Part shown: positions 1 to 64,000 of the stretch, piece after piece
How the letters are laid out: each line of letters opens with the position of its first letter
Position numbering within the stretch: position 1 is the stretch's first letter
Assembly: GCA_044221725.1 (NCBI GenBank)
Contig: JBGAON010000003.1
Coordinates: forward strand, 160,001 to 224,000
From: Elusimicrobiota bacterium
GTDB taxonomy: Bacteria > Elusimicrobiota > Elusimicrobia > F11
Direction of reading: 5' to 3'
DNA length: 64,000 nucleotides
Made by a program: the position numbers and the translations under genes
Notes under the pieces: generated by a model
What the model was told of the DNA's origin: nothing
The model's database searches: none
The model's input: only the letters and a program-made list of their open reading frames with translations

Positions 1-1
1 C

Positions 2-892
2 ACCGTGGTACTGCCGAACGGGGAGCAACATAAAAATCTCCGATCGATTGAAGCGCTGTACAAAGAGGGTCTCGCGTGTGGGCTTGATCGCAAATCGGTC
101 ATTATTGGGTTCGGCGGTGGTGTGATTACCGACATGGCCGGATTTTTTGCTTCAACATACATGCGCGGAATACCCTTCGTGTCGATTCCGACGACAATTC
201 TCGGAATGGTCGACGCGGCCATCGGTGGGAAAACAGGCGTGGATCTGCCGGAAGGGAAAAACTTGGTGGGTGCTTTTTGGCAACCGAGATTGGTTTGGAT
301 CGATCCAGAAACATTGAAAACTTTGCCCGAGCGGGAGTGGAGAACTGGTTTCGCCGAAGTAATCAAGTACGGCGTAATCAAGAATCGATCGTTCTTTGAA
401 TGGCTAGAAAAAAAAGTTCTTGCCGAGCCCAATTTCTCGAAGTGGGCGATTAAAGACGTTTTGAAAGCCATTTATATTTCAGCGCAGACAAAAGCCAGCG
501 TCGTGAGCGCCGATGAACGAGAAACACCCCTGAAAGGGGGGCGTGAAATTTTGAATCTCGGGCATACATCGGGGCACGCCTTGGAAGCCGCTTTTGGTTA
601 TCGCCAACTGTCGCATGGAGAGGCAATCTCGATCGGAATGGTTTTGGCGGGAAGATTGGCGATACGTCACAAAATGTGGTCCGCGCGCGAGCAGCTTCGG
701 CTCATGCGAATACTCCGGCAATCCGGTTTGCCGATTGAACTCCCTCGTCTTTCTCCCAAGCAACGGAGTGTTTTCTGGTCCGCTCTTTTGAAAGACAAGA
801 AGAATGTGAATGGGCAATTGCGATTTGTTTTACCGGTACGTTTGGGCATCGCAACCGTCGCTAGCGTAAAATTGGGCAGGAATTTGCTGTAA
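2..892 (+). CDS. aroB: 3-dehydroquinate synthase (5' truncated by window edge)
   Basis: Motifs GGGVITD, PTT..MVDAAIGGKTG, EVIKYG, LNLGHTSGHALE, HGEAI; frame is open to the window start. Confidence 0.95.
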   Translation, partial: TVVLPNGEQHKNLRSIEALYKEGLACGLDRKSVIIGFGGGVITDMAGFFASTYMRGIPFVSIPTTILGMVDAAIGGKTGVDLPEGKNLVGAFWQPRLVWIDPETLKTLPEREWRTGFAEVIKYGVIKNRSFFEWLEKKVLAEPNFSKWAIKDVLKAIYISAQTKASVVSADERETPLKGGREILNLGHTSGHALEAAFGYRQLSHGEAISIGMVLAGRLAIRHKMWSAREQLRLMRILRQSGLPIELPRLSPKQRSVFWSALLKDKKNVNGQLRFVLPVRLGIATVASVKLGRNLL

Positions 893-907
893 TAACTAGG
901 AGCAACG

Positions 908-1954
908 ATGGCAGATAACAAGTTTAAGTATTTGGAAAAGAGAGTTTCGGATTTTCGAGCGGTTTTGAAAGACAAACAGCTCGATGGATATTTCTTATCT
1001 CATCTTTCGGATCTGTATTATTTTACGGACTACCGATCGGAAGGTTATTACGCTCTCATCGGACTTGAAGAATCGTGGCTTTTCCTTCCCAATTTGCTGT
1101 TTGAACAAGGCAAATCCAGCACGCGCGGGTTCCACTGTCTGCAGGGCAAATTTTTTGATGAGCTGAAATCCACTATCGAAAAGCGAAAGCTCAAAAAGGT
1201 TGGCTTCGACCCCAATCAGCTTTCATTTGCTTTTGGGCAATCGCTCGCAAAGCTTGGTTTTGTGCCAGTGCCGGGGCTGGTGACCGAATTGCGCGCAATC
1301 AAGGATGCTTTTGAGCTAAAGCGCTTGTCCGCGGCCAATCATCTTGCCGCAAGAGGCGCCGAATTCGCGCGCAAACGACTTAAGCCAGGCCGCCGCGAAA
1401 AACAAATTTCGGCCGACTTGGCCCATTTCTTTAACTTGGAAGGCGATGGAATCGCGTTCGACCTTATTATTGCGGGCGGAGCGAACGGGGCGTTCCCACA
1501 CCATATAACTTCGGACTACAAATTGAAGAACGGAGAGGCGGTCATTTGCGATATTGGCGCAACCTGGGAGGGGTACCGCTCTGACTTGACCCGTACATTT
1601 CCGTTAGGTAGGATGCCCGACGAATTCACGCGAGTTTTTCGGATCGTGGAAAAGTCTCAAAAGGACGGGATGCGTCACATAAAGCCGGGCGTGACCGCAG
1701 GTTCTGTTGACGATGTATGTCGTCGCATAATTGAAAGCGAAGGTTTTGGAGAGACGTTTGTCCATAGCACCGGACATGGAGTTGGCATTGATATTCACGA
1801 GCACCCTCGGTTGGGTCCCGGAGCCACCGATAAGTTAGAGGAAGGAATGGTTGTCACCGTGGAGCCGGGCATTTATCTCCCGGGAAAATTTGGTGTTCGA
1901 ATTGAAGATACGCTTCTCGTAACCAAGAGCGGTTCAAAGATTCTCACGAAATAG
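908..1954 (+). CDS. Xaa-Pro peptidase (M24 family)
   Basis: DIGA..YRSDLTRT, HSTGHGVGIDIHE, VEPGIY, GVRIED metal-ligand motifs; typical position upstream of efp. Confidence 0.93.
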   Translation: MADNKFKYLEKRVSDFRAVLKDKQLDGYFLSHLSDLYYFTDYRSEGYYALIGLEESWLFLPNLLFEQGKSSTRGFHCLQGKFFDELKSTIEKRKLKKVGFDPNQLSFAFGQSLAKLGFVPVPGLVTELRAIKDAFELKRLSAANHLAARGAEFARKRLKPGRREKQISADLAHFFNLEGDGIAFDLIIAGGANGAFPHHITSDYKLKNGEAVICDIGATWEGYRSDLTRTFPLGRMPDEFTRVFRIVEKSQKDGMRHIKPGVTAGSVDDVCRRIIESEGFGETFVHSTGHGVGIDIHEHPRLGPGATDKLEEGMVVTVEPGIYLPGKFGVRIEDTLLVTKSGSKILTK

Positions 1955-2017
1955 TCCCACCAAGGTTTTTCCTGATCCATCCATCTTTAAATCACAAAAG
2001 GAGCATTACTAGGTCTT

Positions 2018-2575
2018 ATGATTTCGACAAGCGAATTTAAGAACGGAACCATTTTTGAATGGGACAGTCGCATCTGGCAGGTCGTCTGGTTCCAGCACCA
2101 CAAACCCGGAAAAGGTGGCGCCGTGATGCGCCTCAAATTAAAGAACATGCGCACGGGAGACATCATTGAGCGCACGTTTAAATCCGGCGAGTCGTTCCGC
2201 GATGTCGAAGCGAACCGACGAAAGAAGACCTTTTCCTATGTGGATGGCGACAAATATCATTTCCTCGACTCCGAAACCTACGAAGATATGGAGATTTCAA
2301 AAGAACAGCTTGGCGATGCGGCGGGTTTTCTACAAGAAAATATGGAAGTGCAGGCTCTCTATTTGGATGGAGAGTTTTTGAATATCGAAATGCCGGCTTC
2401 GGTTCAATTGAAGGTTACTGAAACGGTGCCGGGCGTGCGCGGAAACACGGTTTCGAACACCATGAAACCGGCGACGCTGGAAACGGGTATCGAAATTCAG
2501 GTTCCGCTTTTCATTGATGAAGGCGATGTGATCAAGGTTGATACGCGATCACATGAGTACGTAGAGCGCGTATGA
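2018..2575 (+). CDS. efp: translation elongation factor P
   Basis: KPGKGGA loop, KPATLETG, VPLFI..GD.IKVDTR. Confidence 0.97.
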   Translation: MISTSEFKNGTIFEWDSRIWQVVWFQHHKPGKGGAVMRLKLKNMRTGDIIERTFKSGESFRDVEANRRKKTFSYVDGDKYHFLDSETYEDMEISKEQLGDAAGFLQENMEVQALYLDGEFLNIEMPASVQLKVTETVPGVRGNTVSNTMKPATLETGIEIQVPLFIDEGDVIKVDTRSHEYVERV

Positions 2576-3024
2576 GCGATTCCTTGCAAGAGAAACTCCA
2601 AGAGCTTTTGCAATTCGCTAAAAAACACGGTCTCATGGAGATTGTTTGGAAAGACGGTGATTTGAAAATCGCTTTTCGGCGCAGTCTCGAAGAAGCAGAA
2701 ATTCCCGTTCCCGCCACGGTGGAATCCACCGAAGAAGAGCCCGCCCCGAAAGATGATCGCGTGTTCGTGAAATCTCCCATTGTCGGAACATTCCGCCGCG
2801 CTGTGGCGAAAGGCCGCCCGCCTCTTATTATGGTTGGAAATCACATAAAGCCGGGCGACCCGTTGGCCGTCGTTGAATGCATGAAAATCCCGACGGATGT
2901 GGTTAGCTACGCTTCGGGTGAAATCAAGGAAATTTTGGTGGAAGATGGACAAGCCGTGGAATACGGGCAGCCCCTTTTCTCGATTGTGCCAAACGGAAAC
3001 GGCCATTCGAACGGAGCTCAATAA
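2572..3024 (+). CDS. accB: acetyl-CoA carboxylase biotin carboxyl carrier protein
   Basis: SPIVGTF, E-C-M-K biotinylation site, VEYGQPLF; directly upstream of accC. Confidence 0.9.
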
Positions 3025-4403
3025 TGTTTAAGAAAGTTTTGATCGCAAACCGCGGTGAAATTGCTGTTCGTGTCATCCGCGCCTGCCGTGAACTTGGAAT
3101 TTTGACTGTTGCGGTTCACTCCGATGTGGATCGCGATTCGTTGCACGTGAAATTGGCCGACGAATCGGTTTGCATTGGCCCAGCCCCGGCCGCCGAAAGT
3201 TATTTGAATATCCCGGCAATTATTTCCGCGGCGGAGATCAGCGGAGCAGACGCCATTCATCCGGGATATGGTTTCTTGTCAGAGAACGCGCATTTCGCTG
3301 AAGTGTGCGACTCGTGCAAAATAAAATTTATCGGCCCAAGTGCCGCTTCCATTATGGCTATGGGAGACAAACTGGAAGCACGTCGATTGGTGCAAGATTA
3401 TGGGGTTCCGGTGTTGCCCGGTTCGGACGGTCCCGTTGATCCGGAGGATCCAAAACTTTTCAAACTCGCAAAGACGATCGGCTATCCGATCATGGTGAAG
3501 GCGCGTGCGGGTGGCGGCGGAAAAGGGATGCGCATCGTTCGCGAAGAAGCGCAGCTCAAAGACGCGATCTTTGCGGCGCAATCCGAAGCGAAAAAGTCTT
3601 TCAAAGAAGCGGGCGTGTATTTGGAAAAGTTCCTTGAAAGTCCTCGGCACATCGAAGTTCAGGTTGCTGGCGACGTTTTTGGAAATGTTGTGAGTTACCC
3701 GGAACGGGACTGCACAATTCAACGCCGCCATCAAAAACTCGTTGAAGAATCTCCATCGCCGGCCGTCACCGAAAGTATTCGCAAGAAGCTGGGTAAGGCA
3801 GCGCGTCGCGCAACACGGGCCGCCAAATACGTGACGGTGGGAACCATCGAGTTTTTGTTCGATGGTAAAAAAGATTTTTATTTCTTAGAGATGAACACGC
3901 GTATCCAAGTCGAGCATCCGGTTACAGAAATAGTGACGGGTATCGATTTGATTAAGGAGCAAATCCGTTTGGCCGCCGGCGAGAAGCTCGGTTATGACAA
4001 GGATGATGTTCAGATTCTTGGGCACGCCATCGAATGTCGTATCAACGCCGAAGATCCCGACTACAATTTTGCACCGTCACCGGGAAAAATTGAGACGCTG
4101 GTGCTGCCGGGGGGGCCCGGCGTTCGCGTTGATACGCATGTGTACGCCGGTTACACGGTTCCGACTCAATACGATAGCCTGTTGGGAAAACTTATTGTGG
4201 GCTCGACGCGAGGGCGAGCCGCCGCTATTTCGCGAATGGAACGAGCGCTTAAAGAATTCCATATCGAAGGAATTAAGAGCACCGTACCGTTTCATAAAAA
4301 AGTAATGGAACATCCGGCCTTCCGCAGTGGACAGTTTGCGACGAACTTCATTGAAAAATTTATGAGTGGAACCAATGGAAATGGCAACGGTCGCAAGTCA
4401 TAA
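3024..4403 (+). CDS. accC: biotin carboxylase
   Basis: [43 protein letters not shown]. Confidence 0.97.
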
Positions 4404-4974
4404 AGCAGTCATCACCGAAGCGGTTCTTGAAACCAGCGCATCCATCGCTAAGATCGTCGACAACACAGCGGTTCTCGAAAAAATTGCCGATGCGTTGGTG
4501 ACCGCCTACAAAAACGGCAAGAAGATGGTGCTTTGTGGAAACGGTGGAAGCGCCGCCGACGCGCAGCATCTGGCCGCCGAACTCGTGGGCAGTTACGCCA
4601 ACCGAAACCGTCCCGCTCTTCCAGCTCTTGCGTTAACGACGGATACGTCGGCTCTCACCGCGATTGGAAATGATTATTCGTACGACGATGTATTTGCCCG
4701 CCAAGTGGAAGCCATGGTCAACACCGGCGATATTTTTATCGGTATCTCCACGAGCGGAAATTCCAAAAATGTTTTGAAAGCCATGAAAGCCGCGAAAGCG
4801 AAGAATGCCATCACGGTTGGATTCACTGGAGAAACGGGCGGTCAGTTGAAAACCGAGAGTGATCTTTGTTTTTGCGCTCCCTCCAAGATTACGTCGCATA
4901 TTCAAGAGTGCCATATCACAGTGGGTCACATCCTGTGCGGCATTGTTGAAAAGGCGATGGCGCCCCAGATTTGA
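4381..4974 (+). CDS. gmhA: phosphoheptose isomerase
   Basis: [28 protein letters not shown]; alternative starts at 4366/4375. Confidence 0.93.
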
Positions 4975-5456
4975 AACTCGCGGAGATTCGCCGAAAAATT
5001 TGTTCGTGGTCCGATCTTAAAAAGCGGTTAGCGACAGACCGGAAGCAACGAAAGGAAATTGTTTTCACGAATGGATGTTTTGACCTTTTGCATGTCGGGC
5101 ACTTAAAAATATTTTCTGCCTGCAAAGAAAAAGGGGACGTGTTGGTTCTTGGTTTAAACTCCGATGCTTCAATCCGTCGCATCAAAGGTCCGGATCGGCC
5201 GATTGTTCCGCAAGATGAACGTGCGCTGATGTTGGCCGGGCTTGAACCGATCGATTACGTAACAATTTTTGAAGAAGACACGCCGGAGCGTTTGATTCGG
5301 CTTGTTCAGCCGGACATTCTAATCAAAGGCGGCGACTGGAAGGCGAGTGAGATTGTGGGGCGCGACGTCGCAAAAAAAGTGGTCCGTATTCCCCTGATCA
5401 AAGGGCATTCGACGTCGGACCTCATTGCGCGAATCGTCGAACGCTATGGAAAATAA
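4971..5456 (+). CDS. D-glycero-beta-D-manno-heptose 1-phosphate adenylyltransferase (HldE C-terminal/RfaE2 type)
   Basis: FTNGCFDLLHVGH, GLNSDAS, KGPDRPI, KGGDW, STS. Confidence 0.92.
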   Translation: MKLAEIRRKICSWSDLKKRLATDRKQRKEIVFTNGCFDLLHVGHLKIFSACKEKGDVLVLGLNSDASIRRIKGPDRPIVPQDERALMLAGLEPIDYVTIFEEDTPERLIRLVQPDILIKGGDWKASEIVGRDVAKKVVRIPLIKGHSTSDLIARIVERYGK

Positions 5457-5840
5457 AAAGATTGTCCGGTTGTTGGACGCGAATTTAAACCGAGCGCGAG
5501 AAGGCTTGCGGGTTGTCGAAGACACCGCCCGATTTGTTTGGGACGATTCTCGGATGTATCAGCGGTTGCGGACTTTAAGGCATCGGTTGCACGAGGTAAC
5601 GGAATGTTCGTACAAAGATCTCGTCGAAGCGCGCGACTCGGGCAGCGACGCGGGACGAAAAATCAAAGAAGGTTTACGCGCGACGTTGGGAGCGGTGGTG
5701 GCGGCGAACTTGCGGCGCGCACAGGAAGCGGTTCGAGTTCTCGAGGAATATGGGAAAATAGTATCGCCCACGGCAGCGCCGGCGTTCAAGCAGATTCGAT
5801 TTCAGTTGTATCAGGAAGAAAAAAAGATTTTGAAAAGAAT

Positions 5841-5844
<4 letters not shown>
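5446..5844 (+). CDS. ThiD2-like protein (N-terminal domain of long-form thiamine-phosphate synthases)
   Basis: RLLDANLNRAREGLRVVED and ANLRRAQEAVRVLEE repeats; ATGA-coupled to thiE. Confidence 0.8.
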
Positions 5845-7816
<1,972 letters not shown>

Positions 7817-7818
7817 TT

Positions 7819-8742
7819 TTGATTCGTCGCGTTTCTGTCACTGTTCCCGCTTCGAGCGGAAATCTTGGCCCAGGTTTTGATGTCCTGGGCCTTGCGCTTG
7901 ATTATCGAAACGAATTGCATGTTCGCGTACTCGATAAGAAGCCAGGCGCACCGCTCATTCGAATCGTTGGTGAGGGTGATGGTTTAAATTTGGGGCGGGC
8001 GCTTCCCACAGACGAAAAGAATGGAATTTACCGCACGATGGAATGGCTGTTTCGGCGGGCGAAGAAAGAGTGTCCGAAGCTCGATATCGTTTGCGTGAAC
8101 CGCATTCCTTTGGCGCGCGGCCTGGGATCAAGTTCGGCCGCGTACCTCTCGGCGTTGTTGGCCGCGAATCGACTTTTGGAGGATGCGTTCTCACGCGAAG
8201 ATATCCTTCGGTTTGCGACGGAATTAGAGGGCCATCCGGACAATGTTGCGCCGGCTCTTCTCGGCGGAATCCGCGCCTCGGGTGTTTTCGAGAAAAAAAT
8301 TGTGACGGCCAAACTTCCAACGCCACGCTTGAAGATGGTGGTTGCGGTTCCTGCCTTCGAGCTTGCGACGAAAAAAGCACGACAGGTTTTGCCCAAACGC
8401 GTCCCGATGCAGGATGCGGTATTTAATTTATCCGCGGTGGCGCTGATGTCCGAAGCGCTGGGTTCACGCCCCGAGCTTCTCAAAGATTTGCTGAACGATA
8501 AATTGCATGAGCCATACCGCGCGCCATTGATAAAAGGATTTCATAAAGTGAAAGAAGCGGCTTTGCGTGCGGGGGCATTTGGCGTGATTTTGTCTGGCGC
8601 GGGACCAACGATTTTGGCGTTTGCTCGTCCCTCGTTAAGCGAACAAGTTGCGACGGCCATGCGATCGGCGTTTAAGAAAGCCGGTGTCGAATGCAAAACG
8701 ATGAAACTCGAAATAGATAGCAAGGGAGCGGTAGTGAAATGA
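7819..8742 (+). CDS. thrB: homoserine kinase
   Basis: PASSGNLGPGFD, PLARGLGSSSA, EGHPDN, SGAGPT. Confidence 0.95.
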   Translation: MIRRVSVTVPASSGNLGPGFDVLGLALDYRNELHVRVLDKKPGAPLIRIVGEGDGLNLGRALPTDEKNGIYRTMEWLFRRAKKECPKLDIVCVNRIPLARGLGSSSAAYLSALLAANRLLEDAFSREDILRFATELEGHPDNVAPALLGGIRASGVFEKKIVTAKLPTPRLKMVVAVPAFELATKKARQVLPKRVPMQDAVFNLSAVALMSEALGSRPELLKDLLNDKLHEPYRAPLIKGFHKVKEAALRAGAFGVILSGAGPTILAFARPSLSEQVATAMRSAFKKAGVECKTMKLEIDSKGAVVK

Positions 8743-9968
8743 AGCGTAAAACTGTGGTCATGAAATTTGGCGGCACGTCAGTGAAAGATGCTGATCGCGT
8801 GAAGCGCGCCGCGCAGCGGATCGCTGAAACACGACGCAAAGGAAATAATGTTGTTGTGGTGGTTTCCGCCCCGGGAGATATGACCGATGATCTCATCGAA
8901 AAAGCGCAATCCATTACATCCGAACCCGATGGTCGCGAGCTCGACATGCTGCTCGCCACCGGGGAACAGGTTTCCATTGCGCTCTTGTGTATGGCCATTA
9001 AAAATTTAAAAGTGGACGCTATCTCGCTCACGGGCCCGCAAGCGGGCATCCGCGCCGACCACGTGCACACCAAAGCCCGCATCACTGCCATTAAGCCGAA
9101 AAAACTATCGCGTGAACTTCAGGATGGAAAAGTTGTGGTAGTCGCAGGTTTTCAGGGACTTAACCCCCATGACGACATAACAACATTGGGTCGCGGCGGG
9201 TCGGATTTGACCGCGGTCGCGCTGGCCGCAGCGCTGAAAAGCGATGTGTGTGAGATCTATACCGATGTATTGGGCGTCTATACGACGGACCCGAGAATTG
9301 TTCCCGAAGCACAAAAAATCGAACAAATTTCCTATGATGAGATGCTTGAGCTCGCTGGCTCCGGTTCCCAAGTGATGCAGGCGCGTTCAATTGAAGTTGC
9401 AAAAAAATTCGGAGTGGATATTCACGTGCGATCGAGTCTCGAAAACAAACAAGGAACTCTCATCACAAAGTTGCGTCCGTCAATGGAAGCACCGGTTGTG
9501 TCCGGTATCGCCTACGACGGAAACGAAGCGAAGTTGTCGATTATCGGCGTGCCCGATCAACCCGGTGTGGCCGCCACCATTTTTGGTGCGCTCGCACAAG
9601 ACAACATCAACGTCGACATGATCATTCAATCCACGGCGCAAAACGCGACAAACGATATTTCTTTTACGATCACACGTTCGGATCTCAATCGTGCTGTGGT
9701 GATTCTTGAATCCGTGAAAAAGAAGCTTGGCGCAAAATCGATTCTTTCCGATAATAGTGTTGCGAAAGTGTCGATCGTTGGCGTTGGCATGCGTAGTCAT
9801 CCTGGTGTCGCGGCAAAAATGTTTTCCACCTTTGCCGAAAATGAAATCAATATCGAAATGATTTCCACTTCGGAAATTAAAGTCGCTTGTGTGATTAAAC
9901 AAGCGGACGGCTCGCGGGCCGTCAAACTCCTTCATAAAGCGTTTGGACTTGAGAAATCCCGCACATGA
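8739..9968 (+). CDS. lysC: aspartate kinase
   Basis: KFGGTSV, VAGFQG, TLGRGGSD, two ACT domains, ISTSEIK. Confidence 0.95.
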   Translation: MKRKTVVMKFGGTSVKDADRVKRAAQRIAETRRKGNNVVVVVSAPGDMTDDLIEKAQSITSEPDGRELDMLLATGEQVSIALLCMAIKNLKVDAISLTGPQAGIRADHVHTKARITAIKPKKLSRELQDGKVVVVAGFQGLNPHDDITTLGRGGSDLTAVALAAALKSDVCEIYTDVLGVYTTDPRIVPEAQKIEQISYDEMLELAGSGSQVMQARSIEVAKKFGVDIHVRSSLENKQGTLITKLRPSMEAPVVSGIAYDGNEAKLSIIGVPDQPGVAATIFGALAQDNINVDMIIQSTAQNATNDISFTITRSDLNRAVVILESVKKKLGAKSILSDNSVAKVSIVGVGMRSHPGVAAKMFSTFAENEINIEMISTSEIKVACVIKQADGSRAVKLLHKAFGLEKSRT

Positions 9969-11614
9969 CCGTCCGCGCCAAGAAGCGCCGACCCAACAAG
10001 CGGGACCTGCCTTCAGCAACACGATTCATAAAACTTTTTGATACCACGCTGCGCGATGGAACGCAGGGCGAAGGAATTTCCATTTCGGTCGACGATAAAC
10101 TGAAAGTCGCCGAGACGCTGGATCAGCTCGGTGTTCATTACATCGAAGCCGGCTGGCCGGGCTCGAATCCAAAAGACGAGCTTTTTTTCGTACGAGCGCG
10201 CAAAGAACTGAAACTGAAAAAGGCAAAGCTTGTCGCGTTTTCGAGCACGCGACGAAAAGGCCGCACCGCCGCAACGGACGACAACATCAAGCGGCTCGTG
10301 GACGCACACACACCGGCCGTATGCATTTTTGGAAAAAGCTGGGACAGTCACGTGATCAATGCGCTGCGCGCATCGTTGCCAGAGAATTTGGAAATTATTT
10401 CGGATACGGTTTCTTTCTTGAAATCGAAAAAGAAAGAAGTGATTTACGATGCCGAGCATTTTTTTGATGGTTATCGGGCAAATCCGTCGTACGCGTTGTC
10501 AACGCTGAAAGCCGCGGCCGACGCGGGCGCCGATAACATCACGCTTTGTGACACGAACGGAGGCTGCCTGCCGGATGACATAGCGCAAGCGGTGCGAGAG
10601 GTGAAGCGGCATTTGCCCGGAGTTTCGCTCGGTATTCATGTGCACAACGATTCGAATTGCGCCGTGGCGAATTCATTGGCCGCAGTAAAAGAGGGCGTGG
10701 ACCTCGTGCAAGGAACGTTAAACGGATACGGCGAGCGTTGTGGAAACGCGAACCTCAGTTCGATCATTGCGAATTTGAAAGTAAAGATGGGCTTGGACTG
10801 TATCTCGGACAACCAACTTCGATTTTTGGCCGAGGCGTCGCGCTACATCGACGAACTTGCAAACGTGATTCCGCAGGACAGCATGCCGTATGTCGGTAAT
10901 TCGGCTTTTGCGCACAAAGGTGGCGTGCACGCTTCTGCGGTTGCGCGGTCGGCAAGTTACGAGCACATCGACCCGGCCATCGTCGGAAACAAACGCCGCA
11001 TATTGATTTCGGAGTTGTCGGGCAAAGCAAATATTTTGGCGAAGTCCGTCGAACTCAAATTGAATTTTGAAAAAGACTCGGACGCTGTAACCAAAGTTCT
11101 CAATTTGGTGAAACAAAAAGAGAGCGTTGGATTTCAATACGAAGGGGCCGAAGGTTCTTTCGTGTTGCTCGTGGAAGAAGCTCTTGGCAAGAAGCCAAGT
11201 TTTTTTGATCTCGAAGGTTTTCGTGTGACCGTTGAGAAGAGTGAGCAGAACGGCGAAATGATTTCCGAAGCCACGTTAAAAATTAGCGTGAACGGAAAGG
11301 CCAAACACACGGTTGGTGAAGGAACGGGGCCCGTCGACGCGCTCGATAAAGCGCTACGCCACGCGCTCGAAGATTTTTATCCAAGACTCAGAGAAATGTC
11401 GCTGATGGATTTCAAAGTGCGCGTTATCAACGCTCAGGCGGGGACGAGCGCACGCGTGCGAGTTTTCATTAACTCAAAGGATTCAAAAGCAGAATGGGGA
11501 ACCGTCGGGGTTTCGAGCAACGTGATCGAAGCATCCTGGCAAGCGCTTGTTGATGCCGTTGAATACAAGCTCTTTAAAGACCGTAAAAGGAGTTCCATCG
11601 ACCATGCAAAGTGA
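9965..11614 (+). CDS. cimA: citramalate synthase
   Basis: DTTLRDGTQGEG, GWPGSNPKD, YDAEHFFDG, CDTNGG, YEHIDP. Confidence 0.92.
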   Translation: MTVRAKKRRPNKRDLPSATRFIKLFDTTLRDGTQGEGISISVDDKLKVAETLDQLGVHYIEAGWPGSNPKDELFFVRARKELKLKKAKLVAFSSTRRKGRTAATDDNIKRLVDAHTPAVCIFGKSWDSHVINALRASLPENLEIISDTVSFLKSKKKEVIYDAEHFFDGYRANPSYALSTLKAAADAGADNITLCDTNGGCLPDDIAQAVREVKRHLPGVSLGIHVHNDSNCAVANSLAAVKEGVDLVQGTLNGYGERCGNANLSSIIANLKVKMGLDCISDNQLRFLAEASRYIDELANVIPQDSMPYVGNSAFAHKGGVHASAVARSASYEHIDPAIVGNKRRILISELSGKANILAKSVELKLNFEKDSDAVTKVLNLVKQKESVGFQYEGAEGSFVLLVEEALGKKPSFFDLEGFRVTVEKSEQNGEMISEATLKISVNGKAKHTVGEGTGPVDALDKALRHALEDFYPRLREMSLMDFKVRVINAQAGTSARVRVFINSKDSKAEWGTVGVSSNVIEASWQALVDAVEYKLFKDRKRSSIDHAK

Positions 11615-13274
11615 CAGCAACCGCCCTAACCACGGCGGCATTCGTCTGAGACCCGAAGGGGCTCTCTTGCGGACTTATTTGCGCGCCGCCGGTGTTGCGC
11701 AGGAATCAATCAACAAGCCACTTATTGGAGTCGTGACGGTGGCGACGCAGATCTTTTCCGAGCGTCCCGATGCGCGGGAACTGGGAAATGCCGCGGTCTC
11801 TGGCGTGGAAGCCGCTGGAGGAATGGCTGTCCGTTGGGACACTGTTCGCACGCCCGACCAAGTTGCCTGGGGACATGCGGATAGTTACAGCTTTGCGTGG
11901 CGAGATCAGCTGGCCGATTTCATTGAAAGTTGGGCACGACAGGAAGCGCTCGATGGTCTTGTTCTCGTCGGTGACTCCCATAAAACGCTCGTGGGCATGG
12001 CCATGGCGGCGGCGCGATTGAATTTGCCGGCAATTGTTATTCCCGCTGGTTCGGCAAAATGGGTTTACAAGGAAAGCGAGAAAGAGAGCGACAAAAAATC
12101 ATCGGCGTCCGAAGAATTTTCAGAAATTGTTTTTGGGAAAAAGAAGGTTCCGGCCACACAGGAAAAACTTTTTAACGAAGCCCTGCTTGCACAAGACGGA
12201 CATTCAACGCACGCGATGGATCTTGTAATCGAAGCGTTGGGGCTGGCGTTACCGGGTATCTCGACTGCGAGCATTGGCTCGCCCAAGAAGCACGAGCTGG
12301 CACACGCATCGGGTCAGCGAATCATTGCGTTGGTCCAGTCAGGATTTTCGGCGCGTCGCGCGCTAACGTCCAACTCGTTTAATAACGCCGTGCGACTCAA
12401 CGCGGCTCTCGGCGGTTCGGTGGATGTGGCGGTGCATTTGATGGCTCTTGCGCACGAAGCGGGCGTGACGCTCGCAATTGATCAGTTCGATAAGATCAGT
12501 CGTGAAACGCCCCAAATAACTCGCTTGGGCGGTGTAGGTCTTAAGGCGCCGCACAACATCGAAGATTTGGATCGTGCCGGCGGGGTTTGGTCCATCTTGC
12601 ATGCGCTGAAAGATTCGGTAGCGCCGTCGACGACCGTTTGCGGAAAGGGGGCATCGGAACTTGCGAGATCCGCGGTCATTAAAGAAACACAAATAATTTC
12701 AGCGAACCGACCGCTCGCAAAACAGAGTGGAGTCGGTGTTTTGCGTGGCAACTTGGCGCCGAAAGGGGCTGTGTATCTTTTGAATCAAGTGTATCCAGCG
12801 CTCATCCAATTCCGCGGCACCGCCGCGGTGTTTGAATCCGAATTCGAAGCGATTCGTGCGATCAGCGATAATCAGATCAAGAAAGGAATGGCCATTGTTG
12901 TGCGCGGGCAAGGAGCAAAAGGTGGCCCGGGGCTTCGCAAGCTGAGAATTTTGCCGGCGCTGCTGGAAAGTCGTGGGCTTAACAAGACGACACCGGTGAT
13001 AACGGATGGTCGTTTGCCGGACACGCCGGCCGGACTTTTTATTAGCTTTGTTTCGCCGGAGGGTGCGGTGAGTGGTCCATTGGCGGTTCTTAAAACCGGT
13101 GATGCGATTGAAATTAATACATTCGCACATTCGCTATCGGTTCGTTTGACGGACATGGAGCTCAAGATTCGACAGACGCGTTGGCAGGCTCCGGAGTCCA
13201 AAGCGGCAAAAGGATTTTTAGGACGATATTCGCGTTCCGTGTCAGAAGCACACGAGGGCGCGGTGCTTAAATAA
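11604..13274 (+). CDS. dihydroxy-acid dehydratase (IlvD/Edd)-fold protein lacking Fe-S ligands and catalytic residues; probable pseudoenzyme
   Basis: IlvD scaffold (KPLIG, EALGLALPG, LRGNLAPKGA, GGPG, TDGR, VSPE); CDK replaced by SHK, TDGRFSG by TDGRLPD; only one Cys; RBS AAGGAG before ATG 11604. Confidence 0.8.
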   Translation: MQSDSNRPNHGGIRLRPEGALLRTYLRAAGVAQESINKPLIGVVTVATQIFSERPDARELGNAAVSGVEAAGGMAVRWDTVRTPDQVAWGHADSYSFAWRDQLADFIESWARQEALDGLVLVGDSHKTLVGMAMAAARLNLPAIVIPAGSAKWVYKESEKESDKKSSASEEFSEIVFGKKKVPATQEKLFNEALLAQDGHSTHAMDLVIEALGLALPGISTASIGSPKKHELAHASGQRIIALVQSGFSARRALTSNSFNNAVRLNAALGGSVDVAVHLMALAHEAGVTLAIDQFDKISRETPQITRLGGVGLKAPHNIEDLDRAGGVWSILHALKDSVAPSTTVCGKGASELARSAVIKETQIISANRPLAKQSGVGVLRGNLAPKGAVYLLNQVYPALIQFRGTAAVFESEFEAIRAISDNQIKKGMAIVVRGQGAKGGPGLRKLRILPALLESRGLNKTTPVITDGRLPDTPAGLFISFVSPEGAVSGPLAVLKTGDAIEINTFAHSLSVRLTDMELKIRQTRWQAPESKAAKGFLGRYSRSVSEAHEGAVLK

Positions 13275-13393
13275 CTCATAGGTTATTAGACCCTCTTCTG
13301 CAAACCGAAGAGGGTGTCGCTGGCCAGACGTTTTGGCGGCTCCCAGAACCCTCTACAAAAGGCAATTCGGGGCGATAGCTTAGAGAAAAAAGG

Positions 13394-15190
13394 ATGAACA
13401 TGAACATCATGAAAGACTCAGCAAAAAAAGCCTCAAGCAGTACTCCGCAAGAATCAACTCCAACGTTGTTATCCGGTGCGCAAATCGTTGTGGAAGGATT
13501 GGTCCGCGAAGGTGTCACGCACATTTTCGGAATTCCGGGTGGCGCGTGTTTGCCGCTGTTCGATGCGTTTTACGGATCGAAACTCAACCTCGTTCTCACG
13601 CGTCACGAACAAGGTGCCTCGCACATGGCCGACGGTTACGCTCGGTCCACGGGTCGCGTCGGCGTTTGTATCGCCACCTCGGGTCCCGGTGCAACGAACC
13701 TTGTGACCGGTCTCGCGACAGCGAACATGGACTCCATTCCGGTTGTGGCGATCACAGGACAGGTGGCCACGCATCTCATCGGTAACGACGCGTTCCAAGA
13801 AGCGGATGCGACCGGCGTCATGCGCCCCGTCACAAAACACAATTTCATGGTGAAAGACGTGCGCGACCTCGCGCGCACGATTCGCGAAGCTTTTTATATC
13901 GCACGCTCCGGTCGTCCGGGGCCCGTGCACATTGATATCCCCGTCGACATTCAGCGCGCAAAGATTGCGTTCGAATGGCCGGAAACAGTAAAGCTCCGTT
14001 CGTACAAACCGAAAACCGAAGGTCATCCGAAACAGATTCAGAAAGCCATTGAGTTGCTGGAGAATGCCGAAAAGCCGCTGCTCTACGTTGGTGGTGGTGC
14101 GGTGCTCTCGGGCGCCACACAAGAATTGTTGCGACTGTCCGATCGCGCCGACATTCCGGTGGTCCACACGCTGATGGCAAACGGTGCCTTTCCATTTGAC
14201 CATCCGAATTATATTGGTGTGCTTGGTATGCATGGAAAATATTCAGCGAATATTGCCATGCAAAATTGTGATGTGCTCGTTTCTGCGGGAGCTCGGTTTG
14301 ATGACCGTGTGACCGGGAATCTGGCCACGTTCTCAAAGCAATCAAAGAAAATCCATATTGATATTGATCCGGCCAACATCGGAAAAACCGTGCCGGTCGA
14401 CGTGCCACTCGTGGGCGATGTGAAAGCGGTGATCAAATCGATCGCCGATCAGATAAAGCCAGCGAAGCACGCGCCATGGCGAAAGCAGCTCCAAGAATGG
14501 GAAGACAAGCATCCGTTCGCGATTAAGCCGGGTTCGAAAGTTCTGCAACCGCAGTTTCTCATTCAGGAACTGCACCGCCTCACAAAAGGCGAAGCGATTG
14601 TTGCGACGGGCGTGGGCCAACACCAGATGTGGGCCATGCAGTGGTATCAAGCGAAATACCCGAAGACATTTTTGACATCGGGTGGGCTTGGTACGATGGG
14701 CTTTGGTTTTCCGTCGGCGATTGGAGCACGGTTTGCGAATCCGGACCGCGTTGTTGTGTGTATCGACGGCGACGGATCGTTCCAAATGACGATGTCGGAG
14801 CTGGCGACGATTGTGCATGAGAACGTGAAGGTGATCATCATTGTGATCAACAACTACTTCTTGGGCATGGTGCGTCAGTGGCAGGAGCTCTTTTATAAGG
14901 AGCGCTTCTCCGCATCGAATCTCACGACGAATGGAGCGGACACTGAAAAATCAGGTTTTCCAGAAGCGGGTTCGCTGAAATATCTTCCGGACTTCGTGAA
15001 GTTTGTGGATGCCTACGGCGTGAAAGGCGTGCGCATTTTCAAGAACGAAGAAGTCGAAGGCGCGATCAAAGAAGCATTGGCATCGAAAGGATCTTTCCTT
15101 ATTGAAGCGATGATCTCGCCCGATGAGAAAGTGTTCCCAATGGTGCCCGCCGGCGCCGGTCTCGACGATATTATTGTGGACATGGCGTGA
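13394..15190 (+). CDS. ilvB: acetolactate synthase large subunit
   Basis: [40 protein letters not shown]. Confidence 0.96.
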
Positions 15191-15201
15191 TGGAGGGAAT
15201 T

Positions 15202-15732
15202 ATGAACGAATCCAATATGAGACATACCATTTCACTTTTGGTGGAAAATAAGTTCGGCGTTTTGGCGCGGATCTCGGGACTTTTCTCGGCGCGCGGGTAC
15301 AACATTGACTCGCTGTCGGTCGGAACCACCGAGGATCCGAACGTGTCGCGCATGACGATTGTTGTGAAAGGCGACAACCAAGTGCTCGAACAAGTTGAAA
15401 AACAATTGAACAAGCTCATCGATGTTATCAAGGTGGCCGATTATCAAGAGACGCCGCACTTGGAACGCAATCTCGCATTAATTAAGGTTGCCGCGGACAA
15501 AGCAACGCGCAGTGAGCTGATTCAAATTTGCGATATCTTTCGCGCAAAGATTGTGGACGTAGCGGTTGATTCGATTATTGTCGAGATGACCGGTGATGAA
15601 GAAAAAATAGAAGCTCTGTTACGGATGCTTCGACCGTTTGGCATTAAAGAAATGTGTCGCACGGGCATTGTGGCGATGGCAAGGGGAGCCAAAGGCATCT
15701 CGGTCGCCGAATTGGAGAGGGTATTGTCATGA
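15202..15732 (+). CDS. ilvN: acetolactate synthase regulatory subunit
   Basis: [40 protein letters not shown]. Confidence 0.95.
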
Positions 15733-16826
15733 GCAAAACAGCAACAAAATCGGCAGCAAAGAAGCACACGTTTTCAACGAACGGAAAAAGCAAACTCGAT
15801 CTTTCGGGATTGAAAGCCAAGGTGTATCACGATCAGGATGCGGATCTGAAATGGTTAAAGAATAAAAAGATCGTCGTTGTTGGTTATGGTTCGCAGGGGC
15901 ACGGTCAGGCGTTAAACTTGCGGGATTCCGGTCTCAACGTTCACATCGCGGTGCGCAAAGGCGGACGCGGATGGAATTTGGCGCTGAAGCACGGTTGGGC
16001 CGAAGGCAAGAACCTCTCGGACAATGTGGCCGAAGCCGTGAAGCAAGCGGATTGGATTCATATTCTTCTCCCAGATGAAACCCAAGGCGAAGTGTGGCAG
16101 AACGAAATTGCGCCAAACTTGAAGAAAGGCGCGACGGTTGCTTTCTCGCACGGATTTAATATCCGCTATTCGCAGATTGTTCCTCCGAAAGATTGCGACG
16201 TTGTGTTGGTGGCGCCGAAAGGCCCGGGCCATTTGGTTCGCCGCACCTACGAAGAAGGTCGCGGAACGCCGGCGCTCTTTGCGATTGAACAAGACGCTTC
16301 CGGAAAAGCCTTTCAAAACTGTCTCGCGTTCTGCAAAGGCATTGGTGCCACACGCGCGGGCGTGCTTCGCACCACCTTCAAAGAAGAAACCGAAACGGAT
16401 TTGTTCGGTGAACAGGTCGTTCTTTGTGGTGGCGCCGTTGAGCTCATCAAGAAAGGTTTCGAAACTTTGGTGGAGGCCGGCTATCAACCCGAGCTTGCGT
16501 ACTTCGAGTGCTTGCACGAACTGAAACTCATTGTCGACCTTGTTCAAGAAGGCGGCATTGGATGGATGAACTACTCGATTTCGAACACGGCGGAATACGG
16601 CGAATACAGCCGCGGTCCGCGCATTGTGACCGATGAGACAAAGAAAGAAATGAAAAAAATTCTTAAAGAAATTCAGAACGGTGAGTTCGCGCGCGAATAT
16701 TTGCTCGAGAACAAAGCCGGTAAGCCTGTCTTTAATTCGTATCGCAAAGCGATGGACGAACACGAAATTGAGAAAGTGGGCGCAGCGCTGCGCGGCATGA
16801 TGCCGTGGCTTAAGAAAAAAGAGTGA
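15729..16826 (+). CDS. ilvC: ketol-acid reductoisomerase
   Basis: [34 protein letters not shown] overlap with ilvN. Confidence 0.96.
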
Positions 16827-17461
16827 AGCTCGTCCCGATCGCCGGTGACGGCTGGCGATTTATCATTGGTTTCACGGCGCTCGGAGCGTTTCTTTTGTGG
16901 CTGGGTCGATGGTGGAGCACGCCGTGGGGCGTGCTCTTCATCGGCCTGGGCGTATTTTCGGTGTTTTTCTTCCGAGATTTCGATCGTAACACGCCTGCGG
17001 ATGAAAACGCGATTTATAGCCCGGGGGACGGAAAGGTCGTTGACGTTTCCACCGTTGCGGATGGTGAATACGCTGGGCAGGCGATCATCCGTATATTTCT
17101 TTCCGTATTTGACGGACATGTTCAGCGGATGCCGGCGAACGGTCGCGTGAGAAAGATCGAGTATAAAAAAGGTTTGTTCTTGGACGCGCGCCACGAGCGT
17201 GCGCACGTGGACAACGAGCAAAATACTGTGGTGCTCGATACGCCGAAAGGCACATTGATTGTGAAACAAATCGCCGGCCTCATTGCGCGGCGAATTGTCT
17301 GCTGGGCCAAAGAAGGGGACAGTTTTGTACAGGGACAACGTTACGGACTCATCCGTTTCGGTTCTCAAGTGGATGTCATTATGCCGGCCAAAGTTCAGAC
17401 GTCGGTGAAGCCCGGCGACCGGGTTGTTTCAGGAATTTCGGTTCTCGCGAGGTGGAAATAA
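16823..17461 (+). CDS. psd: phosphatidylserine decarboxylase
   Basis: [32 protein letters not shown] autocleavage motif. Confidence 0.92.
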
Positions 17462-18258
17462 TGAGGGTTGGTGAAGTGAAGTTTCACAAGGCACGCGTTT
17501 TTCTTCCGAGCGTCTTCACGGTCGGTAACATGGCCATGGGCTTTTATGCGATTTTGGCGGCGTTCGAAGGTCGCTGGATTGCCGCGCCCACCGCCGTTTT
17601 TATCGGACATATCCTGGATATTCTCGATGGCCGCGTCGCTCGCTGGTTCAATATGACGAGCCGCTTCGGTGGTGAATTTGATTCGTTTGCAGACTGGGTT
17701 TCCTTTGGTATCGCACCAGCGATCATGGTTTATCTGCTTGCTCTAAAGGAATTCGGAAAAGCGGGTTTTCTGTTGGTTTTTCTGTTCGTCTTGTGCGGCG
17801 CGCTTCGTCTTACGCGGTTCAATCTGAAATCGTTTGAAGCGGAAGATGCACACGCTCCATCGAGTCCGAATTTTAGTGGTCTGCCAATTCCGGTCGCCGG
17901 CGGTTTTATTGCGGTGCTCGTGCTTCTGTTTGGATTGTCGGAAAGCGGGCATCAGGGACGCACCATGAACCTTATTTATTATCAGGTTCCGTACTTGCGC
18001 GAAGCGATTCCTCTTATTGTGTTTGGATTATCGCTGCTCATGGTTTCAAAGGTTCAGTACGTCTCCTTCAAGAAAACACATTTCTTCCGTCCGCAGTCGC
18101 TGCCCACGTTTATGGTCACGGTGTTTGTGTTTTTCATGATTTACATGTATCCGCAAAACACAATTTTTATTCTTTACTCCTCTTATATTCTGTGGGGGCT
18201 CATCATCACGTTGTGGCGCTCCACGAAAGTTCGGCCAAAGGAATCCAATCCGTCGTGA
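17461..18258 (+). CDS. pssA: CDP-diacylglycerol--serine O-phosphatidyltransferase
   Basis: DILDGRVAR...GGEFDSFAD CDP-alcohol motif, LRLTRFN, GLPIP. Confidence 0.92.
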   Translation: MRVGEVKFHKARVFLPSVFTVGNMAMGFYAILAAFEGRWIAAPTAVFIGHILDILDGRVARWFNMTSRFGGEFDSFADWVSFGIAPAIMVYLLALKEFGKAGFLLVFLFVLCGALRLTRFNLKSFEAEDAHAPSSPNFSGLPIPVAGGFIAVLVLLFGLSESGHQGRTMNLIYYQVPYLREAIPLIVFGLSLLMVSKVQYVSFKKTHFFRPQSLPTFMVTVFVFFMIYMYPQNTIFILYSSYILWGLIITLWRSTKVRPKESNPS

Positions 18259-19814
18259 GCAACAAGGCAAATCGCCTCATTATTTTTGATACCACGCTGC
18301 GGGACGGCGAACAGTCCCCGGGCGCCAGTCTCAACATTGAAGAGAAGATTGAGGTTGCCCATCAACTCGCGCGCTTAAACGTTGATGTTATTGAAGGCGG
18401 CTTCCCGATCACGAGCCCGGGCGATTTTGAAGCGGTCTCACAGATGGCCAAGAAAGTTAAAGGTCCCGAAATTTGTGGCCTCGCGCGTTGCGTGAAAAAA
18501 GACATCGACGCCGCGTGGGAAGCCGTCAAACATTCGAAGAAACCGCGTATCCACGTGTTTCTCGCGACAAGCGACATTCACATGGAGAAAAAACTAAAGA
18601 TGACGCGTCAGCAGGTGTTGGACCGCATCGCTGAAATGGTTGCCTACGCCTGCAAGTTTACTGGGAATGTTGATTTCTCTCCCGAAGATGCCGTGCGCAC
18701 CGATTTTCCGTTTCTCGTTCAGGCGGTAAAAACCGCGATCGAAGCTGGTGCGCGCACAATCAATGTGCCGGACACCGTCGGATATGCGATCCCCTTCGAG
18801 TTCGGAGGAATGATTAAGCGTTTGGTCACCGAGACCCCCGGAGCGGACAAAGCGATTTTTTCCGTCCACTGTCACAACGACTTGGGATTGGCTGTCTCAA
18901 ATTCATTGGCGGCGGTTCGAAATGGTGCGCTGCAGGTTGAGTGCACCATAAACGGTATCGGCGAGCGCGCTGGCAACGCTTCGCTTGAAGAAATTGTTAT
19001 GGCGCTCGCGACACGCAAAGATTTTTTCAATTTGGAAACGAATATTAAGACGGAGGAAATTTATCGAACGAGCCGTCTCGTTTCACGACTGACCGGAATG
19101 GCGGTTCAGCCGAACAAAGCCATCGTGGGCGCGAACGCGTTTGCGCACGAGTCCGGCATTCATCAAGATGGCGTGATTAAACATCGCCAGACGTATGAAA
19201 TCATGACACCCGAGTCGGTGGGCGTTCCGTCATCACAGATTATTCTCGGTAAATTGTCTGGGCGAAATGCGTTGCAGAAGCGCATGAAAGAGTTGGGGTA
19301 TGATCTCGACGGCAAACCGCTCGACGATTTTTTCGAACAGTTCAAGCAATTGTCCGACAAGAAAAAATACGTGTTTGATGAAGATTTGCTCACGTTGATT
19401 GAGGAGAAGGATGGCGCGGCTGCCGACCGCTACAAGTTGGAATATTTACAGACAAGTTCAGGAACTGGCGTCGTTCCAACGGCCACCGTACGTGTCTCGT
19501 TTAAGGGACAGCTATTTCAAGAGGCCGCGTGCGGCGATGGCCCCGTCGATGCTGTGTACAAAGCGATCGATAAGATCACAAAAATCGAGGTAAAACTTTT
19601 AGATTATAAACTGGCCGCTGTTTCCGGCGGAAAAGACGCGCAAGGCGAAGTGACAGTGCAGTTGGAAACGAAGTACGGATCGACGGTTCGTGGGAAAGGT
19701 GCTTCGACGGATATTATTGAGGCCAGTGCGAAGGCTTATCTATCAGCGGTGAACCGCGTCGAGGCAAAACGAACGGCAAAGCCGGCGGTTGATGCCCGTG
19801 TGGAAAAGGTTTAA
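18255..19814 (+). CDS. leuA: 2-isopropylmalate synthase
   Basis: DTTLRDGEQSPG, HCHNDLG, GERAGNA, HESGIHQDG; GTGA overlap with pssA. Confidence 0.96.
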   Translation: MSNKANRLIIFDTTLRDGEQSPGASLNIEEKIEVAHQLARLNVDVIEGGFPITSPGDFEAVSQMAKKVKGPEICGLARCVKKDIDAAWEAVKHSKKPRIHVFLATSDIHMEKKLKMTRQQVLDRIAEMVAYACKFTGNVDFSPEDAVRTDFPFLVQAVKTAIEAGARTINVPDTVGYAIPFEFGGMIKRLVTETPGADKAIFSVHCHNDLGLAVSNSLAAVRNGALQVECTINGIGERAGNASLEEIVMALATRKDFFNLETNIKTEEIYRTSRLVSRLTGMAVQPNKAIVGANAFAHESGIHQDGVIKHRQTYEIMTPESVGVPSSQIILGKLSGRNALQKRMKELGYDLDGKPLDDFFEQFKQLSDKKKYVFDEDLLTLIEEKDGAAADRYKLEYLQTSSGTGVVPTATVRVSFKGQLFQEAACGDGPVDAVYKAIDKITKIEVKLLDYKLAAVSGGKDAQGEVTVQLETKYGSTVRGKGASTDIIEASAKAYLSAVNRVEAKRTAKPAVDARVEKV

Positions 19815-20323
19815 TGGCCCGTCTTGTTCCGAAAGCCACTCCGGATGATGCGTGGAAGCAGTTATCACCAAACCGCGACTACGCGGTGTTGTGCAATCCT
19901 CAGGACACAATCTATTTTCGCTTTGGTCAGGGGCGAAGCATGTTTATGTCGCTCGAACCTTCGGCGACGGTTCGAACACTGAACAGTATCGATTTTGAAA
20001 ATGGCGAGCCCGCGCTTATAGCGAAGCTCAATCCCGATGAGAAAAATGTGCTGGGACGTACAAGCGACTGCTCCGTGAAAGTGATGCATGCGATCATATC
20101 GCGCCAACATTTGGAAATGATGCTGAAAGGCAACGTGCTCATCGTGCGGGATTTGGGTTCGACGAACGGAAGTTACATCAGTGTTCACAACAAACATTTT
20201 GATATCGAAGAATATTTGCAGGCACACCCATTGAAAGAAGCGCAAGAAAGCACAATGGATTGGGTCCATGAAGCGTTCGGGCCCGACATCGATACGTTTT
20301 TAAAAAATTACTCTGAGAAATAA
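19814..20323 (+). CDS. FHA-domain protein
   Basis: FHA signature residues GR...ISRQH...DLGSTNG. Confidence 0.8.
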   Translation: MARLVPKATPDDAWKQLSPNRDYAVLCNPQDTIYFRFGQGRSMFMSLEPSATVRTLNSIDFENGEPALIAKLNPDEKNVLGRTSDCSVKVMHAIISRQHLEMMLKGNVLIVRDLGSTNGSYISVHNKHFDIEEYLQAHPLKEAQESTMDWVHEAFGPDIDTFLKNYSEK

Positions 20324-20335
20324 AGGAAATTGATT

Positions 20336-21445
20336 ATGTCATCCGCCACCATGAGCGCCAAAACAAGTTCAAAATCAAAAGAGCCAAAAACCAGTTACAA
20401 GATCGCCGTCATCGGCGGCGATGGAACCGGTCCAGAAGTTGTGCGGGAAGGGTTAAAGGTTCTTAACGCCGCTTCGAAGAAATTTAAATTCAAACTCGAT
20501 TACGTGAACTACGATTTGGGTGGCGAACGTTACAAGAAATCCGGGGAGATTCTTCCTGATGGGACCGTGGATGAACTCCGCAAAATGGATTCCATTTTTC
20601 TCGGCGCCATCGGACATCCCGATGTGAAGCCCGGCATCCTCGAAAAGGGTTTGCTGCTTCGTTTGCGTTTCGAGCTCGATCAATACATCAACCTTCGTCC
20701 GGTGAAACTTTTTCCGAATGTGGAAACACCGCTGGCCAATAAGAGACCGGAAGATATCGATTTTGTGGTGGTTCGCGAAAATACCGAGGGCCTCTATGCG
20801 GGTGCGGGTGGATTTTTGCGTCGCGGCACACCGCACGAAGTGGCGGTTCAAGAGTCGATAAACACGCGGATGGGAGCGGAGCGCTGCCTGCGTTATGCGT
20901 TTGAGTACACGAAGAAACGCAACAAGAAAAACATGCTCACTCTCTGCGGAAAAACCAACGTTTTGACCTATGCGTTTGATTTGTGGGAGCGCGCGTTTCA
21001 TGATGTGGGAAAAGAATATCCGAGCATTAAAATGGATTACGCGCACGTGGACGCGACCTGCATGTGGATGGTGAAAAATCCGGAATACTTTGACGTGATC
21101 GTGACCGACAACATGTTTGGTGACATTATCACCGACTTGGGCGCCATGGTTCAGGGCGGAATGGGCATTGCGGCCGGCGGAAATATTAATCCAGAAGGTG
21201 TTTCAATGTTCGAACCCATCGGTGGATCGGCTCCAAAATACACGGGCCGGAATGTAATCAATCCCTTGGCCGCCATTTGTGCCGGCGGAATGATGCTCAC
21301 CGAAATCGGCCAATCGGAAGCAGGCGACGCCGTCGAGGCAGCGGTATACAAAGCACTCGAATCCGGCAAAATAAAAAGCTTGGCCGCCGGGAAAATGGGA
21401 ATGTCCACGACCGAAGTGGGCGACCTCGTCGCTTCTTTGATCTAG
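20336..21445 (+). CDS. leuB: 3-isopropylmalate dehydrogenase
   Basis: [24 protein letters not shown]; leu operon context. Confidence 0.88.
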
Positions 21446-22476
21446 GAGACTTTTAAAAGAACCTTTCCGGTCTGCTGTTTGCCTTCGACGTAATCGTGGG
21501 CGGTGGCCGCTTCTTCCAAGGGATAAATTTTGTCGACCGTGGGCGAAATTTCTCCCTTAAAGACGACGTTGCAAAGATCCTGAAATTCGCGCTGCGTTCC
21601 TAAGTAGGCGCCGTGGATACTCAAATCGCGACTGAACACGTATCGCAAATCAAGCGTTGCGGTTGGTCCCGTCGTGGCGCCGCAGGTTACGAGCCGGCCG
21701 TAGCGCGCGAGTGACTTCACGCTTTTCTCCCATGTCGCCGGGCCAACGTGTTCGACGACAACATTCACGCCGCGTCCGTCGGTGTGCTTGATTGCCCACG
21801 TCGAAAAATCGGAATCTTTTTCCTCGAAGAAAACGTCATCAGCGCCGAGCGATTTGAGCTTGTTCACTTTGTGGCGACTCGTGGTCACCGCAAAAACTTT
21901 AGCGCCTTTCCATTTTGCAATTTGAATCGACGCCGCACCGATTCCACTGCCCGCTCCTAGCACCAACACGCTTTCGCCAGCCGTGAGTTTTGCTTTTCCG
22001 ATAAGCATGTGCCACGCGGTGACATACGCAAGCGGGAATGCGGCGGCTTTTTCGAAGGAAAAATCATCTGGAATTGCGACAACATTCGAGTCGGGCACGG
22101 AAATATATTCGGCGTACGTTCCGTGCCTTTTTGCGCCGAGCATCGCGAAGTTATCGCACTGATTTTCGAGCCCTTTTCGGCACATTGCGCATGTCCCGTC
22201 GCTGACACCAGGGAAAAGCAGCACGCGATCGCCGACACTAACACCTTCGGCGTCTTTTCCGAGCGCCTCAACCGTACCAGCGCCGTCGGCGCCGATGATG
22301 TGAGGGAATTTCACGGGATAGGCCGGGCTCCCTTTGCGAATCCAGATGTCCACGTGGTTAATTCCCGCGAACGCGAGCTTTACCAAAACCTCATTTTCTT
22401 TCGGTTCGGGTCGAGCGATTTCTCCGACGCCTAAAACATCCGGAGCTCCGTGCTGATTTATCAAAATCGCCTTCAT
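21442..22476 (-). CDS. zinc-binding medium-chain dehydrogenase / quinone oxidoreductase
   Basis: GINHVD, GADGAG, structural Cys cluster, GAGSGIG, CGATTG. Confidence 0.88.
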   Translation of the reverse strand: MKAILINQHGAPDVLGVGEIARPEPKENEVLVKLAFAGINHVDIWIRKGSPAYPVKFPHIIGADGAGTVEALGKDAEGVSVGDRVLLFPGVSDGTCAMCRKGLENQCDNFAMLGAKRHGTYAEYISVPDSNVVAIPDDFSFEKAAAFPLAYVTAWHMLIGKAKLTAGESVLVLGAGSGIGAASIQIAKWKGAKVFAVTTSRHKVNKLKSLGADDVFFEEKDSDFSTWAIKHTDGRGVNVVVEHVGPATWEKSVKSLARYGRLVTCGATTGPTATLDLRYVFSRDLSIHGAYLGTQREFQDLCNVVFKGEISPTVDKIYPLEEAATAHDYVEGKQQTGKVLLKVS

Positions 22477-22562
22477 AAAATCCTCCAAAAATGGGTTGAA
22501 ACCACGCCGCTTCTACCATAAATACGTAGAGAACTTCAGGTTTTGGCCACGCATCGGTGATT

Positions 22563-23501
22563 ATGAGAAAAACGAGTCTAATTTTGGCGGTGTTTATGGT
22601 TTTTCCGGCTATCAGCGAAACACACGCTTGGAGCTGGGATTCTCCCGAAAATGTGATGCCCACATTGCGAGACGATCTCGACCGAGAAATTGCGGCGTAC
22701 CGTCAGCAGGTTTTAAACGGAATGGCTGTGCACGACCGGATCATCGCGCTCGACCGGCTAATTGACAACTACAAACCAATGGGAATAAATGTCGCCGAGC
22801 TTGAAACCGAACGGTCCCGCCTTGTGCTTGAAGAAAAACAGCAACAGTTGCGCACCTCTCAAGCTCAGGATCAAGCGACCATTCTTTTTGAACGCGGTGT
22901 TTCCGAGTACAAAGAAGGTCAATACGAAACCGCGCGTCAAACATTCCTCGAAGCCGAACGTCTTCTCCCTCAAGATTCTGCGATTAAGGAAACGCGTCGA
23001 CGATTGTCGAATGTGACGCCAATTCTCGAAGTCGAAGTCGGAGCCGGAAAAGATTCCCAGCTCATCCGTCTCGCGGTGACTCGTTATCTTGAAAACGATC
23101 CAAAGAGAGCGCTGAACGCATTGATTTACGCAAACGATAAAAAAATAGCGCGACCTGAAATTCCACGTCTTCGTCGTCTCATTGAAACCGATCATCCCGA
23201 AATCGAACCGCCGGCACTTCCAGCCGGTTTGTCGCTCGTGGATCACAAGTTGCAACTCACGCTCGAGGCGATTTACGACGGACGCTACCTGTCGGCCATC
23301 ACCGAGTGCACCGATGTTCTCGATTTGGAACCGACCAACGTAATGGCGCTTACGCGACTGGGGTCCGCTTATTTTGCCATGAACGAGCGCGAGAAAGCCA
23401 AGCAGATTTGGACGAAAGCGCTGCAATATGATCCGAACAACGAAGTTCTGAGAAAATTCTTGTATGGCTCAAAAGGATCTTCCCGTGTTGAAACGCGTTA
23501 A
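22563..23501 (+). CDS. secreted TPR-repeat protein
   Basis: Signal-peptide-like N-terminus (MRKTSLILAVF..THA); TPR-like helices (FERGVSEYKEGQYETA, ALTRLGSAYFAM..KAKQIWTKALQYDP). Confidence 0.75.
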   Translation: MRKTSLILAVFMVFPAISETHAWSWDSPENVMPTLRDDLDREIAAYRQQVLNGMAVHDRIIALDRLIDNYKPMGINVAELETERSRLVLEEKQQQLRTSQAQDQATILFERGVSEYKEGQYETARQTFLEAERLLPQDSAIKETRRRLSNVTPILEVEVGAGKDSQLIRLAVTRYLENDPKRALNALIYANDKKIARPEIPRLRRLIETDHPEIEPPALPAGLSLVDHKLQLTLEAIYDGRYLSAITECTDVLDLEPTNVMALTRLGSAYFAMNEREKAKQIWTKALQYDPNNEVLRKFLYGSKGSSRVETR

Positions 23502-25194
23502 CCAATATCTTCTGTTCATCGTTTTTTCCGCTGTCGTTCTGCTTGGCGGTTTTGCGAACGCCGAACTTTCGCTCGATAGCGAACGCCTGGATCTTGAAAT
23601 GAGAATGCAAAAGCGCGTGGAAGAAGCGCTTGGAAAAATTTTGCCGGAGGGGCAGTTCGTTGTCGTTATTCGCGTGGAGCCACTCGCCATTAAAGAATCC
23701 ACAAGCAAGAACGAGAAAGACGACAACGGTTTTTATCTGCCCGGTGTGCCCGTGAAAAAAAGTTTCGACTCGACCGGTGAGCAAATGCAAAACCTCGTCG
23801 ACACGCTAAAACCTGAATCAAAAATTTTCCAGCGTTTCATCAAACGCATCCAAGTCACCCTCGTTCTCGATCAGGCGACGGCGGATGATGTTGTGTCGAA
23901 GGTGCGCGAGCTCACGCGTCAAATGCTCAGTCTTGATTCCGAACGGGGCGATACGCTTGATATTCAGAAAACTGCGTTTTCGAAACCCACCGAGGTTCAA
24001 CTTTCGCCAACCGGAATTCTTAAATTGCAGAAAGACTTAAAAAATTACTGGCTGCTCATTCTCCTTGTGCTTGTTATTTTCTGCATCATCGTTTTTTTCT
24101 TGTTCATGTTTGGGCCGCTTCGCGGTTTCTTGAACAACTTCGTGCAAATCTTACCGACGCTCAAATCACAGGAAGCGGCGCGCGTCCGCATGGAGATGCC
24201 ATTTATTCCACCGTACATGAATCCGTACGGTTTGCCGGGACCGAACGGTCCCACCGTGGCCGCAGGAAATGCGGCGTTCTCAGGTTCGTTGCAAGTTGAG
24301 AATCCCAACAAAACCATCCTGCCGTTCGGATTTATTCGGGAAGATCATCTCGGAAATTTGGCAATTTTGTTGGCGCGTGAAGTGCCCGAAAAAGCGGCTG
24401 TCGTGCTCGGCTATTTGCCCCCCGATTGGATCAGCCGTGTACTGGCGCGTTTGGATCAGACAATGCAGTCGGATATTGCTGCTCATCTCGCTACAACCCG
24501 GCAGCTTCTCCCGGAACAAGTGGAAGACATCGAGCAGGATTTAAAACGCCGGCTCGATTATCTCGTGGGCGGGCCGGACCGCATCTTCGCGATTTATGAA
24601 TCACTCGAGCCTGAGGGGCAGAAGCGAATGCTCGATAGTCTTAAGGAATCACGCCCCGAAATTGTCGAAGAGCTTCGGCAACGAACGCTTTTGTTTGAGG
24701 ATCTTGAGCGCTTGGATTCGCCCGCGCTCAAATCTGTTTTGCGTGAAGTGGATTTGCAAACGATTGTGACCAGCTTGAAAGGCGTTACGGAGTCCTTCAA
24801 GACCCGCATCTTGGAACACATGTCCGAGGGCAAGGCAGAGATCGTAAGGCAAGAGCTTGACCTGAGCGACGCCAACGCCGTCGGAAAAGCCACGATGGAA
24901 GCGCAGCGTAAAGTGGTGCTTTTGGCCAAACGCCTTGAGCGCGAGGGACACATCCATATCCCGCACGTGACCGAGGGCGCCCCGCCAACGCGGTTCGGCC
25001 CATCGTTGCGTTCGACGCTCAAGTTGCCACCGGGGCTCAAGATTGACGATACCCTTCCGGTCGAACCGATTTCTTCGGAAACTCCGGCTCCGAAGGACAA
25101 CATCCAAGACCGTATTCGCAAATTTATTAGCCGACGCAACGACGATCGGGCCGAAAGATACCCGACCGACAAGCCGCCAAAAGATAGGAGATAA
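23464..25194 (+). CDS. membrane protein fusing a FliF-like ring-building domain to FliG middle and C-terminal domains
   Basis: N-terminal hydrophobic segment; FliF-RBM3-like IKRIQVTLVLD..LSLDSERGDTLDI..F; TM at about 24046-24115; FliG-M-like EVPEKAAVVLGYL; GG linker; FliG-C-like LFEDLERLD..VLREVD..HMSE; start could be 23485/23488. Confidence 0.75.
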   Translation: MAQKDLPVLKRVNQYLLFIVFSAVVLLGGFANAELSLDSERLDLEMRMQKRVEEALGKILPEGQFVVVIRVEPLAIKESTSKNEKDDNGFYLPGVPVKKSFDSTGEQMQNLVDTLKPESKIFQRFIKRIQVTLVLDQATADDVVSKVRELTRQMLSLDSERGDTLDIQKTAFSKPTEVQLSPTGILKLQKDLKNYWLLILLVLVIFCIIVFFLFMFGPLRGFLNNFVQILPTLKSQEAARVRMEMPFIPPYMNPYGLPGPNGPTVAAGNAAFSGSLQVENPNKTILPFGFIREDHLGNLAILLAREVPEKAAVVLGYLPPDWISRVLARLDQTMQSDIAAHLATTRQLLPEQVEDIEQDLKRRLDYLVGGPDRIFAIYESLEPEGQKRMLDSLKESRPEIVEELRQRTLLFEDLERLDSPALKSVLREVDLQTIVTSLKGVTESFKTRILEHMSEGKAEIVRQELDLSDANAVGKATMEAQRKVVLLAKRLEREGHIHIPHVTEGAPPTRFGPSLRSTLKLPPGLKIDDTLPVEPISSETPAPKDNIQDRIRKFISRRNDDRAERYPTDKPPKDRR

Positions 25195-25196
25195 CC

Positions 25197-25982
25197 ATGG
25201 ATTTGATGACGCTTCTCGGATGGGTCGTGGGTCTTGGAGCCATTGGATGGGTCCTTCAAGAAGGTGGCACCATTCACTTTTTTGTGAACGTTCGTGCGAT
25301 TGTGTTGGTGTTCGGCGGAACTTTTGGCGCAACGCTGATCACCTATCCGTGGGGAATTTTGAAGCGCATGCCGTCGTCACTTCTTTATTTCATATTCCCT
25401 GGACGTCGCGAGTCGGCGGACAGTTTGATGTCGCGCTTGTTGGCGTTGTCGAATCGCGCGCGTCGGACCGGCATGGAGAGCCTTGATCTCGACATGCGCG
25501 GCACACGCGATCATTTTCTCGCGAATGGTTTAAAAATGATTGCCGACGGATTGCCGCCAAACGTGGTTCGTTCGAATCTCGAGAAGGAAATTTATTTCAT
25601 TCGCTTGCGGCACGCCGAAATTTCAAACGTCTTTAGAAATATGGCCACGTACGCGCCCATTTTTGGTTTGCTGGGAACCTTGGTGGGCGTGGTCGAAGTC
25701 ATGCTAAATCTAACGGATCCGCGCACGATGGGCATGCACATGGCTGTCGCGATGACCGCCACGTTCTACGGAATTTTCGGCGCAAACTTTTTGTTTCTGC
25801 CGGTCGCTGGGAAGCTGCAATCTTATTCGGAGCAAGAAATCTTTCTTAAAGAAGTAACGATCGAAGGAATCTTGTCCATTCAGCGCCAAGAAGTTCCGGC
25901 CATCTTAACCCGTCGCCTGGAGTCCTATCTGAATCGGCGCAGCCGTACACGTATCGCCGATGAACGGAGAGACGCCGCTTGA
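25197..25982 (+). CDS. MotA-family stator A subunit
   Basis: IVLVFGGTFGA, RARRTGMESLD, APIFGLLGTLVG, ATFYG..ANFLFLPVAGKL, EGILSIQ. Confidence 0.9.
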   Translation: MDLMTLLGWVVGLGAIGWVLQEGGTIHFFVNVRAIVLVFGGTFGATLITYPWGILKRMPSSLLYFIFPGRRESADSLMSRLLALSNRARRTGMESLDLDMRGTRDHFLANGLKMIADGLPPNVVRSNLEKEIYFIRLRHAEISNVFRNMATYAPIFGLLGTLVGVVEVMLNLTDPRTMGMHMAVAMTATFYGIFGANFLFLPVAGKLQSYSEQEIFLKEVTIEGILSIQRQEVPAILTRRLESYLNRRSRTRIADERRDAA

Positions 25983-26635
25983 TTCATCGATTGATTCGTT
26001 TCAAAAACGATTCCCGACTCGAAACTATTTGGCTTACGATTTACGCGGATCTCATCACGAACATGATGCTGGTTTTCCTTGCGTTGTACGGATTAACTGT
26101 AATGGGAGATGACGCGCTCACACGTGCGGTTCAGTCGATGAGCTTGAACGATATTTACTCAATGAAGGAAACCAATCTTGATTTTTCTGATATCGCGCCG
26201 GCCTTGCGGCAGAAATTCAAGCAGCAAGCCGATATAAAGATTACCGAGGAAGTGGGTGTGGTGCACATTGAATTTGGGGAACAAATTCTTTTTGATTCCG
26301 GTCGGGCTGTGCCAAAAGGAAGCGCGATCGAGCCGGTCAGAGTGGTTGCCGATCTGATTAAACCGTTGCCGCACACCATTGTCGTTGAAGGACACACGGA
26401 CTCCAGTCCGTTGCAGCACGGAAATGGTTATCGCGACAATTACGAGCTCTCATTGGCGCGCTCAATGTCCATCGTTAATCTCCTGATCGCCGACGGTATT
26501 CCCGCGGATCAAATTGCCGCGGCTGCGTATGGCGAATATCGTCCGCGGGCTTCCAATAGCACGGCGTTGGGGCGTGGCGTCAATCGTCGGGTGGAGATCG
26601 CACTCTTTAAGGATTTCGGTTATGTCCATCGATGA
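25979..26635 (+). CDS. MotB-family stator B subunit 1 (TM plus OmpA-like peptidoglycan-binding domain)
   Basis: WLTIYADL TM helix with conserved Asp; LFDSG, VEGHTD, NYELSLARS, NRRVEI. Confidence 0.88.
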   Translation: MIHRLIRFKNDSRLETIWLTIYADLITNMMLVFLALYGLTVMGDDALTRAVQSMSLNDIYSMKETNLDFSDIAPALRQKFKQQADIKITEEVGVVHIEFGEQILFDSGRAVPKGSAIEPVRVVADLIKPLPHTIVVEGHTDSSPLQHGNGYRDNYELSLARSMSIVNLLIADGIPADQIAAAAYGEYRPRASNSTALGRGVNRRVEIALFKDFGYVHR

Positions 26636-27338
26636 GAACGAAGAGGGATTAGGGGCGTCCGAGCCGCTTCCTCTGTTTGAGGAAGACGACGCAGACGCGC
26701 ATGCGTCCGAAGCCGGTGAGGACGTTGACTCAGAATACATTCTGCGACGGCAACAGCCCGAGCGTCGAGCTCCGCGCCAACTTTGGCTCATTTCCTATTC
26801 GGACTTTATGACAATCCTTATGATTTTCTTTCTCGCAATGTACGGTTATACGTATCTTGCCAAGGCCGCTCTGTTAAAGAATGAAAAGAAAATTTCGAAT
26901 TACTCGCAGTTCACGACGCAGATACAAGAATTGCAGAAATCGCTCGGCAGTCAGCTACGAGTTCAAAACGACGTGGACAAAATCGTGATACAGCTCAGCG
27001 ACAAAATTCTTTTTGCCAGCGGCAGCGCCTCCGTCGAACCGGCCGCCGGGCCCACACTTGAAGAATTGGCCAATTCAATTAAGCTGGTGGACGGTGACGT
27101 CATCGTTCAAGGCCACACCGACAATGTTCCGATTCGTGGCGGTCGTTACAGGTCGAATTGGGAATTGTCAACGGCCCGAGCGTTTTCAGTAATCAAAAGA
27201 TTAACCGAGGCGGGCGTGCCCGCGCAGCGTCTGGCCGCGTGGGGACTTGGAGAGAACAGGCCGATCACGGACAATTTAACGCCCGAGCATCGCGCCGAGA
27301 ACAGACGCATTGAAGTCGTGATTTTGAAGAAGAAGTAA
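26622..27338 (+). CDS. MotB-family stator B subunit 2
   Basis: WLISYSDFMT TM helix with conserved Asp; LFASG, QGHTD, NWELSTARA, NRRIEV; acidic N-terminal tail. Confidence 0.88.
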   Translation: MSIDENEEGLGASEPLPLFEEDDADAHASEAGEDVDSEYILRRQQPERRAPRQLWLISYSDFMTILMIFFLAMYGYTYLAKAALLKNEKKISNYSQFTTQIQELQKSLGSQLRVQNDVDKIVIQLSDKILFASGSASVEPAAGPTLEELANSIKLVDGDVIVQGHTDNVPIRGGRYRSNWELSTARAFSVIKRLTEAGVPAQRLAAWGLGENRPITDNLTPEHRAENRRIEVVILKKK

Positions 27339-27349
27339 AAAGGGGAATT

Positions 27350-28354
27350 ATGGCCGGTGAGCGCATCCTTATAATAGATGACGATGAGCAAGTCGCTTCC
27401 TATTGTCGTTTGGCGTTCACGCTGGCCGGATACCAGGTGGAGTGGATTAAAGACGGGCGCCAGGCGGTGCAGAAAGTGCGTGAAATGATTCCCGACGCCG
27501 TCATTCTCGATTTGAAGTTGCCCGGCATAAACGGTTTCCGAATTTGCGAACAACTTCGCTTGGAGCCTCAGACGCGCGCGATCCCTATTATCGTCGTGAG
27601 CGGCAGCTGGAAAGATTCGCAGGATCGCATTCGTTCGATCGAGGTCGGCGCCGATGATTTTCTCACAAAGCCGTTTGACGCCGAAGAACTGATTGCGCGG
27701 ATCAAACGCATGTTGCAGCGAAAGAAAGTTGATATGGGGCACAACCCGCTCACGGGTCTTCCCGGAAATCTTGCCATCGAAGAAGAGGCGCGGCGCCGGC
27801 TTGCACGGAAAGATCCGCTCGCGTTCGCGTATATCGACCTCGACAATTTCAAAGCCTACAACGATGTGTATGGCGTAAAACAAGGCGACAAAGTTATTCG
27901 ATTGCTAGCCGACTTGTTGGTCCAAGCCACGAAGCGGTGGGGAAATCAGGACGATTTCATTGGCCATGTTGGCGGAGACGATTTTATCGGAATGACAACG
28001 CCGGACAAAGCGCAAGCCGTGTTCGAATGGATTGCCAAGCGCTTCGACGAACGGATTGCCGCCTATTATTCGGAAGCCGATTTAAAAGCGGGTTGTATCA
28101 CGGCCAAAGACCGTCAAGGAAACGTGAAGAAATTCCGATTCGTTTCTGCTTCGATCGTTTATTTGACCGACAAAAACATTGAGACGAATCAATACCCGTT
28201 ATTGATTCAGGCGCTCACCGAAATGAAAGGATTTGTTAAACACACCATGGAACGCAAAGGCGGAAGCGTCGTGTTTCGGGATCGGCGTAGCACCGAAGAG
28301 CCGCCATCCAAAACGATTTCTGCCCCGATTCCAAAAACAAAACCCGCCGCTTAG
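27350..28354 (+). CDS. response regulator with GGDEF-like (GGDDF) output domain
   Basis: REC domain (DDD, ILDL, KPF) followed by NPLTGLPGN, DLDNFKAYND.YG, GHVGGDDF. Confidence 0.9.
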   Translation: MAGERILIIDDDEQVASYCRLAFTLAGYQVEWIKDGRQAVQKVREMIPDAVILDLKLPGINGFRICEQLRLEPQTRAIPIIVVSGSWKDSQDRIRSIEVGADDFLTKPFDAEELIARIKRMLQRKKVDMGHNPLTGLPGNLAIEEEARRRLARKDPLAFAYIDLDNFKAYNDVYGVKQGDKVIRLLADLLVQATKRWGNQDDFIGHVGGDDFIGMTTPDKAQAVFEWIAKRFDERIAAYYSEADLKAGCITAKDRQGNVKKFRFVSASIVYLTDKNIETNQYPLLIQALTEMKGFVKHTMERKGGSVVFRDRRSTEEPPSKTISAPIPKTKPAA

Positions 28355-28383
28355 TTTTCGAATACCTTCTGAAAAAAAGTTGT

Positions 28384-28412
28384 TTGACTCCCCACATGCC
28401 TTTTGTTATATA
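28384..28412 (+). promoter_or_regulatory. sigma70-type promoter for the tRNA-tuf operon
   Basis: TTGACT, 17 bp spacer, TGn-TATATA, with an A-tract upstream. Confidence 0.55.
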
Positions 28413-28523
28413 GCTCACCGACCCCAGTTTCATCCTCGTCAACCTGCACCCCAGCACCTCGGAACAGGCTTCAAATCAGACGGGATTTTATTGTTTGGGA
28501 AGGGGTGGCTGCATCTGAAATTT

Positions 28524-28594
28524 GCGGGTGTGGTTCAATGGTAGAACGCGAGCCTTCCAAGCTTGAGACGTGGGTTCGATTCCCATCACCCGCT
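28524..28594 (+). tRNA. tRNA-Gly(TCC), CCA not encoded
   Basis: Acceptor stem GCGGGTG/CACCCGC; anticodon arm CGAGC-CT TCC AA-GCTTG; GTTCGA T-loop. Confidence 0.95.
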
Positions 28595-28597
28595 AAC

Positions 28598-28670
28598 GCT
28601 GGGGTAGCTCAGTTGGTAGAGCACGTCCTTGGTAAGGACGAGGTCGGCAGTTCGATCCTGCTCCCCAGCT
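28598..28670 (+). tRNA. tRNA-Thr(GGT), CCA not encoded
   Basis: Acceptor stem GCTGGGG/CCCCAGC; anticodon arm CGTCC-TT GGT AA-GGACG; standard position before tuf. Confidence 0.95.
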
Positions 28671-28695
28671 GATTTTTAATTTTTTTTATTTTTGC

Positions 28696-28723
28696 AGCTT
28701 AAAGCTCATGGCTTAAAGCTTAT
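28696..28723. repeat. four degenerate heptamer tandem repeats (AGCTTAA AGCTCAT GGCTTAA AGCTTAT)
   Basis: Read directly; immediately upstream of the tuf RBS. Confidence 0.7.
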
Positions 28724-28741
28724 TTCAAGGAGGCAGAAGCA

Positions 28742-29935
28742 ATGTCGAAAGCAAAGTTCGAGCGAACAAAACCGCATATGAACGTGGGAACCATCGGTCA
28801 CGTTGACCATGGAAAGACCACATTGACCACATCGATCCTCAAAGTTTTGTCCAAACAAGGAAAAGCGCAAGAGAAAGCCTATGCGGATATTGCAAAAGGC
28901 GGAACGGTTCGCGACGATTCAAAGATCGTGACGATCGCTGTCTCGCACGTTGAATACGAATCCGATAAACGGCACTACGCGCACATTGACTGCCCCGGTC
29001 ACGCTGATTACATTAAAAATATGATCACGGGCGCCGCCCAGATGGACGGTGGAATTCTCGTTGTGAGCGCTGCTGATGGACCCATGCCGCAAACCCGCGA
29101 ACACATTCTTCTCGCCCGCCAAGTGAACGTTCCAAACCTCGTGGTCTTCTTGAACAAGTGCGACCTCGTGGACGATCCGGAACTCTTGAACCTCGTTGAA
29201 CTCGAAATTCGTGAATTGCTCACGAAGTACGAATTCCCTGGCGATAAAATTGAAATCATTCATGGCAGCGCAACGAAAGCTCTCGCCGGCGATACCAGCG
29301 AGCTCGGTGAGCCGTCAATCCTGAAGCTTATGGCCGCGCTCGACAAATTCCCAGAGCCGCAGCGTGAAGTTGATAAACCCTTCCTTATGTCCGTCGAAGA
29401 CGTGTTCTCGATCACGGGTCGTGGAACCGTCGCAACGGGTCGCGTGGAACGCGGAAAACTCAAAGTGGGCGATAACGTTGAAATCGTTGGGTTGCAAGAA
29501 ACCCGCAAATCGGTTGCCACCGGTATCGAAATGTTCCGCAAACTCATGGACGAAACGATCGCTGGCGACAACGTCGGTGTTCTTCTCCGTGGTATTGAAA
29601 AAGATCAAATTGAGCGCGGACAAGTGTTGGCGGCTCCCGGCAGCATCACGCCCCACATCAAATTCAAAGGCGAAGTTTACGTGTTGAGCAAAGAAGAAGG
29701 CGGACGTCACACCCCGTTCTTCAACAACTATCGGCCGCAGTTCTACGTTCGTACCACGGACGTAACCGGCAGCGTGAAACTTCCGGCAGGCACCGAAATG
29801 GTGATGCCTGGCGACAACGTGACGATCGAAGTTGATTTGTTAACGCCCGTGGCGCTTGAAAAAGGTGTTCGCTTCGCTATCCGCGAAGGTGGACACACGG
29901 TGGGCGCTGGCGTCGTTACCGAAATTCTGAAATAA
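28742..29935 (+). CDS. tuf: elongation factor Tu
   Basis: [29 protein letters not shown]. Confidence 0.98.
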
Positions 29936-29968
29936 GCGAAAAAGGAACAGGTTTAGAGAGAGGCTCTT

Positions 29969-30133
29969 ATGGCGACAGGAAGAAACGTTGTTGGACTCAA
30001 ATGCACGGAAACCGGCATCATTAATTATTACTACGAACGTGGTAAGAAGAAAGGTGACCGCGCAAAAATTGAGGTCAAGAAGTTCTCCCCGCGTTTGCGC
30101 AAGCACACCATCCATAAAGAGGTCAAGCTCTAA
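29969..30133 (+). CDS. rpmG: 50S ribosomal protein L33 (not in ORF track, 54 aa)
   Basis: Translates to MATGRNVVGLKCTETGIINYYYERGKKKGDRAKIEVKKFSPRLRKHTIHKEVKL; canonical tuf-rpmG-trnW-secE position. Confidence 0.9.
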   Translation: MATGRNVVGLKCTETGIINYYYERGKKKGDRAKIEVKKFSPRLRKHTIHKEVKL

Positions 30134-30137
30134 CCCC

Positions 30138-30208
30138 GGGAGTGTCGGTTAATGGCAAACCACCGGTCTCCAAAACCGGGACTGTAGGTTCAAGTCCTAC
30201 CACTCCCG
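30138..30208 (+). tRNA. tRNA-Trp(CCA), CCA end not encoded
   Basis: Acceptor stem GGGAGTG/CACTCCC; anticodon arm CCGGT-CT CCA AA-ACCGG; discriminator G. Confidence 0.93.
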
Positions 30209-30256
30209 TACCGATTCATCATGGAGATGGGACGGCGTTTAACCTGAAAAAATTCG

Positions 30257-30436
30257 ATGCAGACAATTATTGGTTTCTTTAAAGATTCCTGGGCTGAACT
30301 TAAGCAAGTTGCTTGGCTAACCGTTCCTCAGATGATTGCTTCCACCTGGATGGTCGTGATTCTTGTCATCATCATGGCGATATTTGTGGGGAGTATTGAT
30401 TTCGTTTTGTCTCGCGTGATGGGAGTATTGATTTAA
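30257..30436 (+). CDS. secE: preprotein translocase subunit SecE (not in ORF track, 59 aa)
   Basis: FFKDSWAELKQVAW followed by one TM helix; located between trnW and nusG. Confidence 0.9.
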   Translation: MQTIIGFFKDSWAELKQVAWLTVPQMIASTWMVVILVIIMAIFVGSIDFVLSRVMGVLI

Positions 30437-30439
30437 GAC

Positions 30440-30982
30440 ATGAGCGACAGCAACAGCAAACATTGGTATCTAATTCACACGTTTTCTGGGCACGAAGACC
30501 GTGTTCGATCGGGGATTGAAAAGTCCGCGGCGATCAAGGGGCTTGGTCAGCAGATTGCGGAAGTTGTTATTCCGACGGAAGAAGTCATTGAGCTAAAGAA
30601 GAATAAGAAACAAATTCGGCGCCGAAAATTTTTTCCAGGCTACGTGCTTGTGAACATGATTTCAAATAATGAGACGTGCTATTTGATTCGTAACACGCCG
30701 GGTGTCACCGGTTTTTTGGGTGGCTCGAATCCGATTCCGCTCACGCAGTCGGACGTTGACCGCATGATGGAATTGAACGCGACGCCGAAAACGAACAAGC
30801 CGCGGCCCGCCGTGGTGTTTGATCGCGGCGAAAACGTGCGTATCAATGAAGGTCCATTCCGGCATTTTGTTGGAACCGTCGAAGAAGTGAACGAAGATCG
30901 CGCGAAGCTCAAAGTGACGGTCAGTATTTTTGGACGTGCAACGCCGGTGGAACTGGACTATTTGCAGGTAGAAAAAGTTTAA
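30440..30982 (+). CDS. nusG: transcription termination/antitermination factor NusG
   Basis: [27 protein letters not shown] motif, [10 protein letters not shown]. Confidence 0.97.
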
Positions 30983-30994
30983 ATCAATTTAAAA

Positions 30995-31026
30995 TGGATC
31001 CTGGCTAAAAGCATGCCGGGATGACG
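30995..31026. repeat. REP-like imperfect palindrome TGGATCCTGGC-TAAAAGCAT-GCCGGGATGACG
   Basis: ATCCTGGC pairs with GCCGGGAT; resembles the GGAT..CC...GG.ATGAC class of intergenic palindromes; single copy in the window. Confidence 0.5.
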
Positions 31027-31046
31027 AACGGAGAGAGAAGAAGACA

Positions 31047-31478
31047 ATGGCAAAACAAGTTAAAGCAATGGTGAAGTTACAGATTCCAGCAGGAGGCGCG
31101 AACCCCGCTCCGCCCGTTGGTCCCGCGCTCGGTCAACACGGCGTGCAGATCATGGATTTCTGCAAACAATTTAACGAGAAGACGAAAAAATTTGAAGCCG
31201 GCATGATTATCCCAGCGGTGATCACCATCTTCACGGATCGTTCGTTTACATTTATCACGAAGATGCCGCCGGTTCCTGCGTTGCTGAAAAAAGCCGCCGG
31301 TCTTGCGAAAGCGTCGTCCAAGCCAAACAAGGACAAAGTGGGCAACATCAACAAAAAGCAACTCGAAGATATCGCAAAACAGAAAATGCCAGACTTGAAC
31401 ACGCGCGACATCGACGCGGCGATGCGAATGGTCGCAGGAACGGCTCGTTCCATGGGCATTACGGTCGAGGGTAAATAA
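31047..31478 (+). CDS. rplK: 50S ribosomal protein L11
   Basis: [28 protein letters not shown]. Confidence 0.98.
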
Positions 31479-31479
31479 A

Positions 31480-32163
31480 ATGGGGAAAAGACAAAACGAA
31501 ATGGCGAAAAATTTTGACGCTTCAAAGAAATATTCTGTTCTTGAAGGCGCGAAGATCGTAAAGAAAAATGCGACAGCGAAGTTTGACGAAACGGTTGAGT
31601 TGCATGTTAAGTTGGGCGTCGATCCGAAGAAGACCGATCAAGCGGTTCGCGGCATTGCCGTGCTTCCGAAGGGGCTCGGGAAAAAGAAAACCGTTGTCGT
31701 GATTGCGAAAGGTGAGAAAGTGAAAGACGCGCAGGCCGCTGGCGCGGATCATGTTGGTGACGCCGATCTCATCGAAAAGATTTCCAAAGGTTGGACGGAC
31801 TTTGACGTGCTCGTCTCGACACCCGACATGATGAAGGATTTGTCGAAGCTTGGTAAAGTGCTCGGTCCCAAGGGACTCATGCCGAACCCGAAAGCCGGCA
31901 CCGTAACGTTCGACGTCGGTCAAGCAGTGAAAGAGCTTAAAGCCGGTCGCGTTGAATTTAAAATGGATGACTCGGCGAATCTTCATACCTCCGTCGGCAA
32001 AGCCTCTTTTGCTCCAGAGGATCTCGCGCAAAATATTGAAACCGTTTTGCACGCTGTATTTTCCGCAAAGCCCGCCACGGCGAAAGGAGTGTTCGTTCGT
32101 TCGGTAACACTCAGTTCAACGATGGGCGCTGGCGTTCGGCTCGCCGCAGAAACGGCAGCGTAA
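31480..32163 (+). CDS. rplA: 50S ribosomal protein L1
   Basis: KFDETVE, LGPKGLMPNPK.GTV, SSTMG. Confidence 0.98.
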   Translation: MGKRQNEMAKNFDASKKYSVLEGAKIVKKNATAKFDETVELHVKLGVDPKKTDQAVRGIAVLPKGLGKKKTVVVIAKGEKVKDAQAAGADHVGDADLIEKISKGWTDFDVLVSTPDMMKDLSKLGKVLGPKGLMPNPKAGTVTFDVGQAVKELKAGRVEFKMDDSANLHTSVGKASFAPEDLAQNIETVLHAVFSAKPATAKGVFVRSVTLSSTMGAGVRLAAETAA

Positions 32164-32175
32164 GAGCGCGCGTGA

Positions 32176-32676
32176 ATGGCTGATACACAAGAACCAACGC
32201 TCCAACAGCCCGAACTTACCCGACGCTCCTTCCTTTTGTGGGGATGGGGCGCTTTTCTCGCATTCCTTGCTTCGTCGGCCGGATCTGTTCTCCGCTTTTT
32301 CTTGCCAAACGTTCTCTACGAACCATCCCAAAAATTCCGCGCCGGCAAGGTTGTGGATTATCCTCTTGGCGTAACGATCGACAAAGCGCACCGCGTCTGG
32401 ATTATTCGCAACGACCAAGGTTTGTACGCGATGTGGGCGCGTTGCACGCACCTTGGTTGCACACCGAACTGGTTTCCCGCTGAATCTCGCTTTCGTTGCC
32501 CGTGTCACGGCTCCAACTTTTCTGCCGCCGGAGATGTGATCGCCGGTCCGGCACCAAAACCTCTTTGGCGTGTGCAAGTCACACAAACCCCGCAGGGTGA
32601 ACTCGTCGTCGATAAAGCCATCATGGAGAATCGTCCGGGCGTGCGGGAAAAACCACCGTTCTTCATTAATGTATAG
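32176..32676 (+). CDS. Rieske 2Fe-2S subunit of a bc-type complex
   Basis: Tat motif TRRSFL plus TM helix; CTHLGC and CPCHGS boxes. Confidence 0.93.
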
Positions 32677-32687
32677 TACGTCCCTTC

Positions 32688-34328
32688 ATGTTCCAAAAAC
32701 TCGATCCTAAGAAGCTTTTCGAAGATTTAACAAACACACAGGTCTGGCGCTCCATGTTCCGCGGTGGAACATGGAAAGACACGTCGCGTGACCGCGCGCA
32801 ACACATTCTTGGCAATGTTTGGTTGCACTTGCATCCAGCCCGCATCCGCCGTCGCGGAGTAAAGTTTACCTACACCTGGGGTTTGGGCGGCCTTTCTTTC
32901 TTCCTGTTTCTTGTTCTCACCGTGACCGGCATTGTGCTTATGTTCTATTACCGTCCAACGCCGGACTTGGCCTACCGCGATATGAAAGATTTGGAATTTG
33001 TCGTTTCGATGGGAAAATTCATGCGCAACATGCACCGCTGGTCTGCGCACACGATGGTTCTGTTTGTGATCTTGCACATGGTTCGCGTGTTTCTCACGGG
33101 GGCGTACAAAACCCCGCGCGAATTCAACTGGGGTGTCGGCGTCGTTCTTCTCGTCATCACTCTTTTCCTGTCGTTTACCGGTTATCTACTCCCATGGGAT
33201 CAATTGGCCATTTGGGCCGTTACGGTTGGAACCAACATGGCGAGCGCCTCGCCGTTTCTTGGAGCGGAAGGCCCGTTTTCAGCGTTATTGGGCGTCGGTC
33301 TTAAGAACGACGCGCGTTTCGGCCTTCTCGGTGGAACGGCGGTCGGATCCGCGACACTGGTTCGGTTTTACGTTTTGCATTGCATCGCGGTCCCGGTCAT
33401 TGCTGGTATTTTTATGATTGTGCATTTCTGGCGTATTCGCAAAGATGGATTTTCCGCAGCCCCAATCGACAACGAACCACCAACGCAAAAGATTGAAGTG
33501 TGGCCAAACCTCGTAGTTCGCGAATATCTCGGTGCAATTCTCATGTTGATCTTCTTGGTTGGTTGGTCGTTTCTTCAGAACGCACCCCTCGAAGGCATCG
33601 CGGATCCGAACGTGACACCGAATCCTTCCAAGGCGCCGTGGTATTTCTTGGGTCTTCAAGAGTTGCTCGTCTATTTTGATCCGTGGATTGCCGGCGTGGT
33701 TTTGCCGACGATCATTATGATTGGCCTTATGGCAATTCCCTATTTGGATCCGGATCCAAACCGTGGTGTCGGTTTTTATTCGTTCAAAGAACGCCCGTTT
33801 GCAAACATTATTTTCTTGGCTGGCATTTTCGCGTGGTTCGCGTTGATTGTCATCGGCACGTTCATGCGAGGACCGAACTGGCAGTGGTACTGGCCTTGGG
33901 AAAGTTGGCTTATTCACAAGGCGCCACCGCCGCCAACATCCATTATGCCGCTGGCTCTTGGCGCGCCGCTTATTGCAATTTATTTTGCGGTGGGAATGGT
34001 GCTACCGTTATTAATTAAGTGCGAAATTAACGTGAAGTCCTCTGTGAAAAAGATTTTTGGCGGTGCTTTTCTGTTGGCGCTCATTGTTGGGGTGTTACCG
34101 AGCTTTACGTTCGTGCAGGGCGCATGGGTTGGGTTTGGTGTAGGTCTTTATTTAATCATGGGCGTCATTTTGCCGACGCACTATTTGAAGGGCATCAGCA
34201 AGATCCGTTACACCGTGTGCATGGCGTTGTTGTTGATGATGATCGGCGTTTTCTTGAAGGTGACGCTGCGCCTTGGATTTAACATCAAATATATTGTTTC
34301 CATCCCACAAGTTAGCTTGAACGTCTAA
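32688..34328 (+). CDS. cytochrome b (b6-like N-terminal part fused to subunit IV-like part, extra C-terminal TMs)
   Basis: Four heme His (MHRW..ILH; LHC..IVH), [15 protein letters not shown]. Confidence 0.92.
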
Positions 34329-34329
34329 C

Positions 34330-35640
34330 GTGAAAATAGAAAATAAATTTCTCCAAAAATTGTTCATGCTGCGCTACTTATTTTTGTGGGGCAACGTTAT
34401 TCTCTTGTTGCTTTTTGTGGCCGTGCTCGTTCGAGACAATTGCCGCGGTTGGAAAGACTATCAAGTCGAATTCAAAAAGCGTGAAGTAGCGAAAGCGCAA
34501 GAAAAAGTTAATAACGCGCCGACCTCCGAGGCGAAAGAAGTGGCCCTCCAAGAACTGAAACAAGCAAAAAAGATGCCGATTGAGGTGCGCCAGATTTGGA
34601 CTCAGGAGATGAACGCCGTTGACCGTTGCATAACCTGTCACTTGGGCTACGATCCACTTCAAAACAGTTCTCTCACCACCGAGTACAAAGAGCATCCTTA
34701 CAGTGCCACCGGTGCTTCACCGGGTTTTGATATTCATAAAGCACACAATCTCGAAAAATTTGGTTGCGTTGTTTGCCACGGCGGACAAGGTCTGGCGACC
34801 GAAGTGAAAGCCGCGCACGGCGAAGTCGAACATTGGGAAAAGCCGCTCTTGAAAGGGGTTTTGCTCGAAGCGTCGTGCGTCAAATGCCACGATAACCATG
34901 CTGATTTGAAGATCAATGGAGAGATTTATACCGCCGACATCGTTCGCGCAAAAAAATTGTTCCGCGATAACGGTTGTATCGGTTGCCATCAAGTGGGTGG
35001 TGAAGGTGGTGTGATTTCCGTCGATTTGAAAGAAGAAACGTCGAACAAGCCGCTCAGTCGAATCGATTTTTCCCACACCGGATTGGATAAAGAACAGCGG
35101 ACGCTCGCGAATTGGATTAAGGTGCACCTCGTGAAAGATCCCGTGGATGTGACGCCGGGCGATCCAACAGCATCGTTCAACACCGAACCGATTGCGCCAT
35201 CCGGCATGCCGCCCTATTTGATGTCTGAAAAAGACGCCGATGCGCTGACCGCATGGGTGTTGAGCTTGAACCGACAAGGTATTCCGCCTCAATTCTTGAC
35301 GTTGCGGCCGCCGGAAGCGGAGCCCAATATTAGTGGTGCCGTGGCGAAGGGTCGCTACGTGTATGACAAGTTTGGTTGCGCCGCATGCCACGGTGCCGAC
35401 GCGCGCGGTGGAATTCGGGATTACAATGCGCAGTACGACGTTACACCGAATCTCCGTCGTGTGGTGGGGACTTACACACGCGAAGAGATCAAATCGAAAA
35501 TTTCGGAAGGTGTTCCGTTTATCGCGAAACACGATCCCAACGGGCCGACCCCGCCGTTTTACATGCCGGCGTGGAAGTCCAAGATCAAGGGCGACGACTT
35601 AGAGAACCTCGTCACTTACTTGCAGAGCATAAAAGAATAA
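34330..35640 (+). CDS. membrane-anchored pentaheme cytochrome c
   Basis: N-terminal TM; CITCH, CVVCH, CVKCH, CIGCH, CAACH. Confidence 0.92.
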   Translation: MKIENKFLQKLFMLRYLFLWGNVILLLLFVAVLVRDNCRGWKDYQVEFKKREVAKAQEKVNNAPTSEAKEVALQELKQAKKMPIEVRQIWTQEMNAVDRCITCHLGYDPLQNSSLTTEYKEHPYSATGASPGFDIHKAHNLEKFGCVVCHGGQGLATEVKAAHGEVEHWEKPLLKGVLLEASCVKCHDNHADLKINGEIYTADIVRAKKLFRDNGCIGCHQVGGEGGVISVDLKEETSNKPLSRIDFSHTGLDKEQRTLANWIKVHLVKDPVDVTPGDPTASFNTEPIAPSGMPPYLMSEKDADALTAWVLSLNRQGIPPQFLTLRPPEAEPNISGAVAKGRYVYDKFGCAACHGADARGGIRDYNAQYDVTPNLRRVVGTYTREEIKSKISEGVPFIAKHDPNGPTPPFYMPAWKSKIKGDDLENLVTYLQSIKE

Positions 35641-35682
35641 TTAGCCCTAGCTTTGCGTGGAATTTTCGATCAAGATGTAACT

Positions 35683-35760
35683 GGCTATCAGTTATCAGCT
35701 ATCGGCTGTCAGCCAGAAAGAATTTGAATATTGATAGCTGAAAGCTGAGAGCTGACAGCC
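35683..35760. repeat. inverted array of heptamer repeats (4x GCTATCA-like, spacer, 4x TGANAGC)
   Basis: GCTATCA GTTATCA GCTATCG GCTGTCA at 35684-35711; TGATAGC TGAAAGC TGAGAGC TGACAGC at 35732-35759. Confidence 0.85.
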
Positions 35761-35762
35761 AA

Positions 35763-37133
35763 ATGGCCGACGACAAATTTGACGTAATTGTAGTAGGAGC
35801 CGGACCCGCGGGAACATCCGCGGCGATTACCGCTGCAAAACTGGGATTGAACGTGGTGTTGCTTGAGCGCGGCGAATATCCTGGTTCGAAAAACGTGCAA
35901 GGCGCTGTGCTTTACACGAAAAATCTCGCCGACATCCTTCCTGAATTCTGGAAAGACCCGACCGCACCGCTGGAACGTTACATCACGACCCAAAACGTGA
36001 TGATCGCTTCTGATGATTCCGCAATCCAAGTTGGTTTTCGTTCGGATAAATGGGTTCAAGAGCCGCACAACTGCTACACGATTATTCGTGTGAATTTCGA
36101 CAAGTGGTACGCGAAAAAAGCGGAAGAGGCGGGCGTGCAACTTTTTACGGGTGTCAGAGTTTCGAAAGTCCTTCAAAAAGACAAAAAAGTCATTGGCATT
36201 GAAACGAGCGAAGGAGATCAGCTCTTCGCCGATGTCGTAATCGCCTGCGATGGCGTGAATTCGATGATTGCGCAATCGATCGGGCTGATCGATGAACTGC
36301 GTTCCGATGAAGTGGCGCTCGGCGTGAAAGAAGTGCTCGCGCTTCCAGAGGGCCGAATTCAAGATCGTTTCGCTCTTGAGAAGGGGGAGGGAGCGACGTT
36401 TGAAATTTTTGGTGGCGTGACGCGTGGAATGCTTGGTTACGCATTTCTTTATACAAATAAAGAGTCCATTTCTTTTGGTGTCGGTTGCAAGTTGTCGCAT
36501 TTCCAGCGAACGAACGCGCGCCCTTATGAATTGCTTGAAGCGGCCAAGAAACATCCCATCATCCGCCGATATCTTGCCGACGCCAAGCCGATCGAATATT
36601 CTGCGCACTTGATTCCGGAAGGAGGCTATTATTCTTTGCCGCCGCTTTACACCGACGGCTTTATGATTGCCGGCGATGCTGCGCAAATGATCAATCCATC
36701 GCACCGTGAAGGTTCAAATCTCGCAATGACGGCTGGCATGCTGGCCGCCCAAACGGCCGCCGAAGCAAAAAAGAAAGGGGATTTTTCGAAAGCGACGCTG
36801 GTTGAATATCAAAGGAAGCTCGAAGCATCTTTTGTGATTCCCGATATGGAAGACCATAAAGATTTGGAACACAAAATTGAGCGCAACATGGATTTGATCA
36901 CCGTTTATCCGGAGCTGGCCGCTCGTGCGCTGTACGAATACTTTACCGTTGACGGGCGTACCAAGAAGGATGTTCAAAAAAGTATTTTCCGCCGCATCCT
37001 CAAGACGCGATCCGTGAAAAATATTGTTCGTGACGTTTGGGGAATGGTGCACGCCGATGAGAAGAAGCCAACCGTGTGGGGTCTCATCAAAGAACTTTGG
37101 AAAATGAAAAGTGCATTTAAGAGGTTTGGATAA
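35763..37133 (+). CDS. fixC: FixC-family FAD-dependent ETF:quinone oxidoreductase
   Basis: GAGPAG, LERGEYPGSKN, FLYTNKES, EYSAHLIPEGG, GDAA; coupled to fixX. Confidence 0.88.
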   Translation: MADDKFDVIVVGAGPAGTSAAITAAKLGLNVVLLERGEYPGSKNVQGAVLYTKNLADILPEFWKDPTAPLERYITTQNVMIASDDSAIQVGFRSDKWVQEPHNCYTIIRVNFDKWYAKKAEEAGVQLFTGVRVSKVLQKDKKVIGIETSEGDQLFADVVIACDGVNSMIAQSIGLIDELRSDEVALGVKEVLALPEGRIQDRFALEKGEGATFEIFGGVTRGMLGYAFLYTNKESISFGVGCKLSHFQRTNARPYELLEAAKKHPIIRRYLADAKPIEYSAHLIPEGGYYSLPPLYTDGFMIAGDAAQMINPSHREGSNLAMTAGMLAAQTAAEAKKKGDFSKATLVEYQRKLEASFVIPDMEDHKDLEHKIERNMDLITVYPELAARALYEYFTVDGRTKKDVQKSIFRRILKTRSVKNIVRDVWGMVHADEKKPTVWGLIKELWKMKSAFKRFG

Positions 37134-37456
37134 TGGACGAAAAAAAAACAGAGAAGATTGACGTCAATATTGACGACAAGCTCGGCATGTTGACGTACAA
37201 AGCCGACCACAGTTTTGCTCACATTAAGATCAAAGATGCATCCGCGAATAGTCCGTGCGTGACAACCTGCAAAGAAAAACCGTGCACGCAAGTTTGCCCC
37301 GCGCGCGTTTACACGTGGGAAGAAGCACAGAAGAAAATTCTCGTCGCCTACGAGAACTGCATTGAGTGCGGTGCTTGCCGCATGTTGTGCCCGTTCGACA
37401 ATATTGCATGCGAATGGCCGCGCGGCGGCTTTGGCGTGCAGTACAAATTGGGCTGA
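37133..37456 (+). CDS. fixX: FixX-family ferredoxin
   Basis: C..KPC...CPA, ENCIECGAC...CP, WPRGGFGVQY. Confidence 0.9.
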   Translation: MDEKKTEKIDVNIDDKLGMLTYKADHSFAHIKIKDASANSPCVTTCKEKPCTQVCPARVYTWEEAQKKILVAYENCIECGACRMLCPFDNIACEWPRGGFGVQYKLG

Positions 37457-37460
37457 CCCG

Positions 37461-37514
37461 TTTACAAAAGATTTACATTCCATTAATCCGATCTTAATCG
37501 CGCATCCATAGAAT
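37461..37514 (+). promoter_or_regulatory. four 11-bp-periodic direct repeats plus -10 box; candidate OmpR/PhoB-family-activated, leaderless promoter
   Basis: TTTACA 37461, TTTACA 37472, TTAATC 37483, TTAATC 37494; TAGAAT 37509-37514; ATG 7 nt later; no SD. Confidence 0.6.
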
Positions 37515-37521
37515 TCGCGCT

Positions 37522-40500
37522 ATGGAAACGCCCCGTTTCGTTCGCGTAGTTGCTGGTTCGCTTTCGATTGTTTATCTCGCCACGAATTGCTTGTTCGCCG
37601 GTCGCGTGGAAGGGAACATCTGGCAGGAAAGGCGACCGTCGTCGGCCCCGAATGTTTTCATCCAGCGTCCCCGTATTCCTGCGGTACACACGGATCTTGG
37701 CTTGCGACGTGCGAGCATGATGGCATTGGCCCGCTTCGGCACCATTCGCAACGTTCAAAAATCCACTCATCCTTCTCCAAAAAATCCCGTGGTGCTCCAT
37801 GTTCAAGACGTTCACATGAACAGCGAAGCACAAAGAAATATTTCCGGAGCTCTTCAACAGCTGATTGACAATGAAAAGGTACGGCTGCTGGCATTGGAAG
37901 GGGCTTTTCATTCAATCGATTTAACGCCGTTTCGTAAATTTCCCGATCGAACGAGTGTTTTCAACGTTGCGGATTACATGTTGCAAGAAGGAAAAATTTC
38001 CGGTGCCATTCATGCCGCGGTCTTCGCTGAAAAAACAGTCTCGACGATTGGTATCGACGATTTTGGCCATTACAATGCAAATGTGGAAGCCGTACAAAAA
38101 TCGTTCGCGGCATCGAAAGAATTAAAACCGGAGATCCTGCGCTACGTGAACGATCTCGAAAAGAAAAAACAACAGACATTTGATTCTTCGCTGCTTCGGT
38201 TCGATAACACCGTGCAACAATATCGTAACCAGTCGCTTTCGTTGGGAGATTACGCTTCGGCGCTTTCTCGGATCGTGGATGCATCGTCGAGCGTGAAAAC
38301 ATTTCTCAAAGCACGTCGTCTCGAGTCAATCATTGATTTCTCTGCGGTCGCGCGCGCGCGTGCCGAGGCGCGTGAGAAAAATATTTCCCCGATCCATTTC
38401 CCATCGTTGATGCTTTACGATGATTACTTGCGAGCGGCAAAGTCAATTGATTCGGATGCGTTGGCGAACGAGTTGGAACACATGGAAAGCGCGGCGTTTA
38501 AAAAGCTTTCGCGAACACCGGCGGAGAGAGAGTTGATTGCGCAATCGCGCCGACTTTATCTGCTTGAGAAGCTTGTGAATTTTTCTCTGACCAAAAATGA
38601 GTGGGACGAATACGAGAACGAGCATCGTTCCGCGTGCGCTATACCTCACGAAAGGATTCAGCCGTTTGAGGCGTTTTATATGGAAGCGGAATATCGTGAC
38701 GCCGCGATGGCGATGAACTTTTTAAATCAAATCAATGAGATAAATGATGCAGACCAAAGCACCTTTGTGTTGGTCACCGGCGGCTTCCATTCTTCCGGCA
38801 TCGACAAACGCCTCGGCGACGCAGGCTGTACCGTGGTGACATTTATTCCAAAGATCACGAAGATCGACACCGTAAACGGTTCCGCGTATCTCAGTGTGTT
38901 TGCGCAAGAAAAATTTTCGCTCGATAAGCTGTTCGAAGGAGAAAAAATTTTCCTTTCGCCTTCGCCGATGTCGAAAAGCGCATTCGGATTGTTCGCCGTG
39001 CTTGTGGCGAGCGTTGCGCTGCTCACCAACGCAGTCTCCAGCGGGATTGCCGCTTCGTGGCTTCAATCAACACTGGCAATGAACGATCTTTCAATTGCAA
39101 AAGCAGGGGCGAACGCGGTGAACATTGTCTTTGGACTTTATGGCGCGCACCTTGGCATCACGTTCTTGAGCGGAGCCGCAGGGGCGATTCGGCCAGAGCT
39201 TTCTATTGCCCGCCAGAAACCGGATTTCGGTCGCTGGTTCCCTTCTTCAATTCGGGAATCACTCGAGCACTTCATGCCGTGGTTCGTGCCGCAGCACATT
39301 GCGATTCGGCGGTGGCCGCTGTGGATTGGTTACGCAATGATTGTCACGTGTGGCGTTGCGTTTCCGGTTCTTTTTTCTGAGTTTGTCTCTGTCGTTCCCT
39401 CCGAAGTGTGGATGTGGACGGGCGGTGTTGTTGCGCACGAATTTTATAACCGGCTGGCAAAAGTTATGGGTTGGCCCATGTTGACCCGTGTGGTTCTTGC
39501 CCAAGATTTTTTAACGGCCGAACAGGAACAGAGCTTGGCTCGCGAAATGGATTCAATATTCGATTCGATGTTGCCGGTGCTGCTGGATAATGAAAAAGCC
39601 CAAGATTTGTTGCTTCGTCTTCTCAAGTCCGATTTGCACAGAAGAATAAATCTGAATCTTGTCATCCAGGCGGATGTGCAGGCGCACAAAAAGGGAAAAT
39701 TTTGGATTCGGCCTGGTTTGACTGCCAAAAACAACGTTCGAATTGCAGACCTCATTCAAGTCCTAACTCGCACTCCCAGTTCCGAGCTTTATGCGCAGAT
39801 CAAAGATTGGCATGAAAAAAACAACGATCTTTCTTTGAATTTGAGGAATTTGACGTTGAGATTTTTGCACGGATTTCGAGAGCTTTCTTATTCTGAGAAA
39901 CAACAACGACAGATTTCGAATTGGATAAGAACCTATGAAGATACAAGGAACATGCTGGTACGACCTTATGTGGGCATCGTCACCGGTCTTGCAAAAAAAT
40001 TTACAAGACAAGGACTGTCAATCGATGAATTGGAATCTGAGGGCTACAGTGGATTGCTTGCGGCGGCCGAACATTATCGCGTTGGGTTTGGACGTTTCAG
40101 CACTTTTGCGACTCCATCAGTGAGAAGAAGCATGCGCGTCGCTGTGTTGCGGAAGGCAAAAGAGAACGCGCCCGAGCGCACGCTGACGGAGTCGATCGCT
40201 GGCGAAGAAATTGATTACGATTCATCGAAATACGAGGAATTATTGAAGCAGGTGTATCAATTGCCGCGGCGAGATCAATTTGTGTTGTCTCAATATTACG
40301 GATTGAATGGCCTGGACCCGGAAAAGCTTGAACAAGTGGGGCGTCGCCTGGGTTTGTCGGTGGAACGAATTCGCCAAATAAGAAACCGCGCGCTGGATAG
40401 GCTTCGAGAGCGCCTGACGTCGCCGACAGGCGAACTTCGGGAGGAAGAAGAGGGTGCGCCTATCTCGAAAAAGCTGAACAGACAGAACGTTATTGATATG

Positions 40501-43413
40501 TTGACCAACGTTTCTCCATCCGTGTTAATGTCTCATGAGGCCGATGTTTTAAGAATGATTTTCGGTATCAATGGTCGTGTGCCGCTTACAATTCAAGAAA
40601 TCTCGGAAGCCACAAAATGGTCCGAATGGCAAATTGAAAGAATCCGCGATGCGGCGCTCGATAAATTGATGAAGGCCCGTGTTCATGAGCACGCATTCGG
40701 AAGGGGGATTCTTCCTTTTCTCGCGCGTGAGTCAAGATTTCTGCGCTTGAAGGGGCATACGCGTTCCGCCTCTTTAATAGAAAACGTTGTTTTTCCTTCC
40801 CTTGAAGAGCTTGTCTTTAGTTTTGGAGCGGTTTACGTGTTCGGCGCGTACGGACTCATTATCGCACGCGTGATTCATGTGGCGTTGCATTTGCTAGGGC
40901 CGCCATTATCGGATCGTGGCGCTCAAAATGTTTTTCGAAAGCTTTTTATTCCTGTTCTTATTTCTGTTGCGCCGTTTTCCTTCCTTGGTGTTCCGAGTCT
41001 TTCTTCTTCGGTGTTTTCGGTAAGTGCGGCTTTTGATGTTGCTGCGCAGTTTTTCGAATGGCACGTTGTCTTTAATTCGCTCGTCGATTTGACGGGCGCG
41101 ACCGTCGCCAAAGCCAATTTGCCAACGAACGACGACATCGTGGGGCCGTATCGCATCCTTCGCGAAATCCGGCCGCAAAGCGCCCGAGCCGTGGCGGTGT
41201 ACGAAGCCGTCCACGTTGAGACAAACGCCAAAGTCATTCTTAAAACGTATCTTGATTTTCCAACGAATTCTCAGGAGTTTTTAAATGCGCATTCCCGTGA
41301 GGTTCGCAACCTCTGGCTGCTCACGCAAAAAGGGATCAATTTCGTTCCCAAATTAATTGATCAAGGCGTCGATTATCACGGCGCGGTTCCGCGATATTGG
41401 TTTGCGATGGAATTGGTCGAAGGGAAAACGCTCGACAAATGGCTCGCCGCCAATGCGAGCTACCACGATCGCTTGCAGGTGTTTCGAAACTTGTTGGTGG
41501 TCGTTGACCGTTTTCACCGAGAGGGATATGTTCACCTGGATCTTACGGCCACCAACATCATGGTGCTGCCAGACAATCAAGTGATGCTTATCGACGTCGA
41601 ATTGATGCAGTCGCTTGAGGTATCCCTTCAACAATTTGTGCTCGGTGCGCCCGCTTATGCATCGCCGGAAACACGGGCGGGTTTTCGGGGAGTTTATACG
41701 CGATCGGCGGATGTTTTTTCTCTCGGTGTAATACTGTTTTTAATGAGCACGGGCATGTCAAAATTGGAACGCCATCCTGCGAACGACGGGGTTTTCTCTT
41801 CGTTGGTAACTCGATATCCAGATGCGGATATATATGAATGGGTTCGCGCCGAGATCGCCAAGCAATCCCCTTGGGCAGTGTACGGCGATGTGATCTCAAA
41901 GGCACTCCGAGCCAACCCGCATTCGCGGTTCACATCCGCTCGGAATTTTCTGAAGGCCATGGACGACGCAGCGGTGCACCACGCTTTGGATGTTTCGAAA
42001 GCGATGCAAGCCATTGACCGCGCTTTTTACCTTGAAGACACAAAAGTTGTCGACGTCACAACCGCTCCTAATGATCTGATGATTTACACCGTTGAGCCGG
42101 AATGGAAAACGGGTCTTGCTTTGTTAACCCAGGAACTATCGTCGCCGCATCCTCGATTCCAACTGGTCATGCGGAATTCGAGATTAATAGGAATTGTTCC
42201 CACCGAAACGCGGCGGGATTCGAGTTTTCGGTATTTGTCTTTGGCCGATTATCAGTACGATCCTCCGGATTATTCCATTGGGCTTTCGAATAAGTGGAAA
42301 GAAATTTTGAAACAAAGCAGCGAGGACGAAGCACGCCTCGAGGAATATTTGCGATCACGCGGGCGTACCGATCGCGAGATCCAAGGCGGTCGTCTCAATG
42401 GATTCGGTGATCATTGTGTTGAACCTGCCGTGCTTGTTGATCTGGGCACGTCGATCACGCTCACATCCATTCGGTCACCTCTCGAACACCCACAGCCGCT
42501 GTTGGCGAGTCGTCGACAAGCCGAAAACTTTGTGATTCAGGTTTTGCCCACCGTCTCTTCTCCGATCGGCAAACAGAATGGCGGATACGAAAAAGCGGCT
42601 GAGGATCGGAAATACTATTTCAATGTTACGAATGTCGCGGAGACATACGATAAGAAAAACGGGCCTGGTTCGTGGAAGGGAAAGAAAAGAATTCGAGTCG
42701 TTGGCTGCGGAACCGGCTGTGACGCGGTCGCCGTGTTGGTGGGTGCAATAAATTATCACGGACATTCGATTGCTGACTTAAGGGACTATATTCGTATCAA
42801 CGAAAGAGTGCCCGAATGGGCACCGATTATCGATGCCAGTGACATAAACCCGGTGGCGGTTGAAAACACGAAGCTCACATTTGACCAACTTGGGATTTCA
42901 GCGGTCGTCTACGCGCATGTGACGGACAACTTGCTGTCTTCGATTCCAACCACGGAGCTCGCCGACGTAATAATTTGGAACATGCCATCTTATCCAGCCG
43001 ATAAATTAGCGGATCAATTGGCCGATTATGCTGATGGCGGCGCCAACGGCAAGATTGCGCTCGACATTTTAACGGAAAGGCTATCGGCGAACTTGGCCGA
43101 TGGCGGCGTGGGAATTTTTGGGAACTACCAAACGCCGGTTATTTTAGACGGAACGCAACGCGATCTTGTTCGATACAAGTTGGTTAACAGCGCAGGGGCT
43201 CGTGAGCGAGGCATGACCGTTCAAGGGGGAGGATTGTATGGCAGCCGCGAGGTCTACGTAACGCATGTGCCGTTGACCCAATCACCGGTGACGCGAATGG
43301 ATGTTGGTCTCAAGTTTCGTTTGGAACATAATCAACAAAACAATGAGCTGCCGAAAATCCCGGTCCGTCACGAGGACTGGATCGAGCGTCGCGCCATTTT
43401 GGGCGGTGCTTAG
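37522..43413 (+). CDS. 1963-aa multidomain membrane protein: N-terminal alpha/beta domain, TM block, sigma70-like r1.2/r2/r4/r4, TM block, Ser/Thr kinase-like domain, class I SAM methyltransferase
   Basis: HVQDVH..EAQ.NI / LEGA / TGGFH; EGYSGLLAA..RFSTFA; LSVERIRQIR.RAL; VILK, HLDLTATN, YASPE, DVFSLG; VGCGTG, DINPVAV, WNMP. Confidence 0.85.
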   Translation: METPRFVRVVAGSLSIVYLATNCLFAGRVEGNIWQERRPSSAPNVFIQRPRIPAVHTDLGLRRASMMALARFGTIRNVQKSTHPSPKNPVVLHVQDVHMNSEAQRNISGALQQLIDNEKVRLLALEGAFHSIDLTPFRKFPDRTSVFNVADYMLQEGKISGAIHAAVFAEKTVSTIGIDDFGHYNANVEAVQKSFAASKELKPEILRYVNDLEKKKQQTFDSSLLRFDNTVQQYRNQSLSLGDYASALSRIVDASSSVKTFLKARRLESIIDFSAVARARAEAREKNISPIHFPSLMLYDDYLRAAKSIDSDALANELEHMESAAFKKLSRTPAERELIAQSRRLYLLEKLVNFSLTKNEWDEYENEHRSACAIPHERIQPFEAFYMEAEYRDAAMAMNFLNQINEINDADQSTFVLVTGGFHSSGIDKRLGDAGCTVVTFIPKITKIDTVNGSAYLSVFAQEKFSLDKLFEGEKIFLSPSPMSKSAFGLFAVLVASVALLTNAVSSGIAASWLQSTLAMNDLSIAKAGANAVNIVFGLYGAHLGITFLSGAAGAIRPELSIARQKPDFGRWFPSSIRESLEHFMPWFVPQHIAIRRWPLWIGYAMIVTCGVAFPVLFSEFVSVVPSEVWMWTGGVVAHEFYNRLAKVMGWPMLTRVVLAQDFLTAEQEQSLAREMDSIFDSMLPVLLDNEKAQDLLLRLLKSDLHRRINLNLVIQADVQAHKKGKFWIRPGLTAKNNVRIADLIQVLTRTPSSELYAQIKDWHEKNNDLSLNLRNLTLRFLHGFRELSYSEKQQRQISNWIRTYEDTRNMLVRPYVGIVTGLAKKFTRQGLSIDELESEGYSGLLAAAEHYRVGFGRFSTFATPSVRRSMRVAVLRKAKENAPERTLTESIAGEEIDYDSSKYEELLKQVYQLPRRDQFVLSQYYGLNGLDPEKLEQVGRRLGLSVERIRQIRNRALDRLRERLTSPTGELREEEEGAPISKKLNRQNVIDMLTNVSPSVLMSHEADVLRMIFGINGRVPLTIQEISEATKWSEWQIERIRDAALDKLMKARVHEHAFGRGILPFLARESRFLRLKGHTRSASLIENVVFPSLEELVFSFGAVYVFGAYGLIIARVIHVALHLLGPPLSDRGAQNVFRKLFIPVLISVAPFSFLGVPSLSSSVFSVSAAFDVAAQFFEWHVVFNSLVDLTGATVAKANLPTNDDIVGPYRILREIRPQSARAVAVYEAVHVETNAKVILKTYLDFPTNSQEFLNAHSREVRNLWLLTQKGINFVPKLIDQGVDYHGAVPRYWFAMELVEGKTLDKWLAANASYHDRLQVFRNLLVVVDRFHREGYVHLDLTATNIMVLPDNQVMLIDVELMQSLEVSLQQFVLGAPAYASPETRAGFRGVYTRSADVFSLGVILFLMSTGMSKLERHPANDGVFSSLVTRYPDADIYEWVRAEIAKQSPWAVYGDVISKALRANPHSRFTSARNFLKAMDDAAVHHALDVSKAMQAIDRAFYLEDTKVVDVTTAPNDLMIYTVEPEWKTGLALLTQELSSPHPRFQLVMRNSRLIGIVPTETRRDSSFRYLSLADYQYDPPDYSIGLSNKWKEILKQSSEDEARLEEYLRSRGRTDREIQGGRLNGFGDHCVEPAVLVDLGTSITLTSIRSPLEHPQPLLASRRQAENFVIQVLPTVSSPIGKQNGGYEKAAEDRKYYFNVTNVAETYDKKNGPGSWKGKKRIRVVGCGTGCDAVAVLVGAINYHGHSIADLRDYIRINERVPEWAPIIDASDINPVAVENTKLTFDQLGISAVVYAHVTDNLLSSIPTTELADVIIWNMPSYPADKLADQLADYADGGANGKIALDILTERLSANLADGGVGIFGNYQTPVILDGTQRDLVRYKLVNSAGARERGMTVQGGGLYGSREVYVTHVPLTQSPVTRMDVGLKFRLEHNQQNNELPKIPVRHEDWIERRAILGGA

Positions 43414-43417
43414 ATTC

Positions 43418-44443
43418 TTAATCTAATTTCTCGAACTCTTTTTTTAGCAATGCGTCAAACGGCAACAAAAAAAACGACGTAAGAATCAAACCGTAAATTT
43501 GTGACCGTTTTATTTTTACGGGCCCAGTGGTCTTAAGAATGTTCGGAGTCTCACGCAATTTTTTTAGTGTTTTCATTCCGATCATAAGCGGCCACCACAC
43601 GGCGGCGCGCAATCCGAGCGAAAATTTTGGAAGCTGCGATATATACGAAAGCCCACGCTCCAAGCGAAATATCGTTTGATCAATTAGATCCACGTAAACT
43701 TTTCGAAACTCGTCTTCTTTTTTGCCAGCGATGATATCGTCGATCGCAATCCCGTCGCGGTTGAGTAACTCGGTCGGTATGTAACATCGCCCCATCTTCA
43801 GGTCTTCAGGAAAGTCCCGTAATATATTGACCATCTGAAGGCCTGTCCCAAAGATGATTCCGTCCTGGAGCATGCGGTCCGGGTTTGGAATGTTCAATAC
43901 AGGCAAGTGCGACAAGCACACGCTGGTCCAAAAACGTCCGGGTTCGCCGCCAATCCAATGGATATACGCTTCGAGTTCTTTGTCGGTGGGCATGGCTTTC
44001 GCCGACTCTGCGTCGGAACCATCAAAAATTTTCAAATCCATTTCCATGCCAGTGATCACCGCAGTGACCACCGATTGGATCAACGCTTGATTGCTGCGCG
44101 TGAGACTATTGAACCAGGCCGTGCAGCGATTGAAATTTTTCAGCAGTCTTTGTTCGTTGACTTTTGGCGTTAGATTCAGGTTGTCGAGATCTCTCAAAAA
44201 ATCGGTGAGCCGGTCGCTCGGTATCGGAAACGTCGCGAACAAACTTCGAAACTGGCCAAGCAGTTTAAGTTTCTCTGAAGTTTGCGTGGAAGGAGTGTCG
44301 GCAATCGTGTCGGCGGCACGGCACAGCAGATACCCAAGTCCCATCACGGAACGAATTTTTTTCGGAAGGATCTTGAAACTCAAATAGAAAGATCGCGAGA
44401 CGTCTTTCAGAAGACTGTTTTGTATTTGTTCAGTGAAATTCAT
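43418..44443 (-). CDS. squalene/phytoene synthase family protein
   Basis: VSRSFYL, YLLCRAADTIAD, GLQMVNILRD..ED...GRCYIP. Confidence 0.9.
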   Translation of the reverse strand: MNFTEQIQNSLLKDVSRSFYLSFKILPKKIRSVMGLGYLLCRAADTIADTPSTQTSEKLKLLGQFRSLFATFPIPSDRLTDFLRDLDNLNLTPKVNEQRLLKNFNRCTAWFNSLTRSNQALIQSVVTAVITGMEMDLKIFDGSDAESAKAMPTDKELEAYIHWIGGEPGRFWTSVCLSHLPVLNIPNPDRMLQDGIIFGTGLQMVNILRDFPEDLKMGRCYIPTELLNRDGIAIDDIIAGKKEDEFRKVYVDLIDQTIFRLERGLSYISQLPKFSLGLRAAVWWPLMIGMKTLKKLRETPNILKTTGPVKIKRSQIYGLILTSFFLLPFDALLKKEFEKLD

Positions 44444-44453
44444 GCAGCGCGCC

Positions 44454-45848
44454 TTAAGCGGCTGCCGATTCTACATCAGGAAGGAAATCAATGAGCGAAT
44501 CAATTTTATCCATGTGACCGAGCGTTTTTCGAATCGAGAGTGGGAAAGGGTCTGTGCTGTTGTTCCCGAGGGCCGCCAGATTGCGCGGATTCCATGTGCC
44601 TTGAGTTGTCTTAACAAGCACCATCGGCCGCGCGATGTGTGCGAGGTTCGGCATTATCACAACGCCACGCTCGCCGGTGTTCAATTGAACGATCGTGCCC
44701 GGCGCATACAACCCATGGAACGGTAGCAGCAGTTTGACGAGAAGCTGAGGGAACTGCGTACGAGCGCGGTGGAGCGTTGTGCGGAGTATTCGATGCATCG
44801 GTACCGGCCGATGATAATGATGATCGGACACGGTTGCCCAGCTAACAAAGTCGCAAAGTCCAACGATTTGAGAAAAGATGTGCGGCTTTAGGGATCCCGG
44901 TAGCGCCGGATATCCCTGGCCGTCCGCGCCCACGTGATGTTCCAGCGCCACTCGCACAACGCTCATCGGTAATCCCTGTACACCAGCAAGAAAAGAAGCG
45001 CCATCGCGCGCGTGCAACCGAACAAATTCAATGTCGCCTTCTTTCAATTTGTGGCCGCTTGAAAATTCGGATGGCAACAGAAAACGGCCCGTATCGTGCA
45101 GCAACGCCGACAACGCCAGAATTTTCGTCGACGTCAAATCACACCCCAGTTGATGGGCAAGATAAACGCACTGAATTGTCGTATGCACCGCGTGTTGGAC
45201 CGAAAGGTTCGTCCGTGGAAAGGTTGCGAGCATGAGAGAAAAATCCATCGGACGCTGATGAACCGCGTCGACAAGTCGATCGAGCGGCAGCGCCAAATCG
45301 GCCAATGACACGGCTTGTTCCTCAATAATCTTTGTCAGTGTTTTCTCGGCCAGGACGAGCCACTCGTTGTAAATGGTCACCGAACGGTCAAAATGCGCGC
45401 GAACTGTTTTCGATTTGTCGTCGTGTTTCCTTTCTTCTTCAAGCGTGGCCTTAATATGTTCGCTTTGAAAGCCTCGGGACGGTCCGGATTTCTCCATGAG
45501 ATGTTGGCTCAGGTCCACCACCTCTTTCGTGGTAACGTTCGGCAAGAACGCCACTTTCGCAATCTTTCGTTCTTCAAAGCCGCGGAGCAAATCGTACAGC
45601 GAAAGACTTTCTTCAATGAAAAGCATGTCATCAATCACAAACAAACCGTCCACATGGTGCAGCAGAAAATCAAAACGTATGGATAGGACGTCTTGCAAAG
45701 CTTGCAAAAATTTCTGGGCTGCTTCCGTGGTGCTCGGATGGCTCGGGGAATAAAGCCTTGCGTTCTTAAACGTTGCATACCACGCACGGAGTGCCGCGCT
45801 GTATTTTTCGCGGTCGCGCTGGCGTGTGTTGGGCATCATTTCACTCAT
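44454..45848 (-). CDS. HD-GYP-like phosphodiesterase domain protein
   Basis: LLHDTG, H..DGA, EHH..ADGQGYP, C-terminal GLYAPGTIVQLNTGE. Confidence 0.8.
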   Translation of the reverse strand: MSEMMPNTRQRDREKYSAALRAWYATFKNARLYSPSHPSTTEAAQKFLQALQDVLSIRFDFLLHHVDGLFVIDDMLFIEESLSLYDLLRGFEERKIAKVAFLPNVTTKEVVDLSQHLMEKSGPSRGFQSEHIKATLEEERKHDDKSKTVRAHFDRSVTIYNEWLVLAEKTLTKIIEEQAVSLADLALPLDRLVDAVHQRPMDFSLMLATFPRTNLSVQHAVHTTIQCVYLAHQLGCDLTSTKILALSALLHDTGRFLLPSEFSSGHKLKEGDIEFVRLHARDGASFLAGVQGLPMSVVRVALEHHVGADGQGYPALPGSLKPHIFSQIVGLCDFVSWATVSDHHYHRPVPMHRILRTTLHRARTQFPQLLVKLLLPFHGLYAPGTIVQLNTGERGVVIMPNLAHIARPMVLVKTTQGTWNPRNLAALGNNSTDPFPLSIRKTLGHMDKIDSLIDFLPDVESAAA

Positions 45849-47455
45849 GCGGCCCGCGCCGCGTCGCGATATTTTGTCTGGGACAACACTTGCACGGCCA
45901 CCTGTTTTAGATCAGCATCCTGAGACGATCGAGCGAAATTGAGAAGTGCGCGTTGCGATTCGTCACTCCCTATGCGGCACAACGCGCGCACCATCTCCGA
46001 TCGCACGATCTTTTGTGGGTGCGTTAAGAGGGGCGCGGATGCGGGCAAAAGCTGCGACGCACGAATGTCTCCAAGAATCATCACCAAATTGCGTGTTAGA
46101 AAAGCGGACGCGTGCGCAAGCGATTCGACGAGCACATCGGCGCCGTCTTCACGGGCGACGTTTGTCAGGAGCACGCAGAGTTTCTTGCGCATTCCCCGAT
46201 CCTGTTCGCCGTCCAGCGCTTTGACAAGACCCGGCAAGCAAGCTTTTCCTAGCGAACGGAAATAATTCGACATGTCCGTGAAGGCCGACGATTCGAGGGT
46301 GCATGAGCGCAGCGGAAATAGCACAAGGCCGATATTCTGCAAAGAGGTTAATTGTTGGCGCAGCGATGCGATCAGCGATACGGCGGGATTTTCAGTGTCG
46401 GAAGATGTGCAGGCGGTCCACGCCTCAATCGCGAGCTTGAGTGATTTCTCTTGAATCGGAACGGAGTTGCGTTCGGACATGCAGCGCAACAAAAGCGAAA
46501 GTCCGAAAATAAAGTTGCTTCCGCCTTCCTGAAGCAGCGCCGCGGCCAAGTCGAGATCTTGAGCCGCCGAGGACATCAAGCCAATGGACCGAAATTCGTG
46601 ATGTTGGTTCACTTCCTCTGTCGAAAATGCACACAAACGCGACTCCCAGTCAACTTTGCGCGTGGCCGCCGAGAATACCTTCTGAACAACGAACCGGTGC
46701 CCGAGAGCGGATTCTTTTCGGAGATTTTGCGTCGGTTCTTGATCGAGTTGTTCGCGCAGATGATTTTTTAACGACACCGGAATGGGGAAAAATTTCGAGA
46801 ATCGCTCCCATGGAAAATAACCTTCGCGGGCCGCGTTTATGAAATCGTGTAGGAATGTCTTGTGTTGGACCGGGAGTGACTTCGCCTTTTCGATTGCATG
46901 AGCGTAGAAATCAGCAAGGTTGTTCACCGTGTTCGCGTTCAGTTGCTCAACGTAACCGAAACCGTTTTGCGATTTTGGAACCAGTACCGGTGCGAAACGC
47001 TTCGTGATCGCTTCGTCGGACAGTTTTAATAGGTACGAATTTGCTGTCATCGGCACCAAGCTCACCGGTTTTGGCTCACCATCGTCCAGCAGCGTAACGA
47101 GCTTTTCGTTTTTCGAATCCGAACTATCTTTGCCGGTGAGAATGTGCAGCAATTGAAAGATATTGCGCGATTGCAGCGGAGCCTGAAATTGAATGCTGCG
47201 GTACCCGAGATTTCTCAGCAAGCCCGCGAACGAAACGGTGAGTTCCGGAAATCCAACGGGTTCACCTTGGAACAGCAGCGACCGGTTTGTAACAACAAGC
47301 TGGATGGGTTGGGGAGTTTTTTGAGTGTCTTGAAATCTTTTGACGAGGTTCTGAAGGATTTCTTCAAAAGCTTTGTTGTCTTGGTTGTAAATGTAAAACG
47401 ATCGAAATGCGCCGGCCAGCGTTGAGACGAAGCGGTTGATTGCCTGCGGATCCAT
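45845..47455 (-). CDS. HEAT-repeat-containing protein
   Basis: C-terminal LTRNLVMILG, VRSEMVRALCRIG helical repeats. Confidence 0.7.
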   Translation of the reverse strand: MDPQAINRFVSTLAGAFRSFYIYNQDNKAFEEILQNLVKRFQDTQKTPQPIQLVVTNRSLLFQGEPVGFPELTVSFAGLLRNLGYRSIQFQAPLQSRNIFQLLHILTGKDSSDSKNEKLVTLLDDGEPKPVSLVPMTANSYLLKLSDEAITKRFAPVLVPKSQNGFGYVEQLNANTVNNLADFYAHAIEKAKSLPVQHKTFLHDFINAAREGYFPWERFSKFFPIPVSLKNHLREQLDQEPTQNLRKESALGHRFVVQKVFSAATRKVDWESRLCAFSTEEVNQHHEFRSIGLMSSAAQDLDLAAALLQEGGSNFIFGLSLLLRCMSERNSVPIQEKSLKLAIEAWTACTSSDTENPAVSLIASLRQQLTSLQNIGLVLFPLRSCTLESSAFTDMSNYFRSLGKACLPGLVKALDGEQDRGMRKKLCVLLTNVAREDGADVLVESLAHASAFLTRNLVMILGDIRASQLLPASAPLLTHPQKIVRSEMVRALCRIGSDESQRALLNFARSSQDADLKQVAVQVLSQTKYRDAARAA

Positions 47456-47499
47456 ACATAATTGTAAGGGCACTCCGGTCGCGATGCAAGTTAAAGATC

Positions 47500-47528
47500 T
47501 TGATATCCCTGGGTTGCCCTGTTAGAAT
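47500..47528 (+). promoter_or_regulatory. sigma70-type promoter
   Basis: TTGATA, 17 bp spacer, TGn-TAGAAT; followed by a 5'UTR hairpin CGACGAA/TTCGTCG (47530-47561) and RBS GGAGG. Confidence 0.65.
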
Positions 47529-47575
47529 CCGACGAACAAAACGTGTCACAATTTTTCGTCGAACGGGAGGACGTA

Positions 47576-47881
47576 ATGTCGCCATTTGGAAGTTCCGCTT
47601 TGCCACTGATCATCATTGCGATTGGAATCATCGGAATAATTTTGAGCTTTTTGGTTCCGGACCGGAAAAAATCTCTCATCTCGCTCGGATTGGCCGGGGC
47701 CATCATTCTCGCCGGTCTGGTTCAACTTCTCTCGCAGTCGATCACGCGCTACCAGTGGGAACGTCGCATGCGCGACATTCAGCGCGATCGCCAAGTGGAT
47801 TTGGAACAAATGCGTGAGCGCATGAAAGAGAAAGCGGGCGAAATGCCGAAACCCGGTGTCGCTCCCGAAAAGAAGAAATAA
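47576..47881 (+). CDS. small two-TM membrane protein with charged C-terminal tail
   Basis: Strong RBS, two hydrophobic helices, charged helical tail. Confidence 0.75.
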   Translation: MSPFGSSALPLIIIAIGIIGIILSFLVPDRKKSLISLGLAGAIILAGLVQLLSQSITRYQWERRMRDIQRDRQVDLEQMRERMKEKAGEMPKPGVAPEKKK

Positions 47882-47941
47882 CTTTTCCGACACTTCCCTA
47901 CCGTTAACCATTCTCCAACCTAAGGAGCTCGTGCGTTTCTT

Positions 47942-49594
47942 ATGAACAAAGCAAAATTGAAGCTTTGGTGGGACGACAATTGGATGTCCCTTATGAAGTG
48001 GTTGTTGATCGTGCTCAGCCTTGGGCTCACGATCGTCGGCTCTTATGTGTTTTTGTTCCAACTCGAGTCCTTCCAGAAGCAATCGCTGCTCGCGAGTTTT
48101 CCTATTTATTTGTTCAACGCGGTGGTCAGCTCGCTCGTGTTTGTTTTCGGCTACCGGTACTTCATGATGGGTGGGATGTCCAAGCTGTCCTCGCAGTCAC
48201 GCAAACTCGATGCTCAATTCATAAAAATTAAGTTTTCCGACGTCATTGGCCTCGAAGAAGCGAAGCGCGAGGCGCTCGAAGTGGTGTCGCTCATTCGCGA
48301 CCGCGCGCTGGTCAAACGAATTGGTGGCAAGATCATCAAAGGTATCTTGATGCAAGGCCCGCCGGGCTGCGGGAAAACGTTGCTTGCGAAAGCCATCGCC
48401 GCTGAATCAGGGATACCGTTTCTCGCGATTTCCGGGAGTGAATTTGTCGAAGTGTTCGTCGGTGTGGGCGCTTCGCGTGTTCGGCAATTAATGAAGCGGG
48501 CACGTCTTTTGGCCGAAGCGCACGGCGCGTGCATTGTTTTTATCGATGAGTTGGACGTGATCGGACGAGCGCGATCGTTCAACGCGTTCGGTGGTTCCGA
48601 AGAAACAAACTCCACCCAAAACGAATTGTTGGTACAAATGGATGGTATTCAGTCCGGGTCCGACAAGCTGATTTTCATTGGCGCAACGAACGCGGCCGAG
48701 TCGACATTGGATCCGGCGTTGCTTCGCCCGGGTCGATTCGACCGAAAAATTTATGTTGGCAAGCCCCATCTGAAAGAACGGGAAGATCTGTTCCGTTACT
48801 ATCTCGGAAAAGTGAAAGCCGATCCCAATTTGGAAATGAAAAAGCTTGCACAGCGGACCGTCGCAAAGTCTCCAGCCGATATTGAATCGGCCATAAAAGA
48901 GTCTGCTTTAATCGCTGCTCGTGAAAGTCGCGACATGATTACGCTTAAGGATTTATCCCAGGCATTTGAACGTATCGACCTCGGGATTGCGCATCGTTTG
49001 CCCATGACCGCGAAGGAGAAGGAAACAGTCGCCACGCACGAAGCAGGCCATCTGGTTACGGTTTACAACGAGCATCCCACGCATGACGTTTTTAAAGCGA
49101 CGATTTTGCATCGCGGTGGAGCGCTCGGTCACGTGCTACCGGTACCCCGCGAGGAACAGTACACGAGGTCGAAACCAGAATTGATCGCGAACATCAAAGT
49201 GGCTCTCGCCGGGTTTCTTGCTGAGAAAATTAAATATGGAGTAACGAGCACGGGCGCCTCGTCGGATTTCGCGAACGCCCTGTCGCACGCGCAGGCGATG
49301 GTTTGGGAATACGGCATGGGCACAAGTGGCATTCTCGGTAATTATGCGATTGTTCAGAACAATCAGACCGTTTTCATGCTTTCCGAATCATTAAAGAACC
49401 AGTTGAACAGCGAAGTGCAAGCCATTCTTCATGATTGCGCGAAAGAAACCGAAGCGTTCTTGCGCAAAGAATGGGAGATGGTTGAAATTTTCGGGAAGCT
49501 CTTAATTGAAAAAGAAGAGCTGAATTACGACGAGATCGAAGAAGTCTTTGCCGCGCACGGCAAATCTCGTCCGACGCCGCCCGCCAGTCTGTAA
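47942..49594 (+). CDS. FtsH-like AAA+ zinc metalloprotease (short form, almost no periplasmic domain)
   Basis: Two TMs, GPPGCGKT, FIDELD, LLRPGRFDR, HEAGH, GASSD. Confidence 0.9.
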   Translation: MNKAKLKLWWDDNWMSLMKWLLIVLSLGLTIVGSYVFLFQLESFQKQSLLASFPIYLFNAVVSSLVFVFGYRYFMMGGMSKLSSQSRKLDAQFIKIKFSDVIGLEEAKREALEVVSLIRDRALVKRIGGKIIKGILMQGPPGCGKTLLAKAIAAESGIPFLAISGSEFVEVFVGVGASRVRQLMKRARLLAEAHGACIVFIDELDVIGRARSFNAFGGSEETNSTQNELLVQMDGIQSGSDKLIFIGATNAAESTLDPALLRPGRFDRKIYVGKPHLKEREDLFRYYLGKVKADPNLEMKKLAQRTVAKSPADIESAIKESALIAARESRDMITLKDLSQAFERIDLGIAHRLPMTAKEKETVATHEAGHLVTVYNEHPTHDVFKATILHRGGALGHVLPVPREEQYTRSKPELIANIKVALAGFLAEKIKYGVTSTGASSDFANALSHAQAMVWEYGMGTSGILGNYAIVQNNQTVFMLSESLKNQLNSEVQAILHDCAKETEAFLRKEWEMVEIFGKLLIEKEELNYDEIEEVFAAHGKSRPTPPASL

Positions 49595-49599
49595 GCCGA

Positions 49600-50814
49600 A
49601 TGACCGACCACAATCCGCCGGACGACAAAAAGAACGATTTTGAATTTCCGTCGTTGCACGCCGATGAGCCGGCGGCTCCAAGCGAGCCTGTTGCCCCAAC
49701 TCCGGCAAGCAACCCCGAGCAGCCAAAGCCCAAACCACGTTTCGTTTTTCCGAAGGAAAAGATTCAAGATTGGGTTTTAAAGAACAAATCGACGGCGCTT
49801 TTTCTTGGCTTTGTAGTGATTGCTATCGGCATGTACGGCATCAAAAAGTTGCGCGGAAACGGCGAAGGAAAAGTCGACAACGTTGAATCAACGAGCGCGC
49901 AACCGGACGAGATTCCGGTCAACGCGATCGAAGCAAAGCTTGGGCGCTTCCAGGACACGATTAATGCGGTTGGAACGTTAAAAGGCGAAGCGGAAATCGA
50001 GCTGCGGTTCCAAGTGGACGGCCGCATCGAAGAATTGAATATCACGCCGGGTCGCAAGGTTCACCGTGGAGAAATTCTCGGGCGACTGAGCGAACGCGAC
50101 GCCATGCTGAAAGTGCAACGCGCAAAGAACGAACTGGAACAAACCGAAAAACTTTATCAATTGGGAGGCGTCTCCAAGACGAAACTGGACGAATCGCGTT
50201 TGAATCTCGATGTCGCGCAATCGGAACTGGACAAAACCCGCTTGGTGGCCACGCGCGATGGAATTGTGGGAGAGCGTGAGGCGGATGTCGGAGAATTTGT
50301 GACGCCCCAACGAAAGGTGTCCACACTCGTATCTATAAAGCAGGTGCTCGTGAAGGTTGGCATTATCGAGAAGCAGGTGGATAAGGTGTATCCCGGACAA
50401 AAAATGCTCGTAACGGTGGACGCGTATCCTGGAAATATTTTCGAAGGAACGATTGAAAGCATTTCGCCCATTATCATTGGTGAAAGCAAAACGTTCGAAA
50501 TCACGGCCAAAATTCCGAATCCCGATAGCCTTTTGTTGCCGGGTATGTTTGCGCGCACGCGCGTCATTACGTACGAAGCGGATGACGCCATTTCGGTTCC
50601 GAACGACGCTCTGATCAAATCCAACACGGGCTTCCAGTTGTTTGTCGTGAACAAAGACAACGTAGCGGAAGCGCGCGATGTTCAAGTCGGTTACGTTTCG
50701 ACGGAAAACACGCAGATCGAATCCGGTTTAACAGCGGGTGAAGTGGTGATTGTGCAGAAACCACCCGAGCTAAAAGCCGGCTCCAAAGTAAAAATTATCG
50801 AGGTTCAAAAATAA
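49600..50814 (+). CDS. RND/ABC-type periplasmic adaptor (membrane fusion protein)
   Basis: Pro-rich N-terminus, TM, lipoyl-hairpin pattern, LLPGMFA, VPNDAL, GLTAGEVVI. Confidence 0.88.
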   Translation: MTDHNPPDDKKNDFEFPSLHADEPAAPSEPVAPTPASNPEQPKPKPRFVFPKEKIQDWVLKNKSTALFLGFVVIAIGMYGIKKLRGNGEGKVDNVESTSAQPDEIPVNAIEAKLGRFQDTINAVGTLKGEAEIELRFQVDGRIEELNITPGRKVHRGEILGRLSERDAMLKVQRAKNELEQTEKLYQLGGVSKTKLDESRLNLDVAQSELDKTRLVATRDGIVGEREADVGEFVTPQRKVSTLVSIKQVLVKVGIIEKQVDKVYPGQKMLVTVDAYPGNIFEGTIESISPIIIGESKTFEITAKIPNPDSLLLPGMFARTRVITYEADDAISVPNDALIKSNTGFQLFVVNKDNVAEARDVQVGYVSTENTQIESGLTAGEVVIVQKPPELKAGSKVKIIEVQK

Positions 50815-52268
50815 AGCTTCAACCCCGCCTAACGCTCTTCACGATTTCTCTGGTGCTGGCTGTTGTGGCCATCACGGGCCTCTCGACTGTCTTTACTCTT
50901 CGCCATTTTCTCCGCGGTGAGATGCATCAAAGCCAAGAAACTTGGTTCGCAAATTTTCGCGGCGCCTGCACGGATGCGGTTTATCTCGGCGACGATCTCG
51001 CCATTCAAGCAACGAGCGAGTCGCTGGAGAAATCGGTTCCTGAACTGGCGTACGCCGTGTTTATCGACGAATCGCGCGGCGGCATTCAATTGGGCGGGCT
51101 GGAGAGTTTGCAGCGGTTTAAAAAACTTTCGCCGCGGTGTGCCACAGATGAAAAATCCGGTACGAGTCCGATTGTCCGTGAAAGCCAGTCCGGAGAGGAG
51201 AAATGGCTGCATTACTGTGAGCCGCTCACTGAGGTCAACGTCCGTGGTGACCGAATTAACGGCATCGTTTTCCTTGGGTTCAATGTGAACCTCATGGAAG
51301 CGCGGCTGGAATCGATCATCGATCGTATTTGGCCGAAACTCCTGTGGAGCATGTGCCTTGTTTTGATTGTGGGTCTGATGGTCGCGTTCTTTCTGGCCAA
51401 GAAATTAACAGGCCCGATTTCAAATTTAACCGAAGGTGCCAAAGCCATCGGTGAAGGGCACTGGGACACGCGCATTCCGGTCGAGAGCGCCGATGAGCTG
51501 GGGTTTCTCGCGCACGAATTTAATTTGATGGCGATGAAACTAAAAGAGTTTGATCAATTGAAAGATGACTTTGTGTCATCGGTATCGCATGAGCTTCGTT
51601 CGCCACTCGCGGCGATATCCGGTTACGCGGAACTGTTACGAGGGAAACCCATCGAGGACATTGCTCCGGACAAAAGAGAGAAAGCGCTTTCCATTATTCA
51701 GGAAAGCACAAGCCGGCTTGCGCACTTTATTAATGACATTTTGGATTTGGCGAAGCTGAAGTCGGGGCACGTCGAGGTTCGCCGAAAGCCGTTTCGTTTG
51801 CGCACGGTGGTCGAGGAAATCGCGGGCCTTTTTCAGCCATTGCTCGAGAAAAAGGACATCAATTGCTTCGTCGATATTCCGGAATCGGTCCCGAGTTTGT
51901 TGGTTGACGATGAAAAGATCCGCCAGGTCATCACAAATCTTCTTTCAAACGCCTTGAAATTTACCCCTTCTCAAGGCAAAATCAGAATAATTGCGAGAAA
52001 TCAGACCGATTTCGTGCAGATTTCTGTCGAAGACACCGGTATGGGAATTCCCGACGATCAGAAAGAAGCGGTTTTTGAACGTTTTCGTCAGGTTAAAACG
52101 TCCACCACGGCGGTCACGGGGCAAAAAGGAACCGGGCTGGGTCTCGCGATTGCAAAAGGAAATGTCGAAGCACACGGCGGACGAATTTGGGTTGAGTCGG
52201 AATTGGGAAAAGGAACGAAAGTGCATTTCACAATTCCGATGACTCCAACTCCTGACGCGAATGTTTGA
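50811..52268 (+). CDS. membrane sensor histidine kinase (HAMP-HisKA-HATPase); likely ATA start at 50811 (track start 50853)
   Basis: Two TMs, HAMP DELG.LA..FN.M, SHELRSPL, NLLSNALKF, DTGMG, GTGLGL. Confidence 0.92.
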   Translation: MKLQPRLTLFTISLVLAVVAITGLSTVFTLRHFLRGEMHQSQETWFANFRGACTDAVYLGDDLAIQATSESLEKSVPELAYAVFIDESRGGIQLGGLESLQRFKKLSPRCATDEKSGTSPIVRESQSGEEKWLHYCEPLTEVNVRGDRINGIVFLGFNVNLMEARLESIIDRIWPKLLWSMCLVLIVGLMVAFFLAKKLTGPISNLTEGAKAIGEGHWDTRIPVESADELGFLAHEFNLMAMKLKEFDQLKDDFVSSVSHELRSPLAAISGYAELLRGKPIEDIAPDKREKALSIIQESTSRLAHFINDILDLAKLKSGHVEVRRKPFRLRTVVEEIAGLFQPLLEKKDINCFVDIPESVPSLLVDDEKIRQVITNLLSNALKFTPSQGKIRIIARNQTDFVQISVEDTGMGIPDDQKEAVFERFRQVKTSTTAVTGQKGTGLGLAIAKGNVEAHGGRIWVESELGKGTKVHFTIPMTPTPDANV

Positions 52269-52299
52269 CAACATCCGTATAAGTCGTAAGAGGTGAAAA

Positions 52300-52992
52300 T
52301 TGGCCAAAAAAAGAATTCTCATAGTTGATGACGAAGTCCAGATCTGCCAGCTCGTCAAAGACATTCTCGAAGAGAATGGATACACCGCCACCACCGCGCA
52401 TTCGACGGACGAAGCATTCCAAAAATTAAAAGTCACTCTGCCCGATATGATTTTGCTCGACGTACGGCTTCCCACCATTGGCGGTCTCGAATTTTGTCGT
52501 CAAATCAAACAAGACATTCGCTCGCGTCGCGTTCCGGTCATTATGCTCACGGTTCAAGACACCGAAACCGACAAGGTGATCGGACTCGAAGTGGGCGCCG
52601 ATGATTATCTCACGAAGCCGTTTGGAAACCGCGAACTTTTGGCCCGCATCAAGGCGGTGTTCCGTCGCGTCGAGATGAACAAGTCGGACGAATCTTCCGT
52701 TCTAAAAATTGGTCCCATGGAAATTGATATGGACATGCACGAGGTCAAATACAAAGGCAAAGACCTCATGCTCACCCCGAAAGAATTTGAGCTGCTCGTT
52801 GCGCTTGCGAAAAACAAGAACAAAGCGCTTCGTCGAGAGGCGCTCATGTCCACCGTGTGGGGCTATGACTATCCGGGAACCCTCGGCACCATCGACGTGC
52901 ACATCCGGCACCTGCGAAAGAAATTGGGCGAGGCGGGTCGCTACATAAAAACTCTCATCGGCGTGGGGTATCGCTTGGATGAAAAACTCTAA
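52300..52992 (+). CDS. OmpR/PhoB-family response regulator
   Basis: REC domain plus winged helix LTPKEFELL, TIDVHIRHLRKKL, GVGYR. Confidence 0.95.
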   Translation: MAKKRILIVDDEVQICQLVKDILEENGYTATTAHSTDEAFQKLKVTLPDMILLDVRLPTIGGLEFCRQIKQDIRSRRVPVIMLTVQDTETDKVIGLEVGADDYLTKPFGNRELLARIKAVFRRVEMNKSDESSVLKIGPMEIDMDMHEVKYKGKDLMLTPKEFELLVALAKNKNKALRREALMSTVWGYDYPGTLGTIDVHIRHLRKKLGEAGRYIKTLIGVGYRLDEKL

Positions 52993-54139
52993 GCCGTCCG
53001 CCGACTATGGATCTTCTGTAACACCAACCGCCGCCGCATCGCTGCACGACAACCGAATTCTCATTGTTGATGACGAGGCTCCATCCCGCGATCTCTGCAA
53101 AATATTTCTCGAATCCGATGGTTACGAAGTTGAAACCTGTGGCTTGGCCCAAAAAGCCATAGCGTTATTGCAGTTAAAGCGGTTTGATTTGGTTTTAACG
53201 GATCTTTCGATGCCGGACTTGGACGGCGTCGAACTCGTCAAGCAAGTGAAGTACCATTATCCGTCCACGAACGTGATCATCATGACCGCTTACGGTTCCG
53301 TCGCCTCCGCGGTCGAGTCCATGCGCTCCGGCGCCTACGACTACATCACCAAGCCTTTCCCCCGCGATTTGCTGCTCGCCACGATCCGGCGCTGCCTCGA
53401 AAGTCACAACTTAAAGCGCGAAATTTCGAAAATGCAAACCGAGCTTTTACAGAAAGAGCGTTTGGCCGCGGTCGGTTCAATGGCCGGTGCGATCGCACAC
53501 CGCATGCGCAATCCGTTATCGATTATTCAGATGTGCGCGCAATATTTGGAAGGGCATTTGTCGTCGAATCCGGAGCATTTGCAAATCCTTCAAGCGATTG
53601 AAGAGAAGGTGAAGGTGCTCGAACAGTTGACGCGCGATTTCGTGGAATATTCGCGCGCTTCGCGCATTCGCAAATCACCCGAGCGCGTGGAAAAGTTGGC
53701 CGATGAAGTGATCAAGAACTGCGACGCCCGCTGCAAAATTCAAGGTGTCGAAATTATTCGTCGCTATCAACCGCAGCTTCCGGCGATTCAGGTCGACGCT
53801 GATTTGATTCGAGAAGTGATTACGAACATTATCGACAACGCGCTAGAGGCAATGAAAGGTCCCGGCAAAATCCTGGTCGCGGTCGACCTCGATCGGACCT
53901 TGAAAAATATTTTGCTCACGATCACGAACTCCGGAGGCGTTCTGTCTCCGGACCTCGAAGAAAAAATTTTTGAACCTTTCTTTACGACCAAGGAAACCGG
54001 TATGGGGCTGGGTCTGGCCATTGTGAAACAAGTCATCGAAGGTCATGCCGGTCAAATCAAAGCGGCGGGCGATCCAAAAACAAACACGACGTCTTTTCGA
54101 GTTCTGTTGCCGATTCGAGTCGAGGGGGAAAAAGCGTAA
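52979..54139 (+). CDS. cytoplasmic REC-histidine kinase hybrid
   Basis: REC domain, then AHRMRNPL, NIIDNA, FEPFFTTK, GMGLGL. Confidence 0.92.
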   Translation: MKNSKPSADYGSSVTPTAAASLHDNRILIVDDEAPSRDLCKIFLESDGYEVETCGLAQKAIALLQLKRFDLVLTDLSMPDLDGVELVKQVKYHYPSTNVIIMTAYGSVASAVESMRSGAYDYITKPFPRDLLLATIRRCLESHNLKREISKMQTELLQKERLAAVGSMAGAIAHRMRNPLSIIQMCAQYLEGHLSSNPEHLQILQAIEEKVKVLEQLTRDFVEYSRASRIRKSPERVEKLADEVIKNCDARCKIQGVEIIRRYQPQLPAIQVDADLIREVITNIIDNALEAMKGPGKILVAVDLDRTLKNILLTITNSGGVLSPDLEEKIFEPFFTTKETGMGLGLAIVKQVIEGHAGQIKAAGDPKTNTTSFRVLLPIRVEGEKA

Positions 54140-55491
54140 TGGCCTCCAAAGGACGCGTGTTGGTTGTCGATGATGAGCCGCAGGTGGGCATGATTTTTTC
54201 GAAGGTGCTCGAGGCTGCCGGATACGAAGTTGTCGCTGCGGAATCCGGTGAAGAAGCGCTTAAAAAAATGAACACGAAGCCGAATGTTGTTTTCTTGGAC
54301 ATAAAGTTGCCGGGCATGGACGGCGTCGAAACGCTTCGGCGGATTCGTAAAAACGCGCCGGACCTTCCGGTCGTCATGATGACCGCGTATCAAACGGTGG
54401 ACTCCGCGGTCGAAAGTATGCGTCTGGGCGCCTGCGATTATTTGATCAAGCCGCTCGATAACAGCCGCATCAAAGAAGTCGTTCGGCATGCGTTGCTCGT
54501 TGGCGGTGCGCCGACGTTGTCGGCCGACGTGTCGATAAGCCCCGGCGAAATGGTTGGTAAAAGTGCGGCGTTTGATCTCGCTCACAAACTTATTACCAAG
54601 GTAGCACCGACCGATTTAACCGTTCTTTTGCTCGGAGAATCGGGAACTGGTAAGGAACTGACCGCGCGCGCTATTCACTTGGCATCCAAGCGTGCGAGCA
54701 AGGCGTTTGTTCCGGTCGACTGCGCGGCGCTTCCGGAAACATTGATGGAGTCAGAGCTTTTCGGTTACGAAAAGGGGGCGTTTACGGGCGCTGACGAGTC
54801 GCGCGCCGGTCGTTTCGAAATGGCCGACGAGGGCACGCTTTTTCTCGATGAAATCGGAAATCTCTCAATGTCTGTGCAAGCGAAGTTGCTACGGGTGCTG
54901 CAAGATCCGTCGTTTGTTCGGCTCGGTGGACGCAAGCAGGTGCGCGTGAACACGCGCGTTGTGTGCGCAACGAACAAAGATTTGGAAGCGGCGTCGAGCC
55001 GCGGAGAATTCCGTGAGGACCTTTATCACCGCATCAAAGTTTTCACGATCGAACTGACGCCGCTCCGGAATCGTCTCGACGATATCCCGATTCTCGTGAG
55101 TCATTACCTGCAGAAATACACGCGCGAAATGAACACGCCGATGAAAAAAGTAAGCAACGCCGTGTTGGACATTTTTCAAAAATACCGTTGGCCTGGAAAT
55201 ATCCGCGAATTATCAAACGCGATCCGAAGCGCCGTCGTGCTCGCCGACAACACAGTCGAAGTGGAGCATCTTCCGACAAGCATTCGGTTTTCGCAGCAGA
55301 AAGGCAGCTCGTCGAAGCCAGCGACGTCCGATGCAGCGCTTAAAGACGTCGTCAAAAAAGTGGAGCGCGAGCATATCGCTGCAACTCTTAAAAAGACCGA
55401 CTGGAACAAACACGAAGCCGCTAAAATCCTCGGCATCGACTCAAAAACCCTCACGGCAAAGATCAAAGAGCACGGTCTCACGAATAGTTAG
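54139..55491 (+). CDS. NtrC-family sigma54-dependent activator
   Basis: REC domain, GESGTGKE, GAFTGA, FLDEIG, WPGNIREL, Fis-type HTH. Confidence 0.95.
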   Translation: MASKGRVLVVDDEPQVGMIFSKVLEAAGYEVVAAESGEEALKKMNTKPNVVFLDIKLPGMDGVETLRRIRKNAPDLPVVMMTAYQTVDSAVESMRLGACDYLIKPLDNSRIKEVVRHALLVGGAPTLSADVSISPGEMVGKSAAFDLAHKLITKVAPTDLTVLLLGESGTGKELTARAIHLASKRASKAFVPVDCAALPETLMESELFGYEKGAFTGADESRAGRFEMADEGTLFLDEIGNLSMSVQAKLLRVLQDPSFVRLGGRKQVRVNTRVVCATNKDLEAASSRGEFREDLYHRIKVFTIELTPLRNRLDDIPILVSHYLQKYTREMNTPMKKVSNAVLDIFQKYRWPGNIRELSNAIRSAVVLADNTVEVEHLPTSIRFSQQKGSSSKPATSDAALKDVVKKVEREHIAATLKKTDWNKHEAAKILGIDSKTLTAKIKEHGLTNS

Positions 55492-55517
55492 AAACCGCTT
55501 CGAAATGAGGCGTTTTT
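55492..55517 (+). terminator. candidate intrinsic terminator
   Basis: CGCTTC-GAAAT-GAGGCG hairpin followed by T5, directly after the stop codon. Confidence 0.55.
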
Positions 55518-55635
55518 GGTGACTTTCCGTCGATAATTCCCTGGTAGCCCGTCGGCACCTCCCTCATACTTAAGAAACACGTATCGAACTGTAGTGGTAT
55601 TGCTTCTGACGGGCTCGGGAGTCCACCAGCTTTGA

Positions 55636-55697
55636 TTCAGCGTATCTTAACCCGACCTTAAGGCATCCTTAATCCCACGCTGTTACGATTCTGTTAC
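55636..55697 (+). promoter_or_regulatory. four 11-bp-periodic direct repeats plus extended -10 box; candidate OmpR/PhoB-family-activated promoter
   Basis: TTCA 55636, TTAA 55647/55658/55669; TGn-TACGAT 55684-55689; CTGTTAC twice at 55680 and 55691. Confidence 0.6.
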
Positions 55698-55702
55698 ATC
55701 GT

Positions 55703-58700
55703 ATGAAAAGAATTTATTCGATTGCCGTTTTATTGTTTTTCGGCGCGCCGGCGTTTGTTTTGGCGCAAACGAAGACGTGGGTCGGCCTTGGGAGCGATAA
55801 CAATTTCGGCACCGCGAACAATTGGTCCCCTTCTGGAGTGCCTGCCTCTAACGACGTTCTGCTTTTCGATGGTTCCTCGAACAAACCCTGCCGGCTTGAA
55901 CCCGTTAACGGGACAGCGCTCACAATTGCTGGTCTGACGAGCGTTTCGAATTCAACGGTCACGATCACGCTTGCAGCGGATCGTCGCCTTGTCGTGAACG
56001 GCGATTTCAATTTGTCCAGCGGAACATTCATTGCCGACGGCTTCCGCATGGATATTCAAGGGAATTGGACGACGTCAAAAGATTCGGTTTTTAATTGCAA
56101 AACCTCGACCACAATTTTTACGGGAACGACCGTTTCGAATATTGAGGGCTCAACGACGTTTTACGCGTTGCAATCCACGCAGGCCGACAAACTCTTAAAT
56201 TTTGCGCCGCTCTCGCGGACGACCGTCTTGAACATGGTGAACTTTCAAAACGTTTCGCTGCAATGTTTCGATCCGCTATTGACCCGTCCTTGGTACATCG
56301 TGTTTTTGGGAACCGATCAGACATTGAACAACGTGACGGTGGGAAATTCGAACGCATCGCTCGGCGCGACGATGGTCGCCGATGCCGCGAGCACGGATGC
56401 GGGAGGAAACCAAAATTGGGCATTCTGGTCCGCTCCACCGGACCCTGTTGGTAACCTCCGTGTGTACAAAGAATCTCAAATCGGTCTCACCTGGAGCTCC
56501 CCATTGGGTGGCGCCGACATTTACGAAATTCGTATCTCGCCCAATCCGATCAACGACACGAACATTGCTGACGCATCGGTCGCGAAGATCATTCTCTCTG
56601 GTTCCAAGCAGCCTGAGACCTTCGCGGTTTCTCTCACGGGGCTGTCGTTTAACGGCAGTTATTATGCGGCCGTACGTTCGCGTCGCAGTGCGGGACAATG
56701 GAGCGGATTAGCGACGGGTGGCCCGGCAGAAGCAGGAATATTTGCGAAGCATTCCGACTTTGGATTGCCGAACGACATGTTAAATCCAATCTTGAAAATA
56801 GCCGATTTCAATTCCGATGGTGTTTCAGCAATCGCAGGCGGTCATTTTATGGACATCGCCATCGCCGGTACCGTGGCTGGCGTGCCCACGTTGCGCGTGT
56901 TTCGGTGGGATCCAAACGCGGCGCAATACGTCAAAGCGTTTGAACAATCAGAATCGGGATCGTCTCCGATGCTCGAATGGGTTGATCTGAACAACGACGG
57001 CAATTTGGACTTGATTTATGGCGACAGCAACTCAACCAAAATTTTCTTGAACCAGGGAAGCGGCGTTCGCACGCCGGCGTTCGTCGATGACAACGGAGTT
57101 TATTCTGGATCTTTACCGGCGCTAAGCGAAGGAACATTGGCGGTGGGCGATGCGAACAACGACGGCCGAATAGATTTGGCATTCATTGGAAAGACCAGCT
57201 CGCAAGACACGCCGACCGTGCGGTTGATTATCAGTAACGGCACAGCTCTTTCGTACGTGAACACGCCGCTCGACGGGACGACGATCACAAACGGGTCGAT
57301 TGCGTGGGGCGACGCCAATCGCGATGGTAAAGAAGATTTGCTGGTGGTTGGCAACGAATCGCTGATGTTGTTGCGCAATCTTGGTAACAATCAGTTCGAT
57401 AAGCCCTGGAGTACGAATGGACTATCGGCGTCGGCGGCGGCGTGGATCGACATGGATCATGATGGATTGCTCGATTTCGCGGTGCTCGGAAAACAAAACG
57501 GGAATCCAAAGATTTTGGTGTACCGCAACACGACGCAGCAGGGGATTCCGTCGTTCGATACGCCGTTCGATCTAGAGCCCGGTTTGTTCGCTGGGGATTT
57601 CCAACAAGCGGTGTTGGCGTGGGGGGACATCAACAACGACGGCTGGTCGGATTTGCTGGTGATGGGTTCGGATGGAACGAACCGCCATCTGATCGCTTTT
57701 CTGAACAACGATCAAGGTGCAAATCCGGTTCAATGGACGAAGATTGAACCGCTCGGGGCGCAGCGTGGCCTGGACAACGGATCCCTCGCGTTCGGCAATT
57801 TCGATGGCGATGGACAAAATAACAATGGAGATCTCGATTTTGTCGCGGCCGGTTTCGACGGCTCGCGTCCGAGACTTTACGTTTTTGAAAACTTGACGTT
57901 CTCCGCGGTTGGAAATGTTCCGAACGCGCGTCCCGCTGCACCGACCGCCCTTGCGAACTCGACAGACGGGGCGAACATTTCGTTCGCCTGGCAATCTCCC
58001 ACCAACGACGAGACGAGTGGAACCGGAATGATGTTTCAGATCCAAGTGGCCACCGTTTCTTTTGCCACGAATCCGACGACGTTGACGGTGCCCGGTGTTC
58101 ATGGCAGTCCGCTCATCGGAAATTATCCGAGCGCATTTCTTGATGACACACAACGCGGCGTAAAACTCTCGCTCGAAGACGGAACCTCCTACTATTGGCG
58201 TGTGCGCGCAATTGATTCGGCGTACGCGCAAGGCGCCTACACCGAACAGGGGCCCGTCTATTTGCCGCCCGTTCCACCGAACAATATCACCGATCTCCTA
58301 GCGGTTAGCGGCGCTCAGATTTCGCTCACATGGACGGCGCCAAGCGCGCGCGGCGACGGACTGGCGCGCGTGAAGGGATACGAGATTTACAAATCAAACA
58401 CGGACCCCGCGGTGCCGATCAATGTCGCGTCGCCCAATTGGACGCTGTTGCTTAACACGACAAACACGGTTTTGGATCCAGGGAAAATTCAGGAAATGAC
58501 CGTCACAGGTTTAACGCCGAACACAAATTATTGGTTTGCGATTCGCGCGTACAACGACAAAACATTCGCGGTGCTTCCAGGCACGGCGAGCGCCACGGCT
58601 GGACACTATCAACTCGCCGATGACAAATTGGTGCTTTCCTCGGCGACCTCCCGCGGTTCCGTCGCATGGGGCGACATCAACAACGACGGCTATTTGGATT

Positions 58701-61700
58701 TTGTTGCGGCCGGCAATCACGGTACCGTGGACACCCGCGTATACCTTTACAATCCGAACACGAAGAAATTTTCGCTCGGACAAACCTTGACCGAACAAAT
58801 GGATGACGCATCGGTGGCCATGGCCGATTATGATCAGGATGGTTTTCTTGATCTTGCCGTAAAGGGTCGACTCCTTCCGAACTCTGCCACGTCCAATCGC
58901 GTGTTCATTTATCGGAACAAAGGAAACAATCAAACTCCGACGAGCCAATTTTTCGCGCCAATCGATTCGCGCAGCATCGATCCCAATTTTGACACCGGAA
59001 CCTTCGGTGAGATTAAGTGGGCCGATTACAACGCCGATGGCACGCAAGACCTTATTGTGTTGGGCCCGATTTCCGGTTCGTTCATCGGACTTACCGCGTT
59101 ACGCAACGATGACGTTGACCATTCGTTTTCACCGGTATTGTTATCCAGCGAAACCGCGGGCACGATTGGCGGATCGATGGCGTGGGCGGATGTTGACAAT
59201 GACGGAGATTTGGATGTGGCGATCGCTACCTCACGCAACACGTCCGTGCTCATGAACGATGGAAATGGAAATTTCACGAAGAAATGGGCATCCGAGGGAC
59301 TTGCGGGTTCCGCTGTGGCCTGGGGCGATTTTGATAACGACGGCTTTTGGGATTTGGCGGTTTCCGGTTACGCGTCGGCGGCGGCGCAAGCGCGACTAAA
59401 AGTTTTTCCAGGCGACGGCGCTTTCAATTTCGATATGCGAACCATGACGATGTCGACCGGCACGTATTCCGGAAGCTCGCTCGCCGGAATGCTCGCGTGG
59501 GTGGATTTGGACAACGACGGTTACCCGGAACTTATCGCGTCGGGGCAGACCTCCACAAAACCCACCGATCCGAAACGGTTCATGATTTTCTCCAACAAGT
59601 TTGCGTCGACACCTGCGAATCCTTTGCAGATTGTCGAGCATCCGTTCGGAAAGGATTTCGGCGTCTATAACGGTGGCTTGGCCGCCGGAGATATGGGCAA
59701 CGACGGCGACGCCGATCTGCTTCTGCTGGGACTTCAATCCACCTCAAGCGGTGCCGATATCCAACGATTGGCGTTGCTCGAAAATTTGCAAGCAGACGCG
59801 GGTGTTGGTTCCATTAACTGGGCGCCGCCCACGAACAACTTGAGCACCACGTTCGACTCTGTCTCGGGAATCGTTACGTTTCATTGGAACGTGCCCGCCG
59901 CGCCAGCCGGCGTTGATAGCGCGCTCGCGCGCGGTCTCTCCTACAATTTGACCGTTACGAATCTGTCGACGGGGAAAATTGTTGTTTCGTCGGCCATCGC
60001 GACGCCACTTCTCGGAAATTATTTAACGCATGGACAGAATTCTGTGGCGTGGTCGCTTCATTTGCCGGACGCGACAAGTTATCAATGGCGTGTTCAAACT
60101 GTGGATCCGTCGCTCCACCGAAGCGCATTTTCCGCGGCCCAAACTGTCACGGTTCCCGCAATTCCTCCGGCGCCCGTTACCGATTTGTCGGCGACCGCCG
60201 GCGCCCAAGTACGTCTCACGTGGACGGCGCCCGGAGACGACGGACAAAGTGGAACCGTCACGAAGTACCGAATTTATTTCTCTCCCAATTCGTTCGCTAA
60301 CGTGACCGATGCGGGCGTTTCGCTTGTGGCAATCGCAGCGGCCGGTGCAAATCCGCCGTTCGTGCGCGGGGGGCTCACCGAATCTCGCGACATCACAGGC
60401 CTTGTTCCTGGAACGCTCTATTATTTCCGCGTGCTCGGCGAAGACCGCAACGGCGTTGTTTCTAATTTGCCGAACAGCATCGCTTCGGCAAAGGCCACTC
60501 ATTTCAGTTCGGAACTTGTAACCGGTTTCACGGGAATCGCCGAAGGCCAGCTCGCAATCGGTCAGCTTAACAACGACGCGCGGTTTGATGTGGCCGAGAT
60601 CGGAATGGGACCGTCCGCCTTGGCGTTCCATGCTCTCATCGGTCAAGCGGCCGGAGGATTTTCCCAGACAACCATCGGTGCGGGTCTGAAGGACAGCGCG
60701 CTTACGCTCGTGGACATTGACCGCAACGGAAGTATCGACGCGCTCGTTTCCGGACTGGATACCAATCAAAATCCAACAACAAAACTTTATTTGAACACGA
60801 ACGGCACATTCACTGGTTCGAATATAGCGCTGCCGGCGATGAGCCGCGGCGGTTATGCGGTTGGTGATATCGATAATGATGGCGATTTGGACATTGTTGC
60901 GGTGGGTGCTGGTGTGAACGGTGTCCGACTCTACGAAAACGTCAACATGAACAACGCCTTCCAAATCAACACCGCGAAAAAACTTTTCAATGTGTCCTTC
61001 TCGTCGGGGGCGGCGGTTGCGTTGGCCGATGTGGATGGCGACGGAACGCTCGATATCGTGGTGGCGGGTTTCGACGGCACGCGCGCGCGCTTCATGGTTC
61101 TCAAACAAACCAACGGCGTATTCTCAATTTATAACGAGCCTTTCGGCCCGTTGGATGGTTACACAAACGCTTCGCTCTGCTGGGCGGACGTAAATCTCGA
61201 TGGCAAATGGGATTTGGTTGTCAGCGGTCAAAGACAAGGTGCGAATTCCGAAATCGCGATTTTTGAAGGGACCGGCAATCCTGCCACGCCGTTCATCTAC
61301 CATCCGTTCAACACGCCGGGAACCAGCCAACCGTTGAATTCGGGGAATTCCGGTGCGGGCGCGCTCGCGGTGGGCGATATCAATAACGATGGATATCCGG
61401 ACATCACGGTCGCGGGGCTCGATCCGCAAGCGAACAAAGGCCGCTTGTTTGTTTACTTAAACAGCGGCGCCGCTTTGCCCGCGGGTGCAATTTCCTGGAG
61501 TGTTGAAGAACCGTTGGGGCCGGGCTTTGGATTGACGAAGGCATCGCTGGCGCTGGCCGATGTTGATAACGATGGTGATTTGGATCTGGTCGCAATGGGC
61601 TTGGACAATTCGTCGAAACGCGTCGTGAAATATTTTAAGAACCTTCAGGTCGAAAGCGGTTTGCCCGCGAACGCGGCGCCCACGCAACCGGCTCTGAGCT

Positions 61701-64000
61701 ACACCGTGAACGGCGCGCTTGCGACGTTCCGTTGGGACATTGGAAACGCCAGCGAAGTGGATAAGAAAGCGCTCACCTACGATTTGGCGATCACGTATCG
61801 CACCGGCGGTAACACTTACACGATGGTTTCGCCGCAACAAGCGACGCCGATGCAAGGCAACACGCCGATGATTGGTCTTGGTAACACGGCATCCATTTCT
61901 CGCACGCTCGCGCTCAAAGACAACACCACCTATTTCGTAAAAGTCCGATCGATTGATGCGGGACTTCGTGCGAGCGCGTGGTCGAACGAGGTGAGTGTGG
62001 ATTTGTCGAACGTGCCGCCCGGGAACTTCATCGACTTCGCGGTAGCGCCCGCGGCCAAAGCAGAATTGACCTGGACGGCGCCCGGCGGTGATGGTGCGGT
62101 CGGGCAACTCCAGAGCTACGACATCCGCCGATCGAATCAGCCGATCGATCCGGCAGATCTTACGGCGTTCCTCGCGCTGCCCCAAATCCCAAATATTCCG
62201 ACACCGAAAGTGGCCGGTCAACCCGAATCCGTAATGGTCACGGGTCTCGTCACCGGTACCCAATATTATTTTGCGATTCGCGGATACGATGGGACCGGTG
62301 GTTATACGAGTATCGCTACCGCGAATGTTGCGGCGGGCGCGCTCAAGCTGGTTCAAACATTAACGGGGCTCGGTGACACGGCGATAACGGTGGCCGATTA
62401 CAACCGCGATGGTATGAAAGATTTGTTGCTCGCCGGCGATGACGGCGTTCAAGCGTGGAAGGGAAATGGCACGACGTTCACATTGGACTCGCAAGCGAGT
62501 TTTCCTGGACTTCAATCGCCGGCGATTGCCGCGCTCGATTGGGATACCGATGGCAAAATCGACTTTGTCGCGGCCGGCAATCAAACGAACAAGATTGCCT
62601 ATATATATAGGAACAACACGCCAAACAGTCCGGCGTTTGCGACCGTTGTGGGATCATCGATCACCGGATTTACCGAAGGTTCGTTCGCGTGGGGCGACGC
62701 GAACCGCGACGGTGATATGGATCTCGCGGTGGCCGGAAACGGTCTCGATGGAATTTATCTCTATTCAAATGTTTCGCGAGCAAATCCAACGGCACCGTTC
62801 GTTGGTGTGAAAATTTCGAGCGTGGCGTTGAACGGCGGCGCGGCGCTCGCGTGGGGCGATATTGATAACGATGGTATTCCGGACTTGATTGCGACCGGTG
62901 CGGACAGTTCGTTCGTTCCGCGTCTCATGGTGTTGCTGGGTACGGGCAACGGTAACTTCGCAGCTCCGATCGACGTGTTCGTGACCGACGGTTATCGCGA
63001 AGCGGGCGTGGTTGTGACGGACTTTAACGGCGATGGTTTGCCGGATATTGCCATCACAGGTCGTCGTCGCACGGGTCCCTTCACGCAGTTGCTCGCAAAT
63101 CAATCGACGCCGGGCGCCGTTCAATTCAGCGTGTCAAATTTGCCGGCGAGCGGTTTGTCCTCCGGCACAAACGAAACGAGTGGCATTGCGGCCGGCGATT
63201 TGAACAACGACGGAAAAATTGATTTGGCGGTCTCCGGCGTGGATCAGAGCGGAAGCGCGCGGTTAATTATTTATTTGAATCGATTGCCGAGCGCCTGGGA
63301 AATTGTTGAACCGCTGGGACGAAACCAGGGACTATCGAGATCCCGTCTGGCGTTTGTCGATCAAGACGGCGACGGCGATCTGGAGCTCGTTGCGACCGGT
63401 GTCGACGCGCAAAACAACAAGAAACTTCTCGTGTTCAAAAATGAATCCGTTGAAAACGTGGGCCCGAATGGCACGAACATTCGTCCGAACGCGCCCACAT
63501 TGAACGCTCCAAGTTTGAGTGGAAACCAGATTTCATTGACGTGGACGAAGACGTCCGACGCCGGCGTGGCAAATACGCAGACGCCTTCCGATGCGATGAA
63601 TTACGATCTCGAAGTTCTCGAAGCGCCGAACGGCAATCCGACAAACACGAGCGTGTATCTAAGCACCGCGGTGTCGTCGCCATACGCTGGAAATATTTCG
63701 CCAAAGCGCGGTGCGACGCTTTCGTATGTGCTTATCGCGCGCGACAATCACACGTATTCCGCGCGTGTGCGCGCGGTCGACGCGGGGCTGCTGCCCGGCG
63801 TTTGGTCAAACACGCAATCGCAACTCATCGGAATTATTGATCCGGCGCAGATCACCGATCTTACGGCGGTAAGCGGCGCCCAAGTGAATCTCCGCTGGAC
63901 CGCGGTTGGCGCCGACGGAAACGTCGGGACGGCCTCTTCCTATATTTTGCGGTATTGGACGTCGGGAAGCTTTGACACCGGGACAACGGTGCCGTTGCCG
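55703..64000 (+). CDS. giant secreted FG-GAP/VCBS beta-propeller and FN3-like repeat protein (>2766 aa, 3' truncated; not in ORF track)
   Basis: Begins MKRIYSIAVLLFFGAPAFVLA-QTKTW (signal peptide); the track lists no terminated ORF in this frame and the last codons read PAQITDLTAVSGAQVNLRWT...; many WGD.NNDG..DL repeats. Confidence 0.9.
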   Translation, partial: MKRIYSIAVLLFFGAPAFVLAQTKTWVGLGSDNNFGTANNWSPSGVPASNDVLLFDGSSNKPCRLEPVNGTALTIAGLTSVSNSTVTITLAADRRLVVNGDFNLSSGTFIADGFRMDIQGNWTTSKDSVFNCKTSTTIFTGTTVSNIEGSTTFYALQSTQADKLLNFAPLSRTTVLNMVNFQNVSLQCFDPLLTRPWYIVFLGTDQTLNNVTVGNSNASLGATMVADAASTDAGGNQNWAFWSAPPDPVGNLRVYKESQIGLTWSSPLGGADIYEIRISPNPINDTNIADASVAKIILSGSKQPETFAVSLTGLSFNGSYYAAVRSRRSAGQWSGLATGGPAEAGIFAKHSDFGLPNDMLNPILKIADFNSDGVSAIAGGHFMDIAIAGTVAGVPTLRVFRWDPNAAQYVKAFEQSESGSSPMLEWVDLNNDGNLDLIYGDSNSTKIFLNQGSGVRTPAFVDDNGVYSGSLPALSEGTLAVGDANNDGRIDLAFIGKTSSQDTPTVRLIISNGTALSYVNTPLDGTTITNGSIAWGDANRDGKEDLLVVGNESLMLLRNLGNNQFDKPWSTNGLSASAAAWIDMDHDGLLDFAVLGKQNGNPKILVYRNTTQQGIPSFDTPFDLEPGLFAGDFQQAVLAWGDINNDGWSDLLVMGSDGTNRHLIAFLNNDQGANPVQWTKIEPLGAQRGLDNGSLAFGNFDGDGQNNNGDLDFVAAGFDGSRPRLYVFENLTFSAVGNVPNARPAAPTALANSTDGANISFAWQSPTNDETSGTGMMFQIQVATVSFATNPTTLTVPGVHGSPLIGNYPSAFLDDTQRGVKLSLEDGTSYYWRVRAIDSAYAQGAYTEQGPVYLPPVPPNNITDLLAVSGAQISLTWTAPSARGDGLARVKGYEIYKSNTDPAVPINVASPNWTLLLNTTNTVLDPGKIQEMTVTGLTPNTNYWFAIRAYNDKTFAVLPGTASATAGHYQLADDKLVLSSATSRGSVAWGDINNDGYLDFVAAGNHGTVDTRVYLYNPNTKKFSLGQTLTEQMDDASVAMADYDQDGFLDLAVKGRLLPNSATSNRVFIYRNKGNNQTPTSQFFAPIDSRSIDPNFDTGTFGEIKWADYNADGTQDLIVLGPISGSFIGLTALRNDDVDHSFSPVLLSSETAGTIGGSMAWADVDNDGDLDVAIATSRNTSVLMNDGNGNFTKKWASEGLAGSAVAWGDFDNDGFWDLAVSGYASAAAQARLKVFPGDGAFNFDMRTMTMSTGTYSGSSLAGMLAWVDLDNDGYPELIASGQTSTKPTDPKRFMIFSNKFASTPANPLQIVEHPFGKDFGVYNGGLAAGDMGNDGDADLLLLGLQSTSSGADIQRLALLENLQADAGVGSINWAPPTNNLSTTFDSVSGIVTFHWNVPAAPAGVDSALARGLSYNLTVTNLSTGKIVVSSAIATPLLGNYLTHGQNSVAWSLHLPDATSYQWRVQTVDPSLHRSAFSAAQTVTVPAIPPAPVTDLSATAGAQVRLTWTAPGDDGQSGTVTKYRIYFSPNSFANVTDAGVSLVAIAAAGANPPFVRGGLTESRDITGLVPGTLYYFRVLGEDRNGVVSNLPNSIASAKATHFSSELVTGFTGIAEGQLAIGQLNNDARFDVAEIGMGPSALAFHALIGQAAGGFSQTTIGAGLKDSALTLVDIDRNGSIDALVSGLDTNQNPTTKLYLNTNGTFTGSNIALPAMSRGGYAVGDIDNDGDLDIVAVGAGVNGVRLYENVNMNNAFQINTAKKLFNVSFSSGAAVALADVDGDGTLDIVVAGFDGTRARFMVLKQTNGVFSIYNEPFGPLDGYTNASLCWADVNLDGKWDLVVSGQRQGANSEIAIFEGTGNPATPFIYHPFNTPGTSQPLNSGNSGAGALAVGDINNDGYPDITVAGLDPQANKGRLFVYLNSGAALPAGAISWSVEEPLGPGFGLTKASLALADVDNDGDLDLVAMGLDNSSKRVVKYFKNLQVESGLPANAAPTQPALSYTVNGALATFRWDIGNASEVDKKALTYDLAITYRTGGNTYTMVSPQQATPMQGNTPMIGLGNTASISRTLALKDNTTYFVKVRSIDAGLRASAWSNEVSVDLSNVPPGNFIDFAVAPAAKAELTWTAPGGDGAVGQLQSYDIRRSNQPIDPADLTAFLALPQIPNIPTPKVAGQPESVMVTGLVTGTQYYFAIRGYDGTGGYTSIATANVAAGALKLVQTLTGLGDTAITVADYNRDGMKDLLLAGDDGVQAWKGNGTTFTLDSQASFPGLQSPAIAALDWDTDGKIDFVAAGNQTNKIAYIYRNNTPNSPAFATVVGSSITGFTEGSFAWGDANRDGDMDLAVAGNGLDGIYLYSNVSRANPTAPFVGVKISSVALNGGAALAWGDIDNDGIPDLIATGADSSFVPRLMVLLGTGNGNFAAPIDVFVTDGYREAGVVVTDFNGDGLPDIAITGRRRTGPFTQLLANQSTPGAVQFSVSNLPASGLSSGTNETSGIAAGDLNNDGKIDLAVSGVDQSGSARLIIYLNRLPSAWEIVEPLGRNQGLSRSRLAFVDQDGDGDLELVATGVDAQNNKKLLVFKNESVENVGPNGTNIRPNAPTLNAPSLSGNQISLTWTKTSDAGVANTQTPSDAMNYDLEVLEAPNGNPTNTSVYLSTAVSSPYAGNISPKRGATLSYVLIARDNHTYSARVRAVDAGLLPGVWSNTQSQLIGIIDPAQITDLTAVSGAQVNLRWTAVGADGNVGTASSYILRYWTSGSFDTGTTVPLP

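Follow-up and report, generated by a model that had tools for sequence, protein, structure and literature searches.

The window (the whole 64,000-nucleotide stretch analysed here, from an Elusimicrobiota bacterium) carries a cassette in the order TPR gene, fusion gene, motA, motB, motB and REC-GGDEF gene, whose features are collected in Table 1. The frame of the fusion gene is open throughout. A Shine-Dalgarno-like AAGGA lies 7 nt upstream of GTG 23485, whereas ATG 23464 has none; because this element precedes only the GTG and the public gene call (P0002) also gives 569 aa, the true start, as judged from the sequence, is probably residue 8. The motifs quoted in the original prediction are all found in the translation: RVEEALGKIL (residues 51-60), IKRIQVTLVLD (126-136), ERGDTLDI (160-167), EVPE (306-309), GG (369-370), LLFED (409-413) and, in the torque helix, MSEGKAEIVRQELD (453-466). 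The layout proposed there (RBM3, TM, linker, FliG-M and FliG-C) holds by profile and by fold, and the protein is confirmed as a one-chain FliF-RBM3/FliG-MC fusion without RBM1/2 and without FliG-N. Among the representatives of at least 430 aa retrieved by a profile of RBM3 and TM only, 115 of 119 also have FliG-MC (150 of 3939 matches listed). The counts for 69 fusion genes given below leave out two truncated ORFs and one duplicate locus, and in one fetched region (L095) no fusion ORF was called.

Table 1. Genes and features of the cassette, in window coordinates
Feature	Position	Strand	Remarks
Periplasmic TPR-module protein, 312-314 aa	22557..23501	+	hydrophobic leader, helical domain, conserved TPR module of about 208 aa
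RBM3-TM-FliG-M,C single-chain fusion gene	23464..25194	+	576 codons; probable start GTG 23485 (569 aa)
Hydrophobic leader ending ANA/E	23485..23562	+	likely cleaved signal peptide, judged by pattern
RBM3-like ring-building domain, residues 35-173	23566..23982	+	profile and fold comparison
Conserved LPGVP loop within RBM3 insert	23737-23751	+	
TM helix, residues about 195-216	24046..24111	+	conserved FGP motif, then short helix
Pro/Gly-rich low-confidence linker replacing FliF tail and FliG-N	24160..24312	+	
FliG-M domain (EHPQ reads EVPE) and GG hinge	24319..24573	+	
FliG-C domain	24637..24960	+	torque helix 24820-24861; Gly at R281 position, Q/E at D288/D289 positions
MotA, full-length flagellar type with cytoplasmic domain	25197..25982	+	R89 keeps R90-type charge; E98 position is D97
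MotB 1	25979..26635	+	TM with channel Asp (IYADL), plug, OmpA peptidoglycan-binding domain
MotB 2	26622..27338	+	TM with Asp (SYSDF), plug, OmpA domain; start ATG 26622 inferred
Receiver and GGDEF-like domain (GGDDF) protein	27350..28354	+	follows the cassette

By itself, the window protein matches Pfam YscJ_FliF_C weakly (E 0.0044), and 40 of 52 family members match this model at E<=0.05. The RBM3 family profile matches Salmonella FliF 240-471 with E 1.3e-9 and SpoIIIAG with 3.5e-4, and in hhalign the RBM3 stretch of five FliF sequences of flagellated relatives is matched at 97.5%. In the AlphaFold model, which is full-length with a pTM of 0.38, the domains being placed independently, residues 37-170 follow the order alpha-beta-beta-alpha-beta and superpose on FliF RBM3 structures with Z 11.0-12.9 (rmsd 2.0-3.8 Å over 94-102 residues), Salmonella RBM3 ranking first at 12.9; EscJ/PrgK (8.7-8.8) and SpoIIIAG (8.1) score lower. 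These Z scores bear out the predicted FliF RBM3-like fold of the periplasmic part. Pfam YscJ_FliF, which covers RBM1/RBM2, was not found in the fusion protein. About 30 residues precede the RBM helix in the window protein (median 38, range 21-96, n=69, on mechanically called ORF starts), so that there is no room for RBM1/RBM2, as had been claimed. The RBM3 insert, the counterpart of the FliF beta-collar, is 52 aa long in the window protein (family median 64, range 32-139) and mostly has pLDDT under 50; the full insert of FliF is given as about 110 residues, 271-381 in Salmonella, in the accessible text of PMC11673145. Linker residues 233-280 likewise are mostly under pLDDT 50. A Pfam FliG_N match at 308-396 (E 8.7e-5, below the cut-off) overlaps FliG-M and is therefore no separate domain. 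TIGR00207 covers only positions 112-328 of its 338, which together with the unstructured linker rules out a hidden FliG-N and agrees with the earlier proposal that a Pro/Gly linker stands in its place.

The C-terminal half matches Pfam FliG_M (299-365, E 8.5e-13), FliG_C (392-499, E 2.7e-21), TIGR00207 (288-499, E 7.7e-30, below the equivalog cut-off) and T. maritima FliG (PDB 1lkv, E 4.6e-31). MgtE_N also matches this half, at E 8.6e-7, but is ruled out by the far better FliG_C match and by Foldseek, whose first 15 ranks all go to FliG, with no MgtE among the rows listed; Pfam found neither a CBS nor an MgtE membrane domain in the fusion protein. Pfam and Foldseek thus both favour FliG over MgtE-N, as originally assigned. 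The GG hinge is almost invariant (G369 in 69/69 fusions, G370 in 68/69). The EHPQ(R) motif of FliG binds FliM. In the fusions its Glu is kept in 63/69 and its Pro in 57/69, the His and Gln positions vary, and His falls outside the five most frequent residues at its own position; the motif reads intact in one canonical FliG relative.

The cassette stators have flagellar-type features: the MotA cytoplasmic domain and, in MotB, the Asp, plug and OmpA domain. Two rotor-stator charge pairs are named in the accessible text of PMC12505986. On the rotor side, the R281 position is Gly in 57/69 fusions and in 36/36 Nitrospirota-type proteins, and Arg in four canonical FliG from flagellated relatives; the D288 and D289 positions are Glu in 49/69 and 44/69 fusions, and the window subfamily has an invariant Lys (K457) one place after the R281 position. 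On the stator side, the R90 position of MotA is K/R in 44/45 sequences and the E98 position acidic in only 17/45. With Gly at the R281 position of most fusions and an acidic E98 position in a minority of the MotA sequences, one of the two pairs is largely lost on both sides. The first MotB keeps its Asp in all 23 readable two-MotB loci (28 loci, five unreadable); in the second, Asn or Ser replaces it in nine of 25 readable loci.

In the source genome, no flagellin, FlhA or FliM/FliN, and no export gate, rod or filament genes, were found, by searches whose controls were positive in 4/14; as the genome is 93.9% complete, this does not prove their absence. FliMN_C was found in only five of 201 Elusimicrobiota genomes, all five flagellated. 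Of the same 201, 65 match the fusion profile, 73 have MotA and 65 the TPR module, and among the 65 fusion-positive genomes 64 have MotA, 62 the TPR module (all three in 62/65) and two FliM/N, a co-occurrence whose independence is overstated because the genomes are kin. The two exceptions (G062 and G119) are the only fusion-positive genomes with rod and FliM/N, and each also encodes a full-length FliF of its own. In three flagellated genomes the canonical FliG escaped the fusion profile, and negatives of these searches are therefore imperfect. The failure to find FliMN_C in the genome, along with the variable H and Q positions of EHPQ, fits the suggestion, made from the sequence at the outset, of a ring without FliM/CheY switching.

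The module of the TPR gene also forms the C-terminal tail of a PorV-like barrel in most relatives. In the fetched loci of the 69 fusion genes, the TPR module occurs in 61, a PorV-like gene in 51, motA in 46 and a tailed protein at most four genes upstream in 37; all four counts are lower bounds, the ORF caller missed some motA/motB genes, and the last count is partly circular because the tail profile was built from the same neighbourhoods. A TPR gene lies at most two genes upstream of the fusion in 54/69, and 45 of these 54 are barrel-fused. A PorV-like gene lies at most 1.5 kb from 18 of the 21 tailed ORFs of the source genome, where only one of 26 PorV-like ORFs bears the TPR module; that one sits between an 8005-aa tailed frame and a second fusion gene. 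The tails match FlgD_ig/CHU_C/Por_Secre_tail weakly to moderately. The window cassette has neither barrel nor tailed cargo. The PorV and tail profiles gave nothing in 10 Nitrospirota-type metagenome loci, set among multiheme cytochrome genes; the link to cargo is therefore not universal. The original prediction lacks the context of most weight: a TPR module linked to the fusion, paired motB genes, a missing R281-type charge and, at the majority of loci, a PorV-like barrel with tailed cargo. Distances of RBM3 and TPR correlate (Spearman 0.67, 54 pairs), a correlation expected from joint inheritance and not counted here.

Stator genes adjoin the fusion and no filament, export or switch genes were found, so a small ion-driven rotor that would move envelope or surface proteins, and not one for swimming, is likely. 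In its fuller form, to which we give a little under an even chance, the fusion would build a stator-driven, switchless inner-membrane ring that the TPR adaptor links to cargo at the outer membrane. By analogy with the flagellum, RBM3 would self-assemble into a ring outside the membrane, the covalent chain would replace the joint between the FliF tail and FliG-N, and MotA5B2 units anchored to peptidoglycan, whose two B chains may differ, would engage FliG-C. MotA/MotB would turn the ring in one direction, a CheY switch presumably being absent because no FliM/FliN was found. Gene order suggests that the TPR module would dock on the ring, possibly at the LPGVP loop, and that in most Elusimicrobiota the TPR-fused PorV-like barrel would carry a T9SS-tailed protein; rotation would then move or spin the tailed cargo, with surface movement as the most plausible purpose. 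The barrel is not fused in the window copy, so that the partner bound by the adaptor would come from a gene of its own.

To our knowledge, FliG-driven rotation is known only within the flagellum, and no case outside it was found in the literature searched. For studying how MotAB turns FliG, a natural rotor made of one chain and accompanied by its stators would be the smallest experimental system. It would probe whether FliM/FliN are needed for a FliG ring to hold together and rotate, which charge pair is dispensable, and how ring size is fixed when RBM1/RBM2 and the export gate are missing. It also bears on whether a motor core can exist, and be favoured by selection, without the filament. All cassette genes are of a size fit for expression in E. 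coli. A bolder extension, which we advance more tentatively, is that of a separate flagellum descendant that kept the motor and lost export and filament, and so mirrors the injectisome. It would be a minimal rotary machine of five genes (for the one-chain ring, MotA, two MotB and the TPR adaptor) that grips outer-membrane barrels and spins or moves giant secreted proteins, serving surface motility without flagella in Elusimicrobiota and other functions in Nitrospirota.

The stator and ring might instead do little work and serve as a load or contact sensor, a kinase or diguanylate cyclase reading stator engagement to report surface contact or envelope state. Besides the window, six distinct close loci also have the REC-GGDEF gene behind the cassette; a HAMP histidine kinase cluster is found in 10 loci, and in two representatives (P0201 and P0205) HisKA-HATPase is fused ahead of RBM3-FliG; the missing charge pair and the second MotB, often without its Asp, would suit such a device. 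Unlike MotA and the TPR module, however, the signalling neighbour varies among lineages; the second charge pair is retained, as is the Asp of the first MotB, and regulators beside a motor may merely control it, so that we consider the sensor reading unlikely. Lower still is our estimate for an energiser of T9SS-like export, in which ring and stators replace PorLM/PorKN and pull tailed cargo through or off an SprA-like translocon. The source genome encodes an SprA-like protein of 1799 aa (below the cut-off), 20 PorV-family matches over the cut-off and the 21 tailed ORFs, and GldL, GldM and GldN gave no match there, with GldL matching once, weakly, among the 201 genomes; these Gld searches had no positive control. 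Yet SprA-like genes occur in 178/201 genomes, including 57/59 of group f2 and 43/63 of group f12, in neither of which MotA or the TPR module was found, and this rules out an obligatory energiser in general form; the Nitrospirota-type loci without barrel or cargo also speak against it. A version limited to very large cargo may still hold.

We think it improbable that the ring does not turn and is a static scaffold that only gives order to the envelope or aids type IV pili, or a decaying flagellar remnant. The lost R281-type charge speaks for such a reading, and the accessible text of Uzun et al. (10.1101/2022.07.08.499144) suggests a link between orphan MotAB and twitching; a prepilin pattern gave 0 matches but was too crude to count. 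Against decay, the fusion family has long open frames with conserved motifs in 25/31 families, at 1-6 matches per genome, and is present in a second phylum; the stator channel residues are retained; and the fusions separate from eight canonical FliG by a single branch (SH-aLRT 99, in a quick tree with long branches), which points to an old family. An ordinary fused flagellar rotor whose flagellum is missing from the assembly is scarcely credible: although all parts are flagellar homologues and the genome is incomplete, flagellin, FlhA and FliM/N were not found there, the only two fusion-positive genomes with rod and FliM/N have their own FliF, and the fusion lacks RBM1/RBM2, RBM2 being the M-ring core according to the accessible text of PMC11673145.

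The favoured rotor shares with the flagellar rotor-stator core (FliF 6scn, 8zdt; FliG 1lkv, 8umd; MotA5B2 8ucs, 9lu9) the RBM3 fold, TM, FliG-M, GG hinge and FliG-C, full-length MotA, MotB with plug and OmpA domain, and an flbD beside one stator operon, the second fusion locus of the genome reading flbD-motA-motB. It differs in being one chain without RBM1/RBM2 and FliG-N, with a short collar insert and a likely cleaved leader, in lacking, as far as found, FliM/N, rod, export gate and filament, in the lost R281-type charge, and in often having two different motB and a dedicated TPR partner. The Chlamydiaceae FliF-FliG fusion (Bergeron 2016, PMC4768692) is likewise a natural chain of a non-flagellated host with FliG-M behind a TM; in the accessible text, that protein of about 330 aa keeps RBM2, has no SpoIIIAG-like domain and carries FliG-M only, whereas the window fusion keeps RBM3 and the torque domain FliG-C and stands with stators. 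As a further point in common, NF004606 gives a weak match (E 0.015) to residues 299-338 of the window fusion. Engineered FliF-FliG chains assemble into rings, and one fused mutant was motile but chemotactically defective (accessible text of PMC6079021); these laboratory fusions (also PDB 8z4d) keep RBM1-3 and work within a whole flagellum with FliM/FliN. The Bacteroidota T9SS/gliding motor (SprA, PorV, GldLM, GldKN), as described in the accessible accounts, is also a proton-driven motor acting on a ring tied to barrels and tailed surface proteins, of which SprA-like, PorV-family and tail-like sequences have counterparts in the source genome. Here, in contrast, both the motor and the ring descend from flagellar parts, the ring would lie in the inner membrane, GldL/M/N were not found in searches that had no positive control, the SprA-like match is below the cut-off, and the cassette also occurs without barrel or cargo.

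Orphan motAB, flbD and fliG of Elusimicrobiota are treated as plain fliG/motAB of enigmatic role in the accessible text of 10.1101/2022.07.08.499144, where RBM3 fusion, TPR module and barrel are not mentioned. The orphan genes of that report are very likely the same as those described here, a relative being present in Ca. Obscuribacterium magneticum DUR003 (L014). The proposed rotor is a specific candidate explanation for the motility genes that still lack one in free-living and magnetotactic Elusimicrobiota. No description of the RBM3-TM-FliG-MC architecture was found in the literature searched, which covered few subscription papers and no supplements. Promoter and terminator scans were at chance level, and Rfam, searched for a c-di-GMP riboswitch in the window and in L001 (which misses the 5' end of the second operon), gave only three tRNAs. 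In three RNA runs from one wastewater study, and in one further run of unknown kind, short shallow contigs cover the cassette and its flanks alike; given this equal coverage and possible DNA carry-over, the runs are no evidence of cassette expression. Taxonomic assignment of divergent representatives named an organism for 4 of 10 clusters, and for none of 10 in another look-up. Atlas clusters bear the labels, as given, Cloacimonadota, Bdellovibrionota, Bacteroidota and Thermodesulfobacteriota.

The fusion open reading frame (FliF RBM3, transmembrane segment, FliG-M and FliG-C in a single chain) is real and intact, with translation probably starting at GTG 23485; residues are numbered here from the ATG at 23464. 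The FliG-M and FliG-C domains predicted at its C-terminus were recovered by alignment of residues 285–499 to T. maritima FliG-MC (E 4.6e-31) and as the Pfam domains FliG_M and FliG_C; in a Foldseek search, FliG also took all of ranks 1–15. The periplasmic part, originally predicted to be RBM3-like, is a FliF RBM3: YscJ_FliF_C was matched in 40 of 52 relatives, the family profile retrieved Salmonella FliF, Vibrio FliF and SpoIIIAG in a PDB search, hhalign against FliF RBM3 gave 97.5%, language-model features reached 0.90 to YscJ_FliF_C clusters, and residues 35–173 of the AlphaFold model (mean pLDDT 74) aligned to RBM3 with Z up to 12.9. As predicted, there is no space for RBM1 or RBM2 and no FliG-N. 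The original interpretation is thus supported, and the following results extend it. The 56 other homologues are 52–76% identical to the window's fusion, those with names coming from Elusimicrobia, and all 10 loci with fusion relatives in a GTDB scan belong to Elusimicrobiota.

In the window, the fusion gene overlaps the end of a gene for a TPR protein, which carries the TPR module. Downstream of the fusion come motA, a pair of motB genes and a REC-GGDEF gene, with short or overlapping spacings throughout. A second cassette in the same genome encodes, in order, an 8005-aa frame ending in a FlgD_ig-type sorting tail, a PorV-family barrel whose TPR tail is homologous to the window's TPR protein, a fusion of 630 aa that bears a cytoplasmic TPR tail, two long coiled-coil-like proteins (583 and 900 aa), FlbD, MotA and MotB. 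Elsewhere (L079, L080), two different fusion cassettes are arranged in tandem in a stretch of some 7 kb.

Features of the window and of its genome (G000; C3–C5, contigs; L, fetched loci)
Feature	Location	Remark
FHA-domain gene, 169 aa	window 19814-20323	between leuA-like and leuB-like genes; gene kept in 6 close loci
Fusion gene	window 23464-25194 (+)	576 codons
tRNA genes	window 28524-28670, 30138-30208	directly downstream of cassette, then tuf and ribosomal protein genes
Rieske-like, cytochrome b-like, multiheme cytochrome c genes, then flavoprotein and ferredoxin	window 32176-37456	judged by eye; the last two presumably resemble FixC/FixX
1963-aa protein	window 37522-43413	apparent sigma-70-like, kinase-like and methyltransferase-like stretches, judged by eye
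8776-aa frame	begins in window 55703-64000	ends in T9SS-type tail
Second cassette	G000:C3:233798-267700	partly L001
Second fusion copy	G000:C3:259739-261631	26% identical to window fusion
SprA-like protein, 1799 aa	G000:C4:344418-349817 (L107:9419-14818)	beside two LptF/G-like genes, judged by eye
Cluster of 494-aa tailed protein, two PorV-like genes, 133-aa tail-only frame	G000:C5:149475-154245 (L135)	similar genes lie within the cassette in family f15

Beyond the observed anatomy, gene order and co-occurrence of the cassette parts, we infer a ring, its rotation, its docking and an output. The fusion chain would assemble an inner-membrane ring via RBM3 with FliG-MC on its cytoplasmic face, wall-anchored stators would turn this ring one way, and the TPR adaptor would connect this ring with a surface protein carried by a barrel, or with some other load in the periplasm. 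A stator-driven ring is probable; the complete reading, in which the adaptor transmits a mechanical output, falls just short of an even chance. A role as a sensor is unlikely. In two proteins, P0201 (847 aa) and P0205 (836 aa), a histidine kinase is fused ahead of RBM3-FliG, and here the segment preceding RBM3 must be something other than a simple signal peptide at the N-terminus.

On the output side, the window genome has a SprA-like gene, 26 PorV-like ORFs and 21 ORFs bearing the T9SS-type tail; for 18 of these 21, a barrel gene lies no more than 1.5 kb away, and cargo and barrel are thus encoded in pairs. The only barrel of this genome carrying the TPR module is that encoded ahead of the second fusion. 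Of the 54 TPR genes located upstream of a fusion in the various loci, 45 are barrel-fused; L052 has a barrel gene next to a distinct gene for a window-type TPR protein. The N-terminal helices of window-type TPR proteins weakly match the tails of other PorV-like proteins, including one (E 2.8e-4) encoded some 30 kb upstream on the same contig. In the L135 cluster, it is the 526-aa barrel whose tail shows weak similarity to the N-terminal end of the TPR protein in the window. Another giant of this genome is a 13703-aa tailed frame. SprA-like frames occur in 178 of 201 Elusimicrobiota genomes, including genomes without the cassette, and the machine is therefore not needed for general export; that it energises export is rather doubtful. 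GldL was not found in these 201 genomes (one weak match, no positive control).

Residue positions of the rotor–stator contact were assigned by aligning the proteins with T. maritima FliG and with MotA of solved structure. Near-invariant in the fusions are the GG hinge and, within the LLFED stretch, Phe and Asp; the EHPQ motif keeps E and P alone. For E. coli, PMC12505986 pairs MotA R90 with FliG D288/D289 and MotA E98 with FliG R281. The R90-type position is K/R in 44 of 45 MotA, and Glu occupies the D288 and D289 positions in 49 and 44 of 69 fusions; the R281 position is Gly in 57 of 69 and the E98 position acidic in 17 of 45. By these alignments the first pair is kept and the second lost on both partners, a matched loss which suggests that MotA and the FliG part still touch, though low torque may be another meaning of it. 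In tandem motB pairs, every one of the 23 readable first MotB proteins keeps its Asp, and 9 of 25 second ones carry Asn or Ser instead, hinting at an asymmetric MotB dimer. A scaffold or a relic appears improbable.

In one even sample (201 Elusimicrobiota genomes, 31 families), the fusion profile matched 65 genomes in 26 families; these are profile matches, and the set in which the full architecture was examined consists of 69 ORFs taken from the fetched loci. The RBM3-TM-FliG-MC architecture is complete in 115 of 119 long representatives (430 aa or more) among the 150 listed of 3939 hits to the RBM3-TM profile. No match was found in the 59 genomes of f2 or the 63 of f12, two large families in which small genomes predominate, apart from one 348-aa frame in f12, the size of plain FliG. 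MotA was found in 73 genomes and the TPR module in 65, against 5 genomes with FliM/N and 6 with rod genes; among the 65 fusion-profile genomes, 64 have MotA and 62 combine fusion, MotA and TPR module. The window genome (2.82 Mb, 93.9% complete) yielded no flagellin, FlhA, FliM/N or rod protein. Thus, although the system would work like the rotor–stator core of the flagellar motor, by domain and genome tests the fusion is not a FliF, not a FliG and not part of a flagellum; a true flagellum is extremely improbable.

In a quick tree, a branch with SH-aLRT 99 divides the 69 fused FliG parts from the canonical FliG, 8 in number, of which four belong to flagellated Elusimicrobiota, so the fusion family is old and not a recent copy of a local flagellar gene. 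That the system is a separate descendant of the flagellum, a motor alone with mechanical surface output, is a tentative but serious possibility. In the literature, a Chlamydia FliF-FliG fusion carries RBM2 and FliG-M (PMC4768692), FliF-FliG fusions have been engineered (PMC6079021), and motAB, flbD and fliG occur in Elusimicrobiota without flagella, their role being called enigmatic (10.1101/2022.07.08.499144); passages of PMC13277936, PMC12505986, PMC11673145 and PMC12204202 do not describe an RBM3-FliG-MC chain. Our literature search returned no account of this chain or cassette, which supplements or subscription papers may contain.

The family reaches Nitrospirota (UCG78113.1, MDA8100271.1, MEK6744435.1). 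Nitrospirota-type metagenome loci, on contigs that carry no taxonomy, read fusion, motA, motB, motB and a 432-aa TPR protein (order fully called in L122 and L124), with no detectable barrel or tail; ring, stator and TPR module therefore form the constant core. Multiheme cytochrome, NHL-repeat and RCC1-repeat genes surround this cassette (L119, L122, L124, L127, L129, L132), one cytochrome bearing an OmpA domain. Leads to a wider family came from the ESM Atlas (query P0002), with look-alike clusters of 478–717 aa with FliG_C labelled Cloacimonadota, Bdellovibrionota and Bacteroidota, and a 362-aa YscJ_FliF_C + FliG_M cluster labelled Thermodesulfobacteriota.

Follow-up and report, generated by a model that had tools for sequence, protein, structure and literature searches.

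The 64,000-nucleotide stretch analysed here (the window), from the genome of a free-living Elusimicrobiota bacterium, carries, at 22563..28354, six co-oriented genes for a TPR protein, a fusion of the FliF RBM3 domain with FliG, MotA, two MotB proteins and a REC-GGDEF-domain protein. On sequence comparison, we consider that this operon may well encode an ion-driven force generator of the cell envelope, which would move or reposition adhesins on PorV-type outer-membrane barrels. An earlier sequence-only reading of this DNA had placed all six open reading frames correctly, on the same strand, as follows.

22563..23501, + strand: TPR protein of 312 aa, predicted to be periplasmic (Pfam TPR; N-terminal signal-like segment)
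23464..25194, + strand: FliF-RBM3/FliG fusion (FliG_C, FliG_M, weak YscJ_FliF_C)
25197..25982, + strand: MotA, full-length flagellar-type stator A subunit (MotA_ExbB; flagellar models and structures)
25979..26635, + strand: MotB-1 (MotB_plug and OmpA)
26622..27338, + strand: MotB-2 (MotB_plug and OmpA)
27350..28354, + strand: REC-GGDEF-domain protein with a GGDDF motif (Response_reg and GGDEF)

The junctions between successive genes are -38, +2, -4, -14 and +11 nt, the first becoming -17 nt if the fusion begins at the likelier GTG at 23485. The operon is flanked, as had been described, by a divergent Zn-dehydrogenase gene on one side and by tRNA-Gly, tRNA-Thr and tuf on the other. The six-gene arrangement is more than a product of chance, because synteny and phylogenetic profiling found the gene order to recur across the family and the core across the phylum.

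The sequence-only reading had seen no fliM/N, export-gate, rod, hook, flagellin or che gene in the 64 kb, and the lack of such flagellar genes extends genome-wide: a profile search of the whole assembly (93.9% complete) recovered no FlhA, FliP, FliM/N, rod/hook, flagellin, canonical FliF or CheW, with controls matching each time. The N-terminal half of FliF (YscJ_FliF, RBM1/2) likewise gave no match in the window genome and was present in four of four flagellated relatives. Among 301 Elusimicrobiota genomes, we found the fusion in 110, MotA in 112 and the two together in 107, against FlhA in 6; of the 110 genomes with the fusion, 104 gave no FlhA match. The operons split into two ancient paralogous clades (A and B) that span the phylum (FastTree supports 0.92 and 0.99), with intact reading frames and one or several copies per genome. 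The flagellated relatives hold a separate fliF, fliG and motAB besides this operon type, so the operon is no flagellar part moved out of place. That it is such a part, or what remains of a decaying flagellum, is therefore largely refuted and very improbable, even though flagellar proteins are the closest solved homologs of all motor parts and the incompleteness of the assembly speaks in its favour; the rarity of FlhA, the intact frames, the copy numbers and the age of the clades all stand against it. The earlier proposal of a non-flagellar unit thus survives, as the assembly yielded no flagellar gene set and the cluster is conserved in relatives.

The fusion runs from a signal-like segment through a periplasmic RBM3 with a shortened collar insert, one TM helix (aa 197-215) and a Pro/Gly-rich linker to the middle and C-terminal domains of FliG (FliG_M, E 8.5e-13; FliG_C, E 2.7e-21); the FliG N domain is absent. 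The FliF RBM3 was identified by sequence comparison, the YscJ_FliF_C match being weak (E 0.0044). The FliF/FliG fusion that had been claimed does exist, but its FliF portion comprises RBM3 and one TM helix only. In four of eight proteins scanned, a histidine kinase is fused to the same RBM3.

The best matches of MotA are flagellar MotA/MotC/MotP/PomA models and structures (E about 1e-46 to 1e-55). It carries R89, D97, P154, T161, T189 and P202; its Thr/Pro channel residues are invariant, and the Arg90-equivalent is basic in 34 of 35 type A operons (the window's type). MotB-1 combines a TM Asp24 with an OmpA-type peptidoglycan-binding domain, and all 34 first-position MotBs have the TM Asp. MotB-2, 34% identical to MotB-1 and also equipped with a peptidoglycan-binding domain, has the TM Asp in the window, the position being Asn in 11 of 34 second-position MotBs. 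Of the stator residues listed earlier, R89, D97, P154 and P202 of MotA and the Asp in both MotB helices were confirmed, but the acidic Glu98-equivalent is found in 8 of 35 type A MotAs. On the rotor side, the position that we take to be Arg281 of the FliG torque helix (E. coli numbering, mapped via a T. maritima alignment) is Gly in the window fusion. It is Gly or Ala in 35/35 type A fusions and Arg in 1/47 fusions outside type A, as opposed to Arg in 3/3 flagellar FliGs of Elusimicrobiota used as a control; the Asp289-equivalent is Glu in 27/35 type A fusions. An intact torque interface was therefore not borne out. The Glu98-Arg281 pair is described as serving mainly torque and the Arg90-Asp289 pair as positioning the stator (PMC4030992), so the loss of Arg281 counts against a force generator.

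This loss, with the positioning pair mostly kept, favours a mechano- or surface-sensing device, in which the stator docks on a FliG scaffold and a kinase or cyclase (here REC-GGDDF) is informed of load or engagement, useful rotation being slight or absent. We regard such a device as rather unlikely, although it is the main rival of the force generator. At 13 or more of 34 type A loci, signalling genes do sit inside or next to the operon (a raw count; one pass covered 27 of 65 flanking ORFs) and the histidine kinase-RBM3 fusions would fit sensing, but no one signalling partner is conserved. Moreover, the invariant channel residues of MotA and Asp of MotB-1 fit an ion-conducting motor, and type B operons are tied to a barrel, coiled coils and giant cargo, not to signalling genes. 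The GGDEF motif claimed for the last gene in fact reads GGDDF (aa 208), not the canonical GG(D/E)EF. Of two GGDDF enzymes described in PMC8835794, one is active and another inactive, so the motif is compatible with sensing by an active cyclase. REC-GGDEF lies 3' of the operon in 3/34 type A loci, all in the window's family; it is a family-specific addition, a putative cyclase, and c-di-GMP control, formerly proposed as part of the system, finds no support as part of the core.

The connection with surface proteins comes from a second, paralogous operon in the same genome, which adjoins a PorV-family barrel (114.6 bits against a family cut-off of 90) and a giant T9SS-tailed protein. The window TPR protein matches the TPR tail of the PorV-TPR protein of that operon (29% identity over 233 aa, E 7e-32), and an HMM of the TPR family scored these two proteins above 240 bits, the next in the genome reaching 79 bits. 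Judged by sequence, the window TPR is a barrel-less homolog of PorV-TPR tails; members of its family are, as a rule, fused to a PorV-family barrel or encoded next to one, and in some relatives they carry LysM. Among 79 loci, hand-picked from high-scoring rows and including kin that are not independent, 51 have a co-oriented PorV-like gene at most two genes from the fusion (12/34 type A, 39/45 others), compared with 3.5% of window-genome genes, and 39 have a T9SS-tail gene at most six genes away, compared with 8.5% of genes. The window's own operon contains no barrel or cargo gene, and a PorV lies within six genes in 14/34 type A loci, which argues against the adhesin reading. The giant-surface-protein link suggested earlier thus gains from the paralogous operon and from relatives, but not from synteny in the window, where 27 kb separate the operon from the gene at 55703.

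The genome holds about 24 tail-bearing and 27 PorV-like genes. One protein passes TIGR04183 (C-terminal sorting domain; 32.3 bits against a cut-off of 23), and others give weaker FlgD_ig/CHU_C/PorU-tail matches. A SprA-like protein of 1799 aa matches TIGR04189 (E 1.6e-31; 108.5 bits, below the cut-off of 200) and has no sequence match in the PDB. GldM and GldN were detected in none of five genomes in a search whose control genomes gave no match either; a single sub-cut-off Pfam match fell on an OmpA-type lipoprotein. These genes, and the failure to detect GldM and GldN in that blind search, would suit a unit that takes the place of PorL/PorM in powering a T9SS-like translocon, whether for every cargo or for giant cargo only. 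We hold this to be improbable: in two families, presumably the host-associated ones, the system is nearly absent (1/88 and 1/89 genomes), but SprA-like genes occur in 86/88 and 51/89 genomes and PorV-like genes in 88/88 and 65/89. This persistence without the motor also makes a general secretion role unlikely, though the unit may still serve giant cargo alone.

That the unit assists type IV pilus twitching or the remodelling of the cell envelope, with no connection to barrel adhesins, has little probability in our judgement. PilT occurs in 12/12 genomes of the window's family, a twitching link was raised by Uzun et al. (bioRxiv 10.1101/2022.07.08.499144), and the LysM of some TPR partners and the peptidoglycan-binding domains of both MotBs fit envelope work. 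Nevertheless, no pilus genes were recognised among the scanned operon neighbours, and the neighbours that are enriched are PorV and tail-bearing genes.

The force-generator reading draws on (i) the identity of RBM3 and FliG, (ii) the co-occurrence of fusion and MotA where FlhA is rare, (iii) the separate flagellar copies in flagellated relatives and (iv) the two phylum-wide clades. It draws further on the enriched neighbours, the SprA-like, PorV-like and tail-bearing genes, the near-absence from two families and the precedent of Flavobacterium, whose ion-driven motor propels a T9SS adhesin (PMC8986121). If so, the fusion may oligomerise through RBM3 into a ring with its FliG domains on the cytoplasmic side, and a MotA5 stator with a MotB-1/MotB-2 pair would be anchored to peptidoglycan and pass ions through the invariant MotB-1 Asp. 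MotA would contact FliG via the retained Arg90/acidic pair without a FliM/N switch, and force could reach barrel and adhesin through the periplasmic TPR, giving gliding-like movement, retraction or release; in the window's family, REC-GGDDF may tune the motor. Ring formation, rotation and motility are what we infer here. Against them, we recognised nothing that would correspond to a rod or shaft, and the window genome has several PilT ATPases, so surface motility may do without the operon. The boldest version, a stand-alone FliG rotor in which a single-protein FliF-FliG ring and a heterodimeric-MotB stator drive PorV-anchored giant adhesins as a new surface motility across the phylum, is doubtful.

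If true, a FliG rotor outside any flagellum in free-living Elusimicrobiota would be a natural minimal rotary motor. Such a four-protein rotor-stator core could test the minimum needs of the flagellar motor, the contribution of the Arg281 pair, and whether export gate and axial parts are dispensable for the work of stator and FliG, and it has a bearing on the origin of the flagellar motor. It could also account for the power source of T9SS-like surface proteins in a phylum in which GldM and GldN escaped our blind search, and the movement of non-flagellated magnetotactic Elusimicrobiota, a question left by the Uzun preprint. In its accessible portion, that preprint reports motAB and fliG homologues in non-flagellated Elusimicrobiota, with an 'enigmatic' role, as gene presence only, with no operon, RBM3 fusion, PorV link or residue analysis. 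A locus from the organism named there reads fusion-MotA-MotB-MotB-REC-GGDEF.

With the flagellar motor core the operon shares a full-length flagellar-type MotA, MotB with TM Asp and OmpA domain, the middle and C-terminal domains of FliG, and FliF RBM3. It differs in its natural fusion, which lacks TM1, RBM1 and RBM2 of FliF, FliG-N and Arg281, in its two different MotBs and TPR/PorV partner, and in the absence of FliM/N, export gate, rod, hook, filament and CheW. AglQ/AglS are a precedent for two different B subunits, and SpoIIIAG acts in sporulation without FliG or stator. C rings still form from an engineered Salmonella FliF-FliG deletion fusion in which a large part of FliG-N is missing (PMC7355467). 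With T9SS/gliding of Bacteroidota, the window genome shares a SprA-like gene, PorV-family barrels and T9SS-type tails, the operons often lying beside barrel and cargo, but the motor is MotAB plus FliG instead of GldLM, the SprA-like protein is below the family cut-off, and GldM/GldN were undetected under blind controls. ExbBD, TolQR, AglRQS and ZorAB are also ion-driven membrane motors outside the flagellum; the stator here, in contrast, has a plug and an OmpA-type domain, listed as flagellar-clade traits (PMC12505986), and a FliG partner in place of a TonB/TolA-type transducer. Our literature searches found no described non-flagellar MotAB-FliG system. To our knowledge, a MotAB stator and a FliG partner occur together in no other non-flagellar system; the parts belong to known families, and the novelty is the system.

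The six co-oriented genes that the sequence-only reading had placed in a single operon (TPR, FliF-RBM3/FliG fusion, MotA, MotB-1, MotB-2 and REC-GGDEF; window 22563..28354) were recovered at the same positions, with inter-gene junctions of -38, +2, -4, -14 and +11 nt. A divergent zinc dehydrogenase gene flanks the operon on one side and tRNA-Gly/tRNA-Thr/tuf on the other. The fusion ORF probably starts at GTG 23485, as a ribosome-binding-like purine run is found there and this start agrees with a 569-aa database entry. The Pfam domains are, in gene order, TPR, FliG_M + FliG_C, MotA_ExbB, MotB_plug/OmpA (twice) and REC + GGDEF. The relatives bearing names were Elusimicrobiota without exception, and the sequencing runs containing the window DNA were metagenomes of bioreactor, wastewater and sludge. 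As read from the ORF sequences, the tuf-nusG-rplK-rplA cluster carries an insertion of Rieske protein, cytochrome b and cytochrome c-like genes directly after rplA (window 32176-37133).

In the source assembly (2.82 Mb, 5 contigs, 93.9% complete), we found none of FlhA, flagellin, FliM/N, rod/hook proteins, canonical FliF, FliP and CheW, positive controls being detected for each; six PilT-family matches lay above the cut-off, yet CheW was missing. FliG_C matched exactly two proteins, the window fusion and a paralog at C3:259739-261631 (C3 being another contig of this genome). Among 301 sampled genomes of the phylum, the fusion was matched in 110, MotA (E<=1e-25) in 112 and FlhA in 6, and comparison of the genome lists gave 107 genomes with both fusion and MotA and 104 fusion-positive genomes without FlhA; such matches do not by themselves prove the fusion architecture, but the RBM domain is present in 78 of 79 loci taken from high-scoring rows. 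In each of the four flagellated relatives examined, flagellar clusters contain separate fliF, fliG and motAB genes; three of these relatives (G242, G064 and G121) carry the fusion operon in addition. In the flagellar cluster of G121 (L150:17790-20000, L154), two MotB-like genes come after MotA, and the TM Asp is missing from the second one. The sequence-only reading could have failed in two ways, through displaced parts of a flagellum encoded elsewhere or a cluster not conserved in relatives; neither applies, because the flagellar genes sought were not found, the module is conserved and the flagellated relatives possess separate fliF/fliG/motAB. The operon is a real, conserved, non-flagellar module made from the flagellar motor core, and a mere flagellar relic is highly improbable. 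According to a preprint (Uzun, 10.1101/2022.07.08.499144), motAB, flbD and fliG occur in most free-living non-flagellated Elusimicrobiota in a role called enigmatic; in the literature searched, with subscription journals outside its coverage, neither the operon nor the fusion is described, and the PorV link reported below is likewise missing.

Two operon types were distinguished. Type A (the window and 34 other loci) consists of TPR or PorV-TPR (a PorV-family outer-membrane barrel with a TPR tail), fusion, MotA, MotB and MotB. Type B comprises a giant protein with a C-terminal T9SS-type sorting domain (hereafter tail), PorV-TPR, a fusion with a TPR tail, coiled-coil proteins, MotA and a single MotB, as in the C3 paralog:

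C3:209236-257815, two tandem ORFs of ~8000 aa each, preceding the type B operon; the second ends in a T9SS-type tail
C3:257835-268548 (L032), type B motor operon: PorV-TPR, FliF/FliG-TPR fusion, two coiled-coil proteins (583 and 900 aa), MotA, MotB and DsbA-like protein

Frame breaks near C3:233,150-233,850, perhaps caused by assembly errors, suggest that the tandem ORFs are one interrupted gene of about 16,000 codons. In a FastTree phylogeny of the FliG part, the types formed separate phylum-wide clades, except for a single type A outlier and certain additional types. A 346-aa protein composed of FliG middle/C + TPR and lacking both RBM3 and the TM part (L084:8836-9876, G065), adjoining a parA-like gene, fell within the type B clade.

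The window operon itself contains no barrel or cargo gene. Its TPR protein is homologous to the tail of the C3 PorV-TPR but lacks the barrel, and no other protein in the source genome scores highly as a member of this TPR family. For 51 of 79 hand-picked, high-scoring and partly related, hence non-independent, loci (12/34 type A, 39/45 others), a PorV-like gene in the same orientation is found no more than two genes from the fusion, the background being 3.5% of 2242 genes in the source genome. We tentatively favour a force generator that is powered by ions and works on adhesins held by PorV; an accessory to a pilus or the envelope is quite improbable.

The sequence-only reading had also proposed giant surface proteins as possible clients of the motor, and the following features bear on this and on secretion:

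Window 55703-64000, on to C5:242003, giant secreted protein of 8766 aa with FG-GAP + fn3 repeats and a C-terminal T9SS-type tail
C4:344418-349817 (L132:8419-13815), divergent SprA-like outer-membrane protein, adjoining LptF/G-like genes

The former does have the tail, and downstream of it come a small protein that is only a tail and a gene for PorV-TPR, but this giant protein is encoded 27 kb away from the operon. The source genome has about 24 tail-bearing and about 27 PorV-like genes, many of the latter directly adjoining a tail-bearing gene as cargo-barrel pairs. It also encodes a large set of giant ORFs with similar N-terminal segments, often ending in Ser-Ala, Gln-Ala or Gly-Ala; one of them (window 37522-43413, 1963 aa) combines sigma-70 regions 2 and 4 with a protein kinase domain. 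That the module energises secretion is unlikely. A general role of this kind is disfavoured by the distribution of the SprA-like protein (1799 aa, under the family cut-off in the source genome), which has counterparts in 259/301 genomes, among them 86/88 and 51/89 genomes of the two families where the fusion was matched in 1/88 and 1/89, PorV-like genes being distributed similarly. GldM and GldN gave no detectable match in the source genome or in motor-less families carrying SprA-like homologs, nor did they in control genomes.

A surface-sensing device is a possible, though less probable, alternative to force generation on adhesins. REC-GGDEF follows the operon in 3/34 type A loci, all in the family of the source genome, and in six of ten further loci of that family, which may overlap genomes already counted; the other four loci end earlier. 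Its cyclase motif is GGDDF, found in one active and one inactive enzyme in PMC8835794. As a raw count with no null rate, at least 13 of the 34 type A loci have a gene for a kinase, receiver or cyclase beside them, and a histidine kinase is fused N-terminally to the RBM3 family domain in proteins P0239, P0248, P0253 and P0261, one of which is annotated as kinase/FliG by its source. These two observations keep a sensing role viable.

At the positions that we take, via a T. maritima alignment, to be R281, D289 and K264 of FliG, type A fusions have Gly or Ala (35/35), Glu (27/35) and a basic residue (33/35), respectively; Arg occupies the first in 1/47 other family proteins versus 3/3 flagellar FliGs of the phylum. 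In type A MotA, assigned likewise, the R90 position is basic in 34/35 and the E98 position acidic in 8/35, and all 35 share the two prolines and the threonine of TM3. The change at E98 is not diagnostic, since Gln occupies this position in the flagellar MotAs of G242 and G170 as well. According to PMC12505986 and PMC4030992, R90 pairs with FliG D288/D289 and E98 with R281, the former pair serving mainly stator positioning and the latter mainly torque (PMC4030992). MotB-1 retains Asp in 34/34 loci; in MotB-2 the residue is Asp at 23 loci and Asn at the other 11, a pattern that fits a putative heterodimer of MotB-1 and MotB-2 in which one ion-binding site is obligatory. The module is neither a flagellum nor a canonical T9SS motor.

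Follow-up and report, generated by a model that had tools for sequence, protein, structure and literature searches.

Cassette polyproteins with CPBP/Rce1-like membrane modules in an Elusimicrobiota bacterium: a putatively co-regulated family of possible self-cutting effectors

The 64,000-nucleotide stretch of DNA from an Elusimicrobiota bacterium analyzed here (the window) contains an open reading frame of 1963 aa, free of internal stops (37522..43413, + strand). Its product, P0001, belongs to a family of 26 paralogs occupying 181 kb of the 2.82 Mb genome (6.4%). The reading proposed, to which a probability of about 45% is given, is that of a co-regulated family of cassette polyproteins in which CPBP/Rce1 modules cut the chain and the enzymes act in a host or prey. 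The paralogs are built on one plan, in which a signal peptide and a conserved head precede cytoplasmic cargo that differs from member to member and the chain mostly ends in Ala; their frames are intact (800 to 8800 aa). The features of P0001 are collected in Table 1. An earlier note on this DNA had inferred a modular cassette protein and had suggested a search for paralogs keeping the N-terminal domain with different cargo. That search gives these 26 genes, with one head and differing cargo, and the idea is upheld by the relatives, where cassettes are duplicated and inserted. No same-site ortholog of the gene is found in the five relatives compared, the site being empty in all five; one of them has another member of the family about 2 kb from the empty site.

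Table 1. Features of the P0001 gene and of its upstream region, with a second copy of the upstream element (positions in the window).
Feature	Position	Strand	Description
38-bp upstream element	37461..37498	+	Four half-sites, 11-bp spacing: two TTAC-type, two TTAA-type
-10-like hexamer	37509..37514	+	10 nt 3' of the element, 7 nt 5' of the ATG
Signal peptide, Sec/SPI-type	37522..37602	+	Basic n-region, hydrophobic core, small-residue end; by eye and hydropathy
Conserved head domain	37699..38961	+	Putative TIKI/TraB/ChaN-fold hydrolase
Membrane module 1	39244..39486	+	Short form of a CPBP-like core, with HxxxN at its end (H639, N643)
RpoD-derived sigma cargo	39487..40686	+	Region 1.2/NCR-like part, regions 2, shortened 3, and 4
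Membrane module 2	40699..41121	+	Four-helix CPBP/Rce1-like core; alignment A1
Hanks-type Ser/Thr kinase cargo	41134..42006	+	PF00069
Two-domain cassette	42007..43161	+	Unannotated domain and HemK2/PrmC-like class I methyltransferase
C-terminal tail	43366..43410	+	Ends in a small residue and Ala; putative export or degradation signal
Second copy of the 38-bp element	55636..55673	+	28.4 bits; precedes an 8766-aa FG-GAP/Fn3 surface protein

The sigma factor, kinase and methyltransferase that had been read in this single frame are all recovered. Three Pfam matches are above the gathering cut-off: Sigma70_r2 (PF04542, residues 812-878, E 8e-9), Sigma70_r4 (PF04545, residues 913-963, E 3e-13) and Pkinase (residues 1225-1473, E 3e-19). 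The methyltransferase part has no significant Pfam match (PrmA, E 0.74) and is recognized by HemK2/PrmC-like NCBIfam models with E values of 1.7e-5 to 0.013, below their cut-offs. The sigma cargo contains a second region-4-like copy, has 26% identity with the genome's own RpoD, and scores 75 bits with the RpoD equivalog TIGR02393 for a cut-off of 354. Homologous sigma cassettes are found three times in L089 and twice in L090, as module-plus-sigma repeats. The tryptophan pair of region 2.3 serves promoter melting; it is replaced in P0001 and in the three L089 cassettes, and one Trp is kept in L090. To judge from these residues and from the shortened region 3, the P0001 sigma is RpoD-derived and yet not a normal primary (group-1) sigma, so that the term «primary-type» used earlier does not apply.

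Five kinase residues are recognizable by eye, which we take to be the catalytic Lys, Glu, Asp and Asn and the metal Asp; the glycine loop is missing. Homologous kinase cargo occurs in P0138, P0228 and P0159. The unannotated domain (no usable match in the Atlas for residues 1490-1720) occurs together with the methyltransferase in C2:127821, P0151 (4 copies), P0155, L077 and P0101. What had been set apart as an «unknown region» moves with the methyltransferase as one cassette. The cargo of the family includes also adenylate kinase, hexokinase, DHQ synthase, PP2C, FHA, GGDEF, beta-CASP, GT5 and WD40 domains; no classic toxin domain is found among the scanned cargo.

The mature start following the signal peptide bears a short conserved motif, whose strict form is found in 9 of the 26 paralogs. 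In the head, D96, H98, E126, R392 and H423 are each kept in 76/76 aligned heads. PF04187 matches the P0001 head weakly (E 0.0013) and is above cut-off in 1 of the 22 paralogs scanned (E 5e-7). The catalytic set of RRSP (2His/2acid plus Arg; PMC6254334) was taken as the reference, and the residues of the head were matched to it by order and spacing, not by structure. As in the TIKI superfamily (TraB/Tiki, EreA/B, ChaN, RRSP; PMC6254334), the head contains acid-x-His with a Glu 28 residues on, then an Arg and a His about 30 residues apart, all invariant. It differs from RRSP by its Glu-to-Arg gap (about 270 residues vs. about 70) and by Asp in place of the first Glu. A PDB sequence search with the head profile gave noise only, and all the Atlas clusters matched by the head are without a name. 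The head is described here as a putative TIKI/TraB/ChaN-fold hydrolase. It occurs in 17 of 31 relatives and in 70 of 201 genomes of the phylum, with homologs in named proteins of Omnitrophota, Endomicrobiaceae and Auribacter. At the other end of the chain, the last residue is Ala in 21/26 paralogs vs. 169/1873 other ORFs, and in 13/15 and 43/50 distant homologs. The tail PSSM gives 4.9 bits for P0001, a score reached by only 1 of the 1873 non-family ORFs. One homolog of 4770 aa carries SecA DEAD.

The 38-bp element preceding the polyprotein gene has a leave-one-out score of 33.8 bits. Scores of at least 14 bits are found upstream of 25/26 family genes vs. 10/1873 other genes of the genome. Among these other carriers, mostly giant surface or secretion genes, are those of giant surface proteins, genes of PorV-like and of T9SS-tail type, and an OEP/AcrB operon. 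In other genomes it precedes 47/63 family genes vs. 0/63 control windows, and the 7 genes of distant lineages that were tested all score lower than 14 bits. An OmpR/PhoB-type activator is the putative regulator that binds the element; nine regulators of OmpR type are candidates, the first of them at 52300-52992 of the window. The Pho regulon was considered and rejected, the element scoring −6.2 bits before the phoB-like gene and −5.6 bits before the pstS-like one. Many paralogs have, by eye, hexamers similar to that of Table 1 at a like distance from the element, and the start of the polyprotein gene would be near-leaderless. No canonical sigma-70 promoter is present in 37130-37530.

Whether the polyproteins act in another cell is, in our estimate, evenly balanced. 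It is rather unlikely that they stay at home, i.e., that P0001 lies in the producer's inner membrane with its head outside and its cargo in its own cytoplasm, where the modules would tether or release it by a kind of regulated intramembrane proteolysis. Lys and Arg make up a fraction of 0.13-0.14 in both module flanks and in the middle loop, compared with 0.014 in the two remaining loops; this positive-inside bias places the cargo on a cytoplasmic face. Moreover the signal is of Sec type, and no injection machinery is identified: neither a conserved neighbour, nor an immunity gene, nor a delivery machine is seen around the 26 family genes. The hydropathy of P0001 shows the signal helix, then hydrophobic helices at residues 487, 607, 1097 and 1141, and that at residue 487 could bring the chain inside. 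However, this helix is not a conserved feature: one lies within 60 residues of the head in only 16% of 223 members. By a simple hydropathy rule, which misses weak helices, the stretch from the signal-bearing head to the first module is free of predicted helices in 37/86 proteins, and 5/238 have none anywhere after the head; one of these five carries a kinase, and some members without any such helix carry ATP-dependent cargo. Two more points argue against a role at home: (i) the cargo duplicates housekeeping enzymes of the same genome, with only 24-41% identity; (ii) the rapid turnover of genes and cassettes suits conflict more than housekeeping. The delivery to another cell evoked in the earlier note is supported only indirectly, by this topology argument and by the co-regulation with surface and secretion genes; both the export and the target are what we infer.

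The membrane modules are almost certainly homologous to CPBP/Rce1 proteases, from the following profile and motif comparisons. The iterated module profile gives 27.1 bits for module 2, which is in its training set, and at most 8.1 for decoys. Module 2 alone has no Pfam match, and PF02517 matches 7 of 37 aligned family modules (best E 8.4e-7). Searched against 1.84 billion proteins, the profile retrieves 167 matches; 97 of these are large and new, 73 of them with the head, and of the 38 short ones scanned, 19 pass the Pfam cut-off as CPBP proteases and 2 more match below it. By hhalign, the profile and one retrieved CPBP are aligned with a probability of 93% (E 2.5e-7). It should be noted that single-module jackhmmer searches hardly extended, so that anchored profiles were required. 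A PDB sequence search with the profile gave noise only. No stand-alone CPBP above cut-off is present in the genome, and neither modules nor heads were found in its other long proteins. Modules are detected by profile in 108-128 of 250 family proteins, i.e., about half of the family is without a module. The profile has no match in six distant polyproteins (L124-L128, L119), and 3 in 50 Omnitrophota-side homologs.

Like CPBP/Rce1 (PF02517; MmRce1; MrtX), the family modules have a core of four helices in which Glu, FxxxH and HxxxN follow one another. They differ in being the core only, repeated within a polyprotein, with the second Glu and the Arg mostly lost. The strict four-residue motif is found in 45/374 family membrane blocks (12%) vs. 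0/404 non-family blocks (shuffled: mean 1.9, maximum 4; reversed: 1), and any HxxxN in 37% of the family blocks. In 181 profile-found modules (non-gap cells), the first Glu is kept in 89%, the second Glu in 38%, and the His of motif 2 and of HxxxN in 94% each; the last position of HxxxN is Asn in 89% and Asp in 9%. The seeds of the profile were picked by motif; hence blind tests were added, and in the Glu-blind one an upstream Glu is found in 68/119 modules vs. 16 in shuffled ones (maximum 28). The motif-1 Arg is kept in 27 of 144 modules. Module 2 of P0001 has E1095, E1096, H1123, H1181 and N1185; the full EExxxR is not present, i.e., EE without Arg, and at the FxxxH position H1123 is present while His replaces Phe at 1119. 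Module 1 has two clear helices and a candidate Glu just 10-13 residues before the His, without the normal Glu-to-His spacing, and is outside the set of full-motif modules; a similar short module is found in P0026.

In motif 1 of CPBP, the first Glu is catalytic and the second structural, and the non-catalytic CflP lacks the first (PMC13692083). With the residues they retain, the modules are probably active. That they cleave their own chain could equally well be true or false; a candidate cut site is the small-residue motif that follows them. This motif is found in 66/152 post-module windows vs. 4/146 controls, with a PSSM trained on the very post-module windows scored. Its distance from the module varies from 3 to 32 residues, and it has no Cys or CAAX, unlike Rce1-type substrates. 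After module 2 (about residue 1192) it scores 9.1 bits, the top value in P0001, this window being in the training set; after module 1 (about residue 650), outside the training set, it scores 5.4 bits and has rank 4 in P0001. A motif on both sides of the modules was rejected (upstream, 18/144 vs. 18 shuffled); there being no enrichment upstream, the sigma would keep its C-terminal tether. The word R[AGS]PP is enriched (81 occurrences in the family and 4 elsewhere) and was considered as a DNA recombination site, a reading not supported because 23 of the sites differ at the third positions of their codons.

It is unlikely that the modules are non-catalytic anchors of CPBP fold, or translocation aids, and that the chain stays whole or is cut at other sites by the head or by housekeeping peptidases. 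There is a precedent, CflP and Abx1, which function without catalytic residues (PMC13692083). Many membrane blocks are degenerate or of other kinds, the head itself retains a protease-like site, and a few members hold rhomboid, S8 or signal-peptidase-II domains or internal prepilin-type sites. These last are minor, since a regex matches 6 sites within the family and another 6 elsewhere, of which 3 convince on inspection. Against simple anchors, decay affects the structural second Glu and the Arg whereas the catalytic first Glu and the His/His/Asn are retained, and a distinct motif follows the module at a variable distance. Processing in the membrane, as supposed in the earlier note, gains a concrete mechanism since the blocks are CPBP cores with their catalytic residues kept; the cleavage as such stays conjectural.

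The assembly of the gene is confirmed by other data. A contig of run X1, possibly the source, covers it entirely, and contigs of three other studies (X4, X5 and the RNA run X7) match it at 99% or more, without joints. The X7 contigs match parts of the gene and are not evidence of transcription. The junctions are bridged as follows: head/membrane block 1 by X4 record 5, block 1/sigma by X5 record 11 and X7 record 22, block 2/kinase by X4 record 8, kinase/unknown region by X5 record 15, and unknown region/methyltransferase by X5 record 17. No bridging piece for sigma/block 2 is present among the contig pieces listed. In two relatives' pairs, modules have dN/dS values of 0.15-0.19, and head and cargo values of 0.19-0.44; the family is under purifying selection in relatives. 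An assembly chimera (the risk raised earlier) or a decaying junk fusion of captured genes is hardly credible and largely refuted: the very divergent cargo, the absence of the exact sigma/kinase/methyltransferase combination from 30 relatives and the sigma/block 2 junction would fit it, but the jointless contigs across five junctions, the 26 intact paralogs, the conserved upstream element and tail and dN/dS values below 0.45 in all 12 comparisons do not. The AT-richness noticed by eye in the sigma segment is real and modest: its GC is 0.468 vs. 0.519 ± 0.020, a value under that of every one of the 137 family windows. Nor is this peculiar to the sigma segment, since GC3 is lower in block 2 (0.462) than in the sigma segment (0.487), and the fixC-like gene upstream has a GC of 0.495; this is weak evidence for capture.

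The self-cutting, exported polyprotein favoured here would work as follows: (i) an OmpR-type regulator would turn on the family along with genes for giant adhesins and for the outer membrane or secretion; (ii) signal peptide, head and C-terminal tail would direct the protein out of the producer; (iii) the modules, in which the outer loops of the four helices are short and the flanks basic, would enter a membrane from its cytoplasmic side; (iv) each intact module would cut at the small-residue motif just downstream, P0001 giving head plus module 1, sigma plus module 2, and a free kinase-methyltransferase piece; (v) the sigma fragment would bind core RNA polymerase without RpoD-like promoter melting, as a decoy or redirector, while the kinase and methyltransferase would modify target proteins.

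In MARTX toxins, domains are released by a built-in protease. Like MARTX toxins and polyvalent proteins (PMC6254334; PMC5512222), the family strings unrelated effector-like domains in one variable chain, and for polyvalent proteins release through a built-in protease has been proposed (PMC5512222). The family differs from both in that its genes are dispersed over the chromosome and its cargo units are separated by protease cores embedded in the membrane; its cargo is mostly metabolic or regulatory, and no RTX repeats, CPD or zincin are seen in the scans. Myxosortase MrtX is an example of a bacterial CPBP able to process proteins that are exported (PMC11980579). The closest likeness is to the Archaeovorin-type, multi-enzyme giants of Omnitrophota and Elusimicrobiota, for which cleavage and a predation role have been proposed (bioRxiv 10.1101/2023.11.21.568195; bioRxiv 10.64898/2026.06.07.730766; PMC12419801). 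These likewise have a signal peptide, an unannotated N-terminus, many membrane helices and divergent cytoplasm-type enzymes. They exceed 10,000 or 30,000 aa, SecA DEAD being a mark of the archaeovorins over 30,000 aa, whereas P0001 has 1963 aa, belongs to a 26-gene family and contains no SecA, C39 or S8 domain. As far as their main texts go, CAAX and sigma are mentioned in neither preprint, CPBP, Tiki and promoter not in 10.1101/2023.11.21.568195, and Rce1 and TraB not in 10.64898/2026.06.07.730766. A literature search, with subscription journals mostly outside its reach, found no paper describing this polyprotein anatomy. P0001 is read here as a variant of the known multi-enzyme giants.

A wider view is possible though doubtful: Elusimicrobiota, and probably Omnitrophota, may hold an undescribed effector-delivery system of dozens of co-induced self-cutting polyproteins, of which the giant proteins would be long versions. 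A TIKI-protease head, a C-terminal export tail and insertion into the membrane of another cell would be its parts; CPBP self-cutting would free captured enzymes and decoy sigmas, rewiring the metabolism and transcription of the target. In bioRxiv 10.1101/2023.11.21.568195, whether giants work whole or cut is stated to be open, with no known cleavage points. P0001 offers a small unit for this question, i.e., a 140-residue protease-like module with four candidate catalytic residues and a predicted cut site, and the shared upstream element and C-terminal tail point to candidate regulators and export partners. If the reading is true, a CPBP protease would act in cis within a polyprotein and sigma factors would serve as weapons or manipulators, in a family which fills 6% of a genome and extends to host-associated Endomicrobiaceae.

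The polyprotein gene is, as the earlier note had it, a single unbroken frame. The three domains read in it fared unequally: sigma-70 regions 2 and 4 and the protein kinase exceed the Pfam cut-off, while the methyltransferase is HemK2/PrmC-like by NCBIfam (E 1.7e-5), i.e., under the model cut-off. The idea of a modular cassette protein is borne out by the paralogs: the first 480 residues (the head) are common to 26 proteins of the genome (775-8862 aa) and the cargo differs. The polyprotein is thus real and modular, with a conserved anatomy. Coordinates are collected in the table.

Features of the window around the polyprotein gene
Feature	Positions	Remarks
nusG-rplK-rplA, then directly Rieske, cytochrome b and multiheme cytochrome c genes (by eye), then fixC-like and ferredoxin-like genes	30440-37456	
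38-bp element, four half-sites at 11-bp spacing	37461-37498	upstream of polyprotein gene
Polyprotein gene (+)	37522-43413	1963 aa
FtsH, RND adaptor, histidine kinase, OmpR-type regulator, hybrid kinase, NtrC-type regulator	47942-55491	candidate control and export hub, just before the 8766-aa giant; FtsH is a second, shorter copy, 39% to main FtsH
OmpR/PhoB-type regulator	52300-52992	one of nine in the genome
Start of 8766-aa FG-GAP/fibronectin-III surface protein	55703-64000	runs on to C5:242003; element upstream

The family genes total 181 kb of the 2.82 Mb genome. The scan took in 22 paralogs, one of them incompletely: cargo is recognised in 13, two match the head family only and seven have no match. 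The cargo includes adenylate kinase, hexokinase, DHQ synthase, PP2C, FHA, GGDEF, beta-CASP nuclease, GT5, phosphorylase and WD40, with 24-41% identity to the genome's own counterpart where present. Other built-in proteases occur in the family, since P0040, P0025, P0048 and P0063 carry rhomboid, S8 peptidase or signal peptidase II domains as cargo. Close pairs differ by blocks inserted, lost or duplicated, e.g., 900 residues inserted in P0036 relative to L051. The relatives with names are Elusimicrobiota. The head is present in 17/31 near genomes and 70/201 genomes of the phylum, patchily: 45/60 in family f16, which we infer to be Endomicrobiaceae, and 0/61 in f7. It is also found on named Endomicrobiaceae, Omnitrophota and Auribacter proteins. 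The site of the polyprotein gene (fixX/synthase junction) is empty in the 5/5 relatives examined.

Several side features were noticed. Three family proteins, C3:275504 (at residue 592), L071 (residue 5043) and L079 (residue 4240), have a type IV prepilin-like cleavage motif inside the chain, with a hydrophobic helix behind it. In the cargo regions of the family the word R[AGS]PP has 81 occurrences, often in membrane-block loops, against 4 in the remaining proteome. Two family genes are directly preceded by 321-aa ORFs (C2:188164, C1:244467) that have a common N-terminus and look by eye like transposases. The genome has eight ORFs >5000 aa (up to 18,006), of which only the 8862-aa ORF is a family member.

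Five residues of the head (D96, H98, E126, R392, H423) are unchanged in 76/76 heads. They have the same local spacing as the RRSP/TIKI set (Glu-x-His, Glu 28 further on, Arg, His) in the accessible part of its description (PMC6254334); the head is therefore likely a TIKI-type hydrolase, PF04187 matches being weak. At the other end, the final residue is Ala in 21/26 paralogs vs. 169/1873 other ORFs, and in 13/15 and 43/50 of two sets of distant homologs. The C-terminal tail is read as a putative export or degradation signal. Three short stand-alone heads have no final Ala. L129 and L130, from two other genomes, are head-only (567-623 aa), without C-terminal Ala, possibly the ancestral stand-alone form.

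In the membrane modules, the density of basic residues in the middle loop and both flanks is tenfold that in the two short loops, so the cargo would face a cytoplasm. The head sits behind a Sec-type signal, and, by admittedly crude predictions, in 37/86 proteins no helix separates the head from the first module, while 5/238 (one with a kinase) lack any helix after the head. Head and cargo would thus lie on one side, which sits poorly with plain insertion into the producer's own inner membrane and would be more readily explained by export of the chain, followed by insertion from within into the membrane of another cell, where the modules would cut it. We hold this reading tentatively (probability about 0.45). 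That the protein instead remains in the producer is the less likely reading: the polyprotein does have a helix at residue 487 and no delivery machine was identified, but the proteins lacking predicted helices argue against it.

By homology, many of the family's membrane blocks are cores of CPBP proteases. In block 2, Pro-x-x-Glu-Glu is accompanied by HxxxN and by a His four residues past the motif-2 position, but the block gave no Pfam match when searched alone; block 1 is a shortened form. PF02517 is matched by 7/37 aligned modules. Against 1.84 billion proteins, the module profile gave 167 matches; among the best 150, the head is carried by 73/97 large new matches listed, and of 38 short matches put through the scan, 19 exceed the cut-off as ordinary CPBP proteases. 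Since the seeds were chosen by motif, blind tests were added. With blocks set by hydropathy alone, the strict motif is found in 45/374 family blocks vs. 1.9 shuffled, 1 reversed and 0/404 non-family; in modules detected without Glu, Glu is found upstream in 68/119 vs. 16 shuffled. The polyprotein's own modules, CPBP homologs, lack the full EExxxR.

That the modules are non-catalytic anchors is unlikely, even though a module is detectable in only about half of 250 family proteins and the strict motif in only 12% of blocks. Across 181 modules, conservation is 89% for the first Glu, 38% for the second, 94% for each of the two His and 98% for Asn/Asp. In the accessible parts of the sources, the first Glu of CPBP is catalytic and the second structural, the non-catalytic CflP lacks the first (PMC13692083), and MrtX has the same catalytic residue set (PMC11980579). 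The family pattern is, as judged from sequence, of the catalytic type and not that of CflP. Purifying selection shows in relatives' proteins (the L071/L079 pair and L089 internally) rather than the window's own gene, with dN/dS of 0.15-0.19 for modules, 0.29 for the head and 0.19-0.44 for cargo.

An artefactual gene, e.g., the chimeric assembly raised in the earlier note, is highly improbable: one contig of a run that is possibly the source spans it, contigs of three other studies match it joint-free at at least 99%, and independent contigs cross 5/6 domain junctions among the pieces listed (none of these bridges sigma/module 2). The RNA contigs among these are no proof of transcription.

Downstream of the HxxxN helix lies the candidate cut site, a seven-residue motif, small and hydrophobic, usually with Pro (EM log-likelihood 181 vs. 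about 109 shuffled). It reaches at least 6 bits in 66/152 post-module windows, which are its training set, vs. 4/146 control windows. Since its distance from Asn varies (3-32 residues), it is probably not a helix cap but a site that is recognised. The best site of the polyprotein is residue 1192, after module 2; the fourth-best is residue 650, after module 1, which is absent from training. No enrichment was found before modules, so that after cutting each cargo would still be held by the module that follows it, with only the last piece free.

Downstream of the element of the polyprotein gene, a -10-like hexamer follows after 10 nt and the ATG after 23 nt. At a threshold of 14 bits (family genes scored leave-one-out), it is found at 25/26 family genes vs. 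10/1873 others, and in other genomes at 47/63 vs. 0/63 controls; 0/7 distant-lineage genes were positive. Of the ten non-family genes, three encode giant proteins; the others are PorV/UPF0164-like and T9SS-tail genes, the gene that opens a TPR-OEP-AcrB cluster, and one gene each for a histidine kinase, a TPR protein and what looks by eye like a tRNA-modifying enzyme. The direct-repeat geometry is reminiscent of OmpR/PhoB-family sites; the Pho regulon was ruled out. Copies without a family gene behind (C3:793566, C2:130413, C3:188841, two just downstream of a family gene) may be left over from genes since lost, or may mark additional members of the regulon. Beyond the window, the 8766-aa protein is followed by PorV-TPR, TPR, OEP, two AcrB genes and an 8369-aa giant with element and C-terminal tail, without head.

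Sigma cargo recurs in the family: L089 has three sigma cassettes in alternation with four modules, L090 has two cassettes, and further sigma parts are in L048, L044, P0266 and P0066. Aligned with the genome's RpoD, the cargo has region 1.2/NCR-like sequence, region 2, a short region 3 and region 4. In the polyprotein and all three L089 cassettes, other residues take the place of the region 2.3 tryptophan pair. Such a sigma could bind core polymerase yet melt promoters poorly, hence the idea of a decoy. The segment is AT-rich as first noted by eye (GC 0.468 vs. 0.519 +/- 0.020, the lowest of 137 family windows); this is little evidence of capture since the adjoining sequence is likewise below the genome average.

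No description of the TIKI head, repeated CPBP cores, tail or upstream element turned up in the literature searched, though preprint supplements may list such domains; a keyword search of PMC11257099 (Endomicrobia) gave no match. The accessible parts of the sources note huge proteins in Elusimicrobiota (PMC11573180, PMC12057145), define multi-enzyme giants (Omnitrophota preprint 2026, bioRxiv 10.64898/2026.06.07.730766) and tie Omnitrophota giants to prey attack (PMC12419801). The giant-gene preprint of 2023 (bioRxiv 10.1101/2023.11.21.568195), in its accessible part, describes Archaeovorins and suggests that C39 or S8 domains cleave them, at points stated to be unknown. Archaeovorins being defined by size and SecA, the polyprotein is not one of them. 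Polyvalent proteins offer an analogy (PMC5512222, in part). The polyprotein would work like a self-processing effector polyprotein.
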